From Clostridia bacterium (GTDB lineage Bacteria; Bacillota; Clostridia; UBA1212): a stretch of DNA of 64,000 bases. The stretch is taken from contig JAZPZG010000081.1 in assembly GCA_045544575.1 (NCBI GenBank), positions 578 to 64,577 on the forward strand. The letters are read 5' to 3'. This document shows, piece after piece, positions 1 through 64,000 of this stretch. The position numbers and the translations under genes are program-made. Position 1 is the first letter of the stretch; every line of letters starts with the position of its first letter. The notes below the pieces were generated by a model. That model was not told the origin of the DNA. It worked only from the letters and a program-made list of their open reading frames with translations, and did no database searches.

Positions 1-738
1 CCCGGCGGTGAGAACATGTACCTTACAAGCGGTTCGGGAACTCCCGGTCAAACCGTTACTATAGGCTGGTTTGCTTCAGGCTTTGACGCAAACATCTTAG
101 GTGTTCAGTTGAATCTTAAGGCCCCTGAGGGTATCACTTTCGTAGGTTATACGCTTGGAACTGTGTCTGGAATAACTGACGGAACAAACTGTGCTACTGA
201 TAAATTCATTGGTATGGCTGATGCAGAGGAGGTTATTGACATTAACGGTAATGTTATGGCAATTACGCTCTTAATCGGAGAGGACGTTGCTCCCGGAACT
301 TATGATTTGATCATCGAAGTTATGATGGCAAGTGACGTAGACCTTAATGAGTTCCATTTCGCTGATGGTGCATCTGCTTCAATTACCGTAGTCAATGCTA
401 CGGCTGCACCTACAACAGCACCTACGACAGCTCCTACAACAGCACCTACGACGGCTCCTACAACGGCGCCCACGGCAGCACCTACAGAGACTCCCACAGA
501 AGCACCTACAGATGCTCCTTCGGATGACTATATGATTGGTGACGTAACAGGCGACGGCAAGGTTAATATGGCAGACGTTGTTGCTATCAGAAGATTCCTT
601 GTTAATCCGAATACCTATCCTTTGAAGGTTGAGGATGCAGGTGACGTAACAGGCGACGGCAAGATTAATATGGCAGACGTTGTTGCCATCAGAAGATATC
701 TTGTCAATGCAGAAACATATCCTCTTAAAAAATCTTAA
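1..738 (+). CDS. Dockerin type I domain-containing protein (5' partial; TAPT-repeat linker followed by duplicated Ca-binding dockerin segments)
   Basis: Frame 1 is open from nt 1, so the gene starts upstream of the window. A (TAPT)n linker sits at about aa 130-160. Two nearly identical 22-aa segments, GDVTGDGKVNMADVVAIRRFLV and GDVTGDGKINMADVVAIRRYLV, form the duplicated F-hand pattern typical of clostridial/ruminococcal type I dockerins. Confidence 0.7.
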   Translation, partial: PGGENMYLTSGSGTPGQTVTIGWFASGFDANILGVQLNLKAPEGITFVGYTLGTVSGITDGTNCATDKFIGMADAEEVIDINGNVMAITLLIGEDVAPGTYDLIIEVMMASDVDLNEFHFADGASASITVVNATAAPTTAPTTAPTTAPTTAPTTAPTAAPTETPTEAPTDAPSDDYMIGDVTGDGKVNMADVVAIRRFLVNPNTYPLKVEDAGDVTGDGKINMADVVAIRRYLVNAETYPLKKS

Positions 739-841
739 TGTTTTAAAATAACCGATTGTTATCGGTTAAAATAAGAGGGATTACCGGACCCCCCGCTTTG
801 GGGCGGGTTTTGGTATATTATAGTACTGAATATTTTTGGGG

Positions 842-870
842 TTGCAAATATGTTGAGCTTGGTGTATAAT
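842..870 (+). promoter_or_regulatory. Sigma-A-type promoter candidate (TTGCAA, 17-nt spacer, TATAAT)
   Basis: -35 TTGCAA at 842-847, a 17-nt spacer, and -10 TATAAT at 865-870. It lies about 70 nt upstream of the RBS AGGAGG and ATG of the 943 gene. Confidence 0.5.
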
Positions 871-942
871 TTCAAGCAGTAAGAGTGATGAGGGTATTTT
901 GCCCTTTACTCAATCATATTTTCTATTTTATAGGAGGAAGAA

Positions 943-1824
943 ATGAAAAAGATTATTTCTTTGATCATAGCTGTTGCTATGATCGCAAGTATGGGCATCG
1001 TTTCATCTCTCGCTACTTTCGGTGCTGATATTTCATATGCACAGGTTGAGGGCGAGGACGGCATCGAGGGTGCTTATGAGGTTACTAAGTATTTTGATGC
1101 TTACACAGATGCAACGGGTTCTTCTGTTGTTTGGCTCAGTTCTGCTGACGCTTCTGTTATTCAGCGTATTGAGCTTAAGGTTCCCGCAGACTTCATCCAG
1201 TTTGGTTGCGGTACACATGCAGATCAGCAGTATAAGAATATTCTCAACGTAGCTATCTACGAGGATACAGGCGATTTGTTTGAGTCTGTTGATGGTGAGC
1301 CTATTGCTTCCGGTGAAGCTGAGGTTGCAAACTCTGCTTGGAGAACAGGTATTGAGCTTGAAGAGAGACTCATGCCCGGCGTTTACGTTCTTGAGCTTTC
1401 TACACCTAACTACAATATGAACTTCTGGATTGCTGCTTCTATGTATGCAGAGGGCATGGCTCCCGAAAGTACATACCATGAGGCTGTTACTACGGGTACT
1501 ATCGCAGGCGGTGCGGATCTTGTTAACTGTGCTGTTGCATACAGAACATACCTTGACAAGAGTGTTCCCGTTGAGACAGAGGCTCCTGAGACAGAAGCTC
1601 CCGTTGAAGAGACAGAGGCTCCTGCTGATGAGACAGAAGCTCCTGCTGATGAGACAGAGGCTCCTGCTGAAGAGACAGAGGCTCCTGCTACAACAGCTCC
1701 CACAACAGCTCCTACACAGGTTCCTGCTGAAGAGGAGTCAGGTTGCGGTTCTGTGATTGCTTCCGGTGCTGCTGTTATGGCAGTTATGGCTGCTGCTGTT
1801 GTATTTCTTAAAAAGAGAAAATAA
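943..1824 (+). CDS. Secreted hypothetical surface protein with ETEAP-repeat stalk and C-terminal GCGS/TM/KKRK anchor signal
   Basis: N-terminal signal peptide MKKIISLIIAVAMIASMGIVSSLATFGA. Tandem 8-aa ETEAPADE repeats encoded by 24-nt DNA repeats at about 1573-1700. The C-terminus is ...EEESGCGSVIASGAAVMAVMAAAVVFLKKRK, i.e. GCGS, then a hydrophobic helix, then a basic tail. Confidence 0.6.
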   Translation: MKKIISLIIAVAMIASMGIVSSLATFGADISYAQVEGEDGIEGAYEVTKYFDAYTDATGSSVVWLSSADASVIQRIELKVPADFIQFGCGTHADQQYKNILNVAIYEDTGDLFESVDGEPIASGEAEVANSAWRTGIELEERLMPGVYVLELSTPNYNMNFWIAASMYAEGMAPESTYHEAVTTGTIAGGADLVNCAVAYRTYLDKSVPVETEAPETEAPVEETEAPADETEAPADETEAPAEETEAPATTAPTTAPTQVPAEEESGCGSVIASGAAVMAVMAAAVVFLKKRK

Positions 1825-1873
1825 TAGCCATGGTCATTAAGGCTGTGTTTAGACAGCTGTGAATTATGAATTT

Positions 1874-1912
1874 AAAGCACTTGCGGCATGTTGCGTGTCG
1901 CAGGTGCTTTTT
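1874..1912 (+). terminator. Rho-independent terminator hairpin (about 12-bp stem plus T-run)
   Basis: AAAGCACTTGCG ... CGCAGGTGCTTT forms an inverted repeat, followed by TTTT. Confidence 0.5.
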
Positions 1913-1933
1913 AGTTGAAAAGTCAAAAATAGT
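1905..1933 (+). promoter_or_regulatory. Sigma-A-type promoter candidate for the Asp23 operon
   Basis: -35 TTGAAA at 1905-1910, a 17-nt spacer, and -10 TAGAAT at 1928-1933. RBS GGGAGGG precedes the ATG at 1994. Confidence 0.5.
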
Positions 1934-1993
1934 ATGTTAGAATATCAAAAAGCGGTTGTGTTGCAAATGTAAGCTTTCGGGAGGGATTGCGTA

Positions 1994-2455
1994 ATGAGCG
2001 GTACGGACAGAGATTTATCAAGTGCGGACGATTTATATGAGGACCGCATTTCTACCGGTTCGCTTGCTGAGCCTGAGTCAGATGATGATGAAATGAATGA
2101 TCTTGCGATAACTGACGAGGTGATTGCAATTGTCGCCGGTGCGGCGGCTATGGAGTTGGAAACTGTTGCGGAAATGAGTACCGGTATTGCAGGAGACATT
2201 GTTGAGGCGCTTGGCAGAAGAAATCCCACTAAGGGTGTTAAGGTTTTAATGAAGGAGGACAGGGCCGTAATTGACTTGTACGTAATAGTGAAGTACGGTC
2301 ACAAGATATCCGACGTTGCCTGGGATATACAGGAGAGAGTTCGGGAGATGGTTGAGAATATGACCGGAGTTGCAGTTGACTCCGTGAATATACACGTTCA
2401 GGGAATTGATTTTTCGTCCTATGAACAGCCTGCAGAGCAGGGTTCTGCACTTTAA
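1994..2455 (+). CDS. Asp23/Gls24 family envelope stress (alkaline shock) protein
   Basis: The core (DEVIAIVAGAAAMELETVAEM...GVKVLMKEDRAVIDLYVIVKYGHKISDVAWDIQERVREMVENMTGVAVDSVNIHVQGID) matches the Asp23 fold. An acidic N-terminal extension is present. Confidence 0.8.
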   Translation: MSGTDRDLSSADDLYEDRISTGSLAEPESDDDEMNDLAITDEVIAIVAGAAAMELETVAEMSTGIAGDIVEALGRRNPTKGVKVLMKEDRAVIDLYVIVKYGHKISDVAWDIQERVREMVENMTGVAVDSVNIHVQGIDFSSYEQPAEQGSAL

Positions 2456-2473
2456 TGTAAAGGTGGTTTTTGT

Positions 2474-3013
2474 GTGAATTTATTTTTCAGAATTTGTGTT
2501 GCGGTGTATTCGTTTGTTTCAATGATTTTGTTTGGAATTATAATGATTGCCCCTTTCGGCGACAAGACTATAATGTCTAAGCTGCTTGACTATATTGAAG
2601 TGAATCTATATCAGTCAAACGCATATGACGTGGTTGTTTTTATTGTCGGCTTGGTGTTTTTCCTTTTAACGTTAACTATTTTAACCTCGGGACTTAGAGG
2701 CAAGCGCTCTGCAAAGTATATTTGCCTTAAAACAGACGAGGGCTTGATACGTATCTCGACAAATTCCATAGAAAACATTGCTCTTGCCATGTCAAAGCGT
2801 TTTCAGGGCGTAAAGGATGCAAAAGCAAAGGTTTTATATAAAAACGACAATGCGGAAATTTCAGTAAAAATACAAGTGTTTACCGACGTTAACGTGCCTG
2901 CTCTTTGCAAAGGAATTCAGGAGAGAGTGAAGGAGTCCGTTGAAAATTCAATGGAAATTAAAGTGAGCGGTGTTACCGTAAGTGTGGACGGCGTTACGCA
3001 GCAGGAAGCATAG
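2474..3013 (+). CDS. amaP: Asp23 membrane-anchor protein AmaP-like
   Basis: GTG start with RBS AAAGGTGG. Two N-terminal transmembrane helices, and the gene sits directly downstream of Asp23 as in the amaP-DUF2273-asp23 operons. Confidence 0.55.
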   Translation: MNLFFRICVAVYSFVSMILFGIIMIAPFGDKTIMSKLLDYIEVNLYQSNAYDVVVFIVGLVFFLLTLTILTSGLRGKRSAKYICLKTDEGLIRISTNSIENIALAMSKRFQGVKDAKAKVLYKNDNAEISVKIQVFTDVNVPALCKGIQERVKESVENSMEIKVSGVTVSVDGVTQQEA

Positions 3014-3028
3014 TGGGAGGGTTCCGTA

Positions 3029-3256
3029 ATGTTAAGACGTTTATATAAGTTTTACCGAAGTCATTATTATTGTGTAAACGGTGCCGCTTTAGGTCTCATA
3101 ATAGGCCTGTCATTGGTTTTTGCGGGAATTATTGAGACTGTTATAATTGCCGCATGTATATTCGCAGGATATTACGTAGGAAAGAAGCTGCAAACAGATA
3201 AAGATTTTGTCAAAAAGCTTCTCGACAAAATTTTACCGCCGGGAACCTATAGATAA
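3029..3256 (+). CDS. DUF2273-like small integral membrane protein
   Basis: 75 aa with two hydrophobic helices. It is the third member of the conserved Asp23 operon. RBS GGGAGGG. Confidence 0.5.
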   Translation: MLRRLYKFYRSHYYCVNGAALGLIIGLSLVFAGIIETVIIAACIFAGYYVGKKLQTDKDFVKKLLDKILPPGTYR

Positions 3257-3330
3257 TAAGGCTCTTTCATCATTGCTTTCAGGCGTTTTTACGATGATTT
3301 CGGATATTGTAAAATTTTTTAAAATACCTA

Positions 3331-3360
3331 TTGCAAAATGGTGATTGAGTGTGATAGAAT
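3331..3360 (+). promoter_or_regulatory. Sigma-A-type promoter candidate for rpmB
   Basis: -35 TTGCAA at 3331-3336, an 18-nt spacer, and -10 TAGAAT at 3355-3360. Confidence 0.45.
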
Positions 3361-3400
3361 ACTACGTGCTGTTTGATAGATTATTAGGGAGGTGTGTTAA

Positions 3401-3604
3401 ATGGCAAAATGCGAAGTTTGTTCCAAGGATATGATGTTTGGTCGTCATATTAGCATTACTCGTTCGCAGGTCAGCAGACGTGCTAAGAGAAATTGGAAAG
3501 TAAATGTTAGACGCGTTAAGATTGTTGATTCCAAGGGTGCGGCAAGATACGCATACGTATGCACTTCTTGTCTCAGATCCGGCAAGGTTACAAGAGCCGT
3601 ATAA
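3401..3604 (+). CDS. rpmB: 50S ribosomal protein L28
   Basis: MAKCEVCSKDMMFGRHISITRSQVSRRAKRNWKVNVRRVKIVDSKGAARYAYVCTSCLRSGKV is a canonical L28 sequence. RBS GGGAGG. Confidence 0.9.
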   Translation: MAKCEVCSKDMMFGRHISITRSQVSRRAKRNWKVNVRRVKIVDSKGAARYAYVCTSCLRSGKVTRAV

Positions 3605-3744
3605 GCCTTCTTTTACTGTTCGATCAGCCGGCTTCCGTTTGGTTGAAAAGTTAAGGCTGCGCACAGCGCGGAATATGGCCGCGGCGGTCGGGTTTTTTGG
3701 CAATGAATCATCAGCCCAAGAGCTGTTGCGATTTTAAACGTTTA

Positions 3745-3796
3745 AAAGCGAGCAGGACAGGTAAGTTTATCTTATCTGTCCTGCTCGCTTTTTATT
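3745..3796. terminator. Bidirectional rho-independent terminator (perfect 16-bp stem)
   Basis: AAAGCGAGCAGGACAG...CTGTCCTGCTCGCTTT with T-runs on both strands. It lies between convergent rpmB (+) and the recG stop (-). Confidence 0.75.
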
Positions 3797-6700
3797 ACAA
3801 ATTAATAAGCTCCGGTGTCTTTCCGACAACATATCTGTAATATTGTTCATACTCATTATTTTCTTCTGATGAAAGAGTAGAGACAATTTCCTTTGCTGCT
3901 GATTGTGCTTCTTTAAGCGTATCAATGTCGTCATAGAGGTTTGCAAGCTTAAAGGTGGGCAGTCCGTGCTGTGCTGTTCCGAACAGTTCTCCGGGTCCTC
4001 TCAATTCAAGGTCTTTTTCGGAAATTTCAAATCCGTCTGTCGTAGAACACAATAGCTTTATTCTCTCCTGTGCGATTTCTGCCTTTGAATCACTTATTAA
4101 AGTGCAGTGTGATTGCTTAGCGCCTCTTCCGACACGTCCGCGTAACTGGTGAAGCTGTGATAGCCCGAATCGCTCTGCGTTTTCAATTACCATTATCGTG
4201 GCATTCGGTACGTCTACGCCAACCTCGATTACAGTCGTAGAAAAGAGTACGGATATTTCCCCTGCAGCAAAACGCCGCATTACAGCTTCCTTTTCTGCGG
4301 GCTTCATTTTGCCGTGAAGCAAGCCCGTTGTGATATCCGAAAATACCGTGCGGGATAATTTTTCATAATTTGAAACGGCTGAAATTGCACCGGGAAGAGA
4401 AGTATCCTCTGAAGCTTCTTCTTTATCCTCTACGAGAGGGTGTACTATATACGCCTGAAATCCGCTGCGTGCATTTGCGGCAACCCAATTGTAGACACGA
4501 TTACGCATCTCGCCCGTAGCAGGGTAGGTTTTTATGGGAAGTCTTCCGGTAGGCAGTGTGTCAAGCGTTGAGATATCAAGGTCTCCGTACAAAATGAGTG
4601 CAAGCGTTCTCGGGATAGGAGTTGCAGTCATTACAAGAATATCGGGAGTTACAGAGCTTAGCTCCGAAAGCATTGCACGCTGGCGAACACCGAAACGGTG
4701 CTGTTCATCGGTAATAACTATTCCTGCCTTGTGAAAACGGACGTCCTTTTGAATAAGTGCGTGAGTTCCGATAATGCAGTCAATTTCTCCTTTTGCAATT
4801 TTATCATGTATTTTGCGTTTGTTTGCAGATGTCAGGGCTCCTGTAAGAAGTCCTACGCGTATCCCGAATGGCTCTAACACTTTTTTGATGTTCCGGGCGT
4901 GCTGTTCAGCCAGAATTTCCGTCGGCGCCATGTATACCGCCTGGTATCCGTTTTTTATTGCCTTGTACATTGCCGCAACTGCAACAATGGTTTTTCCCGA
5001 ACCCACGTCACCTATGACAAGCCGATTCATTATTTTGGGGCTCTCCATGTCACTAAAAATATCGCTGATAACTTTTTGTTGTCCGTCCGTAAGCTTGTAT
5101 GGCAATGAACCGTAAAAATCTGTCATATCGACTTGACTAAAACGTATGCCATTAGATGAGGCACTTATCTCAACACTGCTTTTCATATGGAAGAGCATAA
5201 GCTGTAATTCGATAAGCTCGTCGAAAACAATGCGCTTGTGGGCCTTTTCTGCGGCTTTTTTATCGGAAGGGAAGTGAATGTGCCTTTTTGCAGCTTCCCT
5301 GCCAATTAAGCCGTAGGAGTCTCTGATTTTGAGCGGTATTTCACAGATATGGGCCTTTTTCTCTGCACTTACCTTTGAAAGACTGTCTTCTATTCTGATT
5401 GCGGCAGTTACTGCATCTCGTATTACTGACTGTGTCAATCCCTTTGTCAATGGATATATGGGGAGCAGTCTTTCAAAATTTGCAACTTTTAAAGCATCTG
5501 AAGCGTCTGTAAAAGCAGGGTTTAAAAGCTGTAATTGTTTACCGCCCGAAAAGCCGTCTGCCGATATTCTTCCGTAAAAAAGATAATCGCCGCCTACGTT
5601 TATTACACGCTTTACGTAGTCCTGATTGTAAAACGTTATTTTTATACTTCCCGTTGAGTCTTTTCCCGTAAAGAATGTGGCGGTAAGGCCTCTTCTAAGC
5701 ATTCTTGATGCTTTGCTTGTAATTCGGACAAGTACCGTGGCATCCGTATTCGGGATAAGCTCCGATATTGAGGTGCGTTTACTTCTGTCCTCGTATCTGG
5801 CAGGGTAGAGCTCCAATAAATCTCTGATTTTTTGTACTCCGAGCTTTGCAAAAAGCGCCGCTCTTGCATTTTTTATTCCGGGAAGCGTTGTAATGTCTTC
5901 GTCAAGCGGAGACTTTTTTTGTATGACATCAGTTTTTTTTTCTTCACAAGGCTCTTGATTAACGCTTTCGGAAGAACTTTTAAGCGTGCCTGCAACGACT
6001 CTTTCTATGTTTCCGAAGTCTTTAATTATCTTTATGTCGGTAAAGCCTGACTTTTCGAGAAGCTCGGCTACGTCGCGTGCTTGGTTTATTCCTACTTCAT
6101 ACATGAGAACACCGCCGTCGTTTAAACAGTGCGGGGCGTTTTCGGTAATTATGCGGTATGCGGAAAGGCCGTCGCTTCCGCCGTCAAGTGCGAGGTGCGG
6201 CTCATGGTCTTTTACGTTAACATCAAGCCCCTTTATGTCATCTGTGGGAATATACGGAGGATTTGACACGATAATATCAAACTTCTCACCGGGCTTGACG
6301 CTTTCGAGAAAATTGCCGCAGAGAAAATTGACCTTATCGTAAGAACCAAGTATGTTTTTACAGTTTTCCATAGCAATACTGAGTGCTTCGTGCGAAATAT
6401 CACTGCACGTGACGTCAGCCTCTGAAAGACTGTGCTTTGCGGAAATGCCGATACAGCCGCTTCCGCAACACAAATCAAGGATTTTGGGAGCTTTTTTGAC
6501 TTCTTTAGCTGTTTTTATTAATTCTTCAACAAGAATTTCTGTATCTCCGCGGGGAATTAAAACGGCGGGTGTAACCTTAAATTTAAGACCGTAAAAATCA
6601 GCCGTGCCGAGAATATATTGTATCGGCTCACCCTTGCAAAGTCGTATTACGGCAGAGGTAAATTCAGCAGATTTTTCCTGCACGGCTTCATCGGTATTAT

Positions 6701-6863
6701 CTATAACGAAGTCCGCGTTGGTCATTATAAAAAGACGGGAAACCTCGAAAAAATGCATAAGCAGCATATCGCAAAGCAGCATCGAAGAATCAATGCCGTT
6801 TGATTTCAGCTTACCTATGGTGTTTTTTCTAAGTTCCCCTAAAGTGATGTTATCCATAATCAA
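3795..6863 (-). CDS. recG: In-frame fusion of release-factor glutamine N5-methyltransferase PrmC/HemK (N-terminal) to ATP-dependent DNA helicase RecG (C-terminal)
   Basis: Residues about 1-295 carry the PrmC hallmarks: LDLCCGSGCIG (SAM-binding site), the NPPY motif in IVSNPPYIP, and DGG. From about aa 330 the RecG N-terminus LPGIKNARAALFAKLGVQKIRDLLELYPARYED follows, then the wedge domain, helicase motifs GDVGSGKT and DEQHRFG, and the C-terminal TRG region. No stop codon or internal ATG separates the two parts. Confidence 0.85.
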   Translation of the reverse strand: MIMDNITLGELRKNTIGKLKSNGIDSSMLLCDMLLMHFFEVSRLFIMTNADFVIDNTDEAVQEKSAEFTSAVIRLCKGEPIQYILGTADFYGLKFKVTPAVLIPRGDTEILVEELIKTAKEVKKAPKILDLCCGSGCIGISAKHSLSEADVTCSDISHEALSIAMENCKNILGSYDKVNFLCGNFLESVKPGEKFDIIVSNPPYIPTDDIKGLDVNVKDHEPHLALDGGSDGLSAYRIITENAPHCLNDGGVLMYEVGINQARDVAELLEKSGFTDIKIIKDFGNIERVVAGTLKSSSESVNQEPCEEKKTDVIQKKSPLDEDITTLPGIKNARAALFAKLGVQKIRDLLELYPARYEDRSKRTSISELIPNTDATVLVRITSKASRMLRRGLTATFFTGKDSTGSIKITFYNQDYVKRVINVGGDYLFYGRISADGFSGGKQLQLLNPAFTDASDALKVANFERLLPIYPLTKGLTQSVIRDAVTAAIRIEDSLSKVSAEKKAHICEIPLKIRDSYGLIGREAAKRHIHFPSDKKAAEKAHKRIVFDELIELQLMLFHMKSSVEISASSNGIRFSQVDMTDFYGSLPYKLTDGQQKVISDIFSDMESPKIMNRLVIGDVGSGKTIVAVAAMYKAIKNGYQAVYMAPTEILAEQHARNIKKVLEPFGIRVGLLTGALTSANKRKIHDKIAKGEIDCIIGTHALIQKDVRFHKAGIVITDEQHRFGVRQRAMLSELSSVTPDILVMTATPIPRTLALILYGDLDISTLDTLPTGRLPIKTYPATGEMRNRVYNWVAANARSGFQAYIVHPLVEDKEEASEDTSLPGAISAVSNYEKLSRTVFSDITTGLLHGKMKPAEKEAVMRRFAAGEISVLFSTTVIEVGVDVPNATIMVIENAERFGLSQLHQLRGRVGRGAKQSHCTLISDSKAEIAQERIKLLCSTTDGFEISEKDLELRGPGELFGTAQHGLPTFKLANLYDDIDTLKEAQSAAKEIVSTLSSEENNEYEQYYRYVVGKTPELINL

Positions 6864-6871
6864 TTTAAATT

Positions 6872-7933
6872 TCAGTTTTCACTTTCAATTGCAGTCTCAG
6901 ACTCTGTCGCTGCCTCTGTTTCGGCTTCGGTCTGCTTTGCACCGTAGTCAGGTGCCTCGTCAAGAGAAAGTGCTTCGTTAAGAGCGGTGATTGCAACCTC
7001 TATCATGTCGTCCGTAGGCTCTTTGGTGGTAAATCTTTGCATAGCCATTCCGGGCGCGCGCAGGATGTCTACGAATTTGTTTTCATGCCTGCTTGCAAAG
7101 CGGTTAAATTCGTAAGCAATTCCGGCAATTACGGGAAGCGTTACGAGTCTCATTAAAATGTTAAGCCACACACCGAGGTCGGGGAGCAGACAATGAACAA
7201 GTATGCTGATAATCATTACCACGAAAAGAAACGCCGTTCCGCAACGGGGATGGTGCTTCGAGTATTTACGCACGTTCTCCACCGTAAGCTCGTCAAAGTG
7301 CTCGTAGCAATGTATAGTTTTATGTTCTGCACCATGATACATGAATACACGCTTGATATCCTTCATCTGTGAAACTGCAAGCATATAGAGCAGAAATATG
7401 GTGAAACGCGAAATTCCCTCAACGGTATTAAACGCCACGGTATTCATCGTGATATGAAAGAGTCCGAGTAATGCTTTTATACCGGAAGAAATTAACTGCG
7501 GGAGAATAAAGAAAAGTGTAACGGAGAGCACCACTGCAAGTACAAGTGATATTCCCATGAAAAACTTCATAGCCTTTTCTCCCAGGTGCTTTTCTATCCA
7601 CAAATCAAATTTCGTGGGTGTATATGCAGGGTCGTCTTCCGTTGCGCTTATCTCGGCTGAATTAAATAAAGCCTTTGTACCGACTATAAGAGAGTCTAAG
7701 AGCCTTACTGTACCTCTTACCATCGGAAGCTCTAAAAACCAATTTCCGGAGCCGAGAGCTGCTTGTCTTTTCTTTTCTATGGAAAGCTCGCCGGAAGGAG
7801 TTCTTACTACCTGTGCATAGCCGTTGGGCGCGCGCATCATGATTCCCTCAAGCAGTGCCTCTCCGCCTACGCTGCAAACTCTCTGCTTCTCGCAAGCCTG
7901 TTTTTTTTCGTTGTTCTTTCGTGTCATAAACAA
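6872..7933 (-). CDS. DUF1385 (YqhQ-like) membrane protein with acidic C-terminal tail
   Basis: The N-terminal VGGEALLEGIMMRAPNG motif matches DUF1385. Several transmembrane helices. C-terminal TEAETEAATESETAIESEN tail. Confidence 0.55.
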   Translation of the reverse strand: MFMTRKNNEKKQACEKQRVCSVGGEALLEGIMMRAPNGYAQVVRTPSGELSIEKKRQAALGSGNWFLELPMVRGTVRLLDSLIVGTKALFNSAEISATEDDPAYTPTKFDLWIEKHLGEKAMKFFMGISLVLAVVLSVTLFFILPQLISSGIKALLGLFHITMNTVAFNTVEGISRFTIFLLYMLAVSQMKDIKRVFMYHGAEHKTIHCYEHFDELTVENVRKYSKHHPRCGTAFLFVVMIISILVHCLLPDLGVWLNILMRLVTLPVIAGIAYEFNRFASRHENKFVDILRAPGMAMQRFTTKEPTDDMIEVAITALNEALSLDEAPDYGAKQTEAETEAATESETAIESEN

Positions 7934-8052
7934 TCAAATCCTTTCAATAATAGAGTATATAACTAATCGTAAAAATTCGCAAGAGGTTTAATTGGGAAGC
8001 AAACTTTTTGATTCGGAGTTCTTATAAAGCACAAAAAAATTTTTTTGGGATA

Positions 8053-8081
8053 TTGACTAAGAATTTTGTATGTTGTATAAT
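8053..8081 (+). promoter_or_regulatory. Sigma-A-type promoter (TTGACT, 17-nt spacer, TATAAT) for rpsU
   Basis: Near-consensus -35 and -10 hexamers with a 17-nt spacer, about 220 nt upstream of the rpsU start codon. Confidence 0.6.
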
Positions 8082-8301
8082 TATCTACGTTGTCGCATGT
8101 TTCGGTTTTATTTTATCGCATAGTGCGGCAAGCCCAAATAGTAAGTAGTAGCAGCCATGCTATTATTTCGGTTGCAGGCATACTTTTGTGTTTACGGAGG
8201 ATGTCGCAGCATAATATTGATTGATGCATGGAGGCGTGCAGCTAGGCAGTCACATAATGGCTAAGCGGTTGCAGGTACTACCGTTGGAGGGAGGGATAAG
8301 A

Positions 8302-8475
8302 GTGTCAGAGATCAGAATCAAGGAAAATGAATCCTTAGACAGCGCGCTTAAGAGATTCAAAAGATCTTGTGCAAAGTCAGGTGTTCTTGCCGAGGTAAGA
8401 AAAAGAGAACACTACGAAAAGCCCAGCGTAAAGAGAAAAAAGAAGTCTGAGGCAGCCAGAAAGCGCAAGTATTGA
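8302..8475 (+). CDS. rpsU: 30S ribosomal protein S21
   Basis: [57 protein letters not shown] is a canonical S21 sequence. GTG start at 8302 is preceded by GGAGGGAGGG. The upstream ATG at 8221 would add a non-homologous extension, so I prefer the GTG start. Confidence 0.9.
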
Positions 8476-8558
8476 TGACACGATTGTGTTATATGAGCTC
8501 CGCAGATTGTATAAATGTGTGCGGAATGCTTGAATTGCTTATTTGAGCGAAGGATAAG

Positions 8559-8589
8559 GAGACCTGATTATGTCAGGTCTTTTTGTTTT
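8559..8589 (+). terminator. Rho-independent terminator of rpsU
   Basis: AGACCTGA / TCAGGTCT 8-bp stem with a TTATG loop, followed by TTTTGTTTT. Confidence 0.7.
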
Positions 8590-8644
8590 AAAAAGTAAAC
8601 TATTTTCGGTAATTATTTCAGTAAAATAATAAGATAACAGGGTC

Positions 8645-10726
8645 ATGAATATGTTTGATACGGTTTGGAAATTAGCGGACAGAGGAGAAGATGCCACGCT
8701 TGCAGGTTGTGAAAACGATGTTGTAAGGCGTGTCTTGCATTCGCGCGGTATTGTCGATGAGTGCGAGGTGTCAGCTTTCATTAATCCGACTTTGTCAAAT
8801 ATGTCAGACCCTTTTTTGTTGCCTGATATGGCTGCTGCGGTTGAGAGAATTCTTGCTGCCGCAGATTCGGGTGAGCACATTACGATTTTCGGAGATTATG
8901 ATGCTGACGGCGTTACAGCCACGGCAATATTATATAATTTTTTAACGGTGTATTTAGAGGCGGACGTCGATTATTTGCTTCCCAGCAGATTCGGAGACGG
9001 CTACGGATTGTCGAAAAAGACCGTTGACACCATAAAATCACGCGGAACGAGCCTTATTATCACCGTAGATACCGGTATTGTCGCTTTTGCGGAAATAGAA
9101 TATGCTTCGAGCCTAGGAATAGACGTTGTTGTGACGGATCACCACAACTGCGCTGAAAAGCTGCCTGATTGCTGTGCGGTTGTAGACCCGATGAGAGAAG
9201 ACAGCTCTTTCCCCACAAAACAGCTTGCAGGCGCGGGTGTTGCTTTTAAGGTGGCGGAAGCTATTGCATACACCATAGGTGTTGAAGACGTAAGCGTTTA
9301 TCTTCCTATTGCGGCAATCGGAACGGTGGGAGATTCAATGCCTCTTACGGGCGAGAACCGTATTATCGTTAAAAACGGACTGCTTCTTGCGGAAGAAAGC
9401 TTGCCGGGAGTAAGACTTGCGACAGACAGTGCCCGCTCAAAGGACGGTATTCTTACCGCAAGGGCGGTTGCTTTCGGAATTGTTCCTAAAATCAATGCGG
9501 CAGGACGCATGGGAGATGCGGAGCTTGCATTAAAGCTTTTGCTTTCTGAGGATGCGGAAACGGCAGAAGAAATACTCAATAGGTTAAATGAACTTAACAC
9601 TCTACGCCAGCATACGGAAAGTGAAATTACTGCACAGGCAACATCGCCGGAACATATGCTTACACGGGATACAGACTTTATTACAGCTGTAGCGGGAGAA
9701 GATTGGCATCATGGTGTTACCGGAATCGTTGCATCAAAGCTCGTTGAAAAATACGGCAAGCCTGCAATCGTTCTTTCGGGAAGAGAAACCGATGATGAGG
9801 ACAACGTATACATGCGAGGCTCAGCGAGGTCTGTTGACGGAATAAATATATATGAAGCACTGCTTTGCGGCTCTGAGCTTATGTGCAAATTCGGAGGCCA
9901 TGAGATGGCAGCGGGCTTTACGGTAGCCGTTAATAACATTGAAAAGCTTTTGGAACTCACCGGTAAAGACGTTGCAAGACAGCGAAGCGAAACGAGATAC
10001 TTTTTGCCCAAAAGCATAGATTGTTATCTGCCGCAGGAGATGCTGACCGTTGAAACTGCCGAACGTGTGGAAAGCATGGGCCCTTTCGGTGTAGGGAATC
10101 CGATGCCCGTATTTATTACGGACGGTTTTAAGTTTGTGCGTTCAAATGCCGTAGGCGAAACAAAGAAACACCTGAAATTCAGATTTGCGGGAAACCCTGA
10201 ATGTCTAAACGGCGGCATAGCCGAAGGTATAGCCTTTAATACTGCTGTCTATAATAAAATGGTAAACAGCATAGAAGGCTGTGCATGTGTGTACAGCCTC
10301 GGCGTAAATGAGTGGCAGGGTGTGAGAAGTGTATCACTTAACGTAATTGATATAATAGATAATGAATATTTTGTTGCGAAAAAGGTTCAATCAGTGTACA
10401 ATGAAAATGTCGCTGATTGCATTGAGCGTATAAATGAATCGTTTTCTTTTACCAGAGATGAATTGGTTGCTTTTTACAGAGCACTTCAGCAGTCCGGTAA
10501 TCGATTTGTTTTCGACACTCTTTATGAAGTAAAGGCATCTCTTAAGGCCGCAGGCATTGACTTGCCATGGTTTAAGATAAGATACGGTCTGGAGGTTTTT
10601 AAGGAGCTTGGATTCATAAAGAAAGAAGCAAAGGGCAGTTACTGTTTTATGACTGACGGTAACGGAACTGCCCAAAAAAGAAATCTCAACGATTCAAAAC
10701 TTTTTAATGAATTGAAGCGAAGCTGA
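8645..10726 (+). CDS. recJ: Single-stranded-DNA-specific exonuclease RecJ
   Basis: DHH motifs (ITIFGDYDADGVTATAIL, VVTDHHN) and a DHHA1 region. 693 aa, and recJ-relA-dtd synteny. Confidence 0.9.
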   Translation: MNMFDTVWKLADRGEDATLAGCENDVVRRVLHSRGIVDECEVSAFINPTLSNMSDPFLLPDMAAAVERILAAADSGEHITIFGDYDADGVTATAILYNFLTVYLEADVDYLLPSRFGDGYGLSKKTVDTIKSRGTSLIITVDTGIVAFAEIEYASSLGIDVVVTDHHNCAEKLPDCCAVVDPMREDSSFPTKQLAGAGVAFKVAEAIAYTIGVEDVSVYLPIAAIGTVGDSMPLTGENRIIVKNGLLLAEESLPGVRLATDSARSKDGILTARAVAFGIVPKINAAGRMGDAELALKLLLSEDAETAEEILNRLNELNTLRQHTESEITAQATSPEHMLTRDTDFITAVAGEDWHHGVTGIVASKLVEKYGKPAIVLSGRETDDEDNVYMRGSARSVDGINIYEALLCGSELMCKFGGHEMAAGFTVAVNNIEKLLELTGKDVARQRSETRYFLPKSIDCYLPQEMLTVETAERVESMGPFGVGNPMPVFITDGFKFVRSNAVGETKKHLKFRFAGNPECLNGGIAEGIAFNTAVYNKMVNSIEGCACVYSLGVNEWQGVRSVSLNVIDIIDNEYFVAKKVQSVYNENVADCIERINESFSFTRDELVAFYRALQQSGNRFVFDTLYEVKASLKAAGIDLPWFKIRYGLEVFKELGFIKKEAKGSYCFMTDGNGTAQKRNLNDSKLFNELKRS

Positions 10727-10740
10727 CGTGGGGTGGCAGG

Positions 10741-12972
10741 ATGACAGAGGAAAATATAAACGAAATTAATACAGCAAACGTCAAGAAAATAATGGAGATT
10801 GCAAAACGAAATTATCCGAACGCAAACGTTGACAAGATATGGCGTGCTTTTCTTGTTGCGGATACCATGCATAGAGGACAGCTGAGGCAGTCGGGAGAGC
10901 CGTTTATAATTCATCCGATTGCGGTCGCGGGGATGCTTGCCGATATGGAGATGGACGTGAACTGCATTACTGCGGGTATGCTTCATGACGTGGTAGAGGA
11001 TACCTCCATGACGTATGATGACGTTCAGGCGGAATTCGGTGCGGAAATTGCCAATCTGGTGGACGGCGCTACAAAGCTTAAAAGAATAGGCGATACCACA
11101 AAGGAAGAGCAGCAGGCTGAAAACCTCCGTAAAATGTTCCTTGCTATTGCAGAGGACATGAGAGTTATAGTAATAAAGCTTGTTGACAGACTTCACAATA
11201 TGCGTACTCTCCAGTACGTAAATACGGATAAACAAAGAAAAAAAGCTCAGGAAACACTTGATATATATACTCCTCTTGCACACCGATTCGGAATGTCAAG
11301 AATCAAATGGGAGCTTGAGGACCTTTGTTTTAAGTATCTTGAGCCGGAAAATTATGCATCTCTTGCATCTCAGCTTAGTCAGAAACGCTCAGAGCGTGAA
11401 GAATATATAAAAAATATTATTTCTACGGTTAAGACCGCAATAGAAGCGGAGGGTTTTGACGCACACCTCGACGGAAGACCCAAGCATCTTTACAGCATAA
11501 AGAAAAAAATGGAACGCCAACACAAGCAGCTTGATCAGATATACGATCTCCTTGCCATTCGTGTTATCGTGGAAAACGTGGCGCAGTGTTACCGTGTATT
11601 GGGAATTATCCACCAGCTGTACACACCTGTTCCGCAGAGGTTTAAGGACTATATTGCAACTCCCAAGCCCAACATGTACCAATCAATTCATACAACCGTT
11701 ATAGGACACGGCGGAATTGCATTTGAAGCGCAGATAAGAACCTGGGATATGCACAATGCGGCAGAACTCGGTATTGCGGCACATTGGCGCTATAAAGAGG
11801 GCGGAAAAGAGGGCCATGATGAAAACGAGGCAAAGAAGTTTGAGTGGGTGCGAAAGCTTTTTGACGTACAAAAGGATATGGACACCACGGACAGCTTTAT
11901 GGAAGCGTTCAAAATGGACCTTTTTACGGACGAGGTTTTTGTGTTTACGCCGAAAGGAGACGTGAAATCTCTGCCTGCAGGCTCTAATCCCATAGATTTT
12001 GCTTATGCAATACATAGCGGCGTAGGACACAAAATGGTAGGAGCACGTGTTAACGGTGAATTAAAACCGCTTGACTACTGCCTGCAAACAGGCGATATGG
12101 TGCAGATTCTTACGTCTAATTCTCCCAACAGAGCACCCAGTCGAGATTGGCTCAAAATGGTAAAAAGCTCTGAGGCGCGTACGAAGCTCCGCCAGTGGTT
12201 TAAGAATGAGTGCCGAGACGAAAATATTGAGGTCGGCAGAGATATGCTCGACAAGGAACTGAAACGTCAAGGATATACTTATTCGCAGCTTTTCGGTGAC
12301 GAAGAAATAATTGAGAGCTTCCTGCACAGAAATAATCTTCGTTCGATCGAGGACTTGATGAATATTATAGGCTTCGGTGATATGACGGCTCAAAAGGCAG
12401 TGTCGAGGCTTAAAGATTTGTATATAAAGAAGCACGCAGAAAGCGGTGCAAGAGATGATGACTTCATAAAAAAGCTCATTGACGATAAAGCCGCTAAGTC
12501 TGTGGAAAAGCCTTCGGCAGAGGGAATAATAGTAAAGGGCGTTGACAATTGTCTTGTACACCTTGCGAGATGCTGTAATCCCGTGCCGGGTGATGCCATT
12601 GTGGGTTATACCACGCGTGCAAGAGGTGTTTCTGTACACAGAAGGGACTGCCCTAACGTAATTGCGATGAAGCGCGATGAGGCAAACCGCATTATTGACG
12701 TAAGGTGGGCATCGGGAGCATCTTCCTTCCGTCCGCATCCCGCTGAAGTGGTTATCGAAGCTATTGATAACGGAAGAATGCTTATTGCCGTGGCAAATAT
12801 TATTAACGAGATGTGTATAAAAATGACTTCAATCAATTCAAGAAGCACAAGAGATAATTATCTTATAATACACCTTGTCGTGCAGATTACAGACCGCCTG
12901 GCATTAGACAAATTGATTGATAAGCTTGCAAGTGTAGAAGGAGTTGTGCAGGTAACTCGAAAGATTATTTGA
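10741..12972 (+). CDS. relA: Bifunctional (p)ppGpp synthetase/hydrolase RelA/SpoT
   Basis: HD domain (HRGQLRQSGEPFIIHPIAVA), synthetase domain (DLLAIRVIV...YQSIHT), then TGS and ACT C-terminal domains. 743 aa. Confidence 0.9.
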   Translation: MTEENINEINTANVKKIMEIAKRNYPNANVDKIWRAFLVADTMHRGQLRQSGEPFIIHPIAVAGMLADMEMDVNCITAGMLHDVVEDTSMTYDDVQAEFGAEIANLVDGATKLKRIGDTTKEEQQAENLRKMFLAIAEDMRVIVIKLVDRLHNMRTLQYVNTDKQRKKAQETLDIYTPLAHRFGMSRIKWELEDLCFKYLEPENYASLASQLSQKRSEREEYIKNIISTVKTAIEAEGFDAHLDGRPKHLYSIKKKMERQHKQLDQIYDLLAIRVIVENVAQCYRVLGIIHQLYTPVPQRFKDYIATPKPNMYQSIHTTVIGHGGIAFEAQIRTWDMHNAAELGIAAHWRYKEGGKEGHDENEAKKFEWVRKLFDVQKDMDTTDSFMEAFKMDLFTDEVFVFTPKGDVKSLPAGSNPIDFAYAIHSGVGHKMVGARVNGELKPLDYCLQTGDMVQILTSNSPNRAPSRDWLKMVKSSEARTKLRQWFKNECRDENIEVGRDMLDKELKRQGYTYSQLFGDEEIIESFLHRNNLRSIEDLMNIIGFGDMTAQKAVSRLKDLYIKKHAESGARDDDFIKKLIDDKAAKSVEKPSAEGIIVKGVDNCLVHLARCCNPVPGDAIVGYTTRARGVSVHRRDCPNVIAMKRDEANRIIDVRWASGASSFRPHPAEVVIEAIDNGRMLIAVANIINEMCIKMTSINSRSTRDNYLIIHLVVQITDRLALDKLIDKLASVEGVVQVTRKII

Positions 12973-13005
12973 TTTTAGAGTTGCTTAAAATAAAAGGAGA
13001 ATAAA

Positions 13006-13479
13006 ATGCGTGCAGTTGTACAAAGAGTGAAGAAATCGTCCGTCAGTGTAAACGGTGAGATTACCGGCAGTATTGAGAGAGGTCTTAACGTTCTTTTGGG
13101 CGTTACGCATGATGATACCGAGAAGGATGCGGATTATCTTGCGGATAAGATACTCGGTCTCAGAATTTTTGAGGATGCCGAAGACAAGATGAATCTTTCC
13201 GTTGGTGATCTACAGCGTGCGGGAGAAAAAACGGGAGTGCTGTGCATAAGCCAGTTTACTCTGCTCGGGGACTGCCGTAAGGGAAAACGTCCTTCTTTTA
13301 TAGCGGCAGCCAATCCCGAAAGAGCCAATGAACTGTACGAATATTTTGTTTCAAAGCTTCGTGAGCTTTGTGTTCCGGGAACTGAAATAGGTACCGGCAT
13401 TTTCAGAGCTGATATGCTTGTAGAAATATATAACGATGGTCCTGTTACTCTTTTGATAGACAGTAAGAAAGAATTTTAA
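13006..13479 (+). CDS. dtd: D-aminoacyl-tRNA deacylase
   Basis: [37 protein letters not shown]... with SQFTLLGD and NDGPVT motifs. Confidence 0.9.
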
Positions 13480-13491
13480 CGGAGGAACGGT

Positions 13492-14136
13492 ATGCTGAAG
13501 CAATTTACGGGTGCAAGCCTCGGCTCTAACACCTACGTCGTATATAACGAGATACCGAACAAGCAAGGCTTGTTTGAAGCAATGATAATTGATACAGGTA
13601 ATAAGGTTGATGAAATTGCGTCGTTTGTGAAGGAAAATACCCTCGAAGTAAAATATATCGTCCTCACACACGGGCATTATGACCACGTTTGCTTTATAGA
13701 CGAATACAGAACTGCTTTTCCGCAGGCGAGTGTTGTGTGCCATGAGGATGAAAGCAAGGTTATTACTGATATAGAAGCTAACGTTTCTTTTCTTTTCGGA
13801 GACCCGAAGGCGTATGCTGATGCAGACGTCAAGGTTAAAGAAGGCAGTGTGCTTTCCCTTTGCGGAGAAGAGAACGGAACACAAAGAAATTTTGACCTTA
13901 CGGTAATGCATACTCCGGGACACACACCGGGGTGCATTTGTCTGTATAATGAGGAGCGTCGCTTACTGTTTACCGGTGATACTCTTTTTGCGGGCGGATA
14001 CGGCAGAACCGATTTTAAATACGGAAGCGGTGCGGATTTGATGCATTCTTTAAACAGACTGCTCGCAATGGATGAACGTATTGAATTTTATGCAGGACAC
14101 GGCGAAATGTCAAAGATTGGCTGGGAGAGATATTGA
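13492..14136 (+). CDS. MBL-fold metallo-hydrolase (glyoxalase II-like)
   Basis: Contains the metallo-beta-lactamase motif in VLTHGHYDHV, plus downstream His/Asp ligands (HTPGHTPG, TGDTLF). Confidence 0.8.
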   Translation: MLKQFTGASLGSNTYVVYNEIPNKQGLFEAMIIDTGNKVDEIASFVKENTLEVKYIVLTHGHYDHVCFIDEYRTAFPQASVVCHEDESKVITDIEANVSFLFGDPKAYADADVKVKEGSVLSLCGEENGTQRNFDLTVMHTPGHTPGCICLYNEERRLLFTGDTLFAGGYGRTDFKYGSGADLMHSLNRLLAMDERIEFYAGHGEMSKIGWERY

Positions 14137-14177
14137 CCAGGTCCGATTAGGCAATGACGGTAAAGGAATGAGCTGTT

Positions 14178-15650
14178 TTGAATATTAAATTTTATTGCAG
14201 GGAAGCGCAGCTTCCCATGCACTTTTTTGAGGCTATGCAAATCTTTGCACATATTTTCGGCATGCCGGAGATTGTGTGCGGCTGCGCTCTTGCAGAGGGG
14301 ATTTGCGCTGAAATTACGGTCTTTGATGAGGCAGACCGCGTTTTGAAAAATGAAAAAATTACTGAGGAAAAGGCTCGGGCAAGCTTTGCAGGTGATGAAA
14401 TTGTATCTCAGGGCTTTCAGGTTTCAACGGAAAATGCTCTTAAAAGATACGTTTATCTGTTACTTTTCGAAATTTACGGATATAGCTCGCCTTGGGGCTG
14501 TATGACGGGTGTAAGACCCACAAAAATTGTTAATCAACTTCTTGCGGATGGCTTCTCAACTTCTCAGATAGCTTTGCATTTTGAGAAGTTTTTCCTTATG
14601 AGTGAAGAAAAAGCAAGGCTTACCATGGATACTGTAAGAAAGCAGTCTCCTTTTATTTTGGAACAAAAGCAATATCCGCAACGCGCGGGATTTTACGTAG
14701 GAATTCCTTTTTGTCCTACAAGATGTACGTATTGTTCTTTCGCAGCAAGTCCTATAAAGCAGTATGAAAAACGTGTTGATGAATATTTGGACGTTCTCCA
14801 AGCTGAGATAGAAAAAACACTGGAGCTTGTCGGCGACAGGTATGTTTTTGAGAGTGTTTACGTAGGCGGAGGAACCCCTACTTCATTGAGCGCCGTGCAA
14901 TTGAAGAGATTGCTTAATATGCTGAAGCCTGTTTTTTCGGGAGGGACTGTAAGAGAATTTTCATTAGAGGCGGGGCGTCCCGATTCTATTGATGCCGAGA
15001 AGCTTCTTGTTGCAAAGGAGGCGGGTGTTACACGTATAAGCGTAAATCCGCAGACAATGAATCAAAAAACGTTGGATACAATAGGAAGAAAACACACCCC
15101 CGAGGATACCGTTCGTGCTTTTAAGCTTGCAAGAGAAGCCGGCTTTACGAATATTAATATGGATATTATTGCAGGGCTTCCCGGGGAAAGCATTGAAGAT
15201 TTTATGAATACGCTCAGAGTTATAGAAAATCTTTCTCCCGACAGCCTTACCGTACATACTTTAAGCATTAAGCGTGCTTCGGAGCTTCGGTATGATGATA
15301 AACAAAAGTCGGTGCTTCGTGCAGATATTACGGGAGAGATGACAACGGCTGCGGGGCGCTTAGCGAAGACTCTAATGATGAAGCCTTTTTATATGTACAG
15401 GCAGAAGAATCAGCTCGGAAATCATGAGAATGTGTGTTATTGCCGTGAAGGCTGTGAAAGTCCGTATAATATACACATAATGGAGGAGGACCAGACGATA
15501 ATAGCCTGTGGATGCGGAGCTGTCTCAAAATTTGTTTCACGGGATGGGGCAATAGTGAGGAGCTTTAACATGAAGGGTGTTCCGGAGTATTTGGAGAGAC
15601 TGGACGTAATGATGGAGAGAAAGCGTCCGGCAATGGAGGCAACGATATGA
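14178..15650 (+). CDS. Radical SAM coproporphyrinogen III oxidase family protein (HemZ/HemN-like)
   Basis: CxxxCxxC radical SAM motif in GIPFCPTRCTYCSF and a HemN-type C-terminal domain. The length (490 aa) and N-terminal extension resemble HemZ. Start codon uncertain; TTG at 14178 chosen. Confidence 0.7.
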   Translation: MNIKFYCREAQLPMHFFEAMQIFAHIFGMPEIVCGCALAEGICAEITVFDEADRVLKNEKITEEKARASFAGDEIVSQGFQVSTENALKRYVYLLLFEIYGYSSPWGCMTGVRPTKIVNQLLADGFSTSQIALHFEKFFLMSEEKARLTMDTVRKQSPFILEQKQYPQRAGFYVGIPFCPTRCTYCSFAASPIKQYEKRVDEYLDVLQAEIEKTLELVGDRYVFESVYVGGGTPTSLSAVQLKRLLNMLKPVFSGGTVREFSLEAGRPDSIDAEKLLVAKEAGVTRISVNPQTMNQKTLDTIGRKHTPEDTVRAFKLAREAGFTNINMDIIAGLPGESIEDFMNTLRVIENLSPDSLTVHTLSIKRASELRYDDKQKSVLRADITGEMTTAAGRLAKTLMMKPFYMYRQKNQLGNHENVCYCREGCESPYNIHIMEEDQTIIACGCGAVSKFVSRDGAIVRSFNMKGVPEYLERLDVMMERKRPAMEATI

Positions 15651-16870
15651 AATACGATTTTACTACGATAATTGACCGCAAAGGCAAGGATGCCTTGGCA
15701 GTAGACCTTAACGGAGAGGAGTATGCTCCGAAGCCGCCTACGGGTGATTTTGATTTTATACCGATGTGGGTTGCCGATATGAATTTTCCCGTTGCACCTT
15801 CCGTTACGGAGGCAATGGAAGAAAGGCTTAAGCACCCTACGTTCGGGTATTTTATGCCTCGTGAGGAATATTATAATTCAATTATCAGGTGGCAAGAGAT
15901 AAGAAACGGTGTAAGCGGTCTTTCGGCGGAGCATATCGGATATGAGAACGGAGTTTTGGGCGGTGTTATATCGGCACTTAATACGATGTGCTCAAAAGGC
16001 GGCAACGTGCTTGTACATTCACCTACGTACATAGGCTTTACAGAGGTGTTGGAAAACAACGGCTATCATATAGTACACAGTCCTCTCGTTGCGGACAGTC
16101 AGGGTATAATGCGTATGGATCTTGAGGATATGGAGAGGAAAATTGTTTCAAAGCAAATACACGCCGCTATAATGTGTTCTCCTCATAACCCGAGCGGTCG
16201 TGTGTGGAAACGTGAGGAGCTGGCTTTAGCAATGGAGCTTTTCAAAAAATACGATGTTAAGGTGGTCTCTGACGAAATCTGGTCGGATATAATTCTTTTC
16301 GGAAACAGGCATATCCCCACCCAGAGTATAAGCGAGGATGCAAAAAAGCGTACAATAGCACTGTATGCGCCTTCAAAGACCTTTAATTTGGCAGGACTTG
16401 TAGGAAGTTATCACATAATCTACGATAAAACGCTTCGCGACAGACATAGAAAGGAATCTTCTCTTTCAAGCTACAACAGTATGAACGTGCTGTCAATGCA
16501 CGCCCTGATAGGTGCATATTCCGAGGAAGGCATGGAGTGGGCTGACGAGCTGCGAGAGGTAATAGGCGAAAACGTAAATTTTGCCTGTGATTATATCAAC
16601 AATAACCTCGACGGTATAAGTGTTACAAAGCCGGAGGGAACTTATATGCTTTTTCTAGATTGCACCGAGTGGTGTAATAAGTACGGTAAAACTCTCGATG
16701 AGCTTTTGGAGGCAGGTTGGAGTGTAGGCGTAGGTTGGCAGGACGGAAGAATTTTTCACGGTCCTTGCCATATAAGAATGAATCTTGCCTTGCCGACAGA
16801 GAGAGTAAAGGAAGCATTTTACCGCTTGACTACGACCTTGACCAATGCGGTTGAGCCTTCATCAATATAA
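15647..16870 (+). CDS. MalY/PatB-type PLP-dependent C-S lyase (aminotransferase class I/II)
   Basis: Fold-type I aminotransferase features (SPHNPSGRVW, PLP-Lys region SKTFNLAGL). ATGA overlap with the upstream gene. Confidence 0.75.
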   Translation: MKYDFTTIIDRKGKDALAVDLNGEEYAPKPPTGDFDFIPMWVADMNFPVAPSVTEAMEERLKHPTFGYFMPREEYYNSIIRWQEIRNGVSGLSAEHIGYENGVLGGVISALNTMCSKGGNVLVHSPTYIGFTEVLENNGYHIVHSPLVADSQGIMRMDLEDMERKIVSKQIHAAIMCSPHNPSGRVWKREELALAMELFKKYDVKVVSDEIWSDIILFGNRHIPTQSISEDAKKRTIALYAPSKTFNLAGLVGSYHIIYDKTLRDRHRKESSLSSYNSMNVLSMHALIGAYSEEGMEWADELREVIGENVNFACDYINNNLDGISVTKPEGTYMLFLDCTEWCNKYGKTLDELLEAGWSVGVGWQDGRIFHGPCHIRMNLALPTERVKEAFYRLTTTLTNAVEPSSI

Positions 16871-17616
16871 TAAAGGTGGTAGCCTGCGTATTTCGCGGAT
16901 CCGTAATATTTTGTCGCCTTAACAAAGCGTGCGGCGTTATACTTTTCGTTGTATTCACAGGAAAGTTCTTCTGCCGACGTCGGGACACCAAGTATGAAAA
17001 ATTTTCGGTGAGTGAGTTCTTCCGTATATTTTCCGACTAAAATGTGTCCGAAACTATTGAATGATTTTTCGATATTGGTGCCAAGGCTTGTCGGCAAGGA
17101 AATATTAAGTTGCGAAACTTTTTGATTAAGTGCTTGCAGCGAAGGGTAGGCTTCCCATGAGTAAGCGGGATTTGTCGTGTGAAAAGGGTCGAAAACGACC
17201 GGAGAGGGAAGTTTTTTTTGAGGTTCTTCATTTCTCCATGATAAATTTTCTGCTTTCAAGGAAGAATTTTGCGGAGTTGCAGTTAATACCGGTTTGCCGT
17301 TTAACATTATTGCCGCTGCTATAATTCTCTTTGTTTCATCCGAAAGAGGAATTCGTGTAATATGCTTCAGCGGAAGAAAGACGTATTTAATTGTCGGTTC
17401 TGAATTATTTCCCGTATTACCTTTAAAAAGCTCTGTTGCCAAAACCAAGCGGGCTTGACTGATTGCGGGGCCGTTACCCAATGAGGAAATAACGCCGGGA
17501 AGAAGCTCTATTGCAAGTACTCCTCGCGTCCTTAGAAGAGAAAATCCCATCGGAGATTTGTCCTCGGTTTGATTATTTGTATTGAAAAAATAGTATCCGT
17601 CGGAAAAGTAATTCAT
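16819..17616 (-). CDS. Hypothetical protein (no recognisable domain)
   Basis: Intact 265-aa ORF with ordinary composition. Its 3' end overlaps the convergent patB-like gene by 52 nt. Confidence 0.4.
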   Translation of the reverse strand: MNYFSDGYYFFNTNNQTEDKSPMGFSLLRTRGVLAIELLPGVISSLGNGPAISQARLVLATELFKGNTGNNSEPTIKYVFLPLKHITRIPLSDETKRIIAAAIMLNGKPVLTATPQNSSLKAENLSWRNEEPQKKLPSPVVFDPFHTTNPAYSWEAYPSLQALNQKVSQLNISLPTSLGTNIEKSFNSFGHILVGKYTEELTHRKFFILGVPTSAEELSCEYNEKYNAARFVKATKYYGSAKYAGYHLYYIDEGSTALVKVVVKR

Positions 17617-17708
17617 AAATTTGTCCTCCTTGCTATACTATATTTGTATTGCAAAGGTCCGTAAAAATAACTTTTTTTCATAAATTTTGATGTTTTTAAA
17701 AAAAAGAT

Positions 17709-17737
17709 TTGCCAAAACGAAAAGAATAGAGTACAAT
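17709..17737 (+). promoter_or_regulatory. Sigma-A-type promoter candidate (TTGCCA, 17-nt spacer, TACAAT)
   Basis: Located in an AT-rich intergenic region 65 nt upstream of the ATG of the 17801 gene. Confidence 0.45.
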
Positions 17738-17800
17738 ACATAGAGCATGTTTGCATAATTAAAACAAACCAAAGAATATATAAAAAGGCGGTAGATTTAA

Positions 17801-19330
17801 TTGGCTAAAAGCAAAGCAAAAAATGTAAAGAAAAAAGTATCATCCTATGATGATAAGCTTATCAAAATTATCGGAGCTGCACTTGCAGGCGCAGTAGCAC
17901 TGCTTGTTGCCGTTATTTTGGTTGTATCATTCAGTACAAGCTACGTATGCAAGGTTGGCGGCAAGCGCGTTATGACATATGAGTATCGTTTGTTCCTCGG
18001 TTCTGCAATGGAGCAGATGCTCACAGAAGCAGAAGAAGCTCACGAAGGTGAAAAGGATTTCGATGCCAAGGGTTTCTGGACAGCAGAAAAAATTGCCGAA
18101 GCAGAGGAAAAGGCTCTTAATGACGTGTGCGAGTGGAAAGCAAATTACCTTATTGCAAAGAAAGAGGGCTATGGTCTCAGCTGGTCAGAGCGCAATGAAT
18201 ACAAGGCTAACGTAGAAGCGCAGATTCAGTATGCGTACCAGTATCAGATGTATTATACACAGAATTCAAACCTTTCATACAGCGCATTCCTTGAGTCTTA
18301 TCTCAGCGGAATGACTATGGACGAGTATAAGGACTATGCTGTTCAGGACAAGTGCATAAGCGATTTTGTAGCGGCACTTAAGGAAGGTTATACTCCTACC
18401 GATGCACAGCTTGAAGAGAAGTTTAACTCCGATAAGGATGCTTACAGACAGGTCATTCTCTATACGTTCGCTGTTGAAAAGCCCGATGAGCCTAAGAAGG
18501 AACTCGGAGAAGAACCCAAAAAGCCCGATGCAGAAGAGGGAAGCAAGGAATACACTGCTTACGAGGCTGCATTGAAGGAATATGAGAAGCTTAAGAAGGA
18601 ATGGGACGAGTACAACACCGAGCTTGCTGAACTTAAAGAAAAAGTTGAACTCATCTACGAGGGACTTCTTGAGGACGGTACTTATACAGGTAAGGGTATA
18701 AAGGAGCTTGAAGTTAAGGATGAACTTAAGAAAGATTCCGACAAGACCGAGTCTGATAAGAAGAAAACAGAAATCAAGGATTATAAGGATGCTACACTTG
18801 AGGTTCTTGCAGAGACAGAGGGTGACCTCTTTGCCGATACAAAGGGTAAGCACGAGTTTAATAAGAATACCGAGACAGAAGATTTGGTCCTCGATGATTA
18901 CGCATTGTCACTTGATTGGACAGATGAAAACAGAGTTTCCATTAAGACAACCTCTGACAATTCTTCATTTGCTACTGAACTCTTGAAATATGACGAGTCC
19001 AAAGCGTACAAGGACGGCAAGGTTACTACGAAGCTTGTTCTTCTCAGCGACGACACATATTTCTACATTACACAGTGCAGAGGTATTAAGGATCTCGTAA
19101 CCAATGCAGAGCCTTGGGAGACCGATGAAAAGGATAAGGAAGGCAATGTTGTAAAAGAAGACACTTGCGTAAAAGATACCGTTAAGGCTGACGTTCTTAC
19201 AGACATGGCTGAGGCAGAGCTTGAGGGCCTCAGAAAGGGCGAGTACAGCTCAAGTGCTAAAGTAACTGCAAAGAAAGAAAAAATTGTAGATGAAGTTGTT
19301 GAAATGGTTTCATCTGAGTTTAAAGGTTAA
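17801..19330 (+). CDS. Membrane-anchored Lys/Glu-rich protein with SurA-N/PrsA-like N-terminal chaperone domain
   Basis: Basic cytoplasmic N-terminus, one transmembrane helix, then YVCKVGGKRVMTYEYRLFL, which resembles the SurA_N/PrsA opening motif (V..VNG..IT..E). Long charged coiled-coil-like remainder with no PPIase domain. Confidence 0.4.
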   Translation: MAKSKAKNVKKKVSSYDDKLIKIIGAALAGAVALLVAVILVVSFSTSYVCKVGGKRVMTYEYRLFLGSAMEQMLTEAEEAHEGEKDFDAKGFWTAEKIAEAEEKALNDVCEWKANYLIAKKEGYGLSWSERNEYKANVEAQIQYAYQYQMYYTQNSNLSYSAFLESYLSGMTMDEYKDYAVQDKCISDFVAALKEGYTPTDAQLEEKFNSDKDAYRQVILYTFAVEKPDEPKKELGEEPKKPDAEEGSKEYTAYEAALKEYEKLKKEWDEYNTELAELKEKVELIYEGLLEDGTYTGKGIKELEVKDELKKDSDKTESDKKKTEIKDYKDATLEVLAETEGDLFADTKGKHEFNKNTETEDLVLDDYALSLDWTDENRVSIKTTSDNSSFATELLKYDESKAYKDGKVTTKLVLLSDDTYFYITQCRGIKDLVTNAEPWETDEKDKEGNVVKEDTCVKDTVKADVLTDMAEAELEGLRKGEYSSSAKVTAKKEKIVDEVVEMVSSEFKG

Positions 19331-19361
19331 TATCGATTTTTAAAAATTTTAGATTATGAAC

Positions 19362-19410
19362 AGCGGGGGGGCAGTTGTTGTTAAACTGTCTCCCGCTTTG
19401 TTGTTTTTTG
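19362..19410 (+). terminator. Rho-independent terminator
   Basis: Imperfect stem AGCGGGGGGGCAG...CTGTCTCCCGCT followed by TTGTTGTTTTTTG. Confidence 0.55.
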
Positions 19411-19447
19411 TGATAATTTACTTGTAAAATTTGGAGGATGTCTGCTG

Positions 19448-19476
19448 TTGACCTTGCGGGCAATTTGTTGTAGAAT
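19448..19476 (+). promoter_or_regulatory. Sigma-A-type promoter (TTGACC, 17-nt spacer, TAGAAT) for the sortase operon
   Basis: -35 at 19448-19453 and -10 at 19471-19476. RBS AGAGGAGG precedes the ATG at 19505. Confidence 0.55.
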
Positions 19477-19504
19477 ATACTTTGACAGAAAGAGGAGGAT
19501 TGCG

Positions 19505-20494
19505 ATGGCACAGTCAAAGAGTTTTTATTATTCAAAAAAGAATACAAAGCCGTTCTGTGTACCGGAACAATATTCCCGTTATGTCAAAAATAACGAAAAA
19601 AGGCAAACGCAGGAACGCCGGATAAAAAAGAATGATAATAAAAAAGATAAGGGCTTTAATACCAATTCTCTTATCCGTGCGATAGCTTTTGTTGTTATGG
19701 CAGTTTCTTTGCTTGTTATTGTTGATCGGAGCAATGATTATTTGCGTGATATCGAATTCAATAAGACAAATAACGAAAAGTTTGAAATAAATTCACAGCC
19801 TAATGAACTCCTTTCAAAGAGAGAGCCGCCCTTATATCCCGTGCTTCCCGAGGGAAACGTGACAAGGCTTGATTATCCGGATATTTTTGATCCGGAAAGT
19901 ATTGCACAGTTCAGCATTGCGTACAAGGATTTTAGATTTTACATCTATATGCCGATGAAGCGCTCTACTATTAAATATCCTGTTTTTCAGTCTGATGACA
20001 ATGAGTATTATTTAAAGAGAAATTACGATGGAGAGCCGAATTTATCGGGAACTCTTTACCTTGATTATCGTAATGATTTTGAAACACTGAGACAGGACGA
20101 TATGTGGGGAACTCTTCACAGAAACAATATTGTATACGGTCATAATATGCAAAACGGTACTATGTTCGGTACTTTGAAGGAATATGCCGACAGAGAGTTT
20201 TTTAACAGCAATAATATGATTTATACTTATTCAGCTACAGAGGTTACTGCCTGGAAGATTTTTTCTGCATACGAAACTACCACTGAAAATTACTACATCG
20301 ATACCACCTTCGGCTCTGAGGCCGAGTACGTTTCATTCTTAAATAAATTAAAAAACGACTCGTTGCACCCGTCTGACGTTGCTCTTGATGCTTCAAGCGA
20401 TATCTTGACTTTATCAACGTGTCATAAATATGACGACCCCCGCGGCAGGTTTGTTATTCATGCGGTAAAGATTGCAAGAGCGCCGCTTGTGTAG
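19505..20494 (+). CDS. srtB: Class B sortase
   Basis: N-terminal transmembrane anchor. NNIVYGHNMQNGTMFGTLKEYADREFF aligns with the S. aureus SrtB His region (NTVIYGHHVGDNTMFDVLEDYL). Catalytic Cys in ILTLSTCH and Arg in RFVIHAVKI. Start placed at MAQSKSF by RBS position. Confidence 0.85.
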   Translation: MAQSKSFYYSKKNTKPFCVPEQYSRYVKNNEKRQTQERRIKKNDNKKDKGFNTNSLIRAIAFVVMAVSLLVIVDRSNDYLRDIEFNKTNNEKFEINSQPNELLSKREPPLYPVLPEGNVTRLDYPDIFDPESIAQFSIAYKDFRFYIYMPMKRSTIKYPVFQSDDNEYYLKRNYDGEPNLSGTLYLDYRNDFETLRQDDMWGTLHRNNIVYGHNMQNGTMFGTLKEYADREFFNSNNMIYTYSATEVTAWKIFSAYETTTENYYIDTTFGSEAEYVSFLNKLKNDSLHPSDVALDASSDILTLSTCHKYDDPRGRFVIHAVKIARAPLV

Positions 20495-20519
20495 GTATTT
20501 AAGCAGGAGATGATTTTTT

Positions 20520-21545
20520 ATGAGGATTATAAAAGACGACAATACCTACGGCTCTTTTTCTCTTTCCAATTTGTTTGTGACGGAGTATCTTACGGGACTT
20601 AGCGGCGATGCCGTAAAGCTGTATATTTACTTTGGTTATTTGCATGAGAACAGAAAAGACACTTCGGAGAGTGCGTTGCTGAATGTTTTGCAGTTTTCAG
20701 CGGAACGGTTAAAAAATGCAGTGTCAGAGCTTACCGAAAGAGAACTTATAGCTTTTGAAAACGGAACCCTTATTCTATCTGACGTAACTGAGCTTAAGCT
20801 TAAAAAAAGATACGGAAGCATTAGTACTTCGGGATGTACGTTAAGCAGTGAAAACAATTCGGAGCTTGATGAGGTCATAAGGACCGTACAATGTGAATAT
20901 TTCGGCGGCAAAATGACTCGCAAGTGGTACGAGCTTATAAGGTCTTTGGGCGCGAAGCTTGATCCGGAGGTTATATTGCTGTTATTTCAGCACTGCGAGC
21001 AGTATTGTGAAAAGCCGTTGAAAAAGGCATACGTAGAAAAGGTTGCCGAGAATTGGCAAGCGGAGAATATTAAGAGCGCCAAGGATCTTCAGGAATATTT
21101 AGACGTACGAGCGAAACTGGGAAGGTTTGTTGATTTTATCCGAAAAAAGATGAATCGAAACGCTCCGTTTATGGACAGCGAGATTTCCGTAATGCGTAAA
21201 TGGCTTCTTGATTATGGTTATGGGGAAGATGAGCTTTCCGTTGTGCTTGATTGGACAAGATTTAACAATCCCACCATAGGCGCTTTTGATAAGCTTATCA
21301 CAACATGGCACGGTTTGGGATTGAAAAATGCTGCGGAGATAAAAGATTATCTTGAAAAAAATAAAAAAACCTCAGGAAGTGACAAAAAGGCGACTTCCGG
21401 TAAAAGCGATAAAACAGGCTTTACAAGTCCTGTCGGTAATTTTACGCAACGTGAATATTCTGATGATTTTTTTACCGCGCTTACTGAGGGAAGACCGTAT
21501 AAGAAAACTGAGGACAATAAGGAAGAATATACGGAGGGTACGTAA
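20520..21545 (+). CDS. DnaD-domain replication initiation/membrane attachment protein (B. subtilis DnaB-like)
   Basis: N-terminal winged-helix DDBH1-like region and two DDBH2-like repeats with YxxxIxxxW-type motifs (KWYELIRSL...; MRKWLLDYGY...ITTWHGLGLK). Confidence 0.6.
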   Translation: MRIIKDDNTYGSFSLSNLFVTEYLTGLSGDAVKLYIYFGYLHENRKDTSESALLNVLQFSAERLKNAVSELTERELIAFENGTLILSDVTELKLKKRYGSISTSGCTLSSENNSELDEVIRTVQCEYFGGKMTRKWYELIRSLGAKLDPEVILLLFQHCEQYCEKPLKKAYVEKVAENWQAENIKSAKDLQEYLDVRAKLGRFVDFIRKKMNRNAPFMDSEISVMRKWLLDYGYGEDELSVVLDWTRFNNPTIGAFDKLITTWHGLGLKNAAEIKDYLEKNKKTSGSDKKATSGKSDKTGFTSPVGNFTQREYSDDFFTALTEGRPYKKTEDNKEEYTEGT

Positions 21546-21548
21546 TTT

Positions 21549-22559
21549 ATGAAAGACAGTATTGACGTTCAAAGAGAGGTCGCATCCGTATTATCGGCCA
21601 GAAGAATTAAGGCGGCGAGCGTTGCCGCAGAAAGATTTTCTGAGGTCTGCGAGAAAATACCGGAATACAGCGATGCGGATGAAGCCGTAAAACGTATAGG
21701 CGTACGCCTCGGCAGACTTGCAATTGAGGGTGGTAAAGGCAGTGAAAAGTATTCATTGATTCAACAGGAGCTTTCGAAAAAGTCAGAGGAGAGAAAGGCG
21801 CTTCTTGTGAGCGGAGGATTTGCCCCTGACTTTTTGGAAAACGTTTATACCTGCCCTTTGTGCAAGGATACGGGAGAAAGAAAGGAAGACGGTTTGCAGA
21901 GCAGTATCTGTAGCTGTTATATGAAGCTTTACACCGAAAAGCTTCAAAAAGAATCAAACGTTGCATCAAACGTTGGCTTTGAAGCGTTCCTTTTAAAGTA
22001 TTACAGCAAGGACACTTCTACCGGAAATGCTTCGCCGTTTGACAAGGCGGCTTTAGCACTTGCAAAAGCAAAGCACTTTGTCGAGACTTTTGGGACAGAT
22101 GATGCAAAAGATATTTTATTTACGGGCGGGCCGGGCGTAGGAAAATCATTTTTGTGCAGTTGTATTGCAAATGAGCTTATGAAAAAAGGTGTTCCCGTGC
22201 TTTATATATCATCTGCAGAATTGTTTGATACTCTTACTTACTATGGTAAGGACGAGGAACGCAACTCGAAACGTGAGCTTCTTGAAAAGATTTCGACAAG
22301 CGTTGATTTGCTTATATTAGACGACCTTGGTGCTGAAAAGCAATCCGCGGCACGTTACGGTATACTGCTTGACGTATTAAACCGCAGGGCCGCAAATAAG
22401 AATAAAAGAACGGTTATCTCTGCCAATCTTTCTCTCCAAAAGCTTAAGAACGTTTACTACGACGAGCGTGTTTTTTCAAGGCTTGTGTCGTTTGAGATTT
22501 GCGAGCTTACGGGTGACGATATCAGGATAATTAAGAAATTTGAAAATGCAGGTGTATGA
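21549..22559 (+). CDS. dnaI: Primosomal helicase loader DnaI/DnaC-like AAA+ ATPase
   Basis: N-terminal Zn-binding Cys cluster (CPLCKDTGER...CSCY), Walker A FTGGPGVGKSF and Walker B LLILDDLGAE. The start is 3 nt after the upstream gene's stop. Confidence 0.75.
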   Translation: MKDSIDVQREVASVLSARRIKAASVAAERFSEVCEKIPEYSDADEAVKRIGVRLGRLAIEGGKGSEKYSLIQQELSKKSEERKALLVSGGFAPDFLENVYTCPLCKDTGERKEDGLQSSICSCYMKLYTEKLQKESNVASNVGFEAFLLKYYSKDTSTGNASPFDKAALALAKAKHFVETFGTDDAKDILFTGGPGVGKSFLCSCIANELMKKGVPVLYISSAELFDTLTYYGKDEERNSKRELLEKISTSVDLLILDDLGAEKQSAARYGILLDVLNRRAANKNKRTVISANLSLQKLKNVYYDERVFSRLVSFEICELTGDDIRIIKKFENAGV

Positions 22560-22562
22560 TTT

Positions 22563-23123
22563 ATGAAAAAAAGTATTTTTTTAGTTTTAATTACTGTTTT
22601 TGTTGCAATAATGGGTTGTGTAAGCATTAATGCGGCAACCGTCAGAATTGACGACGACCCGTGGGATACGGCAGCCGCAAATAACAATATTGCCGCCTTT
22701 GAATGTGTTGCAACAAACGTTGCGGCATACCAGTGGTACATGGTAAAAGCAGGTGATGATCCGTTAAATACCGATTCTCATGTTTTGTTAGAGGACGGCG
22801 CGATTAAAAACGGAGATTTGTCTCTAAACGGTGTAAATTCTTCGATTCTTGTAGTTCCCGCCTTTGAGGAAACCGACGGTTGCTACTTTATATGCAAAGT
22901 AAAAGGAAATGACGGAACCGAGCTTACGTCTCTTGCTGCACAGTTAACTGTAAATTACGGTGGTTCAGGTTCATCAAATAATAACCCCGGTGCGGGAGAC
23001 GGAACGTCTAACGACAATAATACTGTTACACCGGAGAAAAAGGGCTGCGGAAGTGTTGTTTCCGGTTTCTCTGCCGTTGCAGTTCTTTTGTGCACGGCAT
23101 TAATTCTTAAAAGAAAGTCATAA
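22563..23123 (+). CDS. Small secreted protein with C-terminal GCGS/TM/KRKS anchor signal
   Basis: Signal peptide MKKSIFLVLITVFVAIMGCVSINAATV. Gly/Ser/Asn-rich stalk. C-terminus ...PEKKGCGSVVSGFSAVAVLLCTALILKRKS. The start is 3 nt after the dnaI-like stop. Confidence 0.55.
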   Translation: MKKSIFLVLITVFVAIMGCVSINAATVRIDDDPWDTAAANNNIAAFECVATNVAAYQWYMVKAGDDPLNTDSHVLLEDGAIKNGDLSLNGVNSSILVVPAFEETDGCYFICKVKGNDGTELTSLAAQLTVNYGGSGSSNNNPGAGDGTSNDNNTVTPEKKGCGSVVSGFSAVAVLLCTALILKRKS

Positions 23124-23143
23124 AACGTTATAAAAAATAACAG

Positions 23144-23183
23144 ATTCGCCCGCAAAGGAAAATCCTCTGCGGGCGAATTTTAT
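23144..23183. terminator. Bidirectional rho-independent terminator (perfect 11-bp stem)
   Basis: ATTCGCCCGCA...TGCGGGCGAAT with T/A runs on both sides, between convergent genes. Confidence 0.7.
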
Positions 23184-23200
23184 TATACATATTTATTAAT

Positions 23201-24862
23201 TTACACCGTTTTACCTCTGTATATGTACGCAAGGCGGCCAAGCGGTGCACAGTCACCGTCCTCGTAGAATTGGTCAACCTTTTCGTATTCTTTTGTGCTG
23301 TCGGCTGCTTTAAACCAAAACTCAAATGTTTCGCTTTCAGCGGTGTTTATATTGAGAATGGAAAGCGGCAACGTTACGGTAAGCGTATTTCCCTTTATTT
23401 CCATAGGAACACGGGCGATTTCCTTTACGTTATTAAGGTCGTCGCAGGGGCGCTCTGTGGAATTGTCAGCCGGTGCACGGGTGATTGCATAAACACCTGT
23501 GGTATTGTTTTCAAAATCCGGCTTCTTGTTTATTACAAAGTCAAATCCGGGTGCCGCTCCGTTTGAAACGTAGATGCTCATGAAGCTTCCGCGGCTGTCC
23601 TTTACGATATCTTTCTTTGCGGTGATTGTAAAGGTGACGGTTTCTTTTGTATGGCTGACGGAAATACTTTTAATGGCATTGCGCTGTGTATAGTTCGTGT
23701 AACGGTCTATCTGTCCCATGGCATCGCGCGGAATATCTCCGTCGCTGAAGTTTTCATATACCTCCGTTTTTTCGCATGGATTTGTTTCACAAGGCAGAGA
23801 ACCTTTGTACCTGCGGACGTAAGAGACCATTTGCATATAGTAGTTGTCAAAGTATCCGCCGCGCATCATTTCAACGTCTCTGCTGTATTCGTGATTTGCA
23901 CAATCAACAAACATTATAGGTCTGTTTTCGGGTCCGGGCCATCTGCCTGCTATCCATTCGTTCCAGCCTGTGATAAGCATTATCGGAGGGGCTGTTTCAA
24001 GTGCACGTTCAAATTGTTCTGCAAAATTGTAGCCGTGGATATAGGCGTTCGGAGAAGGGTCGTTTGCACCGTTGTGAAAGGCTCTGCCGCAGTTTCTTGT
24101 CTCGCCGTAGAGAACGCTGTCTCCGAATCTCTCCTGCGGGTGCTGGGCAACGGACACGTTTATTACCTCGGGCTTTCCGTTAAGGTCTGCAAAGACACGC
24201 TGAGGTCTTACAAAATCCATCCACGGCCAACCACCGAGCTTGTCGGGCTCATTGGGCCACTGTGACATCTTGATATTAAAGAAGTTTCCGGTTTCCTCCG
24301 AGCATTCTTCCTTTACGGCAATGATTACGGGCTTGCCGTCCAATAAGAACCACGTATCTTCGCAGAACCGAGGTTTATAAATATTGTCGTATATTTCCTG
24401 TACGGTTTCACCTGAACGTGTATTCGTGTAGAACATGACCTTGGGGATATCAAATCCGTCGTCATGATACTCCTGTAATACTTTCATTACGATTTCAACT
24501 TTGTCTTTATATATAAGAGCATTCGTGGTGTCAAAGAAAAGAAAGTCAATGCCGGCTTCCGTGATAAGCTTCATGTGCTTTCTTACGACCCATTCGTCTC
24601 CCTGCGAGTAGTAGCCGTAAAACGGTTCTCCCCAAAAGTGATATTCACCTACACCGCCCCATACGTCAGAGTCAGGCTTGTAGCCTGCTTCGGGATCTTT
24701 AGCGGTTATTTCCGAGACGTTGTAGATTTTGCGGTTGTTATTTTCAAGCCACAGAAAGTAAAAAAGCCCTGTCAGTCTGTCTGAACGCAAGGTTGATGCT
24801 CTCTCGGGGGAAGGAATCTTTCGCCCAAGTGAGTCGATTGCAATAAGCGGTCTGTTTTTCAT
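23201..24862 (-). CDS. Putative cytoplasmic glycoside-hydrolase-like TIM-barrel protein (family uncertain)
   Basis: 553 aa with no signal peptide and an aromatic-rich composition (YHFWGEPFYGYY, ITGWNEWIAGRW) typical of carbohydrate-active enzymes. No definite family motif recognised. Confidence 0.3.
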   Translation of the reverse strand: MKNRPLIAIDSLGRKIPSPERASTLRSDRLTGLFYFLWLENNNRKIYNVSEITAKDPEAGYKPDSDVWGGVGEYHFWGEPFYGYYSQGDEWVVRKHMKLITEAGIDFLFFDTTNALIYKDKVEIVMKVLQEYHDDGFDIPKVMFYTNTRSGETVQEIYDNIYKPRFCEDTWFLLDGKPVIIAVKEECSEETGNFFNIKMSQWPNEPDKLGGWPWMDFVRPQRVFADLNGKPEVINVSVAQHPQERFGDSVLYGETRNCGRAFHNGANDPSPNAYIHGYNFAEQFERALETAPPIMLITGWNEWIAGRWPGPENRPIMFVDCANHEYSRDVEMMRGGYFDNYYMQMVSYVRRYKGSLPCETNPCEKTEVYENFSDGDIPRDAMGQIDRYTNYTQRNAIKSISVSHTKETVTFTITAKKDIVKDSRGSFMSIYVSNGAAPGFDFVINKKPDFENNTTGVYAITRAPADNSTERPCDDLNNVKEIARVPMEIKGNTLTVTLPLSILNINTAESETFEFWFKAADSTKEYEKVDQFYEDGDCAPLGRLAYIYRGKTV

Positions 24863-25010
24863 AAAAAATTACCTCTTCCGTAATATTTTGTTTTCGTTGC
24901 TTTAATTTTACATTCTGAGTGGGACAAAAGCAAGCATATTATTATTTTTATTGTAAAGAATAATAAAACACATGAACAACTTTATTTGCACGCAGGGGAG
25001 GAATTTTACC

Positions 25011-25496
25011 ATGGTTCGTATTGCCGAAACAAAGGGAATACCCGTAATATGTATGAGGGATGCTTCGAGAATAGGGTATATCGATTCGCCCGTATATGAC
25101 AGTGACGGCTTTGTAATAGGTTTTTTTGCGGATATTAAGGGAGCTGTTTTCGGTAAAAGGTATATAGCACTTGCCGATATATTAAAAATTGACAACAGAT
25201 CTTGCAGTATATACAGCGAAAGAAGCATAAAAAAGAAACGCGCTGCCAAAAAAGGTAAAACCGATTGTAAGCAAGCACGTTATCTTGGAAAACGAGCTAT
25301 GAAGTGCGGCGGAGAGGGTTTAGGTGTCGTTTCCGATCTTTTATTTAATACCGAAACCGGGGAAATAGAGGGTCTGGAGCTTTCTTGCGGTGTTTTTGAG
25401 GATATATCACACGGAAGAAGAGCGCTGCTTCTTCGTGACTGTGCAGAGATTGGGGAGGACAGCATTATCGTAGGGAGAGAGGCATCGATGCTATGA
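25011..25496 (+). CDS. PRC-barrel domain protein (YlmC/YmxH-like, sporulation-associated)
   Basis: Two PRC-barrel-like segments (MVRIAETKGIPVICMRDASRIGYIDSPVYD...; GLGVVSDLLFNTETGEIEGLEL). Start at MVRIAE, preceded by AGGGGAGG. Confidence 0.55.
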   Translation: MVRIAETKGIPVICMRDASRIGYIDSPVYDSDGFVIGFFADIKGAVFGKRYIALADILKIDNRSCSIYSERSIKKKRAAKKGKTDCKQARYLGKRAMKCGGEGLGVVSDLLFNTETGEIEGLELSCGVFEDISHGRRALLLRDCAEIGEDSIIVGREASML

Positions 25497-26515
25497 AGCA
25501 GAGTGCCTTTTCAGGCCTTGCACACATAATTCTTTCAATAGTATTAGGTGCAATTTTGTTTTATATGTTAGACCCCTTGATAACCTTGATGGAGAAGCGC
25601 CAAGGCGTGAAGAGGGGCGTAGCCATAGGTGTGATTTTCGCGGTAATGCTTACGGTTGTAGTAGGTGTTATCGTTTTTGCCGTGCCTGCCGTAAAATATG
25701 ACGTTGCTTCCTTTTCAAATCGTATGCCCGAGATTTCAAAAAAGACGGATGAGGTTACGGAAACTTTGTTTAACTCGATGTTCGGTGAGGGAACTAAAGG
25801 CGGATTGCGTTTGCATTTTGAAGGACTGCTTGCAAAAGCAAAAGGCGAGGTTACGGAGACGGTAAATCAAATTGCCGAAAATGCTGCAACTATTTACAAA
25901 AATGTGGCAAGTGTTTTCGTGGACGTAGTTACAGGGTTTATATTCGCCTATTATTTTATAAAGGATAAGGTAAGCATTGAAAGAAAGCTGTTAGGTATTT
26001 TTCCTTACAAACGTCAGAACGATATAATTCGTGTCAGCAGGGAAATAGGCATGATTATTTCCTCTTTTATACGCGGACAGTTTTGTGTTGCGATAATTGT
26101 AGGTATTATTGAGACAATCGGTTTAAGTATTATAGGTCTTCCCGCACCGTGGCTCTTTGGGATAATAGGCGGAGTGTCAAATCTGATTCCTTATATAGGT
26201 CCTGTGATAGGTGCAATTCCTGCTGCCTTTGCGGCAATTCTGATATCGCCTTGGAGGGGAATCTTTACTGTTTTGCTGTTTGTTTTTGTACAACAGCTTG
26301 ATAATAATCTGATTTCTCCGAAAATAATAGAGAATCGTTTGGGTGTTCATCCCGTTGTGTCAATAATAGCAATATTTATTGGCGGTGAGCTGTGGGGACT
26401 TACAGGTATTCTTATAGCAATACCCTTGTATGCCGTGCTACGCTGCCTGATTGGTTTTGTAATAAAAGAGTTCATAAACAGAAGAACTGTGATTAAAAAG
26501 GTCGATAAAAGTTGA
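25493..26515 (+). CDS. AI-2E family transporter (YtvI/PerM-like, UPF0118)
   Basis: Eight predicted transmembrane helices and an AI-2E signature region (GIIGGVSNLIPYIGPVIGAIPAA). ATGA overlap with the PRC-barrel gene. Confidence 0.75.
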   Translation: MKQSAFSGLAHIILSIVLGAILFYMLDPLITLMEKRQGVKRGVAIGVIFAVMLTVVVGVIVFAVPAVKYDVASFSNRMPEISKKTDEVTETLFNSMFGEGTKGGLRLHFEGLLAKAKGEVTETVNQIAENAATIYKNVASVFVDVVTGFIFAYYFIKDKVSIERKLLGIFPYKRQNDIIRVSREIGMIISSFIRGQFCVAIIVGIIETIGLSIIGLPAPWLFGIIGGVSNLIPYIGPVIGAIPAAFAAILISPWRGIFTVLLFVFVQQLDNNLISPKIIENRLGVHPVVSIIAIFIGGELWGLTGILIAIPLYAVLRCLIGFVIKEFINRRTVIKKVDKS

Positions 26516-26574
26516 AATGGCAGAGGTTGTGTGGTAAAATGTCTTTGTTATGATTTTACGGAGGTAACGCGGGT

Positions 26575-28389
26575 ATGCAAAACACGACATATGACTTTGA
26601 AGCTTTGTGCGCGGGAAATTTTAATATTTTGTCTGCACGGCCTTTCTACATACCCTACAAGTGCCGATGTGAAGCGATAGGCGGCAATAAGCGCCGAGGA
26701 GAGAGATACAAGAGTCTTAACGGCGCGTGGAATCTGAAAATGACGGAACGTTCGGGAAAAACTCCTCTGTACGTCTATGAAAGGTGCTTTGATTTACCGC
26801 AGGCATGGAAAGGCTTGCGTATTTACGTTGCAGCTGTTCCCGTTTGTCTTCCGTATTGTATTTATATTAACGATAAGCTTTGCGCTTCAAATAACGGTTC
26901 ATCATTTGGTGAATTTGAAGTTACGGAGTTTATGAAAAGCGGAGAAAATAAAGTTACCGCAGTGTTTGATTCAGAGGCGGAAAGCATTTTGCCTTTGCTG
27001 ACTTTGGTTGCACGTCCTGCAAGACATATCAGAAGTTTCGGAATAAGTGCAACTTGTTGTTCCGATAATTCTGCCTTCATAAACGTAAATGCGGAGATTG
27101 ATTGCGGAAGCATTTGTAAGGGCTCAGCGAAACTCACTGCGGAGCTTTATGATGACGAGCTTGAGCTTGTGTCATCCGATGAAACGGAAGTGCAGTGCGA
27201 AAACAGTGAACAAACGGCTGTCGTTACGGTTAAGACGGAAAATGCCGTAATTTTTTCTGCGGACAATCCATACGTATATACACTTTTATTGCTTTTCGGC
27301 GGAGAAACCTTAAGACAGACCGTAAAGCTTGACTGCTCTCAAAGCTGTGGTTGTATTTTTGAAGAACCGAAGCACGAGGAACCTCCCTTTATTGAAATGC
27401 CCGATAAGGTTTCTGTTGAAAAGGCGCACGACACTCTGCAAATAAGCTTAATAGAACCCAAAGGCGGTGTTATAGCAGTAAAAAACATATCGGATGAGGC
27501 TGTTCCCGAAAATACCGAGCTTAACTATTTCTTATATAACCAGCGAGGTCTGTACGGCAAAGGCAGTGTAATGTTGCCCTTGTGTCAACCGAACTCGGAA
27601 AGAGTTATAAAGCTTGGATACAGCTTGCCGGAAATATCTCCTTTTGAGTATTTTCTCGAGATAGAGAGTTGCTGCTGCCGTAAACTTCAGTTTAAACTAC
27701 CTGTGACTCAGACTGTTTGTGAACGCTCATACAGTGATGAAATGCCGGAAATTTATGTAACAGAGACTACGGACGGTATGCTCGATATCAAGGGTGAAAA
27801 CTTTTTTTACAGCTTTGATTTGCAAAACGGCAGCTTTACAAAGCTTACTATGGATGGTGTAAATATGCCTCTTTGCGGTGCATCTGAGTACACGTGTCCT
27901 TCTCGACTTGTAAGCAAAACCGAAAAGTATGCTGTTATTTCGGGTGCTTTTGATTGCGGAAACGGAGTTTGTTCCGTTATGTGGATGATATTCGGAAACG
28001 GGGAAATAAGTTATTCGGTGAGCGGTATCGATGATGTTTGCTGCGGGCTTAATATATTGTCGAATGACGCTTTTTCGTCCCTTTGTTGCTTTTCTTCGGA
28101 CAGTGCCGAGAATTCCTATGCGGGACTTTATAAATTGCCCGTTGATGATGTAAACAAGATAAATGAGGCACGCTGGGCTTTGCTCTGTGACGAAGACGGT
28201 AGAGGTATGCTCTTAAAGGGAATAGAACGATTCTCTGTTGAAAAAACAGGAGCTCGACTTTATAGATGTACGGCGTCTGCGGGCGGTGAAAAGTCTGATT
28301 TCTTTGTATTTTCACTGACTGTAAGACCTGTGTTTGTTGATGATGAGGATATTGTGCGTGAGGCAAGAACTTTGCCTGCCGCAATTTAA
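26575..28389 (+). CDS. Cys-rich hypothetical protein with GH2 N-terminal sugar-binding-like region
   Basis: About 30 Cys in 604 aa, many paired (CRC, CLPYC, TCC, CGSIC, CSQSCGC, CCC, CGNGVC, VCCG, LCC). No signal peptide. The N-terminal part resembles the GH2 sugar-binding domain (SLNGAWNLKM...GENKVTAVF) but no catalytic TIM barrel is evident. Confidence 0.35.
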   Translation: MQNTTYDFEALCAGNFNILSARPFYIPYKCRCEAIGGNKRRGERYKSLNGAWNLKMTERSGKTPLYVYERCFDLPQAWKGLRIYVAAVPVCLPYCIYINDKLCASNNGSSFGEFEVTEFMKSGENKVTAVFDSEAESILPLLTLVARPARHIRSFGISATCCSDNSAFINVNAEIDCGSICKGSAKLTAELYDDELELVSSDETEVQCENSEQTAVVTVKTENAVIFSADNPYVYTLLLLFGGETLRQTVKLDCSQSCGCIFEEPKHEEPPFIEMPDKVSVEKAHDTLQISLIEPKGGVIAVKNISDEAVPENTELNYFLYNQRGLYGKGSVMLPLCQPNSERVIKLGYSLPEISPFEYFLEIESCCCRKLQFKLPVTQTVCERSYSDEMPEIYVTETTDGMLDIKGENFFYSFDLQNGSFTKLTMDGVNMPLCGASEYTCPSRLVSKTEKYAVISGAFDCGNGVCSVMWMIFGNGEISYSVSGIDDVCCGLNILSNDAFSSLCCFSSDSAENSYAGLYKLPVDDVNKINEARWALLCDEDGRGMLLKGIERFSVEKTGARLYRCTASAGGEKSDFFVFSLTVRPVFVDDEDIVREARTLPAAI

Positions 28390-28407
28390 CCCACGGAGGC
28401 TGAAATT

Positions 28408-30756
28408 ATGAAATGTAAACTGATTGCATGTGATATGGACGGGACATTACTTGACTCGAACCACGTCATTTCGCAAAAAAACATTGATGCCGTAAAACGA
28501 TGCAGCGAAAAAGGAATTAAGTTTGTGCTTTGTACGGGAAGACCCGTTCAGGCGATTGAGTCGTTTCGGGCAGAGCTTGGCCTTAATACACCTGTTATAG
28601 CATATAACGGAAGCAAGATAGTTGATCCCGAAAGCAACGAGGATCTTTATTGTGAGTGTCTGTCTGAAGAAAACGTGGAAAAAATACTGGCTCTTGCAGA
28701 AGAAAACGAGTCTGTCGTAACTGTCTGGGCAGATGATAAGCTATACATTAATAAAACCACCACGGCATCGAAGCTTTATGCAAAGCTTGCAAATGAAACT
28801 CCTGTGGCGTTCGATTTAGCAGACAGGGAGCTTTTTAGAGGAAAGAAGATCAATAAGATTCTATGGATACAAACCGCTGAGGAAGCAGCGCGATTGCTTC
28901 CCTCTTTAAAAAGTGCGCTTCCTTCGGATGTAAGCTGCTTTACCTCGAATCCGGAATATATTGAATTTGTAAACTCGAAGGTATCAAAGGGCAGGGCACT
29001 TTCTATGCTTTGTAAAAAGCTTGGAATAGACGTGAATGAGACGGTTGCGATAGGTGACGGTGAGAACGACATTGATTTGCTAAAAACTGCGGGCATGGGT
29101 ATTGCCGTGGCGAATGCATCAGATAACGTAAAAAAAGCGGCGGATAAGATTACTTCGTCAAATGACGAGAACGGTGTTGCGAGAGTAATTTACGCAATAA
29201 CGAAATCAAAGAAAAAGTCAGTTGATTCAAAGCCTGCACTTACAAGAAAGCAACGAGAAAAACTAAATGCGGAAATTCGCGCAAAAAGAAGGCGCAAAAA
29301 GGCTGAATATATTGATATAAAGGGTATTTTTAAACCATCTGTTATAATAATGTCGGTGCTTATAATGGTTTTATCGTTTGTTGCACTGAAGCTTATCGTA
29401 GACGGTATTGCTTTGCGTAACAATAAGTCTGCACTTACAGGTGACAGTATCTTGGGTGAAAGCAATTATAACGCAGGGAATACGGACTTTGAGGTAAAGG
29501 ACATAAAAGAAATATCACAGGGCCTCGCCACTCTTAAGTCTACGCACACCGAATGGACAAACTTTGCAGACGACCCCCAACAAAACGGCTTCTTTTGCAT
29601 TGCAACAGGCAGTGCAGATAAAAGATTGGTATATAATCTTGATCCGAAAAACATTTGTAATATGGGATATTCCTTGTCGGATTTTAAGTACATTTGGGTT
29701 GACTCCGTGAACACGGGCTTTTATGCCGTTATTAATATTCCGGGAGAAGTCGTTGACCTAACGGATTATTATATTTTGGTGCACAATGACACCGGAAATC
29801 TTGCATCAAGACTTATTATTAATTGCTATGAGGCTCGTGTCGTAAAATTAAAGAATACGATTTTAACAGGCACGTTGCTTGCTCCCGATGCAACGGTTGA
29901 ATACGACGGAACATCGGTGTACGGACAGGTTTATGCCAATGCGTATACGGGCACTCGTTCATTTTATAAAGATATTCCTTTCGGAGGATATTCCATTGTG
30001 ATTGAGGAAATCGGAGCAGTGGATTTTATGAACGTTGCAATACGAGCTAACGTATTAAAGTGGCTTAAGGAAAATTATCCCGAGATCTATGCGGGTCATT
30101 CGGATGATTACAGACTTAACACCGTAGATCTTACCTATGTTACGGAATTGATTCTGGATGACGTTATGATTGCCGATTTGGGTGATGACTTAAAGTATTT
30201 CAAGAACCTTAAAAAGCTTTCCGTTAAAAGAACGAAGATGACATCCCTTGACGTAAGCTTCATAAGTGAGCTTGAGGAGCTGGATATTTCGGAAACTGAA
30301 ATTTCGGAGGTTACCTTTGCAAAAAATAATTCTCTTAAGGTATTAAAAGCAGACAGAACAAAGCTTGCAGAGCTTGATATGTCTCTGCTTGAAGGCCTTA
30401 AAGAACTAAGCATTTCGGAAAATAACTTTACCGTGATGCCCGACGTATACAGTCTTGTAAACCTTACCGTGCTCAACGTAAGTAAAAATAAGTGTATAAC
30501 CTCTTTTGAGTTCAGCTCTCTTGCAAAATTGGAGAAGCTCAATATAAGTGAGTGTTCTCTGACTGAGCTTAATTTAAACGGAGCTAAGGCGCTTAAAGAA
30601 CTTCATTGCAGCTATAATTCCATACGTGAGCTTGACCTTACACCTGCAGGCTCCTTGACGTACTGTGAGGCATACGGTACTTCTTTTAAGAGCATTAATG
30701 CGGCAGGTATGAACGTAAGGGTTTCGTGCCATGAAAATGCAACCGTGATAAAATAA
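28408..30756 (+). CDS. Cof-type HAD-IIB phosphatase fused via a TM segment to a C-terminal leucine-rich-repeat (LRR) domain
   Basis: aa 1-265: HAD motif I DMDGTLLD, Cof-type cap, and motif III GDGENDIDLL. aa 270-330: basic linker (RKQREKLNAEIRAKRRRKK) and transmembrane helix IIMSVLIMVLSFVALKLIV. aa 560-782: at least eight LRRs (LKKLSVKRTKMTSLDVSFISELEELDISETEISEV...LKELHCSYNSIRELDL). Confidence 0.7.
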   Translation: MKCKLIACDMDGTLLDSNHVISQKNIDAVKRCSEKGIKFVLCTGRPVQAIESFRAELGLNTPVIAYNGSKIVDPESNEDLYCECLSEENVEKILALAEENESVVTVWADDKLYINKTTTASKLYAKLANETPVAFDLADRELFRGKKINKILWIQTAEEAARLLPSLKSALPSDVSCFTSNPEYIEFVNSKVSKGRALSMLCKKLGIDVNETVAIGDGENDIDLLKTAGMGIAVANASDNVKKAADKITSSNDENGVARVIYAITKSKKKSVDSKPALTRKQREKLNAEIRAKRRRKKAEYIDIKGIFKPSVIIMSVLIMVLSFVALKLIVDGIALRNNKSALTGDSILGESNYNAGNTDFEVKDIKEISQGLATLKSTHTEWTNFADDPQQNGFFCIATGSADKRLVYNLDPKNICNMGYSLSDFKYIWVDSVNTGFYAVINIPGEVVDLTDYYILVHNDTGNLASRLIINCYEARVVKLKNTILTGTLLAPDATVEYDGTSVYGQVYANAYTGTRSFYKDIPFGGYSIVIEEIGAVDFMNVAIRANVLKWLKENYPEIYAGHSDDYRLNTVDLTYVTELILDDVMIADLGDDLKYFKNLKKLSVKRTKMTSLDVSFISELEELDISETEISEVTFAKNNSLKVLKADRTKLAELDMSLLEGLKELSISENNFTVMPDVYSLVNLTVLNVSKNKCITSFEFSSLAKLEKLNISECSLTELNLNGAKALKELHCSYNSIRELDLTPAGSLTYCEAYGTSFKSINAAGMNVRVSCHENATVIK

Positions 30757-30825
30757 TACGCAAGAAAATCGAAAAGTTATTATTTGTGACACTTCGGCAT
30801 AAGTTTTTGTATAGTTTATGCCGGG

Positions 30826-32469
30826 GTGTTTTATTTGCAAAAGTATAAATCCGGAAAGCAAGGCGAAAGCTTTATATCGGGCGCTTTTAAACTGACGGTG
30901 GCCGGGATTATCGTGAGAATAATGGGCTTTGTAAACCGTATCTTTATGTCGAATCTTATAGGTGCGGAGGGCATGGGACTGTATCAGCTTACGTTTCCCG
31001 TGTATTCACTTATAATATTGACACTGACATCGGGAGTATCAGTTACGGTTTCCGGTCTTACCGCAAAGTATAAAGCGGCAGGAAGGCTTGATGCATGCAG
31101 AGGCTGTGCAGGAGCGGGCTTTGCATTACTGCTTGCGGCAGGCGGCGTTTGCGGTGCTGTAATGGCGGCATTTGCACGTCCGATAGCAGTTAACATATTG
31201 GGAGATTCAAGAACGGCACTTTCTATAGCACTTCTGTCTCCATGTATTCCGATTGTTGCATCTGCCTCCGCAATCAAGGGCTATTTTTACGGCATGTCCA
31301 AGGTGACGCCTACTGCAATATCACAAATTGTTGAACAGATAGTGCGAATTGGATTTATATTTATTTTTGCAGGTGCAATAGCGAAAACTGATTTAACTAA
31401 TGCCTGTGCGATTATAACGTTGTCGTCTGCGGTTGGTGAGATGGCAAACCTGCTTGTTGTAATGATTGCCTTTTGCACAGAGCAGGGGGCTTTTAAGAAA
31501 AAAAGAGCACGCAAGGAACGGCAAGGTTCGTTTGGAAGAGATATGTCATCGATAATAAAGTCATCCTTGCCGATTTCGGCAGGTAGGTTTGTTACTTCGA
31601 TGATAGGAACGGTGGAGGCGATAATGCTTCCTGCTCGCTTTTTAAAAGGAGGACTTAACTATACGGACAGTCTTTCAATGTTGGGGAGACTGAGCGGTAT
31701 GGCAATGCCTCTTATAATGTTTCCTTCCGTAGTTACTTCCGCAGTTGCAACTACACTTGTTCCTGCAATAAGCTCTGCCGTAAGTGTAAACAACATGAAG
31801 CTTGCTCGCAAGAGAATATCTCGCAGCATTATTCTTAGTTTGACAATGGGTTTTTTCTTTTTTTCTTTTTTCTTTGTTTTCGGTGATTCGTTGGGTGAAT
31901 TGCTTTACGACGGAGAAAACGTGGGAATACTGCTAAAGGAAATGTCAATTTTTTGTGTACTTTTGTATTTGCAACAGACGATGTCAGGTGTTTTAAACGG
32001 CCTTGACAGACAAAAAGAGGCTCTTGTGAGCACTCTCCTTGGATCGGTCGCTCGTCTTTGTACAATTTGGTTTGCGGTTCCGACGTTTGGGGTAGACGGA
32101 TATATTGCCGGAATGCTTTTCGGAACGGTTATTACCTGTACGATAAATTTGTGTTGTATAATTAAATGTACACGCATACCTTTTATGCCGGTTAAGTGGC
32201 TTGCAATGCCCGCAATGCCTGCTGTTGCAATGGCTTCTGCGGGGAGCCTTGTCCTGGGCTGCTTTCCGGATACGTCGTCAAACCTGATTTTATGGTGTTT
32301 TGCCGTCGGGGTGTCTGCGGCAGTGTGGCTTACAGTAATGTTTCTTACGGGACAGTTGAATTTTGGCATGGGTTGTGGTATAATTTGTCGGAGGGCGTCT
32401 GTTCGCCCGAAAGAAGGAGGAATTGCAGTTGCGACCCAGACCGAAAAAGAATTTAAAATCAAGAATTGA
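30826..32469 (+). CDS. spoVB: Stage V sporulation protein B-like MOP-superfamily polysaccharide/lipid II flippase
   Basis: GTG start. 14-TM MOP/MVF flippase architecture with a SpoVB-like N-terminus (ISGAFKLTVAGIIVRIMGFVNRIFMSNLIGAEGMGLYQLTFP). Confidence 0.6.
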   Translation: MFYLQKYKSGKQGESFISGAFKLTVAGIIVRIMGFVNRIFMSNLIGAEGMGLYQLTFPVYSLIILTLTSGVSVTVSGLTAKYKAAGRLDACRGCAGAGFALLLAAGGVCGAVMAAFARPIAVNILGDSRTALSIALLSPCIPIVASASAIKGYFYGMSKVTPTAISQIVEQIVRIGFIFIFAGAIAKTDLTNACAIITLSSAVGEMANLLVVMIAFCTEQGAFKKKRARKERQGSFGRDMSSIIKSSLPISAGRFVTSMIGTVEAIMLPARFLKGGLNYTDSLSMLGRLSGMAMPLIMFPSVVTSAVATTLVPAISSAVSVNNMKLARKRISRSIILSLTMGFFFFSFFFVFGDSLGELLYDGENVGILLKEMSIFCVLLYLQQTMSGVLNGLDRQKEALVSTLLGSVARLCTIWFAVPTFGVDGYIAGMLFGTVITCTINLCCIIKCTRIPFMPVKWLAMPAMPAVAMASAGSLVLGCFPDTSSNLILWCFAVGVSAAVWLTVMFLTGQLNFGMGCGIICRRASVRPKEGGIAVATQTEKEFKIKN

Positions 32470-33175
32470 GAAGTGTTCTTTTTTACTTGTAAACAGCCCT
32501 GAAGAAAGAAAAGGTGCATGGAAAGGCGACAAGAAGGAGCTTCATCTTGAGATTGGTTGCGGAAAAGGAAACTTTATATGCGGAATGGCAGCGAAAAATC
32601 CGGACATAATGTTTGTAGGCGTAGAATGTGTTGAAAACGTTATTGTAACGGCGATGGAAAAGGCTGCCGCAGCAGGACTTACCAACGTTGCGTTTATATG
32701 CGGAAACGCACGTTATCTCGGGGATTATTTTGAGACGGGAGAAATTTCACGTATATATCTTAATTTCAGCGATCCGTGGCCAAAGTCCAAGCACGAAAAG
32801 AATCGACTTACGAGTGAGACTTTTATGCCGCTTTATATAAAGCTCTTAAAGGAACGTGGCTGTATTTTTCAGAAGACTGACAACAGGGAGCTGTTTGACT
32901 ATTCTCTGGAGGTTTATCGAAACTTCGGATGTGTACTGCACAACGTCACGTTTGACCTTCATTCCGAACCCGATTACAGCGAAAACGGCGGAATTGATAA
33001 TGTTGTTACCGAATATGAGGCGCGTTTTGTGGGTTTAGGTGTTCCGATATGCAGAGCAGAAATTGAAATGCCGGACAAAAACTTGCTTGCAGATAAGATC
33101 GCCGAATGTGAGGCAGCTCTTGCAAGACGTAATGAGGCTACCGAAAAGGGTAAATTGCGATTTAAAAATGATTAA
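32429..33175 (+). CDS. trmB: tRNA (guanine46-N7)-methyltransferase
   Basis: LEIGCGKGNF SAM-binding motif, NFSDPWPK and EYE motifs. TTG start at 32429 sits 8 nt after AGGAGG; the TTG at 32423 is too close to the RBS. Confidence 0.85.
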   Translation: MRPRPKKNLKSRIEKCSFLLVNSPEERKGAWKGDKKELHLEIGCGKGNFICGMAAKNPDIMFVGVECVENVIVTAMEKAAAAGLTNVAFICGNARYLGDYFETGEISRIYLNFSDPWPKSKHEKNRLTSETFMPLYIKLLKERGCIFQKTDNRELFDYSLEVYRNFGCVLHNVTFDLHSEPDYSENGGIDNVVTEYEARFVGLGVPICRAEIEMPDKNLLADKIAECEAALARRNEATEKGKLRFKND

Positions 33176-33233
33176 GAAGATAAAGCTTTTTAATATAATT
33201 ATAATAATATAAACAGAAAAGAGGATTTTAAAA

Positions 33234-33614
33234 ATGGATTATTTAGAGGCAGCGGCAATATTGGGACAGGCTTTGCTTGACAGCGGAGAATATAAGCAGT
33301 TTAAGGATGCGGAGAATGCTCTCCTTACAGATCCAAAGGCTCAGCAGATAATAATGGAGCATAAAGAGCTTCAGGATGAGATGGTTGAAGCTTCCAGAAA
33401 CGATATGGACAAGGAAACTCTTGAAAAAATCAGAGACACTTTGCTTGCAAAGCAGAAAGAATTAAACGAGTATGAGGTTACAAAGCAGTACCTCAAGGCT
33501 AAGCAGGGCTTTGAGCTTATGATGAAGAGCGTTAACGGTGTTCTTGAACACTTTCTTTCCGGCGGAGATTCTTCCTGCTCCGGTTCGTGCAGCAGCTGCA
33601 GCGGTTGCCACTGA
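33234..33614 (+). CDS. YlbF/YmcA family regulatory protein with Cys-rich C-terminal tail
   Basis: YlbF-like helical core (LGQALLDSGEYKQFKDAENALLTDPKAQQIIMEHKELQ). Ends in SCSGSCSSCSGCH, six Cys in 12 residues. Confidence 0.6.
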   Translation: MDYLEAAAILGQALLDSGEYKQFKDAENALLTDPKAQQIIMEHKELQDEMVEASRNDMDKETLEKIRDTLLAKQKELNEYEVTKQYLKAKQGFELMMKSVNGVLEHFLSGGDSSCSGSCSSCSGCH

Positions 33615-33637
33615 TTATTATTTGAGAGAGGACGGCT

Positions 33638-36265
33638 GTGAAAATGGGTGAACTTACGCCTATGATGAAGCAATACCTTGAGATAAAGAAAAAAAGCGGC
33701 GATTGCTTGCTTTTTTTCCGTCTGGGGGATTTTTATGAGATGTTTTTTGAAGATGCCAAAATTGCTTCACGAGAACTTGAACTTGTTCTTACCGGGAGAG
33801 ATTGCGGTCTTGAGGAGCGCGCACCGATGTGCGGTATACCTTACCATGCTTCAATGACGTACATCAGTCGTCTTATCGCAAAAGGGTATAAGGTCGCTAT
33901 ATGCGAGCAATTGGAAGACCCTGCAGCGGCAAAAGGAATTGTAAAAAGAGACATTATTAAAATTTATACTCCCGGAACGGTTACGGATGACCGTATGCTT
34001 GAGCAAAAGGCAAACAACTACATCGGTTGCGTGTACGGGTATAACAGGCTTTACGGTCTTGCAGTTGCAGATATTTCCACAGGTGAGATGCGTTATACCT
34101 CTATGACTATCGGAAATACTCTCGTTCACCTTACCGACGAGCTTGCAAAATATGCACCGCGTGAGCTTATTATCAACGAGAGCGCAAGGGATGCTGAAAA
34201 AATCAAAAATGCCGTTAAAAATATATCTTCGGCATTTGTTTCAGCACTTCCCGATGAAGTGTTCGGGGAGGAAGAAGGAAAAAACAGACTGCTTGCCATT
34301 ACAAAGGGAAAGCTTGATAAGGCTGCGGGAGAACAGGCGATAAGGGCGGCGGGTGCGCTTCTTTATTACATGGAGGATACCCAGAAAATCGACCTTGACG
34401 GAGTCATAAGACCTGAGTTTTACCGTGCAAATGAATTTATGTCAATTGACTCTTCTTCGAGAAGAAACCTGGAGCTTACCGAGACAATGCGCGATAAGTC
34501 AAAGCGCGGCTCCCTTCTTTGGGTGCTTGACAAAACCGTAACTGCCATGGGCGGCAGGTGTCTGAAGCAATGGGTAGAACAGCCCTTGATAGATCTTGAT
34601 GCAATAAAGGCAAGGCATGATGCTGTTGAAGATCTGTATTCGCAGTTTATGCTTCGCAGCGAAATAAGAGAGCTGATGCAGGGCGTGTACGATTTGGAGA
34701 GACTTGCCGGCAGAATTTCTTTGGGAACGGTAAATGCACGTGACCTTGTTTCCGTAAAAAATTCGCTTTGCAAGGTCCCCTATATAAAGAATCTTTTAAA
34801 AAATACAAAAACCGATTTTTTAAGGGAACTATGCGATAATCTTGATGAGCTTCCCGATATATGTGCCCTTCTTGACGAGGCGATAATAGATGATCCTCCG
34901 ATTCTTATAAAAGAAGGCGGTATCATAAAAGACGGATTTGATGCCGAAATTGACAGGTGCAGAGAGGCTTCTAAAAACGGAAAGCTTTGGCTTGCAGAGC
35001 TTGAAGCGAAGGAAAAAGAAGAGACGGGAATTAAGAATTTAAAAATAGGATATAACCGTGTGTTCGGATATTTTATCGAGGTAACAAAGTCGCAGCTTTC
35101 GCTTGTTCCCGAACGATACATAAGAAAGCAGACTCTTGCCAACAACGAGCGCTATATTACCGAGGAACTCAAAAATATGGAGGACACCATTTTGGGCGCC
35201 GAGGAAAGGCTTGTGGGCTTGGAATACGACTGTTTCGTAAAAGTGAGAGAAGCTGCTCTCTTACAGGCTGACAGAATAAAAATAACTGCACACTGTATTG
35301 CTGTCGTTGATACGCTTTGTTCCTTGGCAGAGGTAGCAGAAAGAGAAAATTACTGCAAGCCCGAAATGACGGACGAGCTTATAATAGATATAAAGAACGG
35401 CAGACATCCCGTGGTTGAAAAAATGCCCGGTTGCGATGGCTTCGTTCCAAACGACGGCTTCCTTGATTGCGAGGAAAATATGTTGCTTGTGATTACCGGC
35501 CCTAATATGGCAGGTAAATCCACATATATGCGTCAGACTGCTTTGATCGTTCTTATGGCACAGATAGGAAGCTTCGTGCCTGCTGACAGTGCCAGAATCG
35601 GAGTTGCCGATAAGATATTTACACGTGTCGGTGCATCGGATGACCTTGCGTCGGGACAGAGTACCTTTATGGTGGAGATGCGTGAGGTTGCCAATATTAT
35701 AGAAAATGCTACGGAAAGAAGTCTGCTTATTCTTGATGAAATAGGCAGAGGTACAAGTACCTTTGACGGACTTTCAATTGCGTGGGCTGTTCTGGAATAT
35801 ATCGTAAATTCAATAAAGAGCAGAACGCTTTTTGCAACTCACTATCATGAGCTTACGGAGCTTGAAGGAAAAATCGGTGCCGTGAAAAATTATTGCGTGG
35901 ACGTAAAAAAGCATGGCGACGATATTGTATTTTTGAGAAAAATAAAGCGCGGTGGCGCTGACGGCAGCTATGGTATTGCCGTTGCTTCACTTGCCGGAAT
36001 TCCAAAGGCGGTTACAATAAGAGCCAAGGAGATTTTATCGCGTCTTGAAGAACAGGATATCGGTCGCAAGGAAATGCGTTCCGTTTCAAAAAAATCACGC
36101 GGAAACGGTGAGGGTGAGCTTGATTTGTTTGCTTATGCTACCACCACGGCAATGCTTGATGATATTGTGGAGGAGCTTAAAGGTCTTGACGTTCAGGCGA
36201 TGACACCTATTGAGTGTATGAACGTTCTTTACGGACTTCAGCAAAGAGCGAAGAACAGGCGCTGA
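33638..36265 (+). CDS. mutS: DNA mismatch repair protein MutS
   Basis: TPMMKQYLEIK N-terminus, Walker A GPNMAGKST, and the TH/FATHYHELT motif. 875 aa. Confidence 0.9.
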   Translation: MKMGELTPMMKQYLEIKKKSGDCLLFFRLGDFYEMFFEDAKIASRELELVLTGRDCGLEERAPMCGIPYHASMTYISRLIAKGYKVAICEQLEDPAAAKGIVKRDIIKIYTPGTVTDDRMLEQKANNYIGCVYGYNRLYGLAVADISTGEMRYTSMTIGNTLVHLTDELAKYAPRELIINESARDAEKIKNAVKNISSAFVSALPDEVFGEEEGKNRLLAITKGKLDKAAGEQAIRAAGALLYYMEDTQKIDLDGVIRPEFYRANEFMSIDSSSRRNLELTETMRDKSKRGSLLWVLDKTVTAMGGRCLKQWVEQPLIDLDAIKARHDAVEDLYSQFMLRSEIRELMQGVYDLERLAGRISLGTVNARDLVSVKNSLCKVPYIKNLLKNTKTDFLRELCDNLDELPDICALLDEAIIDDPPILIKEGGIIKDGFDAEIDRCREASKNGKLWLAELEAKEKEETGIKNLKIGYNRVFGYFIEVTKSQLSLVPERYIRKQTLANNERYITEELKNMEDTILGAEERLVGLEYDCFVKVREAALLQADRIKITAHCIAVVDTLCSLAEVAERENYCKPEMTDELIIDIKNGRHPVVEKMPGCDGFVPNDGFLDCEENMLLVITGPNMAGKSTYMRQTALIVLMAQIGSFVPADSARIGVADKIFTRVGASDDLASGQSTFMVEMREVANIIENATERSLLILDEIGRGTSTFDGLSIAWAVLEYIVNSIKSRTLFATHYHELTELEGKIGAVKNYCVDVKKHGDDIVFLRKIKRGGADGSYGIAVASLAGIPKAVTIRAKEILSRLEEQDIGRKEMRSVSKKSRGNGEGELDLFAYATTTAMLDDIVEELKGLDVQAMTPIECMNVLYGLQQRAKNRR

Positions 36266-36309
36266 GACAGGTTTAATGCCGCTTCTTCTCTGACAGGGGG
36301 AATAAAATT

Positions 36310-37743
36310 ATGAGTTCACAAAAATCAAAAACAAAAGAGCTTTTTACAATCTGCAGTGATTTCTTCAAAAGCAGAAAGGCAGAGTGCTTTGTATGCTTTG
36401 CATGCCTTTGTGTGCTTTTCGGAATGTATTTTTCATGGAAAGCGGAGCAAACGGGTATTTCACGTGAATCTGCGCGAGCATCATTGTGGGTAACATTGCT
36501 GTTTGCTGCCTTGGGTGTGATTTTTGTTTTTAAATGGTTTGCAGATTTCAGGACCGCGGCAAAAGGCGGGGCTTGTAAGGCAAGTGCCGTAGGAAATATT
36601 GAAAAGAGTGACCGAACCGTTGCTTTGACAATATTTTTTACGTGTATCCTGGTAAACGTACTTTTGCTGTTCTTTCAATGTGCTCTGGGATATATTATCG
36701 GGGCATATGGCTCACTTTCAGACGGTTTGTCACGCTTTAATCAGCTTGACAGTGATCAGTATCGTTTTATAGCCGAAGGCTGGTATACAAATAGCGGTGA
36801 TCCCACAACCGACCTTAGGTTGGTTTTCTTTCCCGGTTATCCGATATTGATCCGCATTGCGTACTTTTTTATACGTGATTACATGATGGCGGCTTTGACG
36901 GTATCGCATCTGTGTATGGCGGGAGCGGGCAGCTTTATGTACCTTCTTGTCAGACTTGACTATGATAAAGACACTGCGCTTCGTGCGGTGAAATTTATGT
37001 ATTTGGTTCCTGCCGGATTATTCTTTATAACACCGATGAGTGAATCTGTTTTCTTGTTTGTTACTCTTGCTGCATTGTATTTTTCACGCAGAGGAAATAT
37101 GCTTCCCGCTGTGTGCTTTGGATTCTATGCTGCCTTTACGCGTTCCTTGGGGGTCATCGTAATGGTTCCGATGGTATACGAGCTTATAAAGAAAACTCTT
37201 GAAGAAAGGCCCGTGACAAGAAAAGACCGGGTAAAAAGGGCAGGGGATTTTGCATTGACGTTGGTAGTTCCGGCGGGCCTTGCAAGTTATTTTTTGATTA
37301 ACAAGCTCGTTACGGGCGATGCGTTTAAGTTTATGGAATACCAGAAGGAGCATTGGTATCAGGAGATAGACTACTTTTTCAACACTGCAAGCTATCAGAT
37401 GGCAAATTTTGTCAACAAGATGGATAATGACAGCATACAGGTAGGTTTTGCCCTGTGGGGAATGGGTCTTTGTGCACTCTTCGGTACGCTTATAATGTTT
37501 ATTATTTCGGCAAAGCGTATGCGTGCTTCCTATATAGGGTATTCAATTGTTTACTACGTTATGGCAATGGGTGCGACGTGGCTGCTGAGTGCCCCGAGAT
37601 ATGCCGCTGCAATGTTTACTCTTCCTGTTTCTTTTGCGTTGATTACCAAGAATAAGAAAGTTGACACTGCTGTGACGATTTTACTTACAGCGATATACGT
37701 TATATACACAATAATGTTTGTAAATCGCTGGCAGGTTTGGTGA
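36310..37743 (+). CDS. Polytopic membrane protein, GT-C-like glycosyltransferase candidate
   Basis: At least ten hydrophobic helices, 477 aa. It occupies the position where mutL normally follows mutS. Confidence 0.35.
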   Translation: MSSQKSKTKELFTICSDFFKSRKAECFVCFACLCVLFGMYFSWKAEQTGISRESARASLWVTLLFAALGVIFVFKWFADFRTAAKGGACKASAVGNIEKSDRTVALTIFFTCILVNVLLLFFQCALGYIIGAYGSLSDGLSRFNQLDSDQYRFIAEGWYTNSGDPTTDLRLVFFPGYPILIRIAYFFIRDYMMAALTVSHLCMAGAGSFMYLLVRLDYDKDTALRAVKFMYLVPAGLFFITPMSESVFLFVTLAALYFSRRGNMLPAVCFGFYAAFTRSLGVIVMVPMVYELIKKTLEERPVTRKDRVKRAGDFALTLVVPAGLASYFLINKLVTGDAFKFMEYQKEHWYQEIDYFFNTASYQMANFVNKMDNDSIQVGFALWGMGLCALFGTLIMFIISAKRMRASYIGYSIVYYVMAMGATWLLSAPRYAAAMFTLPVSFALITKNKKVDTAVTILLTAIYVIYTIMFVNRWQVW

Positions 37744-37785
37744 TTTTCGGATTGTTTCAATGATGTATCATAGGAGGGCTTGATT

Positions 37786-39204
37786 TTGGGCAACAACTTT
37801 TTGGAAGAAAAAAAGGATTTTATTAAAGAAATTCTTATTATAGCAATTGCGGCGGTTTTGTTCCTGTCGTTGGTGATGAACGTTTATAAAAAGGCGGACT
37901 CCGAGGCTCTTTCGGATCATTCGGCGTACGATAGCTATACGTTGCAGGCTCTTGCTTGGCGTGACGGCAGAATTTCTCTTGATAAAAATTATCCGTGGCT
38001 CGAGTTGGCTATTGTCAATGATAAATATTTTTCAACCCATGATAAAGATGATTATATGGCATATCGTGAGTTTTTCGGCGATGTAGGAGTTACGATTGAA
38101 CACCAAGAAGGAAATGAGTATTACGTGAGTTTTCCGCCGTTTCCGTCAGTCCCCATGTTTATTTTGAGCTTTATTTACGGCGAGGAAACGCCTAATAACA
38201 TGGTGTGTGTGCTTTATGCGGTCGGCGCCTTTGTTTTTGCGATTATGCTGTGCAGACGATTGGGGTATTCTTTTCTGGTTTCCGTTTGCGGTGCTTCGTT
38301 TATGAGCGTTGCTTCCTCTGCATTTTTCCTTTGTACCAATAAAATGGCAGGCGGTGTGTGGTTTCAGGCACAAACATTGTCGTTGTTACTGACGGTTGCA
38401 GCCTTCTTTTTTGTGTTAGGAAAACATGATGGGGAATTATACACGGCTTTTATTTTGTTGGCTCTGGCGGTGGGATGTCGTCCTTTTCAGCTGATATATT
38501 TTGTCTTCTTTGCTTACATAGCAGCGAAAAAATATGATTTTAAAATTTTAAAAACAATCAAATTTTATATTGCGCCTGCAGTAGTAGGTGTGTTGTATAT
38601 GATATACAATTACGTACGTTTCGGTAACGTTCTGGAATTTGGTCACAATTATTTACCTGAGTTTATGCGTATGCCTGCAGGTCAGTTCGGAACGGAATAC
38701 TTTAAGCCGAATTATGAAAATCTGATGAAAGAAATTCCAAAACTTTCTGTAGAGGGATTAAGCTTTAATCGCTTCGGTTTTGCATTTTGGGTTGCAAACG
38801 TGCTTTTTGTTTTAACTGCCGCAGCGTTGATTTTCTGTGCTTTTCATAATACAAAAAGCTTGTATCAAAAGAAAAAGTATTCAAGAAAGACTGTAAACGT
38901 TTTGAAAGATATTAAAGAAGGCTTTGTACCTGAAATTGTTATTTTGACGGTATTGATGATTTTCCACATAGTATTTCTGCTGTTGCATAAGACGTTGGGC
39001 GGTTGGCAGTTTGGATCAAGATATACAGTTGACCTGCTTCCTGCTGCATTGACGGCGGCAGGCTTTGCGCTCAAACCGATTTTTTCGGAGAAGAACTCTG
39101 AAGACTCTTATGAAAAAATAAAAGCACCCGCAGGTGCTTTGGCAATGGTATTATTGGTGAGCGGCAGTATTCTCAATATCTGCGGCGCATTGATGATGTT
39201 TTGA
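37786..39204 (+). CDS. Polytopic membrane protein, GT-C/ArnT-PMT-like glycosyltransferase candidate (paralogous architecture to the upstream gene)
   Basis: 474 aa with at least ten transmembrane helices and a periplasmic-type loop. TTG at 37786 is preferred because of AGGAGGG 7 nt upstream. Confidence 0.35.
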   Translation: MGNNFLEEKKDFIKEILIIAIAAVLFLSLVMNVYKKADSEALSDHSAYDSYTLQALAWRDGRISLDKNYPWLELAIVNDKYFSTHDKDDYMAYREFFGDVGVTIEHQEGNEYYVSFPPFPSVPMFILSFIYGEETPNNMVCVLYAVGAFVFAIMLCRRLGYSFLVSVCGASFMSVASSAFFLCTNKMAGGVWFQAQTLSLLLTVAAFFFVLGKHDGELYTAFILLALAVGCRPFQLIYFVFFAYIAAKKYDFKILKTIKFYIAPAVVGVLYMIYNYVRFGNVLEFGHNYLPEFMRMPAGQFGTEYFKPNYENLMKEIPKLSVEGLSFNRFGFAFWVANVLFVLTAAALIFCAFHNTKSLYQKKKYSRKTVNVLKDIKEGFVPEIVILTVLMIFHIVFLLLHKTLGGWQFGSRYTVDLLPAALTAAGFALKPIFSEKNSEDSYEKIKAPAGALAMVLLVSGSILNICGALMMF

Positions 39205-41026
39205 TGGTTGACATAATCGTAATTAAAAGAATTGCGAAGAAAGGGAGATTTGATATCGGGTGTGTGTCTTCTGCTATTACTGCAATAAACACCATGTCCT
39301 GAAGGGCTTGTTTTTCACCAAGGGACAGAACTCCGTACTCTGTGGTACGATTATAAAATGAAGCAGAATATTTTCCCGTGCAGGGATCAAACCATTGACA
39401 TTTATAATACGTATTCGGGCGAAGTTTAAGAAACTCGCCCGTTTCTTTTCCTGCATTATAAAAATAGGCTACGCAGAGCTCATCCGATATTCGAGCGGCT
39501 GAATAATAGTTTTTTACGGCATTATCGGGGGTAAATTGCCCGCAATCGTCAAAGGCAGGCACTAATCTATACCACTCAAAGCTCTCAAAAAAGCTTCTCA
39601 TATATCCGAGCTGCTTTGCGGCGGGAAGATCAAGGCTCTCAAGCCAGGAAATACTTTGGTCCTCTCGGGTAACAATATCGACTCCGCTGTCGATATTGCC
39701 TTGTATCGCTCCTGCCCAAATGCCTCTCTTGTCATTTGCACTCCAAATTCTTTGCGAGCCGTAGCCATAGCCGAACATCCCGTTCAAATAACCCATCCAG
39801 CCCTGAAGCCTTGCACCGTTGGTACCGGTCCAGAAGTGATCGTAAGCACTTTCGTAGAGAACTGCAGGCTTATTGCCGCCGTTATAATAGTAGTCTCGGT
39901 AAATGCTGAATTTGGTGCCGTTGGCCCAGCTGTAATTGATTTGTGCTCCCCACCAATTGTGAAAGGGCAAGCTCCCAAACGACGAAGTGGATGCTTTTAC
40001 GTTTGAGGAGTTTTCTTGATGTGCCGTAAGCGGATGCTTGTAGGGATCATACTTGTTTATATATTGTGCAACCTTTTTCCAGGGATTTGTTTCCGCGGTA
40101 AAATTGTTTTGTTGTGTTCCGTAATAATGGTCATCGTCACATTCTTGTGCGAGCGTCCACATTACGGGATATGCACTGTATCTTGCAACCCAGTATCTGC
40201 AAAGCTTTTCAAGATGCTCCGCCGGCATATATTGGAATGCTTCGCCCAGTTTGGTAGTATAGACAAGCTGAGCATTTGCGTGAACGAAGCCGTAGTCTGC
40301 AATCATTTCGAAGTACTTGTCGTAATATTGAAAATACATTATCATCTTTTTGCCAAACGGCTCCTGCAGAATTTTTTTGAAATAGCTGTTGTCACCGTCG
40401 TAGCGTCCCAGAGGTTGTGACTGAATAACCGTAAAGCCGCAGTCCTTACGCCTCATCAGCGTGTATTCAAAACGGGAAGCCTCGACCCCGTTATAATTTC
40501 CTTCAATCTCTGCTTCCTCTAAAGCCATGTGCCAATGCGTGTCTCCCAAATAAAAGAACGGCGTTCCGTCTGCATATGTAAAATAATTGTTTTCCGTACG
40601 GATAAAGCCTCTTTTGTAAATCTCGTGGTCTCCCGTGTATTCTGTACAAAGCACACTTCCTTTCGTGCCTCCTAAAGAATTTTCAGAATCGGAACATATT
40701 ATTTCATAGTTCCACGTTCCAAGCTCGGTAAGGGCGTAGCGTACCTTAAAAGTATTGTCACCGTCCCAAAAAGAAGGAACGGTGAGCGTTTGTCCGCTTT
40801 CCTCGTGTGTAAAAATACAGTCGATCTGTACGTTGTAAAAAGGTCTTTTGTATGATATGGGGCTTTCAAAGCTCAACTCATTTGCAGTCCAAATTTCCGC
40901 TGCGGGAATGGCACTGTTTTTTAAATCTAAATCGGTATTTGCAAGGGCAGAGAGTGTGCGAAGTGCCGATAAAGCAACTATTGCACAGCATAATAAAATG
41001 AGAGAAGATTTGATGTATGTTTTCAT
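39173..41026 (-). CDS. Secreted putative glycoside hydrolase (DUF5060/DUF4038-like two-domain architecture)
   Basis: Signal peptide MKTYIKSSLILLCCAIVALSALRTLSALA. N-terminal beta-sandwich-like region followed by an aromatic-rich TIM-like region (FFYLGDTHWHMA, MIMYFQYYDKYFEMIADYG). Its 3' end overlaps the convergent upstream gene by 32 nt. Confidence 0.4.
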   Translation of the reverse strand: MKTYIKSSLILLCCAIVALSALRTLSALANTDLDLKNSAIPAAEIWTANELSFESPISYKRPFYNVQIDCIFTHEESGQTLTVPSFWDGDNTFKVRYALTELGTWNYEIICSDSENSLGGTKGSVLCTEYTGDHEIYKRGFIRTENNYFTYADGTPFFYLGDTHWHMALEEAEIEGNYNGVEASRFEYTLMRRKDCGFTVIQSQPLGRYDGDNSYFKKILQEPFGKKMIMYFQYYDKYFEMIADYGFVHANAQLVYTTKLGEAFQYMPAEHLEKLCRYWVARYSAYPVMWTLAQECDDDHYYGTQQNNFTAETNPWKKVAQYINKYDPYKHPLTAHQENSSNVKASTSSFGSLPFHNWWGAQINYSWANGTKFSIYRDYYYNGGNKPAVLYESAYDHFWTGTNGARLQGWMGYLNGMFGYGYGSQRIWSANDKRGIWAGAIQGNIDSGVDIVTREDQSISWLESLDLPAAKQLGYMRSFFESFEWYRLVPAFDDCGQFTPDNAVKNYYSAARISDELCVAYFYNAGKETGEFLKLRPNTYYKCQWFDPCTGKYSASFYNRTTEYGVLSLGEKQALQDMVFIAVIAEDTHPISNLPFFAILLITIMSTIKTSSMRRRY

Positions 41027-41177
41027 TGGTATTCACCCGAATGTTTTGAAAGTAATTTGTCTACAGTCTATCATTGCAAATTGTTGATGTCAATCTTGTC
41101 ATAATAATAACCATGGTTGAATTATTGAAATTTATATGTTATATTATAAAAGTAAAATTTTATATGGCGGTGTTTTG

Positions 41178-41963
41178 ATGAAAAAAACTACGGTTATTCG
41201 TTCAATTATAATAATAGCTGCGATTGCTTTGGTTGCCGGGGCAATCATTTTCGCAGTAGTGAAAAAAGGCGGAGGTTCTTCCGGAGAGAGCAATCCTACT
41301 GATTTTGTTTTGCCTATTTCTACCCCTCCTGCGATTCCTCATTTGAGTGTTTCCGAGAATTCTCTTGCCTACGGTAATAAAATCGTCATAGGCTCATATG
41401 AACAAAACGGTAATACCGAGGACGGAAAAGAGCCTATTGAATGGACTGTTGCAAATGCGTTTAATTCAGGAGGAAAAAGAAAGGCTTTGTTAGTTTCTAA
41501 CGAGTGTCTTTTTGTAGCACCTTACAATGATGTGCGTGTGTCAACATCATGGGCGGACAGTACTCTTAGAGATTATCTTAACGAAGAATTTTTAAACGAA
41601 GCGTTTACTAAGGAAGAAAAAGAGTATCTTTTTAAGGCGAATATATCTAATCTTCCTGTGACGTCGTATGGCGACGTTGATGCAGGCAAGATGACAGAAG
41701 ATTTTGTTTTCATTCCCGATTATTCAAATTATCTGGAATTTGGTAATTTTGTATCAGGAAAAGCATCATATACCGAGGCAGCAAAAGCGGAGGCTGAAAA
41801 ACATGAGAACATAGTTGAAAACTCATGGTGGGTAAGAAACCCCGGTGTTGCAGCTGACCGTGCCGTTGTGATGGTAAACGATGCGGAAATGGTTCTTGAG
41901 TCAGGTGAATACGTGGACTTGGTTTGCGGTGTACGTGTTGCCGTTTGGGTAATTGTTGGTTAA
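41178..41963 (+). CDS. Membrane-anchored hypothetical protein (DUF6273-like, IEW motif)
   Basis: Start at MKKTTVIRS. N-terminal transmembrane helix, a GGGSSGES linker, and a KEPIEWTV motif of the kind seen in clostridial DUF6273 proteins. Confidence 0.35.
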   Translation: MKKTTVIRSIIIIAAIALVAGAIIFAVVKKGGGSSGESNPTDFVLPISTPPAIPHLSVSENSLAYGNKIVIGSYEQNGNTEDGKEPIEWTVANAFNSGGKRKALLVSNECLFVAPYNDVRVSTSWADSTLRDYLNEEFLNEAFTKEEKEYLFKANISNLPVTSYGDVDAGKMTEDFVFIPDYSNYLEFGNFVSGKASYTEAAKAEAEKHENIVENSWWVRNPGVAADRAVVMVNDAEMVLESGEYVDLVCGVRVAVWVIVG

Positions 41964-41984
41964 TTTTTTTAATATTACTGTTTT

Positions 41985-42110
41985 AGGAGAGGTGAAATTC
42001 CTCATCGGCGGTGAAGGGCGCAGTTGACGTCATAAGTCCGAGGGCCGTATAAGGGGCAGACAGGGTGAGATTCCCTGACCGACGGTACAGTCCGGAGAAA
42101 GGAACGGAGG
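41985..42110 (+). promoter_or_regulatory. FMN riboswitch (RFN element)
   Basis: GGTGAAATTCC...CGGCGGT in the 5' half. In the 3' half, GGGGCAG.GGGTGAGATTCCC..ACCGACGGTACAGTCCGGAGAAAGGA closely matches the conserved RFN 3' core (CCGACAGTATAGTCTGGATGGGAGAAGGA). The downstream gene is an ECF S-component. The RBS GGAACGGAGG lies inside the 3' end of the element. Confidence 0.7.
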
Positions 42111-42119
42111 TATTACGTT

Positions 42120-42803
42120 TTGAGTACAAAAAATAATGATTCGGCTACTAAAAAATTAGTGGTAAGTGCGATGTTTTGTGCGATAGCATACATTGCGGTA
42201 TTTGTTTTCAGATTTAAGGTCAGTTTTTTAACCTTTGACTTCAAGGATGCGTTTATTGCCATATTGTCGTTGCTTTACGGTCCTTTTTACGGTGTGATAT
42301 GCTCCGGTGTTGTGGCAGTGCTTGAAACTTTTACGGTAAGTGATACGGGATATTACGGTTTGATTATGAATTTCCTATCAAGCGGAAGCTTTGCTCTTGC
42401 AACCGGCCTGGTATATAAGTACAGGAGAACGTTTTTCGGTGCAGTTCTTGCTGCTGTTACCGGAGTGTTCGCAATGCTTTCAGTAATGCTTCTTGCAAAT
42501 CTTTTTATTACCCCGTATTTTATGGGACAGGAGAGATCTGCCGTAGTTGCTATTATTCCTACGCTTTTGTTGCCGTTTAATCTATGCAAAGGCATTATGA
42601 ATGCGGCGATTATGCTGCTTTTATATAAGCCGATAGTTAACTTGCTTCGCAAGACGAAATTGGTAAGAGTAGGCGAGCATAATTATAAGATTGGGCTGAA
42701 ATCCGTGCTGTTGGTGCTGTTTTCGGTACTGTTTATCATTCTTGCTGCAGTTGTTATCATTGTTTTTTTAGACGGCAATTTAGATTTCTTCGGCTTGCTT
42801 TAA
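42120..42803 (+). CDS. ribU: ECF transporter S component, riboflavin-type (RibU-like)
   Basis: Small six-TM protein lying behind the FMN riboswitch. TTG start 9 nt after the RBS. Confidence 0.55.
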   Translation: MSTKNNDSATKKLVVSAMFCAIAYIAVFVFRFKVSFLTFDFKDAFIAILSLLYGPFYGVICSGVVAVLETFTVSDTGYYGLIMNFLSSGSFALATGLVYKYRRTFFGAVLAAVTGVFAMLSVMLLANLFITPYFMGQERSAVVAIIPTLLLPFNLCKGIMNAAIMLLLYKPIVNLLRKTKLVRVGEHNYKIGLKSVLLVLFSVLFIILAAVVIIVFLDGNLDFFGLL

Positions 42804-42864
42804 TGAGTGACGGCAAGATATCATTATACGGAACAATTCTGTAAGGGAGTATGCTTTTCAAAAT

Positions 42865-44112
42865 ATGAAAAAAGAATACACTGAAGATGAATATAAATCG
42901 ATTATAGATATATCAGATGCACCTGAAAGTACTGCCGCGTCGCAGGAAAAGCACGCTGTTTCAAGACAGGAGTACGAGCGCAGAAAGAAAATACAGGCGG
43001 AAAATAAAGAAGAGGGAAGGAGAGCCTTGCATATTGTGCTCTATTCTTGCGCGTTGTTTTTTTTGCTGTGTCTTATTATTTCCGGCGTGTCAGTTGCGCT
43101 TAAGAATAACTCAGCGAAAAATGATGAGAAAGAAAAAAATGAGACTGTCATTACGATTGCGGGTGAAGAAATCGGTGCGGATTTATTTACGTTGTTTTGT
43201 GCAAACGTCATAGAAGGCTCGGAATTTGAATATTTGATGAAGACGTCAATGAATGATAGTGCCCTTTGTGCGTCAGTAAAGGAAAAAGCAGTCAGGTATG
43301 CAGAGGATTACGTTTGCTTCTATAAGGAGGCACAGGCTTTAGGTATTAAGCTTTCCAACGAGGAGCTTGAACTCCTACGAAAGGCTTGTAAAGAACAGAT
43401 AAAGCCTGAAGGCACTGACCCTGATGAATATTACCGTACAAATTACGGCATATCATTTGATGGCTACGTTAAGATGCGTGCAAATTGGGTTCTTGCCGAT
43501 AAATATACTACGATGCTTAGAAATTCTTGTGACACAAGCGAAGCCGAGTTAAAAAGGGTGTATGAGGCGAACTACAGCAGGTTTGCAAAAGCCGATGTGA
43601 CAATGGTGTATTTTGATACGTCTTCAACGGATAGCGGTGCAAACGGTTTCGTAAAAAGCACTGCCGAAAAGATTTTCAATGATTTACGTATAGAAAATAC
43701 AGGCTATTATACTGCCGACAATGAGCTTCTTCTTACAGCCGTAAAGGAACAGAGCAGCAAAAATGAGTTTTTTGACATCGGTGCTTCTGCAGACGGAAAG
43801 GCAACTGTCACCGGAAACAACATACAAAAGTATCCGAATCTGTATGAGGCTGTTATTTCCATGAAAATCGGAGAGGTAAGACTTGTTCACGACAAGACGG
43901 CAACCTTTATTGTGAGATGTGATGCACAGTACCTTTTTGACAGCGTAAAGGACAGTGAGGAGCTTAAGCTTTTGACAGAAGAATTGTATGTCAAGGAACA
44001 GTATCATGCGGTAAGATATTCAGGCAGGTACGATGCGGAAATAAACAGTGAATACCGTGCGCTTGATATTTCAGAGTATGTGTCGGAAGGAAAGAAGCAT
44101 TATGGACGTTAA
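42865..44112 (+). CDS. Membrane-anchored SurA-N/PrsA-like protein (paralogous architecture to the 17801 gene)
   Basis: Charged cytoplasmic N-terminus, one transmembrane helix, then [17 protein letters not shown], which matches the SurA_N motif. No PPIase domain found. Its 3' end overlaps the queA start by 11 nt. Confidence 0.4.
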
Positions 44113-45148
44113 AGATTTTTATTATGATTTACCTGAGGAGCTTATTGCCCAGACACCTCTTGCCGACAGGGCATCTTCCAGGCTTCTTTGCCTTGACAGA
44201 ATAAGCGGTGACACCAAACATATGTCTTTTAGGGATATAAAGTCGATGCTTAAACCCGGCGATTGCCTTGTTATGAACGACACCAGGGTAATTCCCGCGA
44301 GAATATACGGCGTAAAAAAGGATACAGGGGCTGCGATTGAATTTGTACTTTTAAAAAGACTTAATAAAGATGAATCAGGCTTTCAAGGAAACGTTTGGGA
44401 AGTTATATTAAGACCCGGACGTCGTGCACGGGAGGGAGCTGAATTTATATTCGGGGACGGTTTGCTGTCTGCCAAAATTTTAGAGGTGCTTGAAAACGGG
44501 AACAGAATCGTTTCCTTTGAGTGTGACGGGATTTTCGAAGAGGTTCTTGATAAAATAGGTCTTATGCCGTTGCCTCCTTATATTAAAGAGACACTTGACG
44601 ACCCTGAGAGATATCAGACCGTTTATGCAAGGGAGAGAGGCTCTGCTGCTGCACCTACTGCAGGTTTGCATTTTACGCAGGAGCTTATAGGTGAAATAAA
44701 AGAAATGGGCGTAGATATCGCATTTGTGACACTTCACGTAGGCTTGGGAACGTTCAGACCTGTTAAGGCCGATAAGGTTGAAGATCACTACATGCACGAG
44801 GAGAGCTATGAGCTTACACAAGAAGCCTGTGATAAAATTAACGCCGCAAAACGCAGAGGCGGAAGAGTCATTGCTGTCGGAACGACATCTTGCAGAGTGT
44901 TGGAATCTGCGGCAAAGGATGACGGAAGCATCAACCCCGTAAAAGACTCTACGAGGATTTTTATTTATCCGGGCTATCGATTTAAGATACTTGATGGATT
45001 AATTACCAATTTTCATCTTCCCGAGTCTACCTTGGTGATGCTGGTAAGTGCTTTTGCAGGACGGGAAAACGTGCTCGCAGCCTATGAGGAGGCCATTAAA
45101 GAGCGTTACCGCTTTTTCTCTTTCGGAGATGCGATGTTTATAGGGTAA
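44102..45148 (+). CDS. queA: S-adenosylmethionine:tRNA ribosyltransferase-isomerase
   Basis: [18 protein letters not shown]-terminus and QueA motifs ([16 protein letters not shown]). Confidence 0.9.
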
Positions 45149-46315
<1,167 letters not shown>

Positions 46316-46373
46316 TAGAAAATTTAAAAGGCTATGGCCGGATGCCCAGTTCCGGAGAAAGGTAGAGATTGTT

Positions 46374-46811
46374 ATGAAATTAAAGTCAAAATTGTTTGCT
46401 TTGGCAGGAAGCATAGGTATTTTTGCTCAGTCTGCTGTTTTTGCACTCGCTGCAGAGGAAACTACAGGTGGTGCTACGGCTACGACAGCTCCCGAAGGAA
46501 CTCCGAGCGGCGGCATCGGCCAGTGGATTCCGATTATTATATACCTCTTGGTAATTGTTGCAATGTTCTATTTCCTCATTATCAGACCTAATAAAAAGCG
46601 TAAAAAAGAAGAGGAAAATCTGAGAAACAGTCTTGTTCTCGGTGTTGATGTCGTTACCATAGGCGGTATTTGCGGCAAAATCGTAAGCATAAAGGATGAC
46701 GTTATTACTATCCAGACATCTATTGATAATACTCTCATCGAGTTTAAGAATTGGGCTATCCGTGAGATTAAGAGTCCTGTTTCCGATGATGAGGGTGCTG
46801 CAGAAAAGTAA
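46374..46811 (+). CDS. yajC: Preprotein translocase subunit YajC (with N-terminal signal-like extension)
   Basis: Conserved queA-tgt-yajC order. YajC core IIYLLVIVAMFYFLIIRPNKKRKKE. An unusual N-terminal hydrophobic extension MKLKSKLFALAGSIGIFAQSAVFALA. Confidence 0.7.
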   Translation: MKLKSKLFALAGSIGIFAQSAVFALAAEETTGGATATTAPEGTPSGGIGQWIPIIIYLLVIVAMFYFLIIRPNKKRKKEEENLRNSLVLGVDVVTIGGICGKIVSIKDDVITIQTSIDNTLIEFKNWAIREIKSPVSDDEGAAEK

Positions 46812-46873
46812 TAATGTATAAAGAGGCTATGTGAAACATAGCCTTCGTGTAAAATTGTAAGTGATAAAATTGA

Positions 46874-46915
46874 GCCCGCCTTTAAGCTCTGCTTTTAGGC
46901 GGGCGCGTTTTATTT
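46874..46915. terminator. Bidirectional rho-independent terminator between yajC and the convergent ygiQ gene
   Basis: GCCCGCC...GGCGGGC stem flanked by T-runs on both strands. An additional hairpin AGGCTATG...CATAGCCT lies at 46824-46844. Confidence 0.55.
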
Positions 46916-46924
46916 ATTAAATCA

Positions 46925-48904
46925 TTAACGCTTCTTTTGGTTTCTTTTTTGCTTTGAAGCAGCATATTTTTTAGGCGGAGCAGTGCGCTTTTGTTTTGTT
47001 TTTTCCTTCAATTCATTATCACGAGAGTTAGGTCTGCTCGGATTTTTTGACAACGAGGTTTTTGGTTTTGAAACCTTAGTCGTAAGCGGCCTTATAAGAC
47101 ATTTTTTATCATAGCCTATAAGGTCCTCTCTGCCCGTCGCTGTCAAGGCTTCCTTAACAAGCTCGTAATTTTGAGGGAGCTTATATTGCATGAGCGCACG
47201 TTGCATTGCTTTTACGTGAGGATTTTTTGCGGTGTACACTTTTTTCATTGTGCGAGGGTCATATCCCGTGTAATACATACACGTAGAGGCTGTAGAAGGA
47301 GTAGGATAGAAGTCCTGAACTCTTTCAGGCATATGCCCGGTTGAGTGTAAGTATTCGGCCAGCTTTACTGCTTCGGTTAGCGTACAGCCGGGGTGGGATG
47401 ACATAAGATAGGGGACAACAAACTGATTTTGTCCAAGCTCGTCATTGACCTTTTCGAATTGCTTTACAAAGTCTTTGTACACCTTGCTTTTTGGTTTCCC
47501 CATATAATCTAATACGACGTCTGAAATGTGTTCGGGGGCAACACGCATTTGTCCGCTGATGTGGTGCTCTGCAAGCTCTTTTAAAATAGAGTCGCGCTTG
47601 GGGTCTGCCATTAAATAGTCAAAGCGTATACCCGACCGTATAAATACTTTTTTTACGTGGGGGAGGGCACGCAGCTTTCTTAAGAGCTTCATATAATCGC
47701 TGTGGTCAACCGTCATATTTTTGCAGGGTGTAGGAAAAAGGCATTGTCTGTTTTTGCATACACCGTGAGTAAGCTGCTTCTTGCAGGAAGGCTGACTGAA
47801 GTTGGCGGTAGGACCTCCTACGTCGTGTATATAGCCTTTAAAGTCGGGTTCGCTTGCAAAAAGATTGGCTTCTCTTATCAAGGATTCATGACTTCGCGTC
47901 TGTAATATGCGCCCCTGATGAAAAGCAATTGAGCAGAAACTGCAGCTGCCAAAGCAACCTCTGTTTGCTGTAAGTCCGAATTTAACCTCGGGCACTGCGG
48001 CAACACCACCCAGCGCATCGTATGAAGGGTGAGCCGCTCTCATGTACGGAAGCTCACAGACTTCGTCAAATTCTTCCGTTGTTAAGGGTGGTTGCGGCGG
48101 ATTTTGTACAATATAAGTATTTGAATCGTACTTTTCTATTAATATTTTTGCGGTAAAGGGGTCTGTGTTTTCCGACTGTATTCCGAAACTTTTTGCATAA
48201 AGAACCTTTTTTTCGAGCATTTCCTCGTAAGAGGGAAGCTCAATATATTCTTCGTGGATGTTTTCTAAACCCTTGGTTTTGTATACAGAGCCTTTGATGT
48301 AAGTAATATCCTTGGCATCAAGTCCTCCGCTTAGAGCATCTGCTATTTCAACGATACTGCGCTCTCCCATTCCGTAGAGAAGTATGTCGGCTTGTGAGTC
48401 AAGCAGTACGGAACGCTTAAAGGAGTCAGACCAATAATCATAATGGGCCATTCTTCTGAGGCTTGCTTCCACGCCGCCGATAATTATGGGAATATTTTTG
48501 TAGGTTTGTCTGATAAGGTTTGAATATACAATTGTAGCATAGTCAGGACGCTTTCCGATAACACCGCCCGGTGTATAAGCATCTTCGTTTCTTCTTTTTT
48601 TTGCGACAGAATAATGGTTAACCATTGAGTCCATGTTTCCTGCCGATACTAAAAAACCTAATCGAGGCTTTCCGAAAATATCTATACTGTCTTTTTTCTT
48701 CCAATCGGGCTGTGAAATGATACCGACCCTGTATCCTTGCGATTCAAGCACCCTGCTGATAATCGCAGGTCCGAATGAGGAGTGATCAACGTACGCATCT
48801 CCGATAACATATGCAAAATCTACGTAATCCCAGCCTCTTTTTTGCATATCCTCTTTGCTTATGGGAAGAAAATCCTTTTTATTGTCTGTCATAGTCTGTT
48901 GCAA
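46925..48904 (-). CDS. YgiQ family (UPF0313) radical SAM protein
   Basis: N-terminal B12-like domain DYVDFAYVIGDAYVDHSSFG and radical SAM motif RGCFGSCSFC. Basic Lys/Arg-rich C-terminal tail. Confidence 0.85.
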   Translation of the reverse strand: MQQTMTDNKKDFLPISKEDMQKRGWDYVDFAYVIGDAYVDHSSFGPAIISRVLESQGYRVGIISQPDWKKKDSIDIFGKPRLGFLVSAGNMDSMVNHYSVAKKRRNEDAYTPGGVIGKRPDYATIVYSNLIRQTYKNIPIIIGGVEASLRRMAHYDYWSDSFKRSVLLDSQADILLYGMGERSIVEIADALSGGLDAKDITYIKGSVYKTKGLENIHEEYIELPSYEEMLEKKVLYAKSFGIQSENTDPFTAKILIEKYDSNTYIVQNPPQPPLTTEEFDEVCELPYMRAAHPSYDALGGVAAVPEVKFGLTANRGCFGSCSFCSIAFHQGRILQTRSHESLIREANLFASEPDFKGYIHDVGGPTANFSQPSCKKQLTHGVCKNRQCLFPTPCKNMTVDHSDYMKLLRKLRALPHVKKVFIRSGIRFDYLMADPKRDSILKELAEHHISGQMRVAPEHISDVVLDYMGKPKSKVYKDFVKQFEKVNDELGQNQFVVPYLMSSHPGCTLTEAVKLAEYLHSTGHMPERVQDFYPTPSTASTCMYYTGYDPRTMKKVYTAKNPHVKAMQRALMQYKLPQNYELVKEALTATGREDLIGYDKKCLIRPLTTKVSKPKTSLSKNPSRPNSRDNELKEKTKQKRTAPPKKYAASKQKRNQKKR

Positions 48905-48938
48905 CTCCTTTTACGTGCCGTCTATAGCATAAAAGGCT

Positions 48939-48981
48939 GTTGCATATCGATGCAACATCCTTTTGAAGCATATCGATGCTT
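48939..48981. repeat. Two copies of the 12-bp palindrome GCATATCGATGC spaced 16 nt apart
   Basis: GTTGCATATCGATGCAAC at 48939-48956 and AAGCATATCGATGCTT at 48966-48981. The second overlaps the rnj stop codon. Confidence 0.6.
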
Positions 48982-50716
48982 ATTCTTGGTCAAATGTCAA
49001 AAATGCTTCTGAATCAAACTCGTTCGCAGTGGGGTTTACCTCTATAATGATCGGAAGAATCATAGGGTTACGCTTTGTTTTTTGATATACGTAATCGTGA
49101 ATTGCTTCGCGTACCACGTTCTTCTTTCCGTTCCAATCGTGTCTGCGTCTGGGTCCTCCGTCATCGTTTTTATTAAAGGCTTCGTAAGCGACTTCGCGGA
49201 TGTTGGAAATCATATCCTCTGATTCTCTCATGTAAACAAAACCTCTGGAAATAACGTCGGGGCCTGAAAGTAACGTGCCTGTAACAGAGGAGGTTGCCAT
49301 GACAACTATAATCAAACCGTCCGTAGCAAGGTGACGTCTGTCTCTTAATACGATATTTCCTACGTCGCCGACACCGAGTCCGTCTACCAGGATGTTTCCT
49401 GCTTCGACCTGTTCCATGCGAATAGGTGTATCTGCATTTTCAAATTCCAGAACGTTTCCGTTACTCATAATAAATATATTTTCGGAAGCCATTCCAAGCT
49501 TTTTTGCAATATCGCCGTGCTTTATGAGATGTCGGTGTTCACCGTGAACGGGCATGAAATAACGAGGTCTTACTATTGAATGTATAAGCTTTAATTCTTC
49601 TTCGCATGCATGGCCCGAAACGTGTACGTCAACCAATGCTTTATAAATAACGTTTGCTCCGCGCTTAAAAAGCTCGTCTGTCATCTTGGCAATGGATTTC
49701 TCATTTCCGGGAATCGGACTTGCGGAAATGATGATGGTATCGTTGGGGGTAATATCTACTTGATTATGTGCGGCGCTTGCCATTCTTGTAAGCGCTGACA
49801 TAGGTTCGCCCTGGCTTCCCGTAGTGATGATAACGACGTCCTCGGGAGGGTAGTCGTTTATTTCATCAAGGCTGATAAGCACGTCTTCCGTGTTCGCCAT
49901 ATAGCCGAGTGAGCAGGCAACCTCCAAAATATTAACCATGCTTCTTCCGCAAACCGCACATTTTCTGCCGAATTTTTTCGCAGTGTCTATAATCTGCTGT
50001 ACACGGTGAATATTTGATGAGAAGGTGGCAACTATGATTCTGCCGGTGATTTTTGAGAATAAATCATCGAAGGTAGCACCTACGGTCTTTTCTGACATTG
50101 TAAAGCCTTTTCTCTCTGCGTTCGTACTGTCTGCCATAAGCATGAGCACACCGCGTTCGCCGAGCTCTGCCATACGCATGAGGTCGATGGGGGCATTGTC
50201 AATAGGTGTATAATCCACCTTGAAGTCACCCGTGTGTAAGATAAGACCTGCCGGTGTAGTGATAGCGAGGGCGCTTGCATCCGCTATACTGTGATTGGTT
50301 CTGATAAACTCTACTGCAAAGCTGCCTTTAATAACTATATCTCCGAAGTTTACGACTTCAAGAGAAACCTTATCCGCCATGTTAAATTCCTGAAGCTTAC
50401 GATTCACCAAAGCAATGGTGAATTTTGTCCCGTAAACGGGAACGTTGATATTCTTCAAGAGGTAGGGGAGCGCTCCTATGTGGTCTTCGTGTCCGTGCGT
50501 CAAAAACACGGCACGAACCTTGTCGCTGTTGTTAATCAAATATGTAAAGTCGGGTATAACCGCATCAATTCCGGGCATATCATCCTCAGGGAAAGAAATG
50601 CCGCAGTCAACCAAAATAATATCTTTTTCCGACTCAAATGCCGTAATGTTTTTTCCTATTTCGCCTATTCCGCCTAAAGGAATTACTCTTAATCTTGTAC
50701 TCTTTTTTCCTGCCAT
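48980..50716 (-). CDS. rnj: Ribonuclease J
   Basis: Beta-lactamase motif in LTHGHEDHIG, beta-CASP and RMMBL C-terminal domains. 578 aa. Confidence 0.9.
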   Translation of the reverse strand: MAGKKSTRLRVIPLGGIGEIGKNITAFESEKDIILVDCGISFPEDDMPGIDAVIPDFTYLINNSDKVRAVFLTHGHEDHIGALPYLLKNINVPVYGTKFTIALVNRKLQEFNMADKVSLEVVNFGDIVIKGSFAVEFIRTNHSIADASALAITTPAGLILHTGDFKVDYTPIDNAPIDLMRMAELGERGVLMLMADSTNAERKGFTMSEKTVGATFDDLFSKITGRIIVATFSSNIHRVQQIIDTAKKFGRKCAVCGRSMVNILEVACSLGYMANTEDVLISLDEINDYPPEDVVIITTGSQGEPMSALTRMASAAHNQVDITPNDTIIISASPIPGNEKSIAKMTDELFKRGANVIYKALVDVHVSGHACEEELKLIHSIVRPRYFMPVHGEHRHLIKHGDIAKKLGMASENIFIMSNGNVLEFENADTPIRMEQVEAGNILVDGLGVGDVGNIVLRDRRHLATDGLIIVVMATSSVTGTLLSGPDVISRGFVYMRESEDMISNIREVAYEAFNKNDDGGPRRRHDWNGKKNVVREAIHDYVYQKTKRNPMILPIIIEVNPTANEFDSEAFLTFDQE

Positions 50717-51090
50717 ACCGTACGCTTAGCCTCCTTATAATTTAAAGTACAAAATTTATGTTGCAAGAACTGATCGTATGATAAAAGTTCGCTGCTGTTT
50801 CAATCTGTTAATCTGCAGTGATAAACTGCTCGTCGTAGCATTTCAAGTATACGGTAACGCAAAGAGGATAGAACGCTATTCGTGATGCCGTATGAAAATA
50901 AAATACCCAACTTTATTATATCACACTTTTTTAAATAGTAAACCTTTTTTCTCTAAAAAGAAAAAATACTTTCTTTGTATTACAAAATATAACAAAAATA
51001 AATTTTGTTATTCGGGATTAGTTTTATATAATGTTTGTAACGATGAATCAAGTATGTGTTTATTATATCATTTTACTTTTGAAAAATCAA

Positions 51091-51119
51091 TTGCTAATTT
51101 CATATAAATGGTATATAAT
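51091..51119 (+). promoter_or_regulatory. Candidate sigma-A promoter for argGH (TTGCTA, 17-nt spacer, TATAAT)
   Basis: -35 at 51091-51096 and -10 at 51114-51119, within a 478-nt AT-rich intergenic region. Confidence 0.35.
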
Positions 51120-51194
51120 TACTTTGTTTTTATGAAGAAGTATTTTACGGTCTCATAAAAACAAATGAAACATATTATTACGGAGGGCTTTATC

Positions 51195-52406
51195 ATGGCT
51201 AAGGAAAAAGTTATACTTGCTTATTCAGGCGGTCTTGACACATCTATCATTATCCCCTGGCTGAAAGAAAATTATGATTACGAGGTTATCGCTGTTGCGG
51301 CTGACGTAGGACAGGGAAAAGAGCTTGAGCCTCTTAACGAAAAAGCTATCAAGACAGGTGCGTCTAAGATTTATATTGAAGATCTTAAAGATGAATTTGT
51401 TGAAGATTATATTTTCCCCACTATCCGTGCAGGTGCGGTTTACGAGGGTAAATACCTTCTCGGAACTTCTTTTGCAAGACCTTGCATCGCAAAAAGACTT
51501 GTTGAAATTGCACGCGAAGAGGGCGTTAATACAATTGTTCACGGTTGCACAGGTAAGGGAAATGACCAGGTAAGATTTGAGCTTTCTATTAAGGCTCTTG
51601 CTCCCGATATGAAGATAATTGCTCCTTGGAGAATCTGGGATATCAAGTCCAGAGAAGAGGAGATTGACTATGCTCTTGAAAGAGGTATTGACGTTCCCGT
51701 TACAAAGGAGAATAACTACTCTATGGACAAGAACATCTGGCACCTCAGCCACGAGGGTCAGGATTTGGAGGATCCCTGGAACGAGCCTCAGTATGAGAAG
51801 ATTCTTGAGCTCATGGTTTCTCCCGAGAAAGCTCCCGATAAGGCTACTTACATAGAGATAGAGTTTGAGCAGGGAACTCCCGTTGCTGTTGACGGAAAGA
51901 GAATGAAGCCCGTTGAGCTTCTTACTTACGTAAACAAGCTTGCAGGTGAGAACGGTGTCGGTATTGCAGATATGGTTGAAAATCGCCTTGTAGGTATGAA
52001 ATCAAGAGGCGTATACGAAACTCCCGGCGGAACGGTTCTTTATGCTGCTCACAAGGAGCTTGAATACCTTTGCCTTGACAGAGATACAATGCACTACAAG
52101 GAGCAGGTTGCTTCTAAGTACGCAGAGCTCGTTTATTTCGGACAGTGGTTCACACCTCTTCGCGAGGCACTTGATGCTTTCGTTGACAGCACACAGAAGA
52201 CAGTTACCGGTACTGTTCGTATGAAGCTCTATAAGGGCAATTGCATGCCTGCAGGTGCTAAGTCTCCTTACTCTCTCTATGACGAGGATATTGCTACATT
52301 CTCTGCCGACGAGGTTTATGATCAGAAGGATTCAGAGGGCTTTATAAATCTGTTTGGATTGCCTCTTAAGGTCAATGCAATGATGAAAATGAGGAATAAA
52401 AAATGA
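51195..52406 (+). CDS. argG: Argininosuccinate synthase
   Basis: [11 protein letters not shown]-loop and canonical ArgG sequence throughout. RBS GGAGGG. Confidence 0.9.
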
Positions 52407-53851
52407 GTAAATTATGGGGCGGACGCTTCACCTGCGGAACCGACAAGGGGGTAGACGATTTTAACTCGTCTATCCGCTTCGACCAAAGGCTTTACCGTCA
52501 TGATATTATGGGCAGTGTGGCACATGCCGAAATGCTTGGCAGGCAGGGTATCATAGAAAAAAAGGATGCCGATGCAATTTGCAGCTGCCTTAAAGAAATA
52601 CTTGCGGATATTGATGCAGGTAAGGTAGAGTTTAGGGTAGATGCAGAGGATATTCATATGAATGTCGAATCCCTTCTTACGGAAAGAATAGGGGATGCCG
52701 GCAAAAGATTGCACACGGGACGTTCCAGAAACGACCAGGTTGCTCTCGACATAAGAATGTATCTTAAAGATGAGATTTCTGAAATAATGACGGAGCTTAA
52801 GAGGCTTCTTTCCGTTATTTCGGATACTGCTTCCCAAAACCTCGAAACCATATTACCCGGATATACGCATTTGCAAAGAGCACAGCCCATTACGCTTGCT
52901 CACCATATGATGGCGTATTTTCAAATGTTCAAAAGAGATATCGAAAGACTTTCCGATTGCTACGGAAGGACAAACGTTATGCCTTTGGGTTCAGGTGCTC
53001 TTGCAGGTACTACGTATCCTTTGGACAGAGAATATGTGGCAAAGAGACTTGGCTTTGCCGGTGTTACCCAAAACAGCCTTGACGGCGTGAGCGACAGAGA
53101 TTTTGCAGCGGAGTTTCTTTTCTGTGCATCTATGATAATGATGCATTTGAGCAGATTTTGTGAGGAACTTGTGCTTTGGTCAAGCCTTGAGTTTGCTTTT
53201 GCAGAAATGGACGATGCTTTTTCTACGGGTTCATCCATAATGCCTCAAAAGAAAAATCCTGACGTGGCAGAGCTCGTAAGAGGAAAAACAGGCCGCGTTT
53301 ACGGTGATTTGACCGGCTTGCTTACTGTTATGAAGGGCTTGCCTCTTGCTTATAATAAGGATATGCAGGAGGACAAGGAGTCTGTTTTTGATGCAATAGA
53401 CACTCTTAAAATGTGTATGCCCGTGTTTACGGACATGCTTGCAAGCTGTACGTTCAAAAAGGAAAACATGTATAAGGCGGCTACAAGGGGCTTTACAAAC
53501 GCTACCGACTTTGCCGATTATCTGGTAAAGCACGGAGTTCCCTTCAGACAGGCACATGAGATTACGGGACGTTTGGTGCTTGAGTGTCTTAATCGCGGTG
53601 TAGCCATTGAAGAGCTTTCAATAGGCGAGCTTCGTGACGTTTGCAGACCTTGCATGACAAAAGACCAGTCTGCTGAGGCACTTATCGGGGAAGACGTATA
53701 TGCGGAGATTTCTCTTATGAAATGTGTTTCGGGTAGAACGCTTATAGGCGGCCCTGCACCGGAAACCGTGCTTGCTTCCGTTTCTGCGGAAAAGAAGGCT
53801 CTTGATGCTGTTAATGTGCCCGAAAAGCTTACCGACACATTTGTTTTTTAA
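52403..53851 (+). CDS. argH: Argininosuccinate lyase
   Basis: [12 protein letters not shown] fumarate-lyase signature. ATGA overlap with argG. Confidence 0.9.
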
Positions 53852-53868
53852 TTGTTAAACTTGAACTG

Positions 53869-53910
53869 CAGGGCACGATTGTTATAAAATGGTCGTGCCT
53901 TGTTTTTATT
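53869..53910 (+). terminator. Rho-independent terminator of argH
   Basis: GGCACGAT...GTCGTGCC stem followed by TTGTTTTTATT. Confidence 0.6.
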
Positions 53911-53933
53911 GATTTTTAAAAGCGGGAGAAAAT

Positions 53934-54719
53934 ATGTCAGATGATATTATTATAAAACCAAATAATGAGGATGATTACGAAAAGGCTCGTGTAAAAGGCG
54001 AAAAAGCGGCTATGAAGCGTATGCTCAGTCTTACAAGAAAGGCTGTTCAGGACTATGATTTGATTTCCGACGGCGACAGAGTTTGCGTAGGGATTTCAGG
54101 TGGCAAGGACAGTATGGCTTTGCTTACGGTTTTGGCAGGTCTCAGAAGGTTTTATCCAAAAAAGTTTGAGCTTTGTGCTCTGTCTGTTTCAACAGGCTTT
54201 GAAGGCATGGACTTTACTCCCGTGGCAGAATACTGCAAAAAGCTTGACGTTGAATATAAAGTTATTGAAACTCAAATAAAAGAAATTGTTTTTGACATAA
54301 GAAACGAGAAAAATCCTTGCGCTTTATGTGCTAATCTGAGAAGAGGAGCGCTTAACGACAACGCAAGGCAAATGGGGTGCAACGTCGTGGCACTCGGACA
54401 CCACAGAGATGACGTGATTGAAACGGCTTTCCTAAGCTTGTCCTACGAGGGCAGATTTTATTGCTTCTCGCCTAAGACGTATCTTGAGAGAAGTCAGGTT
54501 ACGGTAATAAGACCGTTTTTGTTTGTTGATGAATACGAGGTTAAAAATTTAGCTAAGTTTGCGGAGTTCCCGATTGTTACAAACCCTTGTCCCATGGACA
54601 GAACAAGTAAGCGCGCAGAGGTAAAGGAGCTTCTGTCAGAGCTTACAAAACGCAATCCTGATTTTAAAATGAATATCTTCGGAGCCGTAAAGCGCGGAAT
54701 ATGGGAGAATGAAGAGTAG
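53934..54719 (+). CDS. PP-loop ATPase, TtcA-like tRNA 2-thiocytidine biosynthesis protein
   Basis: SGGKDS PP-loop and Cys motifs CALCANLRRG and CPMD. 261 aa, too short to be TilS. Confidence 0.65.
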   Translation: MSDDIIIKPNNEDDYEKARVKGEKAAMKRMLSLTRKAVQDYDLISDGDRVCVGISGGKDSMALLTVLAGLRRFYPKKFELCALSVSTGFEGMDFTPVAEYCKKLDVEYKVIETQIKEIVFDIRNEKNPCALCANLRRGALNDNARQMGCNVVALGHHRDDVIETAFLSLSYEGRFYCFSPKTYLERSQVTVIRPFLFVDEYEVKNLAKFAEFPIVTNPCPMDRTSKRAEVKELLSELTKRNPDFKMNIFGAVKRGIWENEE

Positions 54720-54813
54720 ACGTATATGCATGGTGTCGGGAAATCGGCACTTCGTGATATTCTTTGGCGAGTATGCGGCTGATGTGCGGGGAAGCTGTTA
54801 TAAGAGGTAAATA

Positions 54814-56604
54814 ATGACTAAAATTAACGGAAACATTGAATCGGTAAAAAATTCGATTCTCACAAAATTAGAAGAATATTTGGACAATGTATATTCACCC
54901 GGGGAGTTTTTGCCTCAGGAGATATCCGATATGCTTTTGTGGGCAACGTGCGAGACAAAAAGAGAGGTTGCTGTTTATCTTGACAGAAAAAACAGAGTGC
55001 TTGCAATAAGTATAGGAGATTCTAAAAGCGTTGAACTGCCTGAGCTAACAAGAGAGAGGAGAGGAGATAAACGATTGTCCGGTGTGCGCCTTTGGCACAC
55101 GCATCCGGCAGGCTCGTCTCTTCCGTCTGACGTAGATATTAACTCCTTAAAGACAATGCGTCTTGATTCTATGGGCGTTGTTGCGGTGGATATGGAAAAG
55201 GAGCGATTGCTCGGGTTATCTGCATCAATTTTACGGCGCGAAGAGAAAACCGGTGAGTTTACTTCTCATGAAGTGGTAGGCCCGTATAAGCCGTTGTTTG
55301 CGGCAAGGTTTAATTATCTTTTCGATGAGTTGGTGCTGATTGATTCACAAGCTGCAAATTTCAGCGTGGAAACTCTTGATAAGGGTATTGAGCGCGCGAT
55401 TATTGCAGGTGTTATTTTAAATGGAGAAAAGTACGGAGACGAACCGCTCGCGGAGCTTGCTGAACTTACGAAAACAGCAGGGGCTGCGGTTGTGGGGAAA
55501 TTTGTACAAAAAAGAGATGCACCCGATTCAAAGTACTATATCGGAAGGGGACTTGCCGAAGAAATTGCACTTCAAAGGCAGGCATTGGGGGCAGAGCTCG
55601 TTGTCTTTGATGATGAACTCAGCGCTTCTTGCATAAGAAATTTAGAGGATGTTATCGGGGCAAGAGTCATTGACCGAACGACACTTATTCTTGATATTTT
55701 CGCACAACGTGCCAAGTCGCGTGAAGGCAGACTTCAGGTAGAGCTTGCACAGCAAAAATACAGACTTCCGAGACTTATGGGACAAGGAACGTCACTGTCA
55801 CGATTGGGTGGCGGTATAGGAACGAGAGGTCCCGGCGAAACGAAACTTCAAAGCGACAGAAGGCATATCAGGCGAAGAATAAATTATCTTGAAGAACAGC
55901 TGAAAGAGGTTTCCGAGAGAAGAGGCGTAATGCGTAAAGAACGCACTAAAAAGGGACTTCCCGTAATTGCCGTGGTAGGATATACGAATGCGGGAAAATC
56001 AACCCTTGTAAATGCGCTTTGCGATGCGGATGTGTTTGCAATGGATATGCTGTTTGCAACACTTGATCCTTCCGTAAGAAAATTGGTAACTCCCGAAAAG
56101 CAGGACTTTCTTTTGGTTGATACGGTAGGTTTTATTAAAAAACTTCCTCATGATCTCGTAGAGGCTTTTAAATCTACACTGGAGGAGGTTGTCTATGCGG
56201 ATTTGCTTCTTCACGTTGTAGACGGAAGCAGTCCTGAGGCTGACTCTCAGATTGCCGTTGTAGAGGGTATCATAAAGGAGCTTGGGGCAGAGGGCAGACC
56301 CCAATACCTCGTGGTCAATAAAATCGACCTTGCCGAAAATGAAACCTACGTTACAAGAAAATATCCCAGGACCTACTACACCTCCGCAAAAACAGGTGAA
56401 GGCCTTGAGAGCCTGCGTAATGCCATCACGGAGTTCTTTACACGTGTGGAAAAGAAATTTGAATTGATAATTCCGTATTCGGACGGTAAGAAGCTTTCTT
56501 ATCTCCATGATAACGGAACGATCCTTGAAGAGGAATACCGTGCGGAGGGTGTTTTTGTAAAGGGCAGAATTCCGCATGAGCTGTGGATTTTCGGAGATAA
56601 TTAA
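54814..56604 (+). CDS. hflX: GTPase HflX with N-terminal RadC-like JAB/MPN domain fusion
   Basis: aa 95-108 HTHPAGSSLPSDVD matches the JAMM motif HxHx7Sx2D exactly; nt about 55096-55137. From about aa 190: HflX N-domain (ERAIIAGV...ELAELTKTAGAAVVG), G-domain G1 GYTNAGKST, G3 DTVGF, and G4 NKID. Confidence 0.8.
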   Translation: MTKINGNIESVKNSILTKLEEYLDNVYSPGEFLPQEISDMLLWATCETKREVAVYLDRKNRVLAISIGDSKSVELPELTRERRGDKRLSGVRLWHTHPAGSSLPSDVDINSLKTMRLDSMGVVAVDMEKERLLGLSASILRREEKTGEFTSHEVVGPYKPLFAARFNYLFDELVLIDSQAANFSVETLDKGIERAIIAGVILNGEKYGDEPLAELAELTKTAGAAVVGKFVQKRDAPDSKYYIGRGLAEEIALQRQALGAELVVFDDELSASCIRNLEDVIGARVIDRTTLILDIFAQRAKSREGRLQVELAQQKYRLPRLMGQGTSLSRLGGGIGTRGPGETKLQSDRRHIRRRINYLEEQLKEVSERRGVMRKERTKKGLPVIAVVGYTNAGKSTLVNALCDADVFAMDMLFATLDPSVRKLVTPEKQDFLLVDTVGFIKKLPHDLVEAFKSTLEEVVYADLLLHVVDGSSPEADSQIAVVEGIIKELGAEGRPQYLVVNKIDLAENETYVTRKYPRTYYTSAKTGEGLESLRNAITEFFTRVEKKFELIIPYSDGKKLSYLHDNGTILEEEYRAEGVFVKGRIPHELWIFGDN

Positions 56605-56621
56605 TAGATTTTAGCCGATGC

Positions 56622-56668
56622 GGCGCCGAAAAGCTTTAGGAGAGCTTTTTTCGGCGCTCTTTTGCTTT
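56622..56668. terminator. Bidirectional terminator between hflX and spoIIID
   Basis: GCGCCGAAAAGCT...AGCTTTTTTCGGCGC stem, overlapping the 3' end of spoIIID. Confidence 0.6.
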
Positions 56669-56899
56669 AGCTTTTGTTGCCATGCCGCCTCTTATATGTC
56701 TTTCCGCTTTGTTTTCGGCAAGAATTTTTTCCACGCTTTCGAAAAGGGAAAGAGAAAGCTCGGGAAGCCTTTGCGTCATATCCTTGTGAACAGTTGATTT
56801 GCTGGTTGAAAATACCTTTGCGGCGGCTCTGACTGTACAGCCGGTCCGTGCTATGTATTGCGCTTCTGCAATAACGCGCTCCTCTATATAATTTCTCAC
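56636..56899 (-). CDS. spoIIID: Sporulation transcriptional regulator SpoIIID
   Basis: IVRNYIEERVIAEAQYIARTGCTVRAAAKVFSTSKSTVHKDMTQRLPELS matches the SpoIIID HTH (…KSTVHKD…RLP…). GTG start with AAGGAG 7 nt upstream gives 87 aa, so the 126-aa ORF in the track is over-extended. Confidence 0.8.
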   Translation of the reverse strand: MRNYIEERVIAEAQYIARTGCTVRAAAKVFSTSKSTVHKDMTQRLPELSLSLFESVEKILAENKAERHIRGGMATKAKAKERRKKLS

Positions 56900-57051
56900 A
56901 ATGCCGCTCCTTGATTGTCTGCTACGGTAAAGTCTATGCATGAAAAAAACAAAGTATGCATTATAATGAAATGATTTATTTTGTCGGTCGATTAACAAAG
57001 CATTTTGTTTCCGCATACATTATTACGAAGAGCATTTTATAAGGATTTTTT

Positions 57052-57870
57052 GTGAAGATTTATCTTGATATAGGTCACGGCGGACAGGACAGCGGCGCTG
57101 TAGACGGTAAGTATATTGAAAAGAATCTGAATTTGCGTTTCGGACTTATGGTACGTGACAAATTCAAAGCTTTGGGACAGAGTGTGCTGTGCAGCAGAGA
57201 AAACGACGTTAATAATTTCGGCACAACCGCTGATGATGCAATTATAGGCAGTGCCCGAAAAGCTAATGAGTGGGGAGCGGAGCTTTTTTTAAGCCTTCAT
57301 TTTAATTCCTCGGATAACAGGGATGCCTCCGGTGCACAGTTTATTTACAGCGTTTCGGATACGGAAGGCAAAGCATTGTGCGAGGCAATTTCAAAGGCTT
57401 ATAGAGAAGCAGGGCAGTCTACAAATGCGATATACACACGCGTTGGCAGTAACGGCCTTGATTATTATGGGGTAATACGCCTTACCGACATGCAGGCGAT
57501 TATCATAGAAAGCGCTTTTATTACCAATGAAACCGATATACGGAAATTCGAAAATGATGATTTTTGCAGAGGGGTTGCAGATGCACTTTGCACAGCGGTT
57601 TATGAGTTTTTCAAACTTAATAATCAAGAAGAGGGTGAGATTGTGTATTACCGTGTGAGAAAGACGTGGGCTGATGTGTCAAGTCAGCTCGGAGCATACA
57701 CGGAGTTTGAAAATGCCAAGAGAAAGGCTGACGATAATCCGGGGTATTCGGTTTTTAATGAAAAGGGAGAGAAAATTTATCCTAACGATAATATATACGA
57801 TGCGCTTCAAAAAGAAAATGAAGCTCTGAAGGCTAAAATCGATTCTGCAATAAAGATTTTGCAGAGCTAA
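57052..57870 (+). CDS. N-acetylmuramoyl-L-alanine amidase (Amidase_3 family) with C-terminal coiled-coil extension
   Basis: IYLDIGHGGQDSGAV...LFLSLHFNSS...IIIESAFITNE are the Amidase_3 Zn-ligand motifs. GTG start. Confidence 0.75.
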   Translation: MKIYLDIGHGGQDSGAVDGKYIEKNLNLRFGLMVRDKFKALGQSVLCSRENDVNNFGTTADDAIIGSARKANEWGAELFLSLHFNSSDNRDASGAQFIYSVSDTEGKALCEAISKAYREAGQSTNAIYTRVGSNGLDYYGVIRLTDMQAIIIESAFITNETDIRKFENDDFCRGVADALCTAVYEFFKLNNQEEGEIVYYRVRKTWADVSSQLGAYTEFENAKRKADDNPGYSVFNEKGEKIYPNDNIYDALQKENEALKAKIDSAIKILQS

Positions 57871-57902
57871 GAAGAGACTTTTGCACATATTTGTACGTGA
57901 TA

Positions 57903-57948
57903 AAAGCGAGGTGATTTTTGAATATGCACCTCGCCTTTGAATTTTGGA
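57903..57948. terminator. Bidirectional rho-independent terminator
   Basis: GCGAGGTG...CACCTCGC 8-bp stem followed by CTTTGAATTTT, between convergent genes. Confidence 0.6.
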
Positions 57949-57978
57949 AATATTTAAAGCCTTTAATAATTACAAATT

Positions 57979-58878
57979 TTAATTAGTTTTCTTTTTTGTA
58001 AAAAGAATAACGGCAACTAAAAGTATGGCAGAGAGACTTCCCGTTACGGCACTGCCGCAACCTGAGTTTTTGCTTCCGTCTGTTTTTTCAGTGCTGCTAG
58101 GGGCGTCCTTCGTAGGAGAGGGAGAAGCATCTTCTGTGGGGGCTTCCGTAGTGTTTGTCGGAAGCTCAACGGAAGTTCCCGGAGCAAGACGGAGCACCAA
58201 GGGGCAGCCGTTTTCGGCAACTTTTTTAATGCTTATTGAGGTAGCACCGGAATAGCCGGAAGCTGAAATATCAATTTTTCCTTCACTGTCGGTTGTAAAT
58301 TCCTTTTCTGAATTACCGTCACTTAATATAACCGTCATTCCTATGACAGGATTTTCCTTAACGATAGGGGTAAAATCCTCTGCGTAAGTAGTGTCGGAGC
58401 TGATAAAAGAAATGATACCTTCCTTTATATTATCGGTGTTAATTACAGGGAACTGCATTCCGATTCCGAAGGGGTCACCGTAGTAAAACAATACTTCATC
58501 GCCGTTGTTTAACGTACAGCCGCTCATGCCGGCAACAGGGCTTGTTTCGTTTATCATAAACAGCCAACCGTCCCAACCGCCGAAGCAACCTGCGGCATCA
58601 CCGTTAATGTCGGTTATGTAGTCGTCTGTAGCTCCCGTAACGGTTACGTCATCGTTAGCCTCGTCAAAAGCAACGATGGCTTCTTGGAGGGTGAGCGTTC
58701 CGTCCTCTGTGGGGAGGGTAACATTGTCACAAAAAATTGTCTCGTTTATTCCTTCAATTCTCAGTGAGAACGTAACCGTATCATTACTTTCTGCAGACAC
58801 GGGGAGAGTAAAAAAGGTGCAAAAAGTGCACAAAAACAAAACCGCAGCTGCGGCTTTGCCTAAAATAGTTTTTTTCAT
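57979..58878 (-). CDS. Secreted DUF4430-like protein with TEAP/Ser-rich stalk and C-terminal GCGS/TM/KKK anchor signal
   Basis: Signal peptide MKKTILGKAAAAVLFLCTFCTFFTLPVSA. DUF4430-like core (GGWDGWLFMINE...GDEVLFYYG). C-terminus ...GSKNSGCGSAVTGSLSAILLVAVILFTKKKTN. Confidence 0.6.
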   Translation of the reverse strand: MKKTILGKAAAAVLFLCTFCTFFTLPVSAESNDTVTFSLRIEGINETIFCDNVTLPTEDGTLTLQEAIVAFDEANDDVTVTGATDDYITDINGDAAGCFGGWDGWLFMINETSPVAGMSGCTLNNGDEVLFYYGDPFGIGMQFPVINTDNIKEGIISFISSDTTYAEDFTPIVKENPVIGMTVILSDGNSEKEFTTDSEGKIDISASGYSGATSISIKKVAENGCPLVLRLAPGTSVELPTNTTEAPTEDASPSPTKDAPSSTEKTDGSKNSGCGSAVTGSLSAILLVAVILFTKKKTN

Positions 58879-58893
58879 AAAACATGGTCCTTT

Positions 58894-59532
58894 CTATCTT
58901 ATAAAATTCGTCCTCTGGGGTGCTTCTTTTTCGGGTAATTCAATACCGTTTTCACGCCCTGACTCAATACACTTTAAAAGCCACGCCATGTTGCGGGCAA
59001 GTGTTCTCATCGTCTGAAGACCTTCCAAATCCTGTCTGACGTCATCGGGTGTATTTCCGTGAACCATGTTCCAATACTGTGACGGTACAACCGGCATGCG
59101 GTTAATCGTAAAGTATTTGTTGAGCTGGTCAAAGGTAGCTGTAGCTCCTCCTCTGCGACAACTCATTATTGCGGCTGACGGTTTGTATGCAAGCGATGCG
59201 CCTCCTGCGTAAAAAGCTCTGTCCATGAATGCCGTAAGCGCTCCTGATGCTGCTGCGTAGTGTACGGGTGAACCGAAAACGAAACCGTCATAGTCTTTTG
59301 CAAGCTCTATGAATTCGTTTACACGGCCGTCGTTGTTTACACAGCGTGAAGCGCCCGAGCGTCTGCAATATCCGCAACCGAGACATCCATTTATGGGCTT
59401 TGTGCCTATAAAAAAGATATCGGCTGAAATACCCTGTGATGCAAGTTCACTTTGTATTTCCTGTAGTGCGGTATAAGTGCAGCCTTTTTCATGCGGGCTT
59501 CCGTTAACTAAAAGAACTTTTAATTCTTTCAT
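58894..59532 (-). CDS. Flavodoxin-like NAD(P)H-dependent FMN reductase / iron-sulfur flavoprotein
   Basis: VLLVNGSPHEKGCT flavodoxin-like start and a Cys cluster CLGCGYCRRSGASRC typical of Isf-type iron-sulfur flavoproteins. Confidence 0.7.
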   Translation of the reverse strand: MKELKVLLVNGSPHEKGCTYTALQEIQSELASQGISADIFFIGTKPINGCLGCGYCRRSGASRCVNNDGRVNEFIELAKDYDGFVFGSPVHYAAASGALTAFMDRAFYAGGASLAYKPSAAIMSCRRGGATATFDQLNKYFTINRMPVVPSQYWNMVHGNTPDDVRQDLEGLQTMRTLARNMAWLLKCIESGRENGIELPEKEAPQRTNFIR

Positions 59533-59703
59533 CTTGCTTTACCTCCTTCAAATATTTCCACATTAAATATAATATCACTTTTTTTTCTATTGTAAAGACT
59601 GCGAAAAATTGTTATACTTAGTCACGGTATGGCATCGTCATATCGTTGTTTCAATGTTTTTCGTAACAGAATTTGTCGTTTATAATATAAGGAGATACAG
59701 TAC

Positions 59704-62094
59704 ATGACCAAGGCAAAAAATGAATATGAGATAATCGAACTTCCTTCCTGGGAAATAAGCAATACCGTTGTTTTTCCCTTTTGTAAAGAATATATAGAGC
59801 TAAGAGAGTATACCGACCTTGAACGCATAAGCGCCGCAAAAAATTACGAAGGCAGAATTTTTATAATGCAAAAGCAGCAGAGCGAGTTTGTTTCTGCCGC
59901 ATTACCTAACGTCGAAGACCTTATGGATGAGTATCCGCGTTTGAGAATAGGTACAATTTGTGAAATAAAGGACGTTATAAGAAATGATGACGATACCTAT
60001 GATGCGGTTTTGTTGGGTATAAAGCGAGCGCAGTGTCTTGAAACGATAGAGGACGGAAAGAAAATTGTGTCGAGGGTTATTCCTTTAGAGGACGTTATGC
60101 CCGAAAAACATACCTCTCAGGAGCGCTGCAAGGTTTATAAAAAGCGAATTGTTCAGATTTTGGGCGAATATACAAAGACGTTTTTTCGTGTGATGGGAAG
60201 AAATAAGAGTATTTCTTCGTTGAGCAGTATAGAAGATTATTCGGAGTTCTCTTTCAGAGCGGCGCAATTTGCAGAGCTTGAGTATAAAAATAATATGCTT
60301 ATCTTAAAATGCGATACGCTTGAGAAAAGGCTTGAGCATCTTACGAGCATCGTGTACAACGAGATGCAATATTTGTCGCTGACCGATGAAATTCTTGAAG
60401 ACGTACAGCACACGCTCTCTCGTCAGCAGAAGGAAATGTTTCTCCGTGAGCAGATTCGCTCCATACAGCGAGAGCTTGGCGATGATGAAGCGAGTGAAGC
60501 GGAACAGATGCAGGAAAAACTCCTGGAGCTTGCTCCTCATATGCCTCAAAGCACTTCTGAAAAAATCCTTTCAAGCATCAATAAACTCAGAAGGATGCAG
60601 CCGATGTCTCCGGAACACCAGATCACGAGAACTCATATTGAGTTTTTGCTCGATCTTCCTTGGGAAACTCCTGAGTACAAGGAAATAAGTCTTTCGAGGG
60701 TAAAAGAGATTCTTGACCGTGATCATTACGCTATGGAAAAGGTAAAGGAAAGAATAGTTGAGTACATGGCTGTAAAGACCATGAAAAATGCAACAGCGCG
60801 CTCTATTATTTGTCTTTACGGACCGCCCGGAACGGGAAAAACTTCGGTTGCAAAGTCGATTGCAGAGGCATTGGACCGTAAGTATGTAAGGGTGTCACTT
60901 GGCGGTGTGCATGACGAGGCGGAAATCAGAGGCCATAGAAAAACTTACGTGGGAGCAATGCCCGGAAGAATTCTTACCGCTGTTAAAAATTCAGGCGTAA
61001 AGAACCCTGTGGTTTTGCTTGACGAAATCGACAAAATCAGCGGTGATTTTAAGGGAGACCCTGCTTCTGCTTTACTTGAAGTGCTGGATAAAGAACAAAA
61101 TACTGCTTTTCGTGATAATTATGCAGAGGTTCCGTTTGATCTTTCGGAGGTGCTTTTTATAACGACTGCAAATTCTCTTGAAACCATTCCTTCTCCGCTT
61201 TTGGACAGACTTGAGGTTATCGAACTGTTTTCATACACGGAACAGGAAAAGCTTGAAATTGCAAAGAGACACCTTATTCCCAGACAGCTTGCAGAGCACG
61301 GACTTAAAAAGTCTGCCGTTTCGATTACCGACGGTGCTGTTTTAAGGCTTATCAATGAGTATACGTCTGAGGCCGGAGTAAGAAGCCTTGAACGTAAAAT
61401 TGCAGCCCTCATGCGAAAGTCCATCTGCATAATAAAAGAACAGGGAAAGCGTTCCTACAGAATTAATGAGGCCCGTGTTGCCGAGATGCTCGGTGCGGGG
61501 AAGGCAATTCACAGATTCATTACGGGCAAAGACTGCTATGAGGTAGGAAGTGTAAACGGAATGGCATGGACTGCCGTTGGCGGCGTACTGTTGCAGGTCG
61601 AGGTAAACGTACTTGACGGCACGGGTAAGGTTGAAATAACGGGTCTTATCGGTGACGTGATGAAAGAGTCTGCGCATGCTGCGCTCAGTTATATCAGGTC
61701 ACGCGCAGGTGAGCTGGAGCTTCCGACTGATTTCTATAAGAACAAGGACATTCATATACACGTGCCTGAAGGAGCAACCCCGAAGGACGGACCTTCTGCA
61801 GGTGTCACAATGACTACGGCGATTGTCTCTGCACTTACAGGTATTCCCGTTAAGCAATGCGTGGCAATGACGGGAGAAGTGACTCTGCGCGGAGACGTAC
61901 TTGCAATCGGAGGACTTAAGGAGAAGTCGCTTGCGGCACTCAAGGAGGGGATTTCAACCATCGTTGTTCCCGCAGAGAATCATGCTGACGTTACTGAGCT
62001 TCCCGAGGCGGTAAGAAACGGTATGGAGATTATCGAGGTAAGCAAGATTGATGAGGTGCTTGCCGTTGCGCTTGCAAAAGATAAGAAAAAGTGA
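59704..62094 (+). CDS. lon: ATP-dependent Lon protease
   Basis: LON N-domain, Walker A GPPGTGKTS, and the protease Ser-Lys dyad (PKDGPSAGVTM...K). 796 aa. Confidence 0.9.
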   Translation: MTKAKNEYEIIELPSWEISNTVVFPFCKEYIELREYTDLERISAAKNYEGRIFIMQKQQSEFVSAALPNVEDLMDEYPRLRIGTICEIKDVIRNDDDTYDAVLLGIKRAQCLETIEDGKKIVSRVIPLEDVMPEKHTSQERCKVYKKRIVQILGEYTKTFFRVMGRNKSISSLSSIEDYSEFSFRAAQFAELEYKNNMLILKCDTLEKRLEHLTSIVYNEMQYLSLTDEILEDVQHTLSRQQKEMFLREQIRSIQRELGDDEASEAEQMQEKLLELAPHMPQSTSEKILSSINKLRRMQPMSPEHQITRTHIEFLLDLPWETPEYKEISLSRVKEILDRDHYAMEKVKERIVEYMAVKTMKNATARSIICLYGPPGTGKTSVAKSIAEALDRKYVRVSLGGVHDEAEIRGHRKTYVGAMPGRILTAVKNSGVKNPVVLLDEIDKISGDFKGDPASALLEVLDKEQNTAFRDNYAEVPFDLSEVLFITTANSLETIPSPLLDRLEVIELFSYTEQEKLEIAKRHLIPRQLAEHGLKKSAVSITDGAVLRLINEYTSEAGVRSLERKIAALMRKSICIIKEQGKRSYRINEARVAEMLGAGKAIHRFITGKDCYEVGSVNGMAWTAVGGVLLQVEVNVLDGTGKVEITGLIGDVMKESAHAALSYIRSRAGELELPTDFYKNKDIHIHVPEGATPKDGPSAGVTMTTAIVSALTGIPVKQCVAMTGEVTLRGDVLAIGGLKEKSLAALKEGISTIVVPAENHADVTELPEAVRNGMEIIEVSKIDEVLAVALAKDKKK

Positions 62095-62136
62095 TATTAT
62101 TATCATCGGTGAGATAACAGGAAGGACGGAAATATC

Positions 62137-62619
62137 GTGGGAAGACGTGAATTAAGAGATATTGCGGTGAAATGCTTGTTTCAGTATGATTTTTTGTGTG
62201 CCAGAAGCAATGCAGATGCAGACTGTTGCGGCGCTGAATCTTTTGAGGCCGATAAAATGATTGAGAGGCTTGCGGAAAGTATTTCAGAGGGCGAAGAAGG
62301 CGGATACGACATACTCTGCGAAGAGGAATACGAAAGCTACTTTAAAGAGGTTGTTTTAGGTACGATTTCCAAGCTTGGTGAAATCGATGCGTATATTGCT
62401 GAGAACAGTCATGAATGGGCTTTTGACAGAATAAACAGAATTGACCTTGCCGTGTTGCGTGTGGCAATATATGAAATTCTTTTCCGTGAGGACGTTCCTG
62501 CCGTTGTTGCGATAAACGAGGCTATCGAAATTTCCAAAAAGTACGGCTCTGAGAAGTCAGGTACTTATATTAACGGCGTGTTAGGCGGCGTTTACTCTTC
62601 TGCGGAGAGTGCAGAATGA
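62137..62619 (+). CDS. nusB: Transcription antitermination factor NusB
   Basis: RRELRDIAVKCLFQYDF...DRINRIDLAVLRVAIYEIL...PAVVAINEAIEISKKYGSEKSGTYINGVL is a NusB sequence, with an insertion of about 40 aa containing a CC pair. GTG start. Confidence 0.8.
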   Translation: MGRRELRDIAVKCLFQYDFLCARSNADADCCGAESFEADKMIERLAESISEGEEGGYDILCEEEYESYFKEVVLGTISKLGEIDAYIAENSHEWAFDRINRIDLAVLRVAIYEILFREDVPAVVAINEAIEISKKYGSEKSGTYINGVLGGVYSSAESAE

Positions 62620-62721
62620 CGGGCGTGACTCGGATTTGATTGATTAATCGGCGGTGTTATCGGCAACGATGGTGCCGCCCTTTTTGTAAAGCCGAAGGCT
62701 TGAAAAACTCAGGAGGGCAGT

Positions 62722-63999
62722 ATGGGAATTCTTTCTAAAAAGACTGTTACCGTAGGAGAACTCAATCGCTACATTAAAGAATTGATTTCCGGTGATGATA
62801 TGCTTTCGGGAATATGGGTGCAGGGTGAAGTTTCTAATTTAAAGTACCATTCATCGGGGCACGTGTATTTTTCTCTGAAGGATGACAGGGGTATAATAAA
62901 GAGCGTAATGTTCAGAAGTCGAAGCATACTCATGCGCTTTAGGCTTGAGGAAGGCATGAAGGTTCTTGCTTTCGGAAGCGTGGACGTTTTTGAACAGGGC
63001 GGACAGTATCAGTTTTATGTCGATAGAATAGAGCCTGACGGACCGGGTGCTCTGTATGCGGCATTTGAAAAACTTAAAGAGAGGCTTGCTTCGGAAGGTC
63101 TTTTTGATACCGAAAGAAAACGACCGCTGCCTTTGCTTCCCGAATGTGTAGGAGTTGTAACCTCAGCGACCGGAGCAGTTATACAGGATATAAGAAACGT
63201 TGCGGGAAGACGCTTTGCGGAAATACCGTTGTTGCTTTATGAGGTGCCTGTTCAAGGAAGAGAAGCAGCGCCGATTATTGCAGATGCTATAAAAAAAGCG
63301 GGAGTTTCGGGAAAGTGTGACGTTATAATTGTTGCAAGAGGCGGCGGTTCAATAGAAGATCTCTGGCCTTTTAATGAGGAATGTGTTGCAAGAGCGATTT
63401 TTGAATGTCCCGTTCCCGTAGTATCTGCGGTAGGTCATGAGACCGACTACACCATAGCTGATTTTGTTGCGGATCTGCGAGCTCCGACACCGTCTGCTGC
63501 AGCAGAACTTGTAATTCCGGAAAAGTCACTTCTTAAGGCAACGCTTTCGGATCTTAAAATAAGACTTCTTGCGGCTCCGGGACTTGAAATTTTGGTTAAA
63601 CGAGCTGCGCTTGAAAGGACGGCAATGCGAATTGATATGTCTGCATCCGGTTTTACGGCAGTAAAGAGAGTCCGTCTTCAAGACCTTGAAAAGAAAGTGC
63701 GATCGTTTAATGCTGAAAATATTATTCTAAAAAAGCGGGCAATATCAGACAGTCTGTCCGAACGACTTAAAACACAGTTTGCACATAATCTTGATAAAAG
63801 GCGCTTAAACCTTAATATTATTTCGGAAAAGCTGGAGGCGTTAGGTCCGAAATCCGTTTTATCAAGAGGTTATTCCATTGCAGTGGGAAAGGACGGCAAG
63901 ACACTTACGTCCGTGAAGGATTTTGAGCAGTTGACGGATTTTGAACTCATAATGAGTGACGGAAGATTAGAGGCAAGTGTGAGTACAAAGAGTAATTGA
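62722..63999 (+). CDS. xseA: Exodeoxyribonuclease VII large subunit
   Basis: OB-fold N-terminus (VWVQGEVSNLKYHSSGHVYFSLKD) and catalytic core (RGGGSIEDLWPFN). Conserved nusB-xseA order. Confidence 0.9.
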   Translation: MGILSKKTVTVGELNRYIKELISGDDMLSGIWVQGEVSNLKYHSSGHVYFSLKDDRGIIKSVMFRSRSILMRFRLEEGMKVLAFGSVDVFEQGGQYQFYVDRIEPDGPGALYAAFEKLKERLASEGLFDTERKRPLPLLPECVGVVTSATGAVIQDIRNVAGRRFAEIPLLLYEVPVQGREAAPIIADAIKKAGVSGKCDVIIVARGGGSIEDLWPFNEECVARAIFECPVPVVSAVGHETDYTIADFVADLRAPTPSAAAELVIPEKSLLKATLSDLKIRLLAAPGLEILVKRAALERTAMRIDMSASGFTAVKRVRLQDLEKKVRSFNAENIILKKRAISDSLSERLKTQFAHNLDKRRLNLNIISEKLEALGPKSVLSRGYSIAVGKDGKTLTSVKDFEQLTDFELIMSDGRLEASVSTKSN

Positions 64000-64000
64000 C

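Follow-up and report, generated by a model that had tools for sequence, protein, structure and literature searches.

The locus considered here raises the question of whether an open reading frame that joins a release-factor glutamine methyltransferase of the PrmC/HemK family to the RecG helicase is one genuine gene or two genes whose boundary is hidden by a homopolymer error, and, if it is one gene, whether the fusion does anything beyond keeping the two enzymes together. The frame lies in a 64-kb stretch of DNA from a Clostridia bacterium, which was analysed as a whole and is referred to below as the window. Comparison with related sequences leads us to a probability of about 85% that the locus contains one genuine and old gene fusion, found in a clade of uncultured, largely ruminant-gut Clostridia, which would encode a two-module bifunctional protein. 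PrmC-RecG combines two known housekeeping enzymes in a domain architecture that is new; no curated model for it was found, and literature searches returned no paper.

One reading frame with two complete enzymes

The first-pass annotation had described an uninterrupted PrmC-RecG frame of 1022 codons, and the ORF finder indeed reports one on the minus strand at 3795..6863, with a TTG start at 6861-6863. The likely start nevertheless moves to the ATG at 6857, which leaves 1020 codons. This ATG is almost certainly the real start, given that MDNI or MEKI is the N-terminus of the deposited protein (P0001, 1020 aa) and of every homologue, and the TTG is probably not used. The resulting single coding sequence is composed as follows.

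3795-6857, minus strand: prmC-recG fusion gene, 1020 codons plus a stop codon at 3795-3797, ATG start at 6855-6857
5994-6857, minus strand: complete PrmC/HemK module, aa 1-288, made up of the helical PrmC_N domain and a SAM methyltransferase domain of class I
6447-6476, minus strand: SAM-binding motif DLCCGSGCIG
6252-6263, minus strand: NPPY catalytic motif of N5-glutamine methyltransferases
5886-5993, minus strand: linker AGTLKSSSESVNQEPCEEKKTDVIQKKSPLDEDITT, aa 289-324, 36 aa, rich in K, E, S and T and poorly conserved
5922-5966, minus strand: core of the tether, aa 298-312, AlphaFold pLDDT below 50 (predicted disordered)
3798-5885, minus strand: complete RecG module, aa 325-1020, with the N-terminal helix-hairpin LPGIKNARAALFAKLGV, wedge/OB, two RecA-like helicase domains and the C-terminal domain 3
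4989-5012, minus strand: Walker A motif GDVGSGKT
4689-4709, minus strand: Walker B (motif II) DEQHRFG
3978-4001, minus strand: core of the TRG (translocation in RecG) motif, RGPGELFG

Both halves score above the NCBIfam equivalog cut-offs, which bears out the earlier description of a complete PrmC followed by a complete RecG. In the N-terminal half, TIGR03534 matches aa 47-290 (profile positions 12-252 of 253) with 273.6 bits, its cut-off being 199.1. Pfam detects PF17827 (E = 3.1e-10) and PF05175 (E = 8.6e-15), PrmC_N spans aa 10-86 of the fusion protein, and the module ends with the usual C-terminus of the family, ...KDFGNIERVV. Judging by these features, the N-terminal module is probably a complete and active release-factor Gln-N5 methyltransferase. 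PrmC_N and a SAM domain with GxGxG and NPPY are likewise found in known PrmC/HemK structures (E. coli HemK, PDB 2B3T/1T43; T. maritima HemK, 1NV8; and 4DZR), and an upstream DUF1385 neighbour is usual for ordinary prmC genes as well as here. The difference is that in the window the PrmC part has no stop codon and the gene runs on into RecG.

The C-terminal half scores 696.4 bits against a cut-off of 659.4 for TIGR00643 (aa 341-990), 814.8 against 718 for NF008168 and 793.5 against 711 for NF008165. Pfam identifies RecG_wedge, DEAD, Helicase_C and RecG_dom3_C, with the wedge domain at aa 329-489, and all tested RecG features are present (wedge/OB, Walker A, DEQH, motifs III and VI, TRG, and domain 3). 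The module therefore has the make-up of a complete RecG branched-DNA translocase, and the corresponding activity is to be expected of it. Residues 317-991 of the fusion protein align to chain residues 112-763 of T. maritima RecG (PDB 1GM5; also PDB 9WM0) with E = 1e-143. The T. maritima protein carries about 110 extra N-terminal residues, which indicates that additions at the RecG N-terminus are tolerated; in the present case, however, the addition is not a RecG-specific extension but a whole recognisable enzyme on a disordered tether.

The linker

The AlphaFold2 model of the fusion protein has a mean pLDDT of 88.6 and a pTM of 0.64. The PrmC module is modelled with high confidence (mean pLDDT of 10-residue blocks mostly 78-97), and residues 298-312 are the only ones at the junction with pLDDT below 50. 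The prediction is thus of two confident modules on a disordered tether. The linker had been put at roughly 40 aa; it is present, with a length of 36 aa. As also noted before, it contains neither a stop codon nor an internal ATG, and in-frame GTG and TTG codons are likewise absent from it. An internal start for RecG was considered and rejected: the window linker offers no start codon, and the in-frame starts in the linkers of other lineages vary in position, with no conserved one among the six fusion genes. In the absence of a conserved internal start, RecG would be made solely as part of the fusion.

Conservation of the fusion

The fusion is not unique to this genome. A relative with 70% identity and 100% coverage was found in ENA (P0002; 10 cluster members, three of them full-length), and the GTDB representative MAG RGIG8523 (contig JAGAKK010000023.1), from another sample, carries a P0002-type gene at 99.9% identity; a second relative (P0003, from Logan and ENA) has 64% identity at 100% coverage. 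An exhaustive HMMER scan of 1.84 billion representatives yielded four more fusion clusters at about 42% identity (P0121, P0122, P0123 and P0194), all confirmed by Pfam, and the P0121 cluster has at least nine full-length copies of 1090 aa. Negatives from two further searches carry little weight: the alignment search missed P0121-P0125, and a word-index query made of PrmC and the linker recovered nothing but unfused PrmCs with at most 54% identity, missing the query's own protein as well. Relatives at 70%, 64% and about 42% identity thus carry the same uninterrupted fusion, in agreement with the first of the two readings offered by the first-pass annotation, a genuine bifunctional protein. Its suggestion that the protein joins translation termination to DNA repair holds for the physical joining of the two enzymes. 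The architecture is characteristic of an entire clade of uncultured Clostridia, most of them from ruminant guts, rather than being peculiar to this genome.

The fusion genes that were read differ in G+C content (40-60%) and in the length of the linker (21-92 aa). At the DNA level, the five other junctions differ from each other in linker sequence and length, but the frame is always kept and no run of 7 or more occurs. All six genes retain the motifs DLCCGSGCIG/GSG, NPPY, GDVGSGKT, DEQHRFG, T/SATPIPR, QLRGRVGR and RGPGE. Synonymous divergence is saturated (pS 0.72-0.84), whereas pN is 0.19-0.27 in both domains compared to 0.45-0.62 in the linker.

The two halves of the fusion co-evolve. Of 200 bootstraps, 143 recover the fused PrmC halves as a monophyletic group. 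In the neighbor-joining tree, the fused RecG halves form a group with one unfused RecG (P0124, assembly GCA_016282115.1) in 192 of 200 bootstraps but are monophyletic on their own in 37 of 200, P0124 being placed inside or next to the fused clade while its genomic context is unrelated. Given this weak monophyly and the position of P0124, fission or relocation may have followed later, or fusion may have occurred more than once.

Gene neighbourhood and a possible origin

The following features surround the fusion gene.

6872-7933, minus strand: DUF1385 gene, immediately upstream, with 14 nt between its stop and the ATG of the fusion; the conserved upstream partner in all six fusion loci read
3401-3604, plus strand: rpmB (ribosomal protein L28), transcribed towards the fusion gene; found next to it on the downstream side wherever a fusion locus continues beyond the gene
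3746-3790, no strand assigned: hairpin (stem of 20 bp) with A and T runs on its flanks, likely a bidirectional terminator common to rpmB and the fusion gene

The order DUF1385, prmC-recG and convergent rpmB is found in the window and in four other loci (L001, L017, L018 and L019); L002 has DUF1385 followed by the fusion and ends before the position of rpmB. No second prmC or recG is present in the window or the fusion loci. The prfA gene is absent from the same loci, and no release-factor gene occurs in the window, while in the one unfused relative that was checked (L005) prfA lies downstream of prmC. We also looked in the closest unfused relatives for prmC adjoining but separate from recG, and neither of the recG genes in question is next to prmC: P0270 lies in the order recG-rsmD-coaD and P0124 is near hrcA-grpE-dnaK.

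These arrangements suggest a possible course of events. In the ancestor of the clade, recG may have been brought directly downstream of DUF1385-prmC, at the position that prfA occupies in the unfused L005, and the prmC stop codon may have been lost afterwards, giving a single polypeptide. The two modules would fold independently on a flexible and fast-evolving tether, and most likely act in a modular fashion with each half keeping its usual job, so that the fusion would mainly ensure that both are expressed together at 1:1, under a single promoter and start codon.

Does the fusion do more than ensure co-expression?

We consider it unlikely that the fusion serves more than co-expression, whether through coupling of PrmC with RecG or a new methylation target, or through a dnaX-like PrmC-only isoform produced at the A-runs described below. 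The coupling alternative is that of a "Rosetta stone", in which PrmC targets or regulates RecG, or in which the NPPY methyltransferase has gained a substrate related to DNA repair; RecG could, for example, be tethered to release factors or to ribosomes in termination where transcription, translation and replication come into conflict. Such a function is consistent with the retention of the fusion over deep divergence (about 42% identity, saturated pS) in spite of free variation of the linker, with the lack of prfA near the fusion, and with the occurrence of prmC followed by recA, another recombination gene, in some Oscillospiraceae/Ruminococcus MAGs. On the other hand, the PrmC half is by its scores an ordinary PrmC equivalog, PrmC_N included, and the predicted disorder and the 21-92 aa range of the linker argue against a fixed interface between the domains. 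PrmC also fuses readily with other neighbours: it shares a frame with a housekeeping partner in the DUF1385-PrmC proteins of Clostridium spp. (about 587 aa) and in bifunctional PrmC/TrmB (NCBIfam NF002421). The partners and positions differ, as PrmC is here the N-terminal module and its partner a DNA helicase, but these cases suggest an opportunistic fusion of adjacent housekeeping genes, which we favour. We regard coupling as improbable; still, the fusion may have been retained for so long because of a functional link that a purely modular reading overlooks, and the protein is a candidate "Rosetta stone" that would connect the modification of release factors with the repair of replication forks.

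The A9 and A7 runs

The linker is encoded in part by two A-runs, whose exact lengths in this strain rest on the assembly and on parsimony with the relatives.

5933-5941, minus strand: A9 run (GAA GAA AAA AAA ACT), as assembled, with an in-phase A_AAA_AAA heptamer
5914-5920, minus strand: A7 run (CAA AAA AAG), as assembled, with an in-phase A_AAA_AAG heptamer

The A9 run is where it had been reported, while the A7 run, previously given as 5913-5919, lies one base further on. A function that could be attributed to them is programmed recoding as in dnaX, i.e., transcriptional slippage or -1 ribosomal frameshifting that generates a PrmC-only product alongside the full fusion and sets the PrmC:RecG ratio in this species. 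Both heptamers are in the correct phase, and a -1 shift leads to a stop after one codon at A9 (...EEKKN*) or after three codons at A7 (...KKVSA*), similar to the dnaX gamma product. In other bacteria a run of nine A suffices for slippage of RNA polymerase, and a PrmC-only product would make biological sense. However, both runs are absent from all five other fusion genes (L001/L003, L002, L017, L018 and L019), including the 70% and 64% relatives. The sequence downstream of the runs has a minimum free energy of -6.3 kcal/mol (z = -0.26), and 80 of 200 shuffled sequences fold as well; the sole hairpin found there lies 19 nt after A9 and abuts A7 without a spacer. In contrast to dnaX-type sites, conservation, a stimulatory structure and a suitable spacing of 5-9 nt are therefore all lacking.

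Such heptamers also arise by chance when Lys-Lys is written as AAA AAA or AAA AAG in a genome of 43% G+C. The window contains 41 A/T runs of 7 or more, so there is nothing remarkable about the two runs as such, and A9 is the only run of 9 or more, compared to 1.15 expected for independent bases. We judge recoding to be very unlikely, and the earlier mention of phase variation or programmed frameshifting at the runs is without support. The best reading of the runs is that they are a species-specific spelling of Lys and Glu codons in the tether without a conserved role.

The first-pass annotation also raised the possibility that a homopolymer error hides the boundary between two genes, and homopolymer runs are indeed typical sites of error. 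We therefore simulated all single-base indels in the two runs. Lengthening the A7 run at 5914-5920 by one A produces a convincing two-gene model with separate, slightly overlapping prmC and recG: PrmC ends with ...DVIQKKVSA* and RecG starts at the ATG of MSYKKKSPLDED, reading MSYKKKSPLDEDITTLPGIK. This two-gene model, or its counterpart with an indel in A9, is rejected on comparative grounds as highly improbable: in the five other fusion genes, which come from independent samples and assemblers, the same frame runs through junctions that lack any run of 7 or more; their linkers differ in length by whole codons; the closest relatives have neither an ATG nor a stop at the corresponding place; the truncated protein of a sixth cluster (P0194) has the PrmC-RecG architecture by Pfam too; and the run lengths as assembled are those that reproduce the architecture of the clade. 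Separate prmC and recG genes at this junction, which had been named beforehand as the pattern to look for in related genomes, are not what the relatives contain, all of them being uninterrupted fusions. The frame across both A-runs is native, so neither splitting the gene nor marking it as frameshifted would be justified.

Database names

GenBank already has these fusion proteins, each named after one half only ("RecG" or "PrmC"). Functional profiles of the MAGs concerned consequently miss the other half, that is, either an essential-type modifier of translation factors or a core recombination helicase.

Architecture of the prmC-recG gene

The six-frame ORF list contains a single unbroken minus-strand ORF at 3795..6863, 1022 codons long when counted from a TTG. 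The ATG at 6857 is codon 3 of this ORF, and because the deposited 1020-aa protein (P0001) and all homologues begin at that position (MDNI... or MEKI...), the gene is taken to be 3795-6857. The first-pass annotation had described a complete PrmC joined to a complete RecG, and Pfam and NCBIfam confirm both modules. The PrmC half carries PrmC_N and MTS domains and matches TIGR03534 with 273.6 bits (cut-off 199.1), up to profile position 252 of 253; in the RecG half the wedge domain is accompanied by DEAD, Helicase_C and RecG_dom3_C, and TIGR00643 is matched with 696.4 bits (cut-off 659.4). Judged by these profiles, both halves are ordinary representatives of their families.

Features of the fusion gene and its protein
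3795-6857, minus strand: prmC-recG fusion gene (ORF list and homologue starts)
Residues 10-86: PrmC_N (Pfam)
Residues 329-489: RecG wedge domain (Pfam)
5886-5993, minus strand: linker of 36 residues, AGTLKSSSESVNQEPCEEKKTDVIQKKSPLDEDITT; the conserved blocks on either side are KDFGNIERVV (the last one of PrmC) and LPGIKNARAALFAKLGV (the first one of RecG)
5933-5941, minus (coding) strand: A9 run, as first placed
5914-5920, minus (coding) strand: A7 run, first placed one base off at 5913-5919

Fusions in related genomes

A search of a 90%-clustered protein collection with the window fusion as query yielded two further full-length fusions at 100% query coverage, whose contigs were fetched as loci L001 (P0002) and L002 (P0003). 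Scanning GTDB species representatives with a junction-centred alignment located the same gene in the MAG 'Clostridia bacterium RGIG8523' from water deer cecum (L003), which is 99.9% identical to L001 and comes from a different sample. HMMER, run exhaustively over 1.84 billion cluster representatives, added four fusion clusters at ~42% identity, all four with a PrmC-type methyltransferase domain, RecG wedge and DEAD in Pfam.

Additional fusion proteins
P0002: 1022 aa, 70% identity, ENA, 10 cluster members
P0003: 1063 aa, 64% identity, Logan and ENA
P0121: 1090 aa, HMMER and Pfam, 21 cluster members including at least nine full-length copies of 1090 aa
P0122: 988 aa, HMMER and Pfam
P0123: 1085 aa, HMMER and Pfam
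P0194: 777 aa, a truncated protein that stops after the DEAD helicase domain, HMMER and Pfam

The PrmC-RecG fusion is clade-wide. Word-index protein searches missed known members (P0121-P0125 in one, the query's own protein in another), so that counts of fusion lineages are lower bounds and negatives from such searches are weak.

At the DNA level, the junctions of L001/L003, L002 and three more distant fusion loci (L017, L018, L019) are all in frame and contain no homopolymer of 7 or more; their linkers differ in sequence and range from 21 to 92 aa, in fusion genes of 40-60% G+C. The ~90-aa linkers of two distant lineages (P0121 residues 292-383 and P0123 residues 292-382; L018 and L019) have in common a short block, ..SESDxSF...A..RF/AF.., preceding an Ala/Pro/Lys-rich stretch; the tether may contain a small additional element here.

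Homopolymer runs at the junction

The runs had been proposed as sites of phase variation or programmed frameshifting. Both form classical slippery heptamers in the matching phase (A_AAA_AAA at A9; A_AAA_AAG, as in dnaX, at A7), and a -1 shift at either is predicted to meet a stop within one to three codons and release a PrmC-only product. Three observations speak against a programmed role: the runs are missing from every relative examined, shuffled sequences fold as well as the surrounding 76 nt (z = -0.26), and the sole hairpin found abuts the A7 run without a spacer, at a distance of 19 nt from A9. Neither the relatives' junctions nor the folding comparison gives evidence of phase variation or programmed recoding, and the most plausible reading of the runs is as Lys and Glu codons in a low-complexity tether, the genome leaning towards A+T. 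RNA polymerase may incidentally slip on A9. We consider it improbable that the fusion couples translation termination to fork repair or that this species makes a dnaX-like isoform.

The worry that a sequencing or assembly error conceals a prmC/recG boundary was reasonable, the window sequence alone being compatible with one missing A: when all single-base indels in the two runs were simulated, A9 to A10 gave an immediate PrmC stop (..EEKKN*), and A7 to A8 gave tidily separate genes, with PrmC ending ..DVIQKKVSA* and an out-of-frame ATG (5927-5929) entering the RecG frame as MSYKKKSPLDEDITTLPGIK..., but the relatives keep the same frame without any such run and we reject this explanation. In themselves the runs are unremarkable, since the 64-kb window (G+C 42.9%) has 41 A/T runs of at least 7, and A9 is the only run of at least 9, against 1.15 expected under independent bases. 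The comparison of junctions, which the first-pass annotation had suggested, came out in favour of its other reading: PrmC-RecG is a real fusion and not an artefact.

Conservation and predicted structure of the two halves

All six fusion genes read keep NPPY and the GSG SAM motif in the PrmC half and GDVGSGKT, DEQHRFG, T/SATPIPR, QLRGRVGR and the TRG core RGPG(E/D) in the RecG half. When the window gene is compared with L001 or L002, synonymous sites prove saturated (pS 0.72-0.84), and non-synonymous differences per site reach 0.45-0.62 in the linker against 0.19-0.27 in both domains, which points to strong purifying selection on both domains and only loose constraint on the linker. An AlphaFold2 model from a 76-sequence alignment (mean pLDDT 88.6, pTM 0.64) is confident in both modules and falls below pLDDT 50 at residues 298-312, consistent with two folded domains that a disordered tether joins without fixing their orientation to each other.

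In a sequence alignment with Thermotoga maritima RecG (1GM5; E = 1e-143), the match to the RecG half starts at chain residue 112; as that protein has an N-terminal extension of its own, N-terminal cargo on RecG is structurally tolerated. Six RecG proteins of 890-940 aa (P0153, P0178, P0199, P0207, P0248, P0266) carry N-terminal extensions of 200-250 aa that have no Pfam match, and modules seem to be added often at the N-terminus of RecG. No conserved in-frame start codon was found in the linker of the window gene or the fusion genes read at the DNA level, so RecG is presumably produced solely in fused form. Neither a second prmC or recG nor an RF1/RF2 gene is present in the window or the fetched fusion loci.

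Gene order and origin

The core order DUF1385 -> prmC-recG <- rpmB is found in the window, L001, L017, L018 and L019, and L002 has DUF1385 -> fusion on a contig that stops short of the rpmB position. Past rpmB, the three distant loci L017, L018 and L019 have Cthe_2159-metK-clpX-clpP in common. In neighbour-joining trees the PrmC halves of fused proteins are monophyletic relative to unfused PrmCs in 143/200 bootstraps. For the RecG halves, a group that also takes in the unfused RecG P0124 has 192/200, and monophyly of the fused RecGs alone a weak 37/200; since P0124 lies in an unrelated genomic context, either a later fission or relocation in its lineage or tree error may account for this.

Unfused relatives have DUF1385-prmC-prfA (Firmicutes bacterium CAG:882; L005) or DUF1385-prmC-recA (Oscillospiraceae and Ruminococcus MAGs; L008 4469-7654, L009 4466-7602). 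With the latter order, prmC immediately precedes a recombination gene for a second time, and the small ORF after recA may be recX. The closest unfused RecG (P0270) lies in recG-rsmD-coaD. In Bacillus subtilis, recG is usually separated by a few genes from rpmB and from yloU, a member of the Asp23 family; just past the fusion in the window are rpmB, DUF2273 and two Asp23 genes. In the simplest history, DUF1385-prmC would have been brought beside recG within recG's own neighbourhood, and loss of the prmC stop would then have produced a single gene, probably in one old event.

Divergently upstream of DUF1385 are recJ (DHH/DHHA1/RecJ_OB) and relA/spoT (8645-12972, plus strand), so that the fusion operon adjoins another DNA-repair nuclease and a stringent-response synthetase. 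The convergent rpmB and prmC-recG are separated by a likely bidirectional terminator, a hairpin whose 20-bp stem has A and T runs on its flanks (3746-3790), and a smaller terminator-like hairpin lies 3' of rpmB (3676-3690); the ~140 nt between them are G+C-rich and have no Rfam match.

Relation to known proteins

A literature search found no paper describing the PrmC-RecG combination, and the NCBIfam matches listed for the fusion protein include no model for it; the sole bifunctional PrmC model among them is NF002421, where the partner is TrmB instead of RecG. GenBank already holds fusion proteins, each named for one half only: 'ATP-dependent DNA helicase RecG' (MBO5417286.1) or 'peptide chain release factor N(5)-glutamine methyltransferase' (MBO7658201.1 and others). 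The novelty is a new domain architecture built from two well-known enzymes; knowing it helps annotation, and it is a candidate for a functional link, putatively between translation termination and fork repair. DUF1385-PrmC fusions (PF07136 with PrmC_N/MTS; P0351-P0386, ~587 aa in, for example, Clostridium tertium) are widespread in Clostridium; there PrmC is joined to its upstream neighbour, whereas in PrmC-RecG it is N-terminal. Their occurrence in many Clostridium species suggests that PrmC fuses readily with whatever adjoins it.

Elsewhere in the window, an FMN riboswitch (RF00050) is matched over its full length at 41974-42111 (plus strand, 78.5 bits). An ORF at 16-738 (plus strand) encodes a type I dockerin domain, which hints at cellulosome-type machinery in the organism and fits the ruminant-gut origin of related MAGs.

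What the first reader, a model, noticed from the sequence alone, without database searches (positions are those of the whole stretch)
19448..23123. Tightly coupled gene string: class B sortase, DnaD-domain protein, DnaI-like loader, GCGS-tail secreted protein
A strong promoter at 19448-19476 precedes a class B sortase, whose TLSTC and YGHN motifs are convincing. The following three genes are separated by 26, 3 and 3 nt, and a perfect bidirectional terminator lies at 23144-23183. This implies that a sortase, two replication-initiation proteins of the B. subtilis DnaB/DnaI type, and a small secreted protein carrying the GCGS C-terminal signal are co-transcribed. No canonical SrtB substrate (NPQTN, NPKTG or SPKTG motif) is present nearby. 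The GCGS-tail protein is the only candidate substrate in the operon, which raises the possibility that this sortase, or an unlinked enzyme, recognises the new motif. Co-transcription of dnaB/dnaI-type genes with envelope proteins is also unusual.
Basis: partly seen in the sequence, partly recalled or inferred. Interest (0 to 1): 0.7.

Follow-up and report, generated by a model that had tools for sequence, protein, structure and literature searches.

The report
Conserved sortase B–DnaD–DnaI operon
In a group of uncultured gut and rumen Clostridia, a cell-surface anchoring enzyme (class B sortase) always sits in one tightly packed operon with the two proteins that load the replicative helicase; the fourth gene here is a lineage-specific passenger whose Cys-containing 'GCGS' tail is a widespread, apparently undescribed sorting signal that the sortase probably does not process.

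Summary
The gene string is real. It comprises a class B sortase (19505-20494), a DnaD/DnaB-type co-loader (20520-21545), a DnaI/DnaC-type loader (21549-22559) and a 186-aa secreted protein with a GCGS + TM + KRKS tail (22563-23123). The gaps are 25, 3 and 3 nt, and the string lies between a promoter-like site and a strong bidirectional terminator.

The sortase-dnaD-dnaI triad is conserved. All 24 other loci of this sortase clade that extend far enough carry it, with differing flanking genes. None of 83 other class B sortase loci carries it. The cassette-linked sortases form an exclusive clade.

The GCGS gene does not belong to that conserved unit. It occurs only in the window and one close relative, and is absent from a relative (L090) that shares both flanks.

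The idea that this sortase cleaves GCGS is not supported:
- GCGS tails lack the Pro and Thr of sortase signals and fail the LPXTG-anchor model.
- They coexist with PPKTG tails in one genome.
- In one locus a GCGS gene lies next to a divergent Lgt-like gene and a CPBP protease gene.

About 100 of the 150 best-scoring protein clusters end in G-C-[GA]-S + TM + KKK. No curated model or paper describes this tail.

No mechanistic link between the sortase and replication was shown.

The parts
19366..19394 (+). Terminator hairpin of the upstream 509-aa gene (17801-19330). It marks the 5' boundary of the unit.
   Evidence: z -3
19448..19476 (+). Sigma-70-like promoter TTGACC-17-TAGAAT
   Evidence: 10 of 12 matches; consensus match only
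19505..20494 (+). Class B sortase, 329 aa. Layout: cytoplasmic N-terminus with a basic stretch, a TM helix (about residues 53-80), a disordered linker with invariant P109/Y111/P112/Y124/P125, then the catalytic domain with H213 (YGHN), C306 (TLSTC) and R315.
20520..21545 (+). DnaD/DnaB-type helicase co-loader, 341 aa. It has an N-terminal winged-helix-like region, a DDBH2 domain (PF07261, residues 126-193, YVEKVAENW), a second degenerate DDBH2 and a C-terminal NFxQRxY motif.
21549..22559 (+). DnaI/DnaC-type AAA+ helicase loader, 336 aa. It has a Cys cluster (CPLCKDTG...CSC), a Walker A motif (GPGVGKS) and a Walker B motif (LLILDDLG).
   Evidence: (NF005304, 245 bits against cutoff 215)
22563..23123 (+). 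Secreted 186-aa protein with an N-terminal signal peptide and a C-terminal tripartite tail: GCGS (23043-23054), a hydrophobic helix, then KRKS. It is a lineage-specific passenger at the 3' end of the operon.
23142..23180 (.). Bidirectional intrinsic terminator shared with the convergent GH99-like gene 23201-24862
943..1824 (+). Second GCGS-tail protein of the window (EESGCGS + TM + KKRK). It was the query that revealed the GCGS-tail family.
57979..58878 (-). Third GCGS-tail protein (DUF4430 domain). Its homologs elsewhere carry [SNVA]P[KQ]TG[DE] sortase signals or dockerins at the same position.

Best explanation
The region is a chromosomal housekeeping operon of an uncultured cellulosome-type Clostridium (Oscillospiraceae-like).

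Proposed working:
- One transcript starts at the promoter near 19448-19476 and ends at the hairpin at 23142-23180 (inferred).
- It encodes a membrane-anchored class B sortase, then the DnaD/DnaB-type co-loader and the DnaI/DnaC-type loader. The last two are the equivalent of B. subtilis dnaB-dnaI and C. difficile CD3653-CD3654.
- The three genes were inherited together as a cassette throughout one monophyletic sortase subfamily (shown).

The most likely meaning of the linkage is shared, growth-linked expression of two unrelated housekeeping functions, not a shared biochemical pathway (inferred). The sortase probably anchors PxTG-type surface proteins encoded elsewhere in the genome (inferred).

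The fourth gene is a recent addition, translationally coupled to dnaI in the window's lineage only (shown). Its GCGS tail belongs to a large, separate family of Cys-containing C-terminal sorting signals (shown). By analogy with MYXO-CTERM and Synerg-CTERM, and on the lead from one locus, that signal is probably handled in two steps: lipid attachment to the invariant Cys by an Lgt-type enzyme, then removal of the TM tail by a CPBP (Rce1-like) intramembrane protease encoded elsewhere. The sortase is probably not involved (inferred).
For: Gene identities.

Chromosomal context: relA, dtd, recJ, recG and mutS are nearby and no phage genes are seen. The DnaC-like protein scores 245 bits on the bacterial equivalog against 131 bits on the best phage family.

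Conservation of the triad:
- It is present in L001-L003 and in L081-L087.
- It is present in 14 of 14 informative metagenome loci.
- Gene junctions range from a 4-11 nt overlap to an 18 nt gap, with two larger gaps after the sortase gene (102 nt in L083; larger in L093).
- Flanking genes differ between lineages.
- It is absent from 77 + 6 other class B sortase loci.
- The cassette-linked sortases form an exclusive clade in an NJ tree of 87 catalytic domains.
- DnaD, DnaC and sortase identities to the window fall in parallel (about 30%, 31-36% and 33-47%), which fits vertical co-inheritance.

The fourth gene is variable:
- rho in 9 loci;
- GCGS-tail gene only in the window and L081;
- none in L090, which has the same flanks;
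- an EPNTG anchor that passes TIGR01167 in L083.

The GCGS tail is a family of its own. Of the 150 best hits, 100 end in G-C-x-x + TM + a basic tail, with Gly and Cys invariant and the Cys 24-30 residues from the C-terminus. It fails TIGR01167 and every NCBIfam model.

Separate pathways:
- A GCGS gene lies next to a PPKTG-tail gene in L113.
- A GCGS gene lies next to a divergent Lgt-like gene tightly coupled to a CPBP protease gene in L112. The best NCBIfam hits of that protease are MrtJ, Mrt_core, MrtS and MrtP.

Precedent: Cys-containing CTERM signals are processed by CPBP proteases (10.1101/2023.06.07.544157; PMC11980579).
Against: - No transcript data exist. Several 9/12 promoter-like matches lie inside the sortase gene, so dnaD-dnaI could also have their own start.
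- Deep conservation of the triad despite turnover of both flanks is stronger than expected for accidental neighbours. It may hide a functional link.
- No PxTG substrate is visible in the 64-kb window.
- The window and L081 sortases alone share a 9-10 aa insertion before the catalytic His strand, plus W146Y, F185Y and H236N. This coincides with presence of the GCGS gene, but it is a single evolutionary event.
- The Lgt-like/CPBP adjacency is one locus out of eight GCGS loci examined. Neither gene is present in the window.
Confidence: 0.6

Rival explanations
1. The sortase of this lineage has been retooled to recognise the GCGS tail, and the fourth gene is its operon-encoded substrate.
For: - The GCGS gene is translationally coupled to the cassette in the window and L081.
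- The window has three GCGS tails and no PxTG tail in 64 kb.
- Homologs of the DUF4430 GCGS protein carry PxTG[DE] sortase signals at exactly this position. GCGS has therefore replaced a sortase signal.
- Only the window and L081 sortases carry a 9-10 aa insertion next to the His strand and three substitutions at otherwise conserved positions.
Against: - GCGS lacks the Pro and Thr on which every characterised sortase class depends (established knowledge).
- GCGS tails fail the LPXTG-anchor model, whereas L083's post-cassette gene passes it.
- The cassette persists without any GCGS gene in 22 other loci, including L090 with the same flanks.
- About 1.3 Mb around 110 class B sortases holds no other GCGS tail.
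- GCGS and PPKTG tails are adjacent in L113.
- An Lgt-like/CPBP pair lies next to a GCGS gene in L112.
- The same loop has insertions in other sub-lineages (P0029, P0038), so it is an indel hot spot.
Confidence: 0.07
2. The sortase and the helicase loaders are functionally coupled. For example, the membrane-embedded sortase, through its cytoplasmic N-terminus or TM helix, could tether the DnaB-type 'membrane attachment' co-loader to the envelope, or could couple replication initiation to envelope growth.
For: - The triad is invariably linked and tightly spaced across a deeply diverged clade, although the flanks turn over.
- The clade-specific N-terminal region includes a conserved cytoplasmic motif F-x-Y-S-x-x-N-x-x-x-F-x-x-P-x-x-Y in many members.
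- B. subtilis DnaB is historically a membrane-attachment protein (established knowledge; Pfam name of PF07261).
Against: - There is no direct evidence.
- The N-terminal motif is missing in several cassette-bearing members (L084, L085, L086).
- The catalytic triad is fully retained, so the protein looks like a working extracellular transpeptidase.
- Mixed-function housekeeping operons are common in Firmicutes.
- No paper was found that links the two.
Confidence: 0.1
3. The DnaD/DnaC pair, and perhaps the whole string, is a remnant of a prophage or integrative element replication module rather than the chromosomal loader pair.
For: DnaD-like and DnaC-like loaders are common in Firmicutes phages. 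Both proteins hit PHROG loader families. C. difficile has extra phage and transposon copies (PMC5204125).
Against: - There are no integrase, structural or other phage genes in the window or in any of the related loci.
- The neighbours are housekeeping genes.
- The loader passes the curated cutoff of the bacterial equivalog NF005304.
- The three genes diverge in parallel across lineages.
- GC content and context are unremarkable.
Confidence: 0.04

Closest known systems
Class B sortases of Firmicutes (B. anthracis SrtB 2oqw/1rz2, C. difficile SrtB 4ux7/5gyj, C. perfringens SrtB 5b23, S. aureus SrtB 1ng5)
   Same: The catalytic domain has the same fold (Foldseek TM 0.76-0.90, 29-39% identity). 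The His-Cys-Arg triad is present. The protein passes TIGR03064 and is membrane-anchored at its N-terminus.
   Different: It has a roughly 125-residue clade-specific N-terminal part: a cytoplasmic motif, a basic stretch, a TM helix and a linker with invariant PxYP and YP. It is always followed by dnaD-dnaI rather than by substrate or iron-uptake genes. No substrate gene is next to it in most loci. The window's lineage has an extra 9-10 aa loop before the His strand.
B. subtilis dnaB-dnaI operon and C. difficile CD3653-CD3654
   Same: An adjacent, co-oriented DDBH-type co-loader and an AAA+ DnaI/DnaC-type loader. The co-loader has the DnaB-like multi-DDBH2 layout with a YxxxVxxxW motif. The loader has an N-terminal Cys cluster and Walker A/B motifs.
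   Different: A sortase gene precedes the pair in the same operon. The sequences are very diverged: the co-loader has no PDB sequence match, and the loader scores only 30-60 bits against solved DnaC and DnaI.
Cys-containing C-terminal sorting signals MYXO-CTERM, Synerg-CTERM, JDVT-CTERM and CGP-CTERM, with their CPBP 'myxosortases' (Haft 2023 preprint; Guo, Haft and Wall 2025)
   Same: The tail is tripartite: a short Gly/Ser-rich motif with an invariant Cys directly abutting a TM helix, then a basic cluster. There are weak sub-threshold hits to Synerg-CTERM and to MYXO-CTERM proteins. One GCGS gene lies next to a CPBP protease whose best NCBIfam hits are MrtJ, Mrt_core and MrtS.
   Different: The host is a monoderm Clostridium, with no outer membrane or T2SS. 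The basic cluster is Lys-rich (KKK[DK]) rather than Arg-rich. No existing HMM reaches its cutoff. A divergent Lgt-like gene is coupled to the protease in the one informative locus. The processing enzyme has not been demonstrated.
LPXTG/NPXTG/(S/P)PXTG sortase signals (TIGR01167, TIGR03063, NF033846 Rumino_NPXTG)
   Same: It occupies the same position and has the same overall architecture. It is interchangeable with PxTG tails among homologous surface proteins.
   Different: It has no Pro and no Thr, and has an invariant Gly-Cys instead. It fails the models.

Membership tests
Class B sortase (TIGR03064 / MEROPS C60B) | Score at or above the curated cutoff of the class B equivalog model | tested here: met
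   154.8 bits against cutoff 153.75. This is marginal, and only profile positions 70-235 are matched.
Class B sortase (TIGR03064 / MEROPS C60B) | Sortase beta-barrel fold closest to solved class B enzymes | tested here: met
   AF2 model with pLDDT 77. The top 19 Foldseek PDB hits are all class B (E 5e-20 to 9e-13), while other classes score E >= 4e-8. All 15 PDB sequence hits (E <= 0.001) are class B sortases.
Class B sortase (TIGR03064 / MEROPS C60B) | Catalytic His-Cys-Arg triad | tested here: met
   H213 (YGHN), C306 (TLSTC) and R315 are invariant in 23 homologs.
Class B sortase (TIGR03064 / MEROPS C60B) | Cognate substrate with an NP(Q/K)TN or (S/N/P)PxTG signal | tested here: inconclusive
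   There is none in the 64-kb window. In L083 an EPNTG anchor gene follows the cassette. The rest of the genome is not available.
Class B sortase (TIGR03064 / MEROPS C60B) | Transpeptidase activity on the signal | not testable with these tools
   Requires an enzyme assay.
DnaD/DnaB (DDBH) helicase co-loader | DDBH2 (PF07261 DnaB_2) domain with a YxxxIxxxW motif | tested here: met
   PF07261 at 58.9 bits, residues 126-193. YVEKVAENW is conserved as YxxxVxxxW in 7 orthologs.
DnaD/DnaB (DDBH) helicase co-loader | DnaB-type DDBH1-DDBH2-DDBH2 architecture | tested here: inconclusive
   The second DDBH2 rests only on a weak internal repeat (E 0.001) and a conserved Trp. WHD_DnaB is only a faint hit in ortholog L084. 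There is no PDB sequence match.
DnaD/DnaB (DDBH) helicase co-loader | Adjacent to the AAA+ loader gene, as in dnaB-dnaI and CD3653-CD3654 | tested here: met
   3-nt gap; literature.
DnaI/DnaC helicase loader (NF005304 PRK06835) | Score above the curated cutoff over the full length | tested here: met
   245.1 bits against 215, residues 8-333.
DnaI/DnaC helicase loader (NF005304 PRK06835) | AAA+ Walker A/B motifs and an N-terminal Cys (zinc) cluster | tested here: met
   GPGVGKS, LLILDDLG and CPLCKDTG...CSC are conserved in 7 orthologs. The best PDB hits are DnaC and DnaI.
DnaI/DnaC helicase loader (NF005304 PRK06835) | Loads the replicative helicase; sole chromosomal copy | not testable with these tools
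   Needs the whole genome and biochemistry.
LPXTG-type sortase sorting signal (TIGR01167) | Pro-x-Thr-Gly-type motif and a model score above cutoff, tested for the GCGS tail | tested here: not met
   One tail scores 13.1 against 15.9 and the other three get no hit. Control tails pass: L083 at 21.4 and DUF4430 homologs at 19.8 and 33.2.
Cys-containing CTERM sorting signals (MYXO-/Synerg-/JDVT-/CGP-CTERM type) | Tripartite tail with an invariant Cys in the signature motif | tested here: met
   Gly and Cys are invariant in 100 of 100 tails. The TM segment is about 19 residues and the tail ends in K/R-rich KKK[DK].
Cys-containing CTERM sorting signals (MYXO-/Synerg-/JDVT-/CGP-CTERM type) | Match to one of the existing curated models | tested here: not met
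   The best hits are Synerg-CTERM at 12.9 against 22.5 and a MYXO-CTERM protein at 17.5 against 500. It is therefore not a member of any described family.
Cys-containing CTERM sorting signals (MYXO-/Synerg-/JDVT-/CGP-CTERM type) | Cognate CPBP (Rce1-like) protease that co-occurs with the signal | tested here: inconclusive
   One of eight GCGS loci (L112) has an Lgt-like + CPBP pair next door. There is none in the window. Phylogenetic profiling was not possible.

The most novel reading that the evidence does not exclude
A monophyletic subfamily of class B sortases is obligately co-operonic with the DnaB-type co-loader and the DnaI-type loader because the membrane-anchored sortase, through its clade-specific cytoplasmic and TM region, physically or regulatorily couples helicase loading to the cell envelope. 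This would be a molecular form of the long-postulated 'membrane attachment' of Gram-positive replication initiation.
Probability: 0.1. Interest if true: 0.8.

Novelty: new variant of a known kind. Interest (0 to 1): 0.5.

Why it matters
Two things come out of this region.

First, an envelope transpeptidase has a stable, clade-wide operon link to the essential helicase-loading pair. I could not find this described. At the least it defines a recognisable sortase subfamily and a marker operon for a group of uncultured gut and rumen Clostridia. If the link is functional, it bears on how Firmicutes tie replication initiation to the membrane.

Second, the GCGS tail is not a curiosity of one gene. 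It is a large family of Cys-containing C-terminal sorting signals in monoderm bacteria. It swaps with sortase signals and dockerins on homologous surface proteins, and no curated model covers it. The lead to a divergent Lgt-like/CPBP pair makes its processing directly testable. If confirmed, it would extend the 'myxosortase' principle (Cys modification followed by intramembrane cleavage) from diderm bacteria and archaea (the hosts of MYXO-, Synerg-, JDVT- and CGP-CTERM) to Clostridia, including cellulosome-bearing species.

Tried and rejected
- NCBIfam scans of the full GCGS proteins and of the isolated tails at E <= 10 gave no family at cutoff.
- A word-based homolog search with the 186-aa protein found only the protein itself.
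- A single-sequence AF2 model of the 186-aa protein was unusable (pLDDT 39). Its apparent Ig-like signature (Y-x-C...L-T-V) therefore remains an impression from sequence alone.
- A search for a CPBP protease in the window by the EExxxR motif and by tblastn with the L112 Lgt-like and CPBP proteins found nothing.
- A scan for DnaA boxes near the operon found none, and the window-wide count is at chance.
- No structured element lies in the 25-nt sortase-dnaD gap (z 0.2).
- Literature searches for sortase + DnaD/DnaI and for GCGS as a sorting motif found nothing relevant.
- Cluster look-ups gave no source names or taxonomy for GCGS proteins or for the L112 enzymes.
- The window's own sortase and the ortholog P0243 are not indexed, so no more of this genome could be reached.
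- A comparison of the window's 943-1824 protein with L083's post-cassette protein showed only weak domain-level similarity (E 5e-4). It was not used as evidence.
- The prophage-module explanation was rejected for lack of any phage genes.

Full report
**1. What is in the sequence**

Four co-oriented ORFs lie between 19448 and 23123.

The first ORF is listed mechanically from TTG 19448. That TTG is the -35 hexamer of the promoter-like site TTGACC-17-TAGAAT at 19448-19476 (10/12 matches). The plausible start is ATG 19505, behind the RBS aagaggagga. The gaps between genes are 25, 3 and 3 nt, and each downstream start has its own GGAG-type RBS.

A hairpin at 19366-19394 ends the upstream gene. A 16-17-bp G+C-rich hairpin at 23142-23180 is flanked by U-runs on both strands. 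It folds at -28.5 and -31.1 kcal/mol (z about -7) and is shared with the convergent gene 23201-24862.

Inside the string there is no strong terminator and no promoter match of 10/12 or better. The overall counts of such consensus sites are at chance level, so co-transcription is likely but unproven.

**2. Gene identities**

*Gene 1: class B sortase.*
- It scores 154.8 bits on TIGR03064, just over the 153.75 cutoff.
- All 15 PDB sequence hits (E <= 0.001) are SrtB enzymes.
- An AF2 model (pLDDT 77) matches 19 class B structures first (TM 0.76-0.90). Other classes follow only at E >= 4e-8.
- His213, Cys306 and Arg315 are invariant in 23 homologs.
- Its first ~125 residues are clade-specific: a cytoplasmic motif in many members, a Lys-rich stretch, a TM helix and a disordered linker with invariant PxYP and YP.

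*Gene 2: DnaD/DnaB-type co-loader.* It carries a DnaB_2/DDBH2 domain with YVEKVAENW, a weaker second DDBH2-like repeat and a conserved C-terminal NFxQRxY motif. This is the DnaB-like layout described for C. difficile CD3653 (PMC5204125).

*Gene 3: DnaI/DnaC-type loader.* It passes the curated cutoff of NF005304/PRK06835 over its full length (245 against 215 bits). It has a Cys cluster and Walker A/B motifs. Its best solved relatives are E. coli DnaC and Geobacillus and Bacillus DnaI.

*Context.* The surrounding genes are chromosomal housekeeping genes (recG, recJ, relA, dtd, mutS and others). No phage genes are present. A cohesin/dockerin ORF at the window start suggests a cellulosome-type Oscillospiraceae-like organism.

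**3. Conservation of the gene order**

Homologs that cover the whole sortase, including its N-terminal part, come from Clostridia, Oscillospiraceae and Ruminococcaceae MAGs.

Every in-clade locus with enough sequence has sortase -> DnaB_2 protein -> IstB/DnaC-like protein. Junctions range from a 4-11 nt overlap to an 18 nt gap, with two larger gaps after the sortase gene (102 nt in L083; larger in L093). These loci are:
- L081-L087;
- GTDB loci L001-L003;
- 14 of 14 informative loci from a metagenome scan made with a clade-specific sortase segment.

Two further loci simply end at the sortase. HMMs built from seven ortholog pairs find no DnaD or DnaC next to the other 77 GTDB class B sortases, nor next to 6 out-of-clade metagenome sortases. 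In an NJ tree of 87 catalytic domains, the ten cassette-linked sortases form an exclusive clade.

The flanking genes differ between lineages: ABC transporters, EF-P or capsule genes upstream; rho, GH28 or others downstream. The three proteins diverge in parallel, to about 30-47% identity. The triad is therefore an inherited, selected unit and not an accident of this genome.

I found no paper that mentions it.

**4. The fourth gene**

The fourth gene is not part of the conserved unit.
- rho follows dnaI in nine loci.
- L084 has a GH28 gene there, and L087 an N-anchored protein.
- L083 has a protein whose tail (EPNTG + TM + KKKRVF) passes the LPXTG-anchor model.
- Only the window and its closest relative L081 (66% sortase identity) have the GCGS-tail gene, again 3 nt after dnaI.
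- L090 has the same upstream 509-aa gene and the same convergent GH99-like gene, but goes straight from dnaI to a terminator.

The GCGS gene is thus a gain in the window/L081 lineage or a loss in L090. Either way it is dispensable for the cassette.

**5. What the GCGS tail is**

The window holds three proteins ending in GCGS + TM + a basic cluster (943-1824, 22563-23123 and 57979-58878), and no PxTG-type tail.

An exhaustive phmmer search with 943-1824 shows that the tail is a family. Among the 150 best cluster representatives, 100 end in [EK][EK][GS]-G-C-[GA]-S-[VIA]-[IV]-G-G + about 19 hydrophobic residues + KKK[DK]. Gly and Cys are invariant, and the Cys lies 24-30 residues from the end.

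No NCBIfam model reaches its cutoff on these tails. No source names the proteins, and I found no paper.

Homologs of the DUF4430 GCGS protein carry [SNVA]P[KQ]TG[DE] sortase signals (57 of 120) or dockerins at the same position. GCGS is therefore a functional alternative to sortase anchoring.

**6. Does the sortase process GCGS?**

*Evidence against:*
- The motif lacks Pro and Thr.
- The cassette exists widely without GCGS genes.
- About 1.3 Mb around 110 class B sortases contains no other GCGS tail, while many conventional SrtB loci have PxTG genes next door.
- In L113 a GCGS gene sits beside a PPKTG-tail gene. In L088 a GCGS gene sits beside two genes with a third tail type. Distinct signals therefore coexist in one genome.
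- In L112 the GCGS gene is followed by a divergent Lgt-family gene (118 bits against cutoff 334). That gene is tightly coupled to a canonical CPBP protease (EEAAFR, FGVIH, HAVYD) whose best NCBIfam hits are MrtJ, Mrt_core, MrtS and MrtP.

The L112 arrangement is what the published model for Cys-containing CTERM signals predicts: modification of the Cys, then CPBP cleavage. It is nevertheless one locus out of eight examined.

*Evidence for:* the operon position, the absence of PxTG tails in the window, and a 9-10 aa insertion plus three substitutions found only in the window and L081 sortases. Those changes represent a single evolutionary event in a loop that also varies elsewhere.

I put this rival at about 7%.

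**7. Interpretation and verdict**

The best-supported reading (about 0.6) is a conserved housekeeping operon that co-expresses a sortase with the helicase co-loader and loader pair, without a shown mechanistic link. A lineage-specific surface protein is appended to it. The tail of that protein belongs to a separate, undescribed Cys-type sorting system, probably served by unlinked enzymes.

A true functional coupling between the sortase and the loaders cannot be excluded (about 0.1). It would be the most interesting outcome.

The components are known kinds. The conserved linkage and the GCGS tail family are new variants.

Noticed in passing
window 943-1824, 22563-23123, 57979-58878; P0243-P0390: The GCGS tail is a large family. 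Of the 150 best representative clusters, 100 end in G-C-[GA]-[SG] + TM + KKK[DK], with invariant Gly-Cys. No curated model, source name or paper was found for it.
   Followed up: partly
L112 9594-12966: A GCGS-tail gene is followed by a terminator. Next comes a divergent Lgt-family gene (below all Lgt cutoffs), coupled by a 1-nt gap to a CPBP/Rce1-like protease gene whose best NCBIfam hits are myxosortase-type families. This pair is a candidate processing system for GCGS tails, seen in one locus only.
   Followed up: partly
L088 11009-13931; P0244: A third tail type occurs: ...[ED]T[AS]DN | TAIVFMIAAAA... | KKR[AS][FY]. It hits no sortase or CTERM model (best is Loki-CTERM at 11-12 bits). It occurs next to a GCGS gene and replaces GCGS in an ortholog of window 943-1824.
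   Followed up: no
L113 3-3093: A gene with a canonical PPKTGD + TM + KKREF sortase signal lies directly upstream of a GCGS-tail gene. Both signal types are therefore used in one organism.
   Followed up: partly
window 16-738 and 943-1824: A cohesin + PT-linker + dockerin ORF, cut by the window start, is followed by a GCGS-tail surface protein. This may be a cellulosome component anchored through the GCGS tail.
   Followed up: no
window 19505-20494, residues about 193-203: The window and L081 sortases alone carry a 9-10 aa insertion (RQDDMWGTLHR) before the catalytic His strand, plus W146Y, F185Y and H236N. The close relative L090, which has no GCGS gene, lacks them.
   Followed up: partly
L002, L085, L086, L091, L098, L100, L102, L103, L104: rho is the commonest gene directly after the sortase-dnaD-dnaI cassette. 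This may be the ancestral arrangement.
   Followed up: no
window 3795-6863 (-): A single 1022-aa ORF combines PrmC-like methyltransferase domains (PrmC_N, MTS) with a complete RecG helicase. It is either a gene fusion or two genes without an intervening stop.
   Followed up: no
window 28408-30756: One 782-aa ORF joins a HAD-type Hydrolase_3 domain to a pAdhesive_15/LRR region. In relative L081 these are two separate genes (268 and 525 aa).
   Followed up: no
window 36310-37743 and 37780-39204: Two adjacent polytopic membrane proteins of about 475 aa have no Pfam hit. They look like GT-C-type glycosyltransferases, but that is an impression only.
   Followed up: no
P0170, P0181, P0199 (homologs of window 57979-58878): Some DUF4430 homologs have a sortase motif immediately followed by Cys-Asp-Cys (SPKTGCDC, IPSTGCDC) before the TM helix.
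   Followed up: no

Follow-up and report, generated by a model that had tools for sequence, protein, structure and literature searches.

Three genes in the window, by which the whole analysed stretch of 64 kb is meant, were identified to code for secreted proteins ending in the same tripartite tail (Table 1). Translation reproduced the three open reading frames together with the ends that had been quoted for them in a preliminary description of this DNA. In each case, the tetrapeptide GCGS is followed by 18-19 hydrophobic residues and a Lys/Arg end, and the module is designated the GC tail in the following. All three proteins carry a Sec-type signal peptide at the N-terminus, as read from the sequence without a dedicated predictor. 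A low-complexity stalk precedes all three tails, as described before; the Thr/Pro/Glu/Ser composition that had been given for it does not hold for protein 2, which has a Gly/Ser/Asn-rich stalk. The dockerin protein encoded by the open reading frame at 16..738 is devoid of a GC tail, in agreement with the earlier account.

Table 1. Features of the three GC-tail genes and of the sortase gene run in the window.
Feature	Position	Strand	Remarks
Gene of GC-tail protein 1	943..1824	+	293 aa; signal peptide, beta-rich passenger without known family, ETEAP-repeat stalk, tail
Sec-type signal peptide of protein 1	943..1023	+	MKKIISLIIAVAMIASMGIVSSLATFG; cleavage site approximate; sequence reading
Stalk of protein 1	1576..1740	+	Thr/Glu/Ala/Pro, ETEAP repeats
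Tail 1	1741..1821	+	GCGS 1741..1752; hydrophobic helix VIASGAAVMAVMAAAVVFL 1753..1809; KKRK 1810..1821
Class B sortase gene	19505..20494	+	PF04203; TLSTC motif; TIGR03064 154.6 bits vs cutoff 153.75
Gene of GC-tail protein 2	22563..23123	+	186 aa; orphan passenger
Stalk of protein 2	22968..23042	+	Gly/Ser/Asn-rich
Tail 2	23043..23120	+	GCGS 23043..23054; helix VVSGFSAVAVLLCTALIL 23055..23108; KRKS 23109..23120
Palindromic hairpin, 16 bp	23144..23178	.	between convergent genes; likely terminator closing the sortase-to-GC-tail gene run
Gene of GC-tail protein 3	57979..58878	-	299 aa; signal peptide, DUF4430 domain, Thr/Pro/Ser stalk, tail
Stalk of protein 3	58063..58158	-	TNTTEAPTEDASPSPTKDAPSSTEKTDGSKNS; Thr/Pro/Ser/Asp
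Tail 3	57982..58062	-	GCGS 58051..58062; helix AVTGSLSAILLVAVILFT 57997..58050; KKKTN 57982..57996

The passengers of the three proteins are unrelated to each other. When the proteins were compared by BLASTP, significant similarity was confined to the tail and the stalk. After the last 32 residues had been cut off, the low-complexity stalks of proteins 1 and 3 still matched weakly, and this was the only match left. The passenger of protein 3 was assigned by Pfam to DUF4430 (PF14478, 35.6 bits), and a PDB sequence search with this protein gave no match. Protein 1 has no Pfam match, and AlphaFold2 used without an alignment predicted a beta-rich structure at low confidence (pLDDT 40); the same procedure gave a pLDDT of 39 for protein 2. 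Full-length protein 2 matched only itself among 5.8 billion proteins and is without another homologue there.

A six-frame scan of the open reading frames in the window revealed that only proteins 1-3 end in at least 15 hydrophobic residues plus a basic tail, with GCGS at the junction in all three. A profile hidden Markov model (HMM) was built from 259 tails of other sources, with the window sequences left out, and scored tails 1, 2 and 3 at 38.6, 32.6 and 20.8 bits. Among the 1110 stop-to-stop segments of the window, the one ranking behind them reached 3.5 bits, so that this independent model picked out exactly the three tails and nothing else. By this gap of 20.8 to 3.5 bits and by the six-frame scan, a chance origin of the motif is excluded. 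A recent duplication of the tail on the DNA level was likewise rejected, with the Ser codons being TCT, AGT and AGT and the hydrophobic segments having diverged.

The class B sortase is the sole candidate sorting enzyme encoded in the window, and its gene is located 2 kb upstream of GC-tail gene 2. Two replication genes lie between the sortase gene and GC-tail gene 2; the successive gaps measure 25, 3 and 3 nt, and the last of them separates a DnaC/DnaI-like gene from the start of GC-tail gene 2. A promoter-like site was identified upstream of this gene run; this call and that of the terminator are consensus matches only. The genes for the sortase and for protein 2 are thus possible operon partners. 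The presence of a sortase in the genome does not imply that it acts on the GC tail.

Outside the window, an exhaustive HMMER profile search of 1.84 billion cluster representatives gave 454 matches at E<=1e-3, which disposes of the possibility, raised at the outset, that the tail occurs only in these three proteins. The family size became visible only through this search and not through word-indexed ones, in which a profile of 3 tails scored 5 candidates and a profile of 100 tails gave only short gene fragments. The best 150 of the 454 matches all lie at the extreme C-terminus, and in all 149 distinct tails among them the G-C sits 24-29 residues before the C-terminal end. The consensus of the tail is K-x-G-C-G-S-V-[IV]-G-[FM]-[GS]-A...AAAAV-A-L-K-K-K-D. 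In a logo of 233 tails, which had been gathered by requiring G-C, G and C are the sole invariant residues (100%), and the best 150 HMM matches all had G-C without this requirement; the invariant Cys of the preliminary description is thereby extended to the family. S at +2 (92%), G at +5 (83%), V at +3 (73%), G at +1 (72%) and the K-K-K-D end follow in conservation, and the helix is Ala-rich without a conserved Pro. Written as a pattern, the logo reads K-x-G-C-[GA]-S-[VA]-[IV]-G-[FM]-[GS]-A-x-A-[VI]-L-x-A-A-A-A-A-V-[AV]-L-K-K-K-[DE]. This conservation, which runs from the Cys into the helix, fits a recognition of the tail within the membrane. Upstream of the motif the logo contains only stalk composition, apart from K at -3 (53%). 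Pro, Thr, Leu and Asn do not line up in register there, and a sortase pentapeptide ([LN]PxTG or like) upstream of the helix is absent, consistent with the earlier statement that the motif is not of the LPXTG or NPQTN type.

On the DNA level, a pattern scan gave 75 matches, spread over 67 stretches of 33 species-representative genomes, with the tail open reading frame at the true C-terminus in 62 of the 67, and 0 matches in viral contigs. The carriers are almost all metagenome-assembled genomes of Clostridia, Eubacteriales or Oscillospiraceae, uncultured Clostridia from animal and human guts. Several copies of the tail are present per genome, on up to 7 contigs of one genome, and all complete tail open reading frames of these stretches start with a Sec signal peptide by sequence reading. 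The carriers form a narrow clade with many tandem paralogues of the tail genes. The passengers are diverse and mostly without a Pfam match; those with one are lectin-like (Laminin_G_3), NAGPA or F5/8-C. Among 81 C-terminal helix-plus-basic tails of the surveyed loci and the window, the GC is present in 78, and the one plain helix anchor seen, at locus L064, is without the signature motif. Variation was found at +1 (A, K, T, S) and in a stalk-less 'YGC[TS]' subtype. The G-C and the spacing of 24-29 residues are kept across passenger families without detectable similarity and also in the divergent lineage of the window, where the remaining helix has drifted. The earlier idea of a recurrent sorting-signal-like tail on unrelated secreted proteins therefore holds far beyond the window, for a large family with many passengers. 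The best explanation is that the module of GCGS, helix and Lys/Arg end belongs to a large lineage-specific family of sorting or anchoring signals in gut and rumen Clostridia. At the family level, the GC tail is taken to be a genuine, conserved anchoring signal with a probability of roughly 0.9.

No model in Pfam or NCBIfam was found at its curated cutoff on GC tails, and a literature search gave no description of a Cys-type CTERM signal in Clostridia or Firmicutes. It had been left undecided before whether the tail corresponds to a described CTERM class, and a matching characterised sorting domain was not found among these models and publications. Since no Pfam or NCBIfam model covers the tail, proteins carrying it have probably been annotated as hypothetical or with just a plain membrane helix. 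By profile similarity, the nearest are Synerg-CTERM, MYXO-CTERM proteins and the Ruminococcus NPXTG signal, the last of which resembles the GC tail only in the helix and the basic end. The Ruminococcus model (NF033846) gave weak matches in 45 of 100 tails, at 11-19.5 bits compared to a cutoff of 23.5; the consensus tail reached 19.5 bits when aligned to positions 5-29 of the 30 in the profile. For LPXTG (TIGR01167), tails scored 12.6-14.4 bits at a cutoff of 15.9, and for GVDTG (NF058571) 12.6-15.8 bits at a cutoff of 29. Synerg-CTERM (TIGR04564, cutoff 22.5) was weakly matched in 32 of 100 tails. Each tail that was scored individually stayed below this cutoff, tail 2 of the window with 12.3 bits and the consensus as well as variant tails with 14.2-15.9 bits; the best match among the 100 (E=1.1e-4) was estimated at ~22-23 bits, and a few members of the GC-tail family may be borderline to this cutoff. 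The MYXO-CTERM domain model (TIGR03901) is absent among the matches listed for every tail, and weak matches to several full-length families of MYXO-CTERM-anchored proteins were identified. A few tails also gave weak matches to the GG_III-CTERM, PGF-CTERM, Loki-CTERM and ArtA-dependent glycoprotein models, none of them near the cutoff. For JDVT-CTERM and CGP-CTERM no model match was found; the tails are without DP and have G/A and S at +1 and +2, not GP. A lipobox ([LVI][ASTVI][GAS]C) at the end of a signal peptide is not what the GC tail presents, as its Cys precedes the helix and follows a charged stalk.

C-terminal sorting signals govern which proteins a bacterium displays on its surface, and each new signal class has so far led to a new enzyme, be it sortase, exosortase, archaeosortase, rhombosortase or myxosortase. 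Genes for CPBP proteases, rhomboids and exosortases were seen neither in the window, nor in ~460 kb around tail genes in genomes, nor in ~186 kb of further, mostly metagenomic loci. Sortase genes were absent from ~650 kb around tail genes elsewhere, where few would be expected by chance. The screen of the neighbourhoods comprised crude CPBP motifs (EExxxR, FxxxH, HxxxN/D, at least 4 helices), the sortase motif TLxTC, BLAST clustering of 401 open reading frames, and Pfam on recurrent or multi-helix neighbours. It turned up AraC regulators, YgjV-like proteins, transporters and one Lgt, and no sorting protease; an MrtX-like enzyme was not found in the sampled neighbourhoods either, and two gene-context look-ups for the enzyme were negative.

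For the anchoring itself, a mechanism is put forward tentatively in which lipidation is combined with intramembrane cleavage. The Sec signal peptides read from the sequences direct the export of the tail proteins, and the helix with its Lys-rich end should stop the transfer by the positive-inside rule. The passenger would thereby be displayed outside the cell by its flexible stalk, and the invariant Gly-Cys would come to lie right at the outer membrane face. By analogy to MYXO-, JDVT-, Synerg- and CGP-CTERM, a lipid may then be attached to the thiol of the Cys, for which a diacylglyceryl transfer of the Lgt type is the leading candidate. The helix would be removed by a cut just past the Cys, made by a housekeeping endopeptidase of the membrane interior that most likely belongs to the myxosortase-like CPBP/Rce1 family. 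The predicted product is a surface protein tethered through a lipid at its C-terminus, which mirrors the arrangement of an N-terminal lipoprotein. The lipid or thioester chemistry and the dedicated enzyme that the preliminary description had proposed for the Cys are thus retained as an analogy-based prediction. Every described Cys-invariant tripartite signal is paired with a CPBP protease (bioRxiv 10.1101/2023.06.07.544157). For MYXO-CTERM, with its generic GCGC motif, the cleavage by MrtX was shown to be Cys-dependent and to work in E. coli, which makes Lgt the leading candidate for the lipidation; the action of Lgt on a Cys in inverted topology is a hypothesis even there (PMC11980579). An Lgt gene is present in at least one tail-bearing genome (locus L055). 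The residues that follow the Cys of true lipoproteins in the same genomes are varied (D, G, T, S, Q) and give no specific support for a recognition of the GC tail by Lgt. Counting against lipidation and cleavage are the presumably monoderm host, in which exchanging a helix for a lipid has no obvious advantage, the origin of the known Cys-type signals from diderm bacteria or archaea, the failure to find an enzyme gene near the sampled tail genes, the NPXTG-like helix and basic end, and the class B sortase in a possible operon.

Some of these points also speak for a helix that is simply retained. In such an unprocessed anchor, G-C-G-S-x-x-G would not be a cleavage signal but would serve helix packing (GxxxG), oligomerisation, a disulfide or reversible S-acylation at the membrane face. 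The spacing G(+1)-x-x-x-G(+5) is well known from helix packing, the helix alone suffices to anchor a protein in a monoderm, no cognate enzyme was found near any sampled tail gene, and in a narrow clade with tandem paralogues the conservation of the tail could partly be due to recent common descent. This explanation is nevertheless regarded as rather unlikely, with the G-C and its spacing held across dissimilar passengers and in the divergent window lineage. A signature motif is not normally kept by simple anchors, and the plain anchor at L064 has none. Furthermore, the tripartite signals with an invariant Cys that were analysed so far have all proved to be processed (Haft preprint; PMC11980579).

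The alternative that the tail is a divergent sortase signal, derived from the Ruminococcus-type NPXTG with K-x-G-C-G in place of N-P-x-T-G and used by a class B or other sortase to link the protein to peptidoglycan, draws on the hosts being Bacillota, in which sortases are the standard anchoring route. The weak NF033846 matches including that of the consensus, the KKKD/KKKED end resembling Gram-positive sorting signals, and the sortase of the window in its tight gene run with a promoter-like site and a strong hairpin point in the same direction. However, the would-be P4 and P3 positions are unconserved, with none of the expected residues in register, the LPXTG, NPXTG and GVDTG models all stay under cutoff, the likeness is limited to the helix and the basic end, and the only sortase found is that of the window, in a gene run bounded by consensus calls. 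At +1, the residues K, T, S and A would be poorly suited as P1', as would the YGC[TS] subtype; such variants agree better with a signal centred on the Cys than with a pentapeptide of the sortase type. A sortase signal is considered unlikely. Processing by an enzyme other than a CPBP protease, such as a rhomboid (rhombosortase-like), a member of the exosortase/archaeosortase family or another protease, whether or not the new C-terminus is then joined to a lipid or wall polymer, appears improbable. Its basis is the Gly-rich, small-residue start of the helix (G-C-G-S-V-I-G), reminiscent of the helix-destabilising features of rhomboid substrates and GlyGly-CTERM, and the few weak matches to GG_III-CTERM, PGF-CTERM, Loki-CTERM and ArtA-dependent models. 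All of these are far from cutoff, an invariant Cys is no feature of GlyGly-, PEP- or PGF-CTERM, and rhomboid- or exosortase-type genes were not seen in the sampled neighbourhoods. PGF-CTERM and ArtA give a C-terminal lipid anchor in an envelope that has no outer membrane (literature reviewed in the Haft preprint).

Hundreds of protein clusters of uncultured Clostridia from gut and rumen carry the GC tail. Most of these clusters are uncharacterised; where a domain is recognisable, it is often lectin-like or related to carbohydrates. The tail thus provides a simple sequence handle for predicting the surface proteome of these bacteria. To our knowledge, the Cys-type signals known so far all come from diderm bacteria, in which type II secretion finishes the sorting, or from archaea. 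If the GC tail is processed like MYXO-CTERM, Cys-dependent sorting would extend to single-membrane bacteria without a type II secretion step, and a simpler system would be at hand for asking which enzyme lipidates the Cys. Somewhat more speculative than the mechanism is the view that the GC tail represents a fifth C-terminal sorting system of the Cys type, and the first one of Bacillota, in which a housekeeping intramembrane enzyme and a lipid transferase would lipid-anchor dozens of Sec-exported proteins per genome. It would then be a main route of surface display in abundant uncultured gut and rumen Clostridia and a natural test of Lgt lipidating a Cys in inverted topology. With three candidate substrates and one sortase in 64 kb, the organism of the window would be a practical starting point if cultured.

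Compared to known systems, the GC tail shares with the Ruminococcus NPXTG signal the Gram-positive Clostridia hosts, a motif directly adjoining the helix, and a very similar Ala-rich helix with a KKKD-type end, which alone account for the 19.5 bits; with class B sortase signals in general, it shares the occurrence of such a sortase in the window. In contrast to both, it is without NPXTG or LPXTG, and its conservation is centred on G-C and runs downstream. N-terminal lipoproteins (Lgt/Lsp) likewise have a Cys among small residues ([G]-C-[GA]-S), which is situated beside a single helix at the outer membrane face, and a Thr/Glu/Ala/Pro stalk connects anchor and domain, as in the true lipoproteins of the same genomes. 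The topology of the GC tail is inverted, however: the helix lies C-terminal of the Cys, position -3 carries no Leu, and the Cys is not preceded by a hydrophobic region.

PGF-CTERM of Haloarchaea differs by a motif without Cys, another enzyme family (archaeosortase A) and a weak match in only 1 of 100 tails, whereas the tripartite signal after a Thr-rich stalk, the C-terminal lipid anchor proposed there and the single-membrane envelope are similar. In Synerg-CTERM, the MrtS signal of Synergistota and thus of another phylum, the helix is Leu-rich and contains an invariant Pro (Haft preprint, section 13), while the GC-tail helix is Ala-rich and without Pro; common to both is a short signal with a Ser/Gly cluster, at the end of which a single invariant Cys abuts the helix. 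MYXO-CTERM is restricted to Myxococcota and Bradymonadales with MrtX, MrtC or MrtP and has an Arg-rich tail. The GC tail, in contrast, occurs in Clostridia, presumably monoderm Bacillota in which no outer membrane or type II secretion step is expected, and has a Lys-rich end with a terminal Asp and an Ala-rich helix beginning just 2 residues past the Cys. With the MYXO-CTERM/MrtX system of Myxococcota it nevertheless shares the tripartite C-terminal signal on many Sec-exported, mostly uncharacterised surface proteins per genome, the disordered linker often found ahead of it, and the invariant Cys in a Gly-rich signature, GCGC in the one case and GCGS in the other.

A six-frame scan of all reading frames in the window identified a long hydrophobic run followed by a basic end in three proteins only, designated proteins 1, 2 and 3, and in all three ORFs (3/3) GCGS was located at the helix junction. 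The preliminary description had reported just these three ORFs with a shared tail, here named the GC tail (G-C-G-S, a hydrophobic helix and a Lys/Arg end), and the coordinates of their sub-parts were confirmed via translation. All three proteins have an N-terminal Sec-type signal peptide and, ahead of GCGS, a low-complexity stalk. This stalk had been described as Thr/Pro/Glu/Ser-type throughout, but in protein 2 it is rich in Gly, Ser and Asn rather than in Thr, Pro and Glu. The passengers had been considered otherwise unrelated, and pairwise BLASTP agrees, with significant similarity confined to tail and stalk; after removal of the last 32 residues, the sole remaining match was a weak one between the stalks of proteins 1 and 3. 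Recent copying of the tails on the DNA level was ruled out, since they differ in their Ser codons and hydrophobic segments. The ORF of the dockerin protein is devoid of the tail, as had been noted before.

A Pfam search identified DUF4430 in protein 3 and no domain in proteins 1 and 2. DUF4430 proteins are frequently linked to cofactor uptake. The gene for protein 3 is located directly downstream of a gene for a protein similar to flavodoxin or NADPH-dependent FMN reductase, and the window also encodes an ECF-transporter S component.

Location of the features in the window and in loci from the DNA-pattern scan
Feature	Coordinates or loci	Strand	Description
Protein 1	943..1824	+	293 aa, C-terminus ...EEESGCGSVIASGAAVMAVMAAAVVFLKKRK
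Protein 2	22563..23123	+	186 aa, C-terminus ...EKKGCGSVVSGFSAVAVLLCTALILKRKS
Protein 3	57979..58878	-	299 aa, C-terminus ...KNSGCGSAVTGSLSAILLVAVILFTKKKTN
Flavodoxin-like / FMN reductase-like gene	58894..59532	-	with protein 3 gene, region 57979..59532
Dockerin ORF	16..738		
Four-gene run	19448..23178	+	class B sortase, DnaB_2/DnaD-like, DnaC/DnaI-like, GC-tail gene 2 (encoding protein 2)
Promoter-like site	19448..19476		consensus match
Palindromic hairpin	23144..23178		16 bp, consensus match
Methyltransferase-RecG frame	3795..6863	-	1022 aa
HAD phosphatase-adhesin frame	28408..30756	+	782 aa
Tandem membrane proteins	36310..37743, 37780..39204	+	~475 aa each
ECF-transporter S component	42120..42803	+	
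Unusual tail subtypes	L019, L020, L040, L046, L060, L061, L065; L097		
Tandem arrays of tail genes	L008, L019, L020, L027, L028, L029, others		two or three paralogues
Mini-protein P0010	L068:491-715		74 aa

The preliminary description had proposed an HMM of such tails and had considered that the tail might occur in these three proteins alone, which is not the case. A word-indexed search with the three window tails revealed three metagenomic fragments with ends of the type KKGCGSV.G....AV...AAAVALKKKD. A six-sequence profile of these tails and fragments was scored exhaustively against all 1.84 billion cluster representatives, and identified 454 proteins at E<=1e-3 and 19 at E<=1e-10, the E-values being inflated somewhat by some stalk columns in the profile. 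The positional regularity is independent of this inflation: the best 150 of the 454 matches were all located at the extreme C-terminus of proteins of 49 to 2082 aa, and G-C lies 24-29 residues from the end in 149 of 149 distinct tails among them.

A logo of 233 distinct tails, with positions relative to the Cys, showed K at -3 (53%), G at -1 and the Cys itself (both 100%, values partly built in by the selection of tails with G-C at the right distance), G (72%) or A (16%) at +1, S at +2 (92%) and V at +3 (73%). It continues into the helix with I/V at +4 (90%), G at +5 (83%), F/M at +6 and G/S at +7, followed by an Ala-rich segment and K-K-K-D, with D as the final residue in 75%. G-C was also present in 150 of the 150 best HMM matches, where it was not required. 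Upstream of -3, the logo contains only stalk composition (T, E, A, P), with no Pro, Thr, Leu or Asn in register, and the tail was therefore ruled out as a sortase pentapeptide. An independent HMM, built from 259 tails excluding the window sequences, matched exactly the three window tails (38.6, 32.6 and 20.8 bits), while the next best of 1110 window segments scored 3.5 bits. By these scores the window tails are classified, on the sequence level, as divergent members; their conserved Gly is located one position later than in the family, and they end in KRKS, KKRK and KKKTN. The finding on the family level is solid.

To identify the hosts, one genome per GTDB species was scanned with the degenerate DNA pattern G-C-[GA]-S-[VA]-[IV]-G, 15 codons, L-K-K-[KD], for which about one chance match is expected from its information content. 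With this pattern, 75 matches were obtained, located in 67 stretches of 33 genomes, and in 62 of the 67 stretches a tail ORF was present at a true C-terminus. Matches in Bacteroidia and Glaciecola did not include such an ORF and are probably due to chance. The tail-bearing genomes, almost all of them MAGs, are labelled Clostridia, Eubacteriales, Clostridiales, Oscillospiraceae, Candidatus Scatosoma and Clostridium sp. CAG:448, with one 'uncultured bacterium'; the named sources are the gut of goat, deer, yak or sheep, or a fecal sample. Even with this strict pattern, up to 7 contigs were matched per genome, and tandem paralogues about 1.84 kb apart were common. Metagenome contigs contained 32 stretches with the same tails, and 2.9 million viral contigs contained none.

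Across the loci, 86 tail ORFs were identified, and a Sec signal peptide was present at the N-terminus of all complete ones. Most of the 74 full-length members belong to no Pfam family; Laminin_G_3 was identified in 10, NAGPA in 3, and F5/8 type C, LTD, Big_4 and others in single cases, with no Pfam model covering the tail. GC was present in 78 of 81 helix-plus-basic C-termini from the loci and the window, a number biased by the choice of loci for their tails. In a stalk-less subtype, ...LEKYGC[TS]..G.GSL..LL.LAAAAY.IRK[KR]K, the tail directly follows a folded domain, often in tandem with standard tails. The paralogues in the tandem arrays, of about 530-580 aa, have no Pfam match. Two mini-proteins, P0007 (65 aa) and P0010, consist solely of an N-terminal lipoprotein signal (lipobox LTGC or LAAC), a short Glu/Pro/Ala/Lys linker and a GC tail; if both ends were processed, about 25 residues would remain, bounded by a Cys at either terminus.

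The window is ordinary chromosomal DNA, encoding RecG, RecJ, RelA/SpoT, MutS, queuosine enzymes, RNase J, ArgG/H, HflX, Lon and NusB, in addition to glycoside hydrolases and the dockerin protein; no CPBP, rhomboid or exosortase-like protein was detected in it. One frame combines a PrmC/HemK-like methyltransferase (aa 10-209) with a complete RecG helicase (aa 329-1010), which could be a real fusion or the product of a far-upstream TTG start chosen by the ORF finder. Another joins a Cof-type HAD phosphatase (aa 6-261) to a putative adhesin (pAdhesive_15) and leucine-rich repeats, an unusual combination, since the enzyme is of cytoplasmic type and the other domains are of surface type. Two tandem proteins, predicted to contain 7-8 helices, were matched by neither Pfam nor NCBIfam and, by eye, give the impression of GT-C-type envelope glycosyltransferases.

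One class B sortase is encoded in the window (PF04203; TIGR03064 at 154.6 bits vs a cutoff of 153.75; TLSTC motif). The successive gaps from its gene to GC-tail gene 2 are 25, 3 and 3 nt, and the run is a possible operon, the promoter and hairpin being consensus matches rather than proof. This run is the sole local link between a tail and a sorting enzyme. The sharing of a possible operon by a sortase and replication-loader genes is unusual. Elsewhere, recurrent neighbours of tail genes are AraC-type regulators (8 loci), a YgjV-like membrane protein (5 loci), phosphatases, a fucosidase-like protein and transporters. Together with the tandem arrays, the recurring AraC and YgjV-like genes suggest an inducible, possibly carbohydrate-related surface-protein family. 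In CAG:448, one Lgt gene is located at a distance of 3.6 kb from a tail gene, probably a chance neighbour. Around tail genes in the sampled loci, no sorting protease was identified; such an absence is to be expected for a housekeeping, multi-substrate system, as stated by Haft for MYXO-CTERM (10.1101/2023.06.07.544157), and it is therefore uninformative rather than negative.

In the comparison with NCBIfam (release 20.0), which the preliminary description had also proposed, no model reached its cutoff on window proteins, isolated tails, 100 family tails or 10 selected variants. Since nearly all 100 tails would match a dedicated model, NCBIfam contains no such model. The most frequent weak matches among the 100 tails were obtained for Rumino_NPXTG (45), Synerg-CTERM (32; 12.3-15.9 bits vs a cutoff of 22.5, with the best match at E=1.1e-4, estimated to be about at cutoff), GVDTG_CTERM (18) and LPXTG_anchor (11; at most 14.4 bits vs 15.9), and several full-length MYXO-CTERM-anchored families also matched weakly. 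The consensus tail scored 19.5 bits with Rumino_NPXTG (NF033846; cutoff 23.5), over profile positions 5-29 of 30, which represent the helix and basic end. In this alignment, the invariant Cys falls on the motif Thr and G(+1) on the motif Gly, assuming that NPXTG occupies positions 1-5.

This similarity of helix and tail, together with the nearby sortase gene, would fit a sortase signal that has diverged from the NPXTG type; however, the P4 and P3 residues are not conserved and many members have K, T, S or A at +1, which makes this origin quite improbable. An unprocessed helix anchor, in which the Cys region has a packing or thiol function, is an unlikely explanation as well, and processing by another protease family is an improbable one.

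Tentatively favoured, at a rough probability of 0.38, is a mechanism proposed by analogy, in which the Cys is lipidated and the helix is then removed. The tail proteins are exported by Sec, as seen from their signal peptides. By the positive-inside rule, the C-terminal helix should span the membrane with its Lys-rich end inside, so that the invariant G-C would be located at the outer face of the membrane, with the passenger carried on a flexible stalk. The tail may be read by a membrane-embedded partner, because G-C alone is invariant and conservation reaches into the helix. Lipidation and subsequent cleavage would yield a surface protein with a C-terminal lipid anchor. This order of events is favoured because all four known invariant-Cys tripartite signals pair with CPBP/Rce1-type intramembrane proteases (10.1101/2023.06.07.544157), and because cleavage of MYXO-CTERM (generic motif GCGC) by the myxosortase MrtX needs the Cys; MrtX is also active in E. 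coli, suggesting the involvement of a conserved lipid transferase such as Lgt (PMC11980579).

Cys-type signals have been described in Myxococcota, Proteobacteria, Synergistota and Thermococcales, and none was found for Bacillota in the literature searched. The GC tail is not a previously known variant of these: its signature, G-C-G-S-V-I-G, is distinct and is combined with an Ala-rich helix and a KKKD end, it occurs in Clostridia of gut and rumen that presumably have a single membrane, and neither a curated model nor an enzyme is known for it. A double-Cys variant, GCGGC, is also present in the family, and its NGCGGCKS... form recalls the GCGC motif of MYXO-CTERM.

Follow-up and report, generated by a model that had tools for sequence, protein, structure and literature searches.

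The window analysed here (the whole stretch of 64,000 nucleotides) contains, at 28408-30756 on the forward strand, an open reading frame (ORF) that starts with ATG and encodes 782 amino acids, joining in order a Cof-type HAD-IIB phosphatase, a linker, a transmembrane helix, a choice-of-anchor A domain and leucine-rich repeats (LRRs), just as described in an initial annotation of this DNA. Upstream on the same strand lies its operon partner (26575-28389), a 604-aa, Cys-rich protein in which profiles recognise GH2-like N-terminal domains only, and ahead of this gene a consensus scan picked out a promoter-like site (TTGAAA-17-TAAAAT with TG; 26512-26540, +). An intrinsic-terminator-like hairpin with a U tract (30788-30840, +) follows 32 nt past the stop of the fused ORF, with an 18-pair stem, a predicted energy of -22.9 kcal/mol and a z of -3.8. 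The 64-kb window is 93% coding and holds 465 homopolymers of at least 5 bases; the syntenic neighbours of the ORF all have their full length, and a single overlapping ORF pair in the window looked suspicious but proved to be TGT and YajC, both intact.

The N-terminal part (residues 5-261; 28420-29190, +) is a complete phosphatase domain with intact motifs, in agreement with the initial annotation: PF08282 matches it with 252.5 bits (cut-off 20.9) over profile positions 1-255 of 255, and TIGR00099, which describes the Cof subfamily, matches residues 5-261 with 215.3 bits (cut-off 137) over positions 1-256 of 256. When aligned with stand-alone orthologues (11 sequences), the catalytic positions D9, D11, T13, T43, K194, D217 and D221 are all present and are invariant or nearly so, and motifs I (DxDGT), II (T), III (K) and IV (GDGxND) are intact. 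The domain is modelled by AF2 with a pLDDT of at least 93 and is predicted to be cytoplasmic. Equivalog models score below their cut-offs on this part (the sugar-phosphatase model NF007806, for example, reaches 144 bits against 273).

The features that the initial annotation had placed downstream of the phosphatase (a strongly basic segment, one transmembrane helix, choice-of-anchor A features and at least eight LRRs) were each recovered. Residues 265-308 hold 17 K/R against 5 D/E, and a hydropathy scan of the whole protein gave a sole hydrophobic segment, which peaks at a KD19 value of 2.78 (residues 313-331); the runner-up reaches 1.16. This single transmembrane helix or signal anchor (residues ~309-331; 29332-29400, +; AF2 helix at 310-342) aligns with the N-terminal transmembrane segment of all stand-alone relatives. 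The choice-of-anchor A/pAdhesive_15 domain that follows (residues 354-520; 29467-29967, +) scores above cut-off with both TIGR04215 (57 bits against 29) and PF20597 (53.2 bits against 23.8), each match covering only model positions ~100-249 of 254-255, and is beta-rich in the AF2 model (strands at 394-521, pLDDT ~90). As to the beta-solenoid or ice-binding-like fold expected of this family, a PDB sequence search found no relative of this part, and in a Foldseek search of the PDB with the C-terminal model, LRR matches dominated over it. The choice-of-anchor A family is named for an accompanying C-terminal sorting/anchor signal, but the C-terminus of the fused ORF (...VSCHENATVIK) shows neither an LPXTG motif nor a hydrophobic tail in its sequence and hydropathy; anchoring is by the transmembrane helix upstream of the domain, not by a C-terminal signal. 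The remainder (residues 575-781; 30130-30750, +) is an internalin-like LRR domain of about 9-10 repeats, recognised by LRR_4 and LRR_8 above cut-off and by a Foldseek match to InlB, and modelled by AF2 as about 10 beta rungs (residues 580-781). Domain profile matches along the ORF span E-values of 1e-11 to 1e-75, far past chance, and residues 262-353 match no Pfam or NCBIfam family.

Hydropathy and charge both agree with the earlier claim of an inside phosphatase and an outside LRR: The N-side of the transmembrane helix carries 15 K/R against 5 D/E and the C-side 4 K/R against 7 D/E, a positive-inside bias that predicts an N-in/C-out topology with the choice-of-anchor A and LRR domains extracytoplasmic. 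Structure prediction, which the initial annotation had proposed domain by domain, resolved the HAD, choice-of-anchor A and LRR parts as three separate, confident modules with low-confidence hinges between them (pLDDT 91.1, pTM 0.54). The linker region is modelled as one helix (280-306), bordered at 270-277 and 301-306 by hinges in which pLDDT falls under 50.

To compare fused with separate genes, as had also been proposed, we examined homologues of both halves, and at every orthologous locus the HAD and ectodomain genes are separate. In 12 syntenic lineages (counted as L001, L002-5/L009, L006-8, L010-14, L032 and L035), a HAD gene (264-284 aa) is directly followed by a gene for a transmembrane, choice-of-anchor A and LRR protein (477-675 aa), each with its own stop, Shine-Dalgarno (SD) site and start. 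From HAD stop to downstream start, the arrangement varies between a 4-nt overlap and a gap of about 110 nt, and some pairs are translationally coupled (4-nt overlap in L001; 1-nt gap in L032). The HAD and choice-of-anchor A/LRR genes are conserved neighbours in two clades, in which the GH2-like gene is syntenic with them, and the HAD neighbour is absent in the two closest ectodomain relatives and in 15 distant ones. This operon trio is conserved in uncultured rumen and gut Clostridia.

The fused architecture itself was seen nowhere else in the databases searched, in line with the initial annotation, which had called it unusual. A full-length search of 5.8 billion protein clusters returned a sole full-length match, the identical sequence P0001 in a singleton cluster, and in an exhaustive HMMER scan of 1.84 billion representatives P0001 alone spans residues 1-782, the remaining matches covering either 1-267 or ~290-780. 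The fusion occurs in none of the 12 syntenic lineages, none of 26 choice-of-anchor A/LRR relatives and none of the 120 best HAD relatives, which are 259-286 aa long and match only the HAD part of the query. A metagenome scan with a junction-spanning peptide gave only two distant matches, to 28 HAD residues, and the species is known from one assembly among all collections searched, which leaves the junction without a second copy. Candidate analogues proved to be of other kinds: P0265 joins a HAD to a tagaturonate epimerase in a soluble protein with neither transmembrane segment nor ectodomain, and P0184, P0241, P0264 and P0280 are tandem HADs that likewise lack both. In the literature, 'choice-of-anchor A' led to lectin or adhesive contexts only (Acanthamoeba Jonah lectins, diatom trail proteins), and a broader search for HAD-transmembrane-LRR fusions found nothing relevant.

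The junction between the two halves (residues ~265-308, 44 aa; 29203-29331, +) is 48% A and strongly basic, and in frame 0 it contains no stop codon and no ATG, GTG or TTG. Codon 266 (AAA, 29203-29205) aligns with the stop codon of the closest orthologues. As a finding that would refute its reading, the initial annotation had named a sequencing error that created read-through between two genes, with a stop expected near 29200-29260; orthologue stop codons map to ~29203-29215 of the window, which comes essentially to that case, whether the read-through is a real mutation or a sequencing or assembly error. Four A5 runs fall within 90 nt of the junction (at 29212, 29258, 29283 and 29296), and a frame and homopolymer scan revealed, amid these runs, a TAA-ATG in the +1 frame (29264-29269, +), probably left over from the stop and start that once separated the genes. 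At 132 nt, the junction of the fused locus is longer than those of its four closest relatives (71-93 nt); the extra ~45 nt have no better match elsewhere in the 64,000-nt window. A MAFFT misalignment had hinted that the linker might be a decayed second copy of the HAD tail, arisen by tandem duplication, an idea we discarded when 1747 of 2000 shuffles equalled the local alignment score. Codon usage in the linker favours frame 0 (2.98, against about -13 in the off-frames), a score confounded by the lack of stops, yet among real coding segments this value reaches only the 5th percentile.

We favour a genuine event over an assembly error and regard the ORF as probably a read-through fusion, specific to this lineage, of adjacent and co-transcribed genes that all relatives keep apart, because there are no frameshifts elsewhere in the window. 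The competing view, to which we assign a distinctly lower though still appreciable likelihood, is that the genes are separate in the real genome and that their frames were joined by a miscall of one or two bases within the A-rich junction, for example an A6 read as A5 at 29283 or 29296, which would place the downstream gene in frame with the HAD and abolish the effective stop. It gains from the fusion being a singleton among all relatives, from the four A5 runs so close to the junction and from the source, which appears to be an uncultured-organism assembly because all of its relatives are MAGs. The +1-frame TAA-ATG, moreover, lies exactly where the orthologues' downstream gene begins: Lengthening A5 to A6 at 29283 or 29296 restores a 496-aa gene from the ATG at 29267, the orthologues' start site, whose product begins MRKFAQK(R)RRKKAEYIDIK. 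The single assembly of the species also counts against a fusion, as may the low percentile of the linker's codon usage. However, simulated single-A edits at the A5 runs yield, alongside this 496-aa protein (MRKFAQK...), a HAD of 285 or 299 aa, and the 299-aa form bears a ~35-aa tail that is absent in the closest relatives and runs 41 nt into the next gene. Ahead of the restored start, the best SD match is just 3 nt long, compared with GGAGG-class SDs in five of the six closest relatives. Because of this overlap and weak SD, a one-base repair has no clear advantage in parsimony over a real fusion, and a tidy TAA/ATG arrangement would require two compensating indels. Furthermore, the other ~460 homopolymer runs in the window show no detectable frameshift, an out-of-frame ATG in a ~60-nt A-rich stretch has an estimated chance expectation of about 0.7, and the length of the junction, its lack of a frame-0 stop or start and its weak SD suggest that it was remodelled rather than simply misread, which we counted in favour of a real fusion, as we did the uniqueness of the sequence, the two-gene state of the relatives, the compatible topology and the precedent for a membrane-tethered Cof HAD in GtrA-HAD proteins.

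Far less credible than either is an evolved receptor, in which ligand binding by the extracellular LRR and choice-of-anchor A domains regulates the cytoplasmic HAD across the membrane, a proposal that we consider exceedingly improbable. The predicted topology, with the LRR outside and an intact HAD inside, is what such a receptor would need, and the conserved and sometimes translationally coupled neighbourhood of the HAD and choice-of-anchor A/LRR genes in two clades hints at a functional link. But covalent coupling is found in none of the 12 syntenic lineages and nowhere else among 1.84 billion representatives, the two closest relatives of the ectodomain protein have no HAD neighbour, and no module for transmission or dimerisation could be recognised in the linker, which contains the low-confidence hinges (270-277 and 301-306). 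Cof-type HADs are small-molecule phosphatases and are not known to be coupled allosterically to receptors. The receptor-like character ascribed to this architecture in the initial annotation is therefore unsupported: With the genes separate at all orthologous loci, no conserved coupling and no signal-transmission module in the linker, receptor-like signalling has no support whether the fusion is real or artefactual. Because no relative found has the two genes joined, the ORF represents either a gene fusion that happened once or a slip in the assembly, rather than an evolved receptor. We also give very little credence to a genuinely functional 'receptor phosphatase', in which a carbohydrate or a host or wall ligand at the ectodomain modulates the HAD or targets it spatially; in a milder form of this idea, the fusion may be a Rosetta-stone clue that the HAD, the surface protein and their GH2-like operon partner physically cooperate in all relatives.

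Under the read-through fusion that we favour, the first gene would have encoded a Cof-type HAD-IIB phosphatase of the ordinary kind, soluble and cytoplasmic, with small phosphorylated metabolites as substrates, and the second a type II (N-in/C-out) single-pass protein displaying the choice-of-anchor A and internalin-like LRR domains on the surface, probably as a binding or adhesion module. The stop, SD site and start at their junction would then have been lost, most plausibly by slippage in the A5 runs flanking the ancestral TAA-ATG: The A-rich junction, its four A5 runs and the +1-frame TAA-ATG all point to poly-A slippage. Such a fusion would be topologically harmless because the N-terminus of the downstream protein was already cytoplasmic, and cytoplasmic N-terminal tails in the choice-of-anchor A/LRR family range from about 7 to 170 aa. 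If the organism does carry the fusion and does produce and insert the protein, membrane insertion would be driven by the internal signal anchor. A basic, flexible linker of ~45 residues would then tether the HAD on the cytoplasmic side, and the ectodomain would be displayed as before the fusion. Each half would most likely retain its ancestral job, yielding a membrane-tethered phosphatase and a surface binding module between which no transmembrane signalling is expected.

If genuine, this would be the only known Cof-type HAD that is membrane-tethered via a surface LRR/adhesin-type protein, and a natural Rosetta-stone hint that the GH2-like protein, the HAD phosphatase and the surface choice-of-anchor A/LRR protein of the operon work together. 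At present, however, the fusion is a singleton from one assembly of an uncultured organism, and each of its halves belongs, as an ordinary member, to a known family. In practice it serves mainly as a warning: When a MAG-derived protein shows a striking domain architecture, synteny should be consulted before a new receptor type is claimed.

Each half resembles proteins that occur on their own. The HAD part shares its full-length profile match and four catalytic motifs with stand-alone phosphatases (e.g., the E. coli YidA/Cof-type sugar phosphatases), and the stand-alone Cof-type HAD-IIB orthologues P0047 (60% identity) and P0048 (59%) are syntenic, occupying the same gene-order position. Stand-alone HADs are soluble proteins of 259-286 aa that end within about 13 residues of a VIYxxI motif, whereas the fused ORF continues. 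Its residues ~296-782 are 32-57% identical to P0002-P0027, type II membrane-anchored choice-of-anchor A and LRR proteins from rumen and gut Clostridia (NCBI lists two of them, P0008 and P0015, as 'choice-of-anchor A family protein [Clostridia bacterium]'), and share with them a short basic tail, an EY(I/V)D(I/V)K motif, the transmembrane, choice-of-anchor A and LRR segments and the genomic position. Unlike the fused ORF, these relatives have their own start codon 7-170 residues before the transmembrane helix and no globular cytoplasmic domain; the fused ORF, for its part, is without one ~24-aa LRR unit found in all 17 aligned relatives.

Among more distant systems, the best PDB fold match to the LRR domain is Listeria InlB (4aw4; Foldseek E 1.2e-7, target TM-score 0.59), with InlA, InlH and InlJ also among the top matches (E ~1e-7), and the InlJ family model NF033187 reaches 57 bits on the fused ORF against a cut-off of 1700. 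The signal peptide and cap that internalins carry at the N-terminus are missing from the fused ORF, as are their LPXTG or GW anchors; it has a signal anchor of the N-terminal type instead. Plant LRR receptor kinases and Toll-like receptors combine an LRR ectodomain, a single transmembrane segment and a cytoplasmic domain in a type I arrangement, in which a signal peptide precedes an N-terminal LRR; a kinase or TIR domain, instead of a HAD, provides the output, and large families conserve this coupling. Compared with these eukaryotic receptors, the fused ORF has the opposite orientation, a HAD as output and no transmission module, and it is a singleton. A parallel for its tethered phosphatase comes from GtrA-like and Cof HAD fusions of Clostridia, represented by P0034 (563 member sequences) and P0038 (73; listed as 'Cof-type HAD-IIB family hydrolase [Eubacterium coprostanoligenes]'), in which the HAD is likewise membrane-tethered. 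These proteins are widespread, anchor the HAD by an N-terminal polytopic GtrA-like membrane part (PF04138) and have no ectodomain, whereas the fused ORF, a singleton, is anchored by a single-pass helix C-terminal to the HAD and carries a large ectodomain beyond it.

The open reading frame at 28408-30756 (+, 782 aa) is exactly as the initial annotation described it, and profile searches confirmed every module named there. Residues 5-261 constitute a complete Cof-type HAD-IIB hydrolase (PF08282, 252.5 bits over profile positions 1-255 of 255; TIGR00099, 215.3 bits vs a cut-off of 137), whose seven catalytic residues (D9, D11, T13, T43, K194, D217 and D221) are all in place and show little or no variation when aligned with stand-alone orthologues; no equivalog cut-off was reached by this half in the profile search. 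A choice-of-anchor A (CoA)/pAdhesive_15 domain follows at residues 354-520 (TIGR04215, 57 bits vs 29; PF20597, 53.2 vs 23.8), and leucine-rich repeats, matched by LRR_4 and LRR_8 above cut-off, occupy residues ~575-755. Hydropathy reveals exactly one membrane-spanning segment (KD19 of 2.78 at residues 313-331, the rest of the protein reaching at most 1.16), and because charged residues are 15 K/R to 5 D/E on its N-terminal side and 4 K/R to 7 D/E on its C-terminal side, the positive-inside rule predicts a cytoplasmic HAD and an external CoA/LRR part, as had been proposed. AlphaFold2 models (full length, pLDDT 91.1 and pTM 0.54; residues 296-782, pLDDT 84.7) resolve the same three modules with confidence, namely the HAD (1-265), a beta-rich domain (394-521) and an LRR solenoid of ~10 rungs (580-781), connected by a linker helix (280-306) and the TM helix (310-342), with low-confidence hinges at 270-277, 301-306 and 340-362. 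The nearest fold to the LRR half is Listeria InlB (Foldseek E 1.2e-7, target TM-score 0.59). The LRR domain, a fast-evolving surface domain, differs in repeat number, in frame, from the 17 relatives aligned with it in A1: one unit of ~24 residues that every one of them has (columns 701-724) is missing between residues ~677 and 678, at window position ~30440.

When homologues with the same fusion were sought, comparison of the whole protein with 5.8 billion clusters recovered it only in the identical database protein P0001, which is the sole member of its cluster and known from one NCBI contig of 67 kb. An index-free HMMER scan of 1.84 billion representatives likewise matched residues 1-782 to P0001 only, all other matches covering either residues 1-267 or ~290-780. 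For the C-terminal part there were 26 relatives (32-57% identity), each a separate protein of 477-675 aa with its start 7-170 residues ahead of the TM helix; residues 1-335 (HAD, linker and TM helix) retrieved 919 HAD relatives, the best 120 of which are all 259-286 aa long and cover the HAD part only. A few long HAD matches, considered as fusion analogues, were either HADs in tandem or, in one case, a soluble HAD-tagaturonate epimerase. The collections searched contained no further genome of this species.

In 12 distinct lineages (loci L001; L002-5/L009; L006-8; L010-14; L032; L035), the HAD and CoA/LRR genes are separate, adjacent and co-directional, always with a stop codon between them. 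The order conserved in the closest relatives is PRC-domain protein, YtvI-like AI-2E protein, GH2-like protein, HAD, CoA/LRR, SpoVB-like flippase, TrmB, YlbF and MutS, with identities of 87-90% for MutS but only 50-55% for CoA/LRR. Junctions range from a 4-nt ATGA overlap (L001) and a 1-nt gap (L032) through gaps of 20-30 nt (L009, L035) to as much as ~110 nt from HAD stop to downstream start. Stand-alone HADs stop within ~0-13 residues of the window's 'VIYAIT', and in two of them, P0048 and P0049, the stop falls precisely opposite codon 266 of the fused ORF (AAA, 29203-29205). The HAD is missing upstream of P0002 and P0006, which are among the closest ectodomain relatives, and of 15 distant ones. 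At L008 (3841-3864; goat rumen MAG RGIG3519), the two genes share a reading frame in which the HAD's own TAA is the sole stop between them, the downstream ATG lying 18 nt past it; one substitution there would make a fusion analogous to that in the window.

From the end of the HAD fold to the conserved EYIDIK motif, the window's junction measures 132 nt; in the four closest relatives the corresponding stretch has 71-93 nt (manual count). Adenine makes up 48% of the window's junction, and A5 runs occur at four places (29212, 29258, 29283 and 29296). Frame 0 contains neither a stop nor an ATG, GTG or TTG across 29190-29345, and no Shine-Dalgarno site occurs in the junction, whereas five of the six closest relatives have one of the GGAGG class. 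Candidate starts lie in the +1 frame only, among them an ATG at 29267, directly preceded by TAA (29264-29266), at the position where the orthologues' downstream gene begins. Simulated insertion of one A at 29283 or 29296 restored a 496-aa downstream protein (MRKFAQK(R)RRKKAEYIDIK...) and left a 299-aa HAD overlapping it by 41 nt; additional removal of an A at 29258 gave a textbook pair, with a 285-aa HAD ending in TAA immediately before the ATG. Substituting T at 29203, which turns AAA into TAA, would shorten the HAD to 265 aa, the state of the closest relatives, but would provide no start codon for the downstream part. Slippage in poly-A around an ancestral TAA-ATG junction would be the most economical history.

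We consider it probable that the fusion is real and that its halves are independent, since the junction has lost all three signals of independent expression (in-frame stop, SD site and in-frame start), its greater length indicates that more than one event took place, and repair by a single base yields an atypical overlap. The assembly is also otherwise clean: the window is 93% coding, no frameshift was detected at any of the other ~460 homopolymer runs, nine syntenic neighbours have their full length, and the one overlapping ORF pair that looked suspicious proved to be intact TGT and YajC. An assembly or sequencing error is less likely but quite possible: the fusion is a singleton from an uncultured-organism assembly, and its A-runs lie exactly where a one-base change gives back a start at the orthologous position. 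In a codon-usage test, the linker scored 2.98 in frame 0 against about -13 in the other frames, yet this is only the 5th percentile of true coding segments and is confounded by the absence of stops, so that the test favoured neither reading. More exotic readings share what remains.

A promoter-like site (26512-26540) and, after the fused ORF, a strong terminator-like hairpin with U tract (30788-30840, +; hairpin 30788-30830, 18 pairs, -22.9 kcal/mol, z -3.8) bracket the GH2-like, HAD and CoA/LRR trio, which suggests a single transcription unit. The GH2-like Cys-rich protein (26575-28389, +, 604 aa) ends 18 nt before the fused ORF begins and is syntenic with HAD and CoA/LRR in two clades that keep the trio (41-45% and 25-28% identity). 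Its scores for the GH2 N-terminal sugar-binding domain (27.3 bits vs 28) and Ig-like domain (22.1 vs 23) stay below threshold, LacZ-type models match only residues ~63-240, and a profile search found no catalytic TIM barrel; it may be a non-catalytic partner within the same operon. The SpoVB-like flippase ORF (30826-32469, +) matches TIGR02900 (stage V sporulation protein B) at 336 bits, below the cut-off of 372, and because its first start, a GTG at 30826, lies inside the hairpin, the true start is probably further downstream. Further on, adjacent ORFs at 36310-37743 and 37780-39204 (+; 477 and 474 aa), without any Pfam or NCBIfam match, may be paralogous.

The downstream protein would natively be type II and signal-anchored with a cytoplasmic N-terminus, so that adding a soluble cytoplasmic enzyme there should be topologically neutral: the hydrophobic helix, although now internal, would still serve as signal anchor, with the basic linker on the cytoplasmic side and export of the ectodomain unchanged. 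The cytoplasmic N-terminus of this family is evidently plastic in evolution and tolerates long tails: most members have 7-50 residues before the TM helix, but P0016 (675 aa) has an acidic, low-complexity tail of ~170. This neutrality, the tolerance of long tails and the precedent of GtrA::HAD fusions make it most likely that the halves behave additively, the HAD as a predicted membrane-tethered small-molecule phosphatase and the CoA domain with the internalin-like LRR as a predicted surface binding module. Choice-of-anchor A domains have been described in lectin and adhesive proteins. The receptor-like reading of the initial annotation holds for architecture and topology but not for function: nothing supports transmembrane signalling from ectodomain to HAD, the coupling of the two is not conserved, and the linker, with its flexible hinges, contains no transmission module that we could find. 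Cof-type HADs are not known to act as receptor outputs.

Of modest interest is that the GH2-like, HAD and CoA/LRR genes are conserved neighbours, in places translationally coupled, and the fusion, if real, would support a functional partnership among them. It is, however, a singleton, probably arisen by read-through of neighbouring genes, a well-known process, and it may be an artefact. Taken singly, the halves are ordinary members of known families, one of the Cof-type HAD-IIB proteins and the other of the Clostridia TM-CoA-LRR family (NCBI, 'choice-of-anchor A family protein'); their combination is found nowhere else and is formally new. Membrane tethering of a Cof-type HAD is known in another form from the GtrA::HAD fusions (P0034 and P0038, with 563 and 73 member sequences), in which an N-terminal GtrA-like polytopic membrane domain precedes the HAD and which are widespread and conserved in Clostridia.
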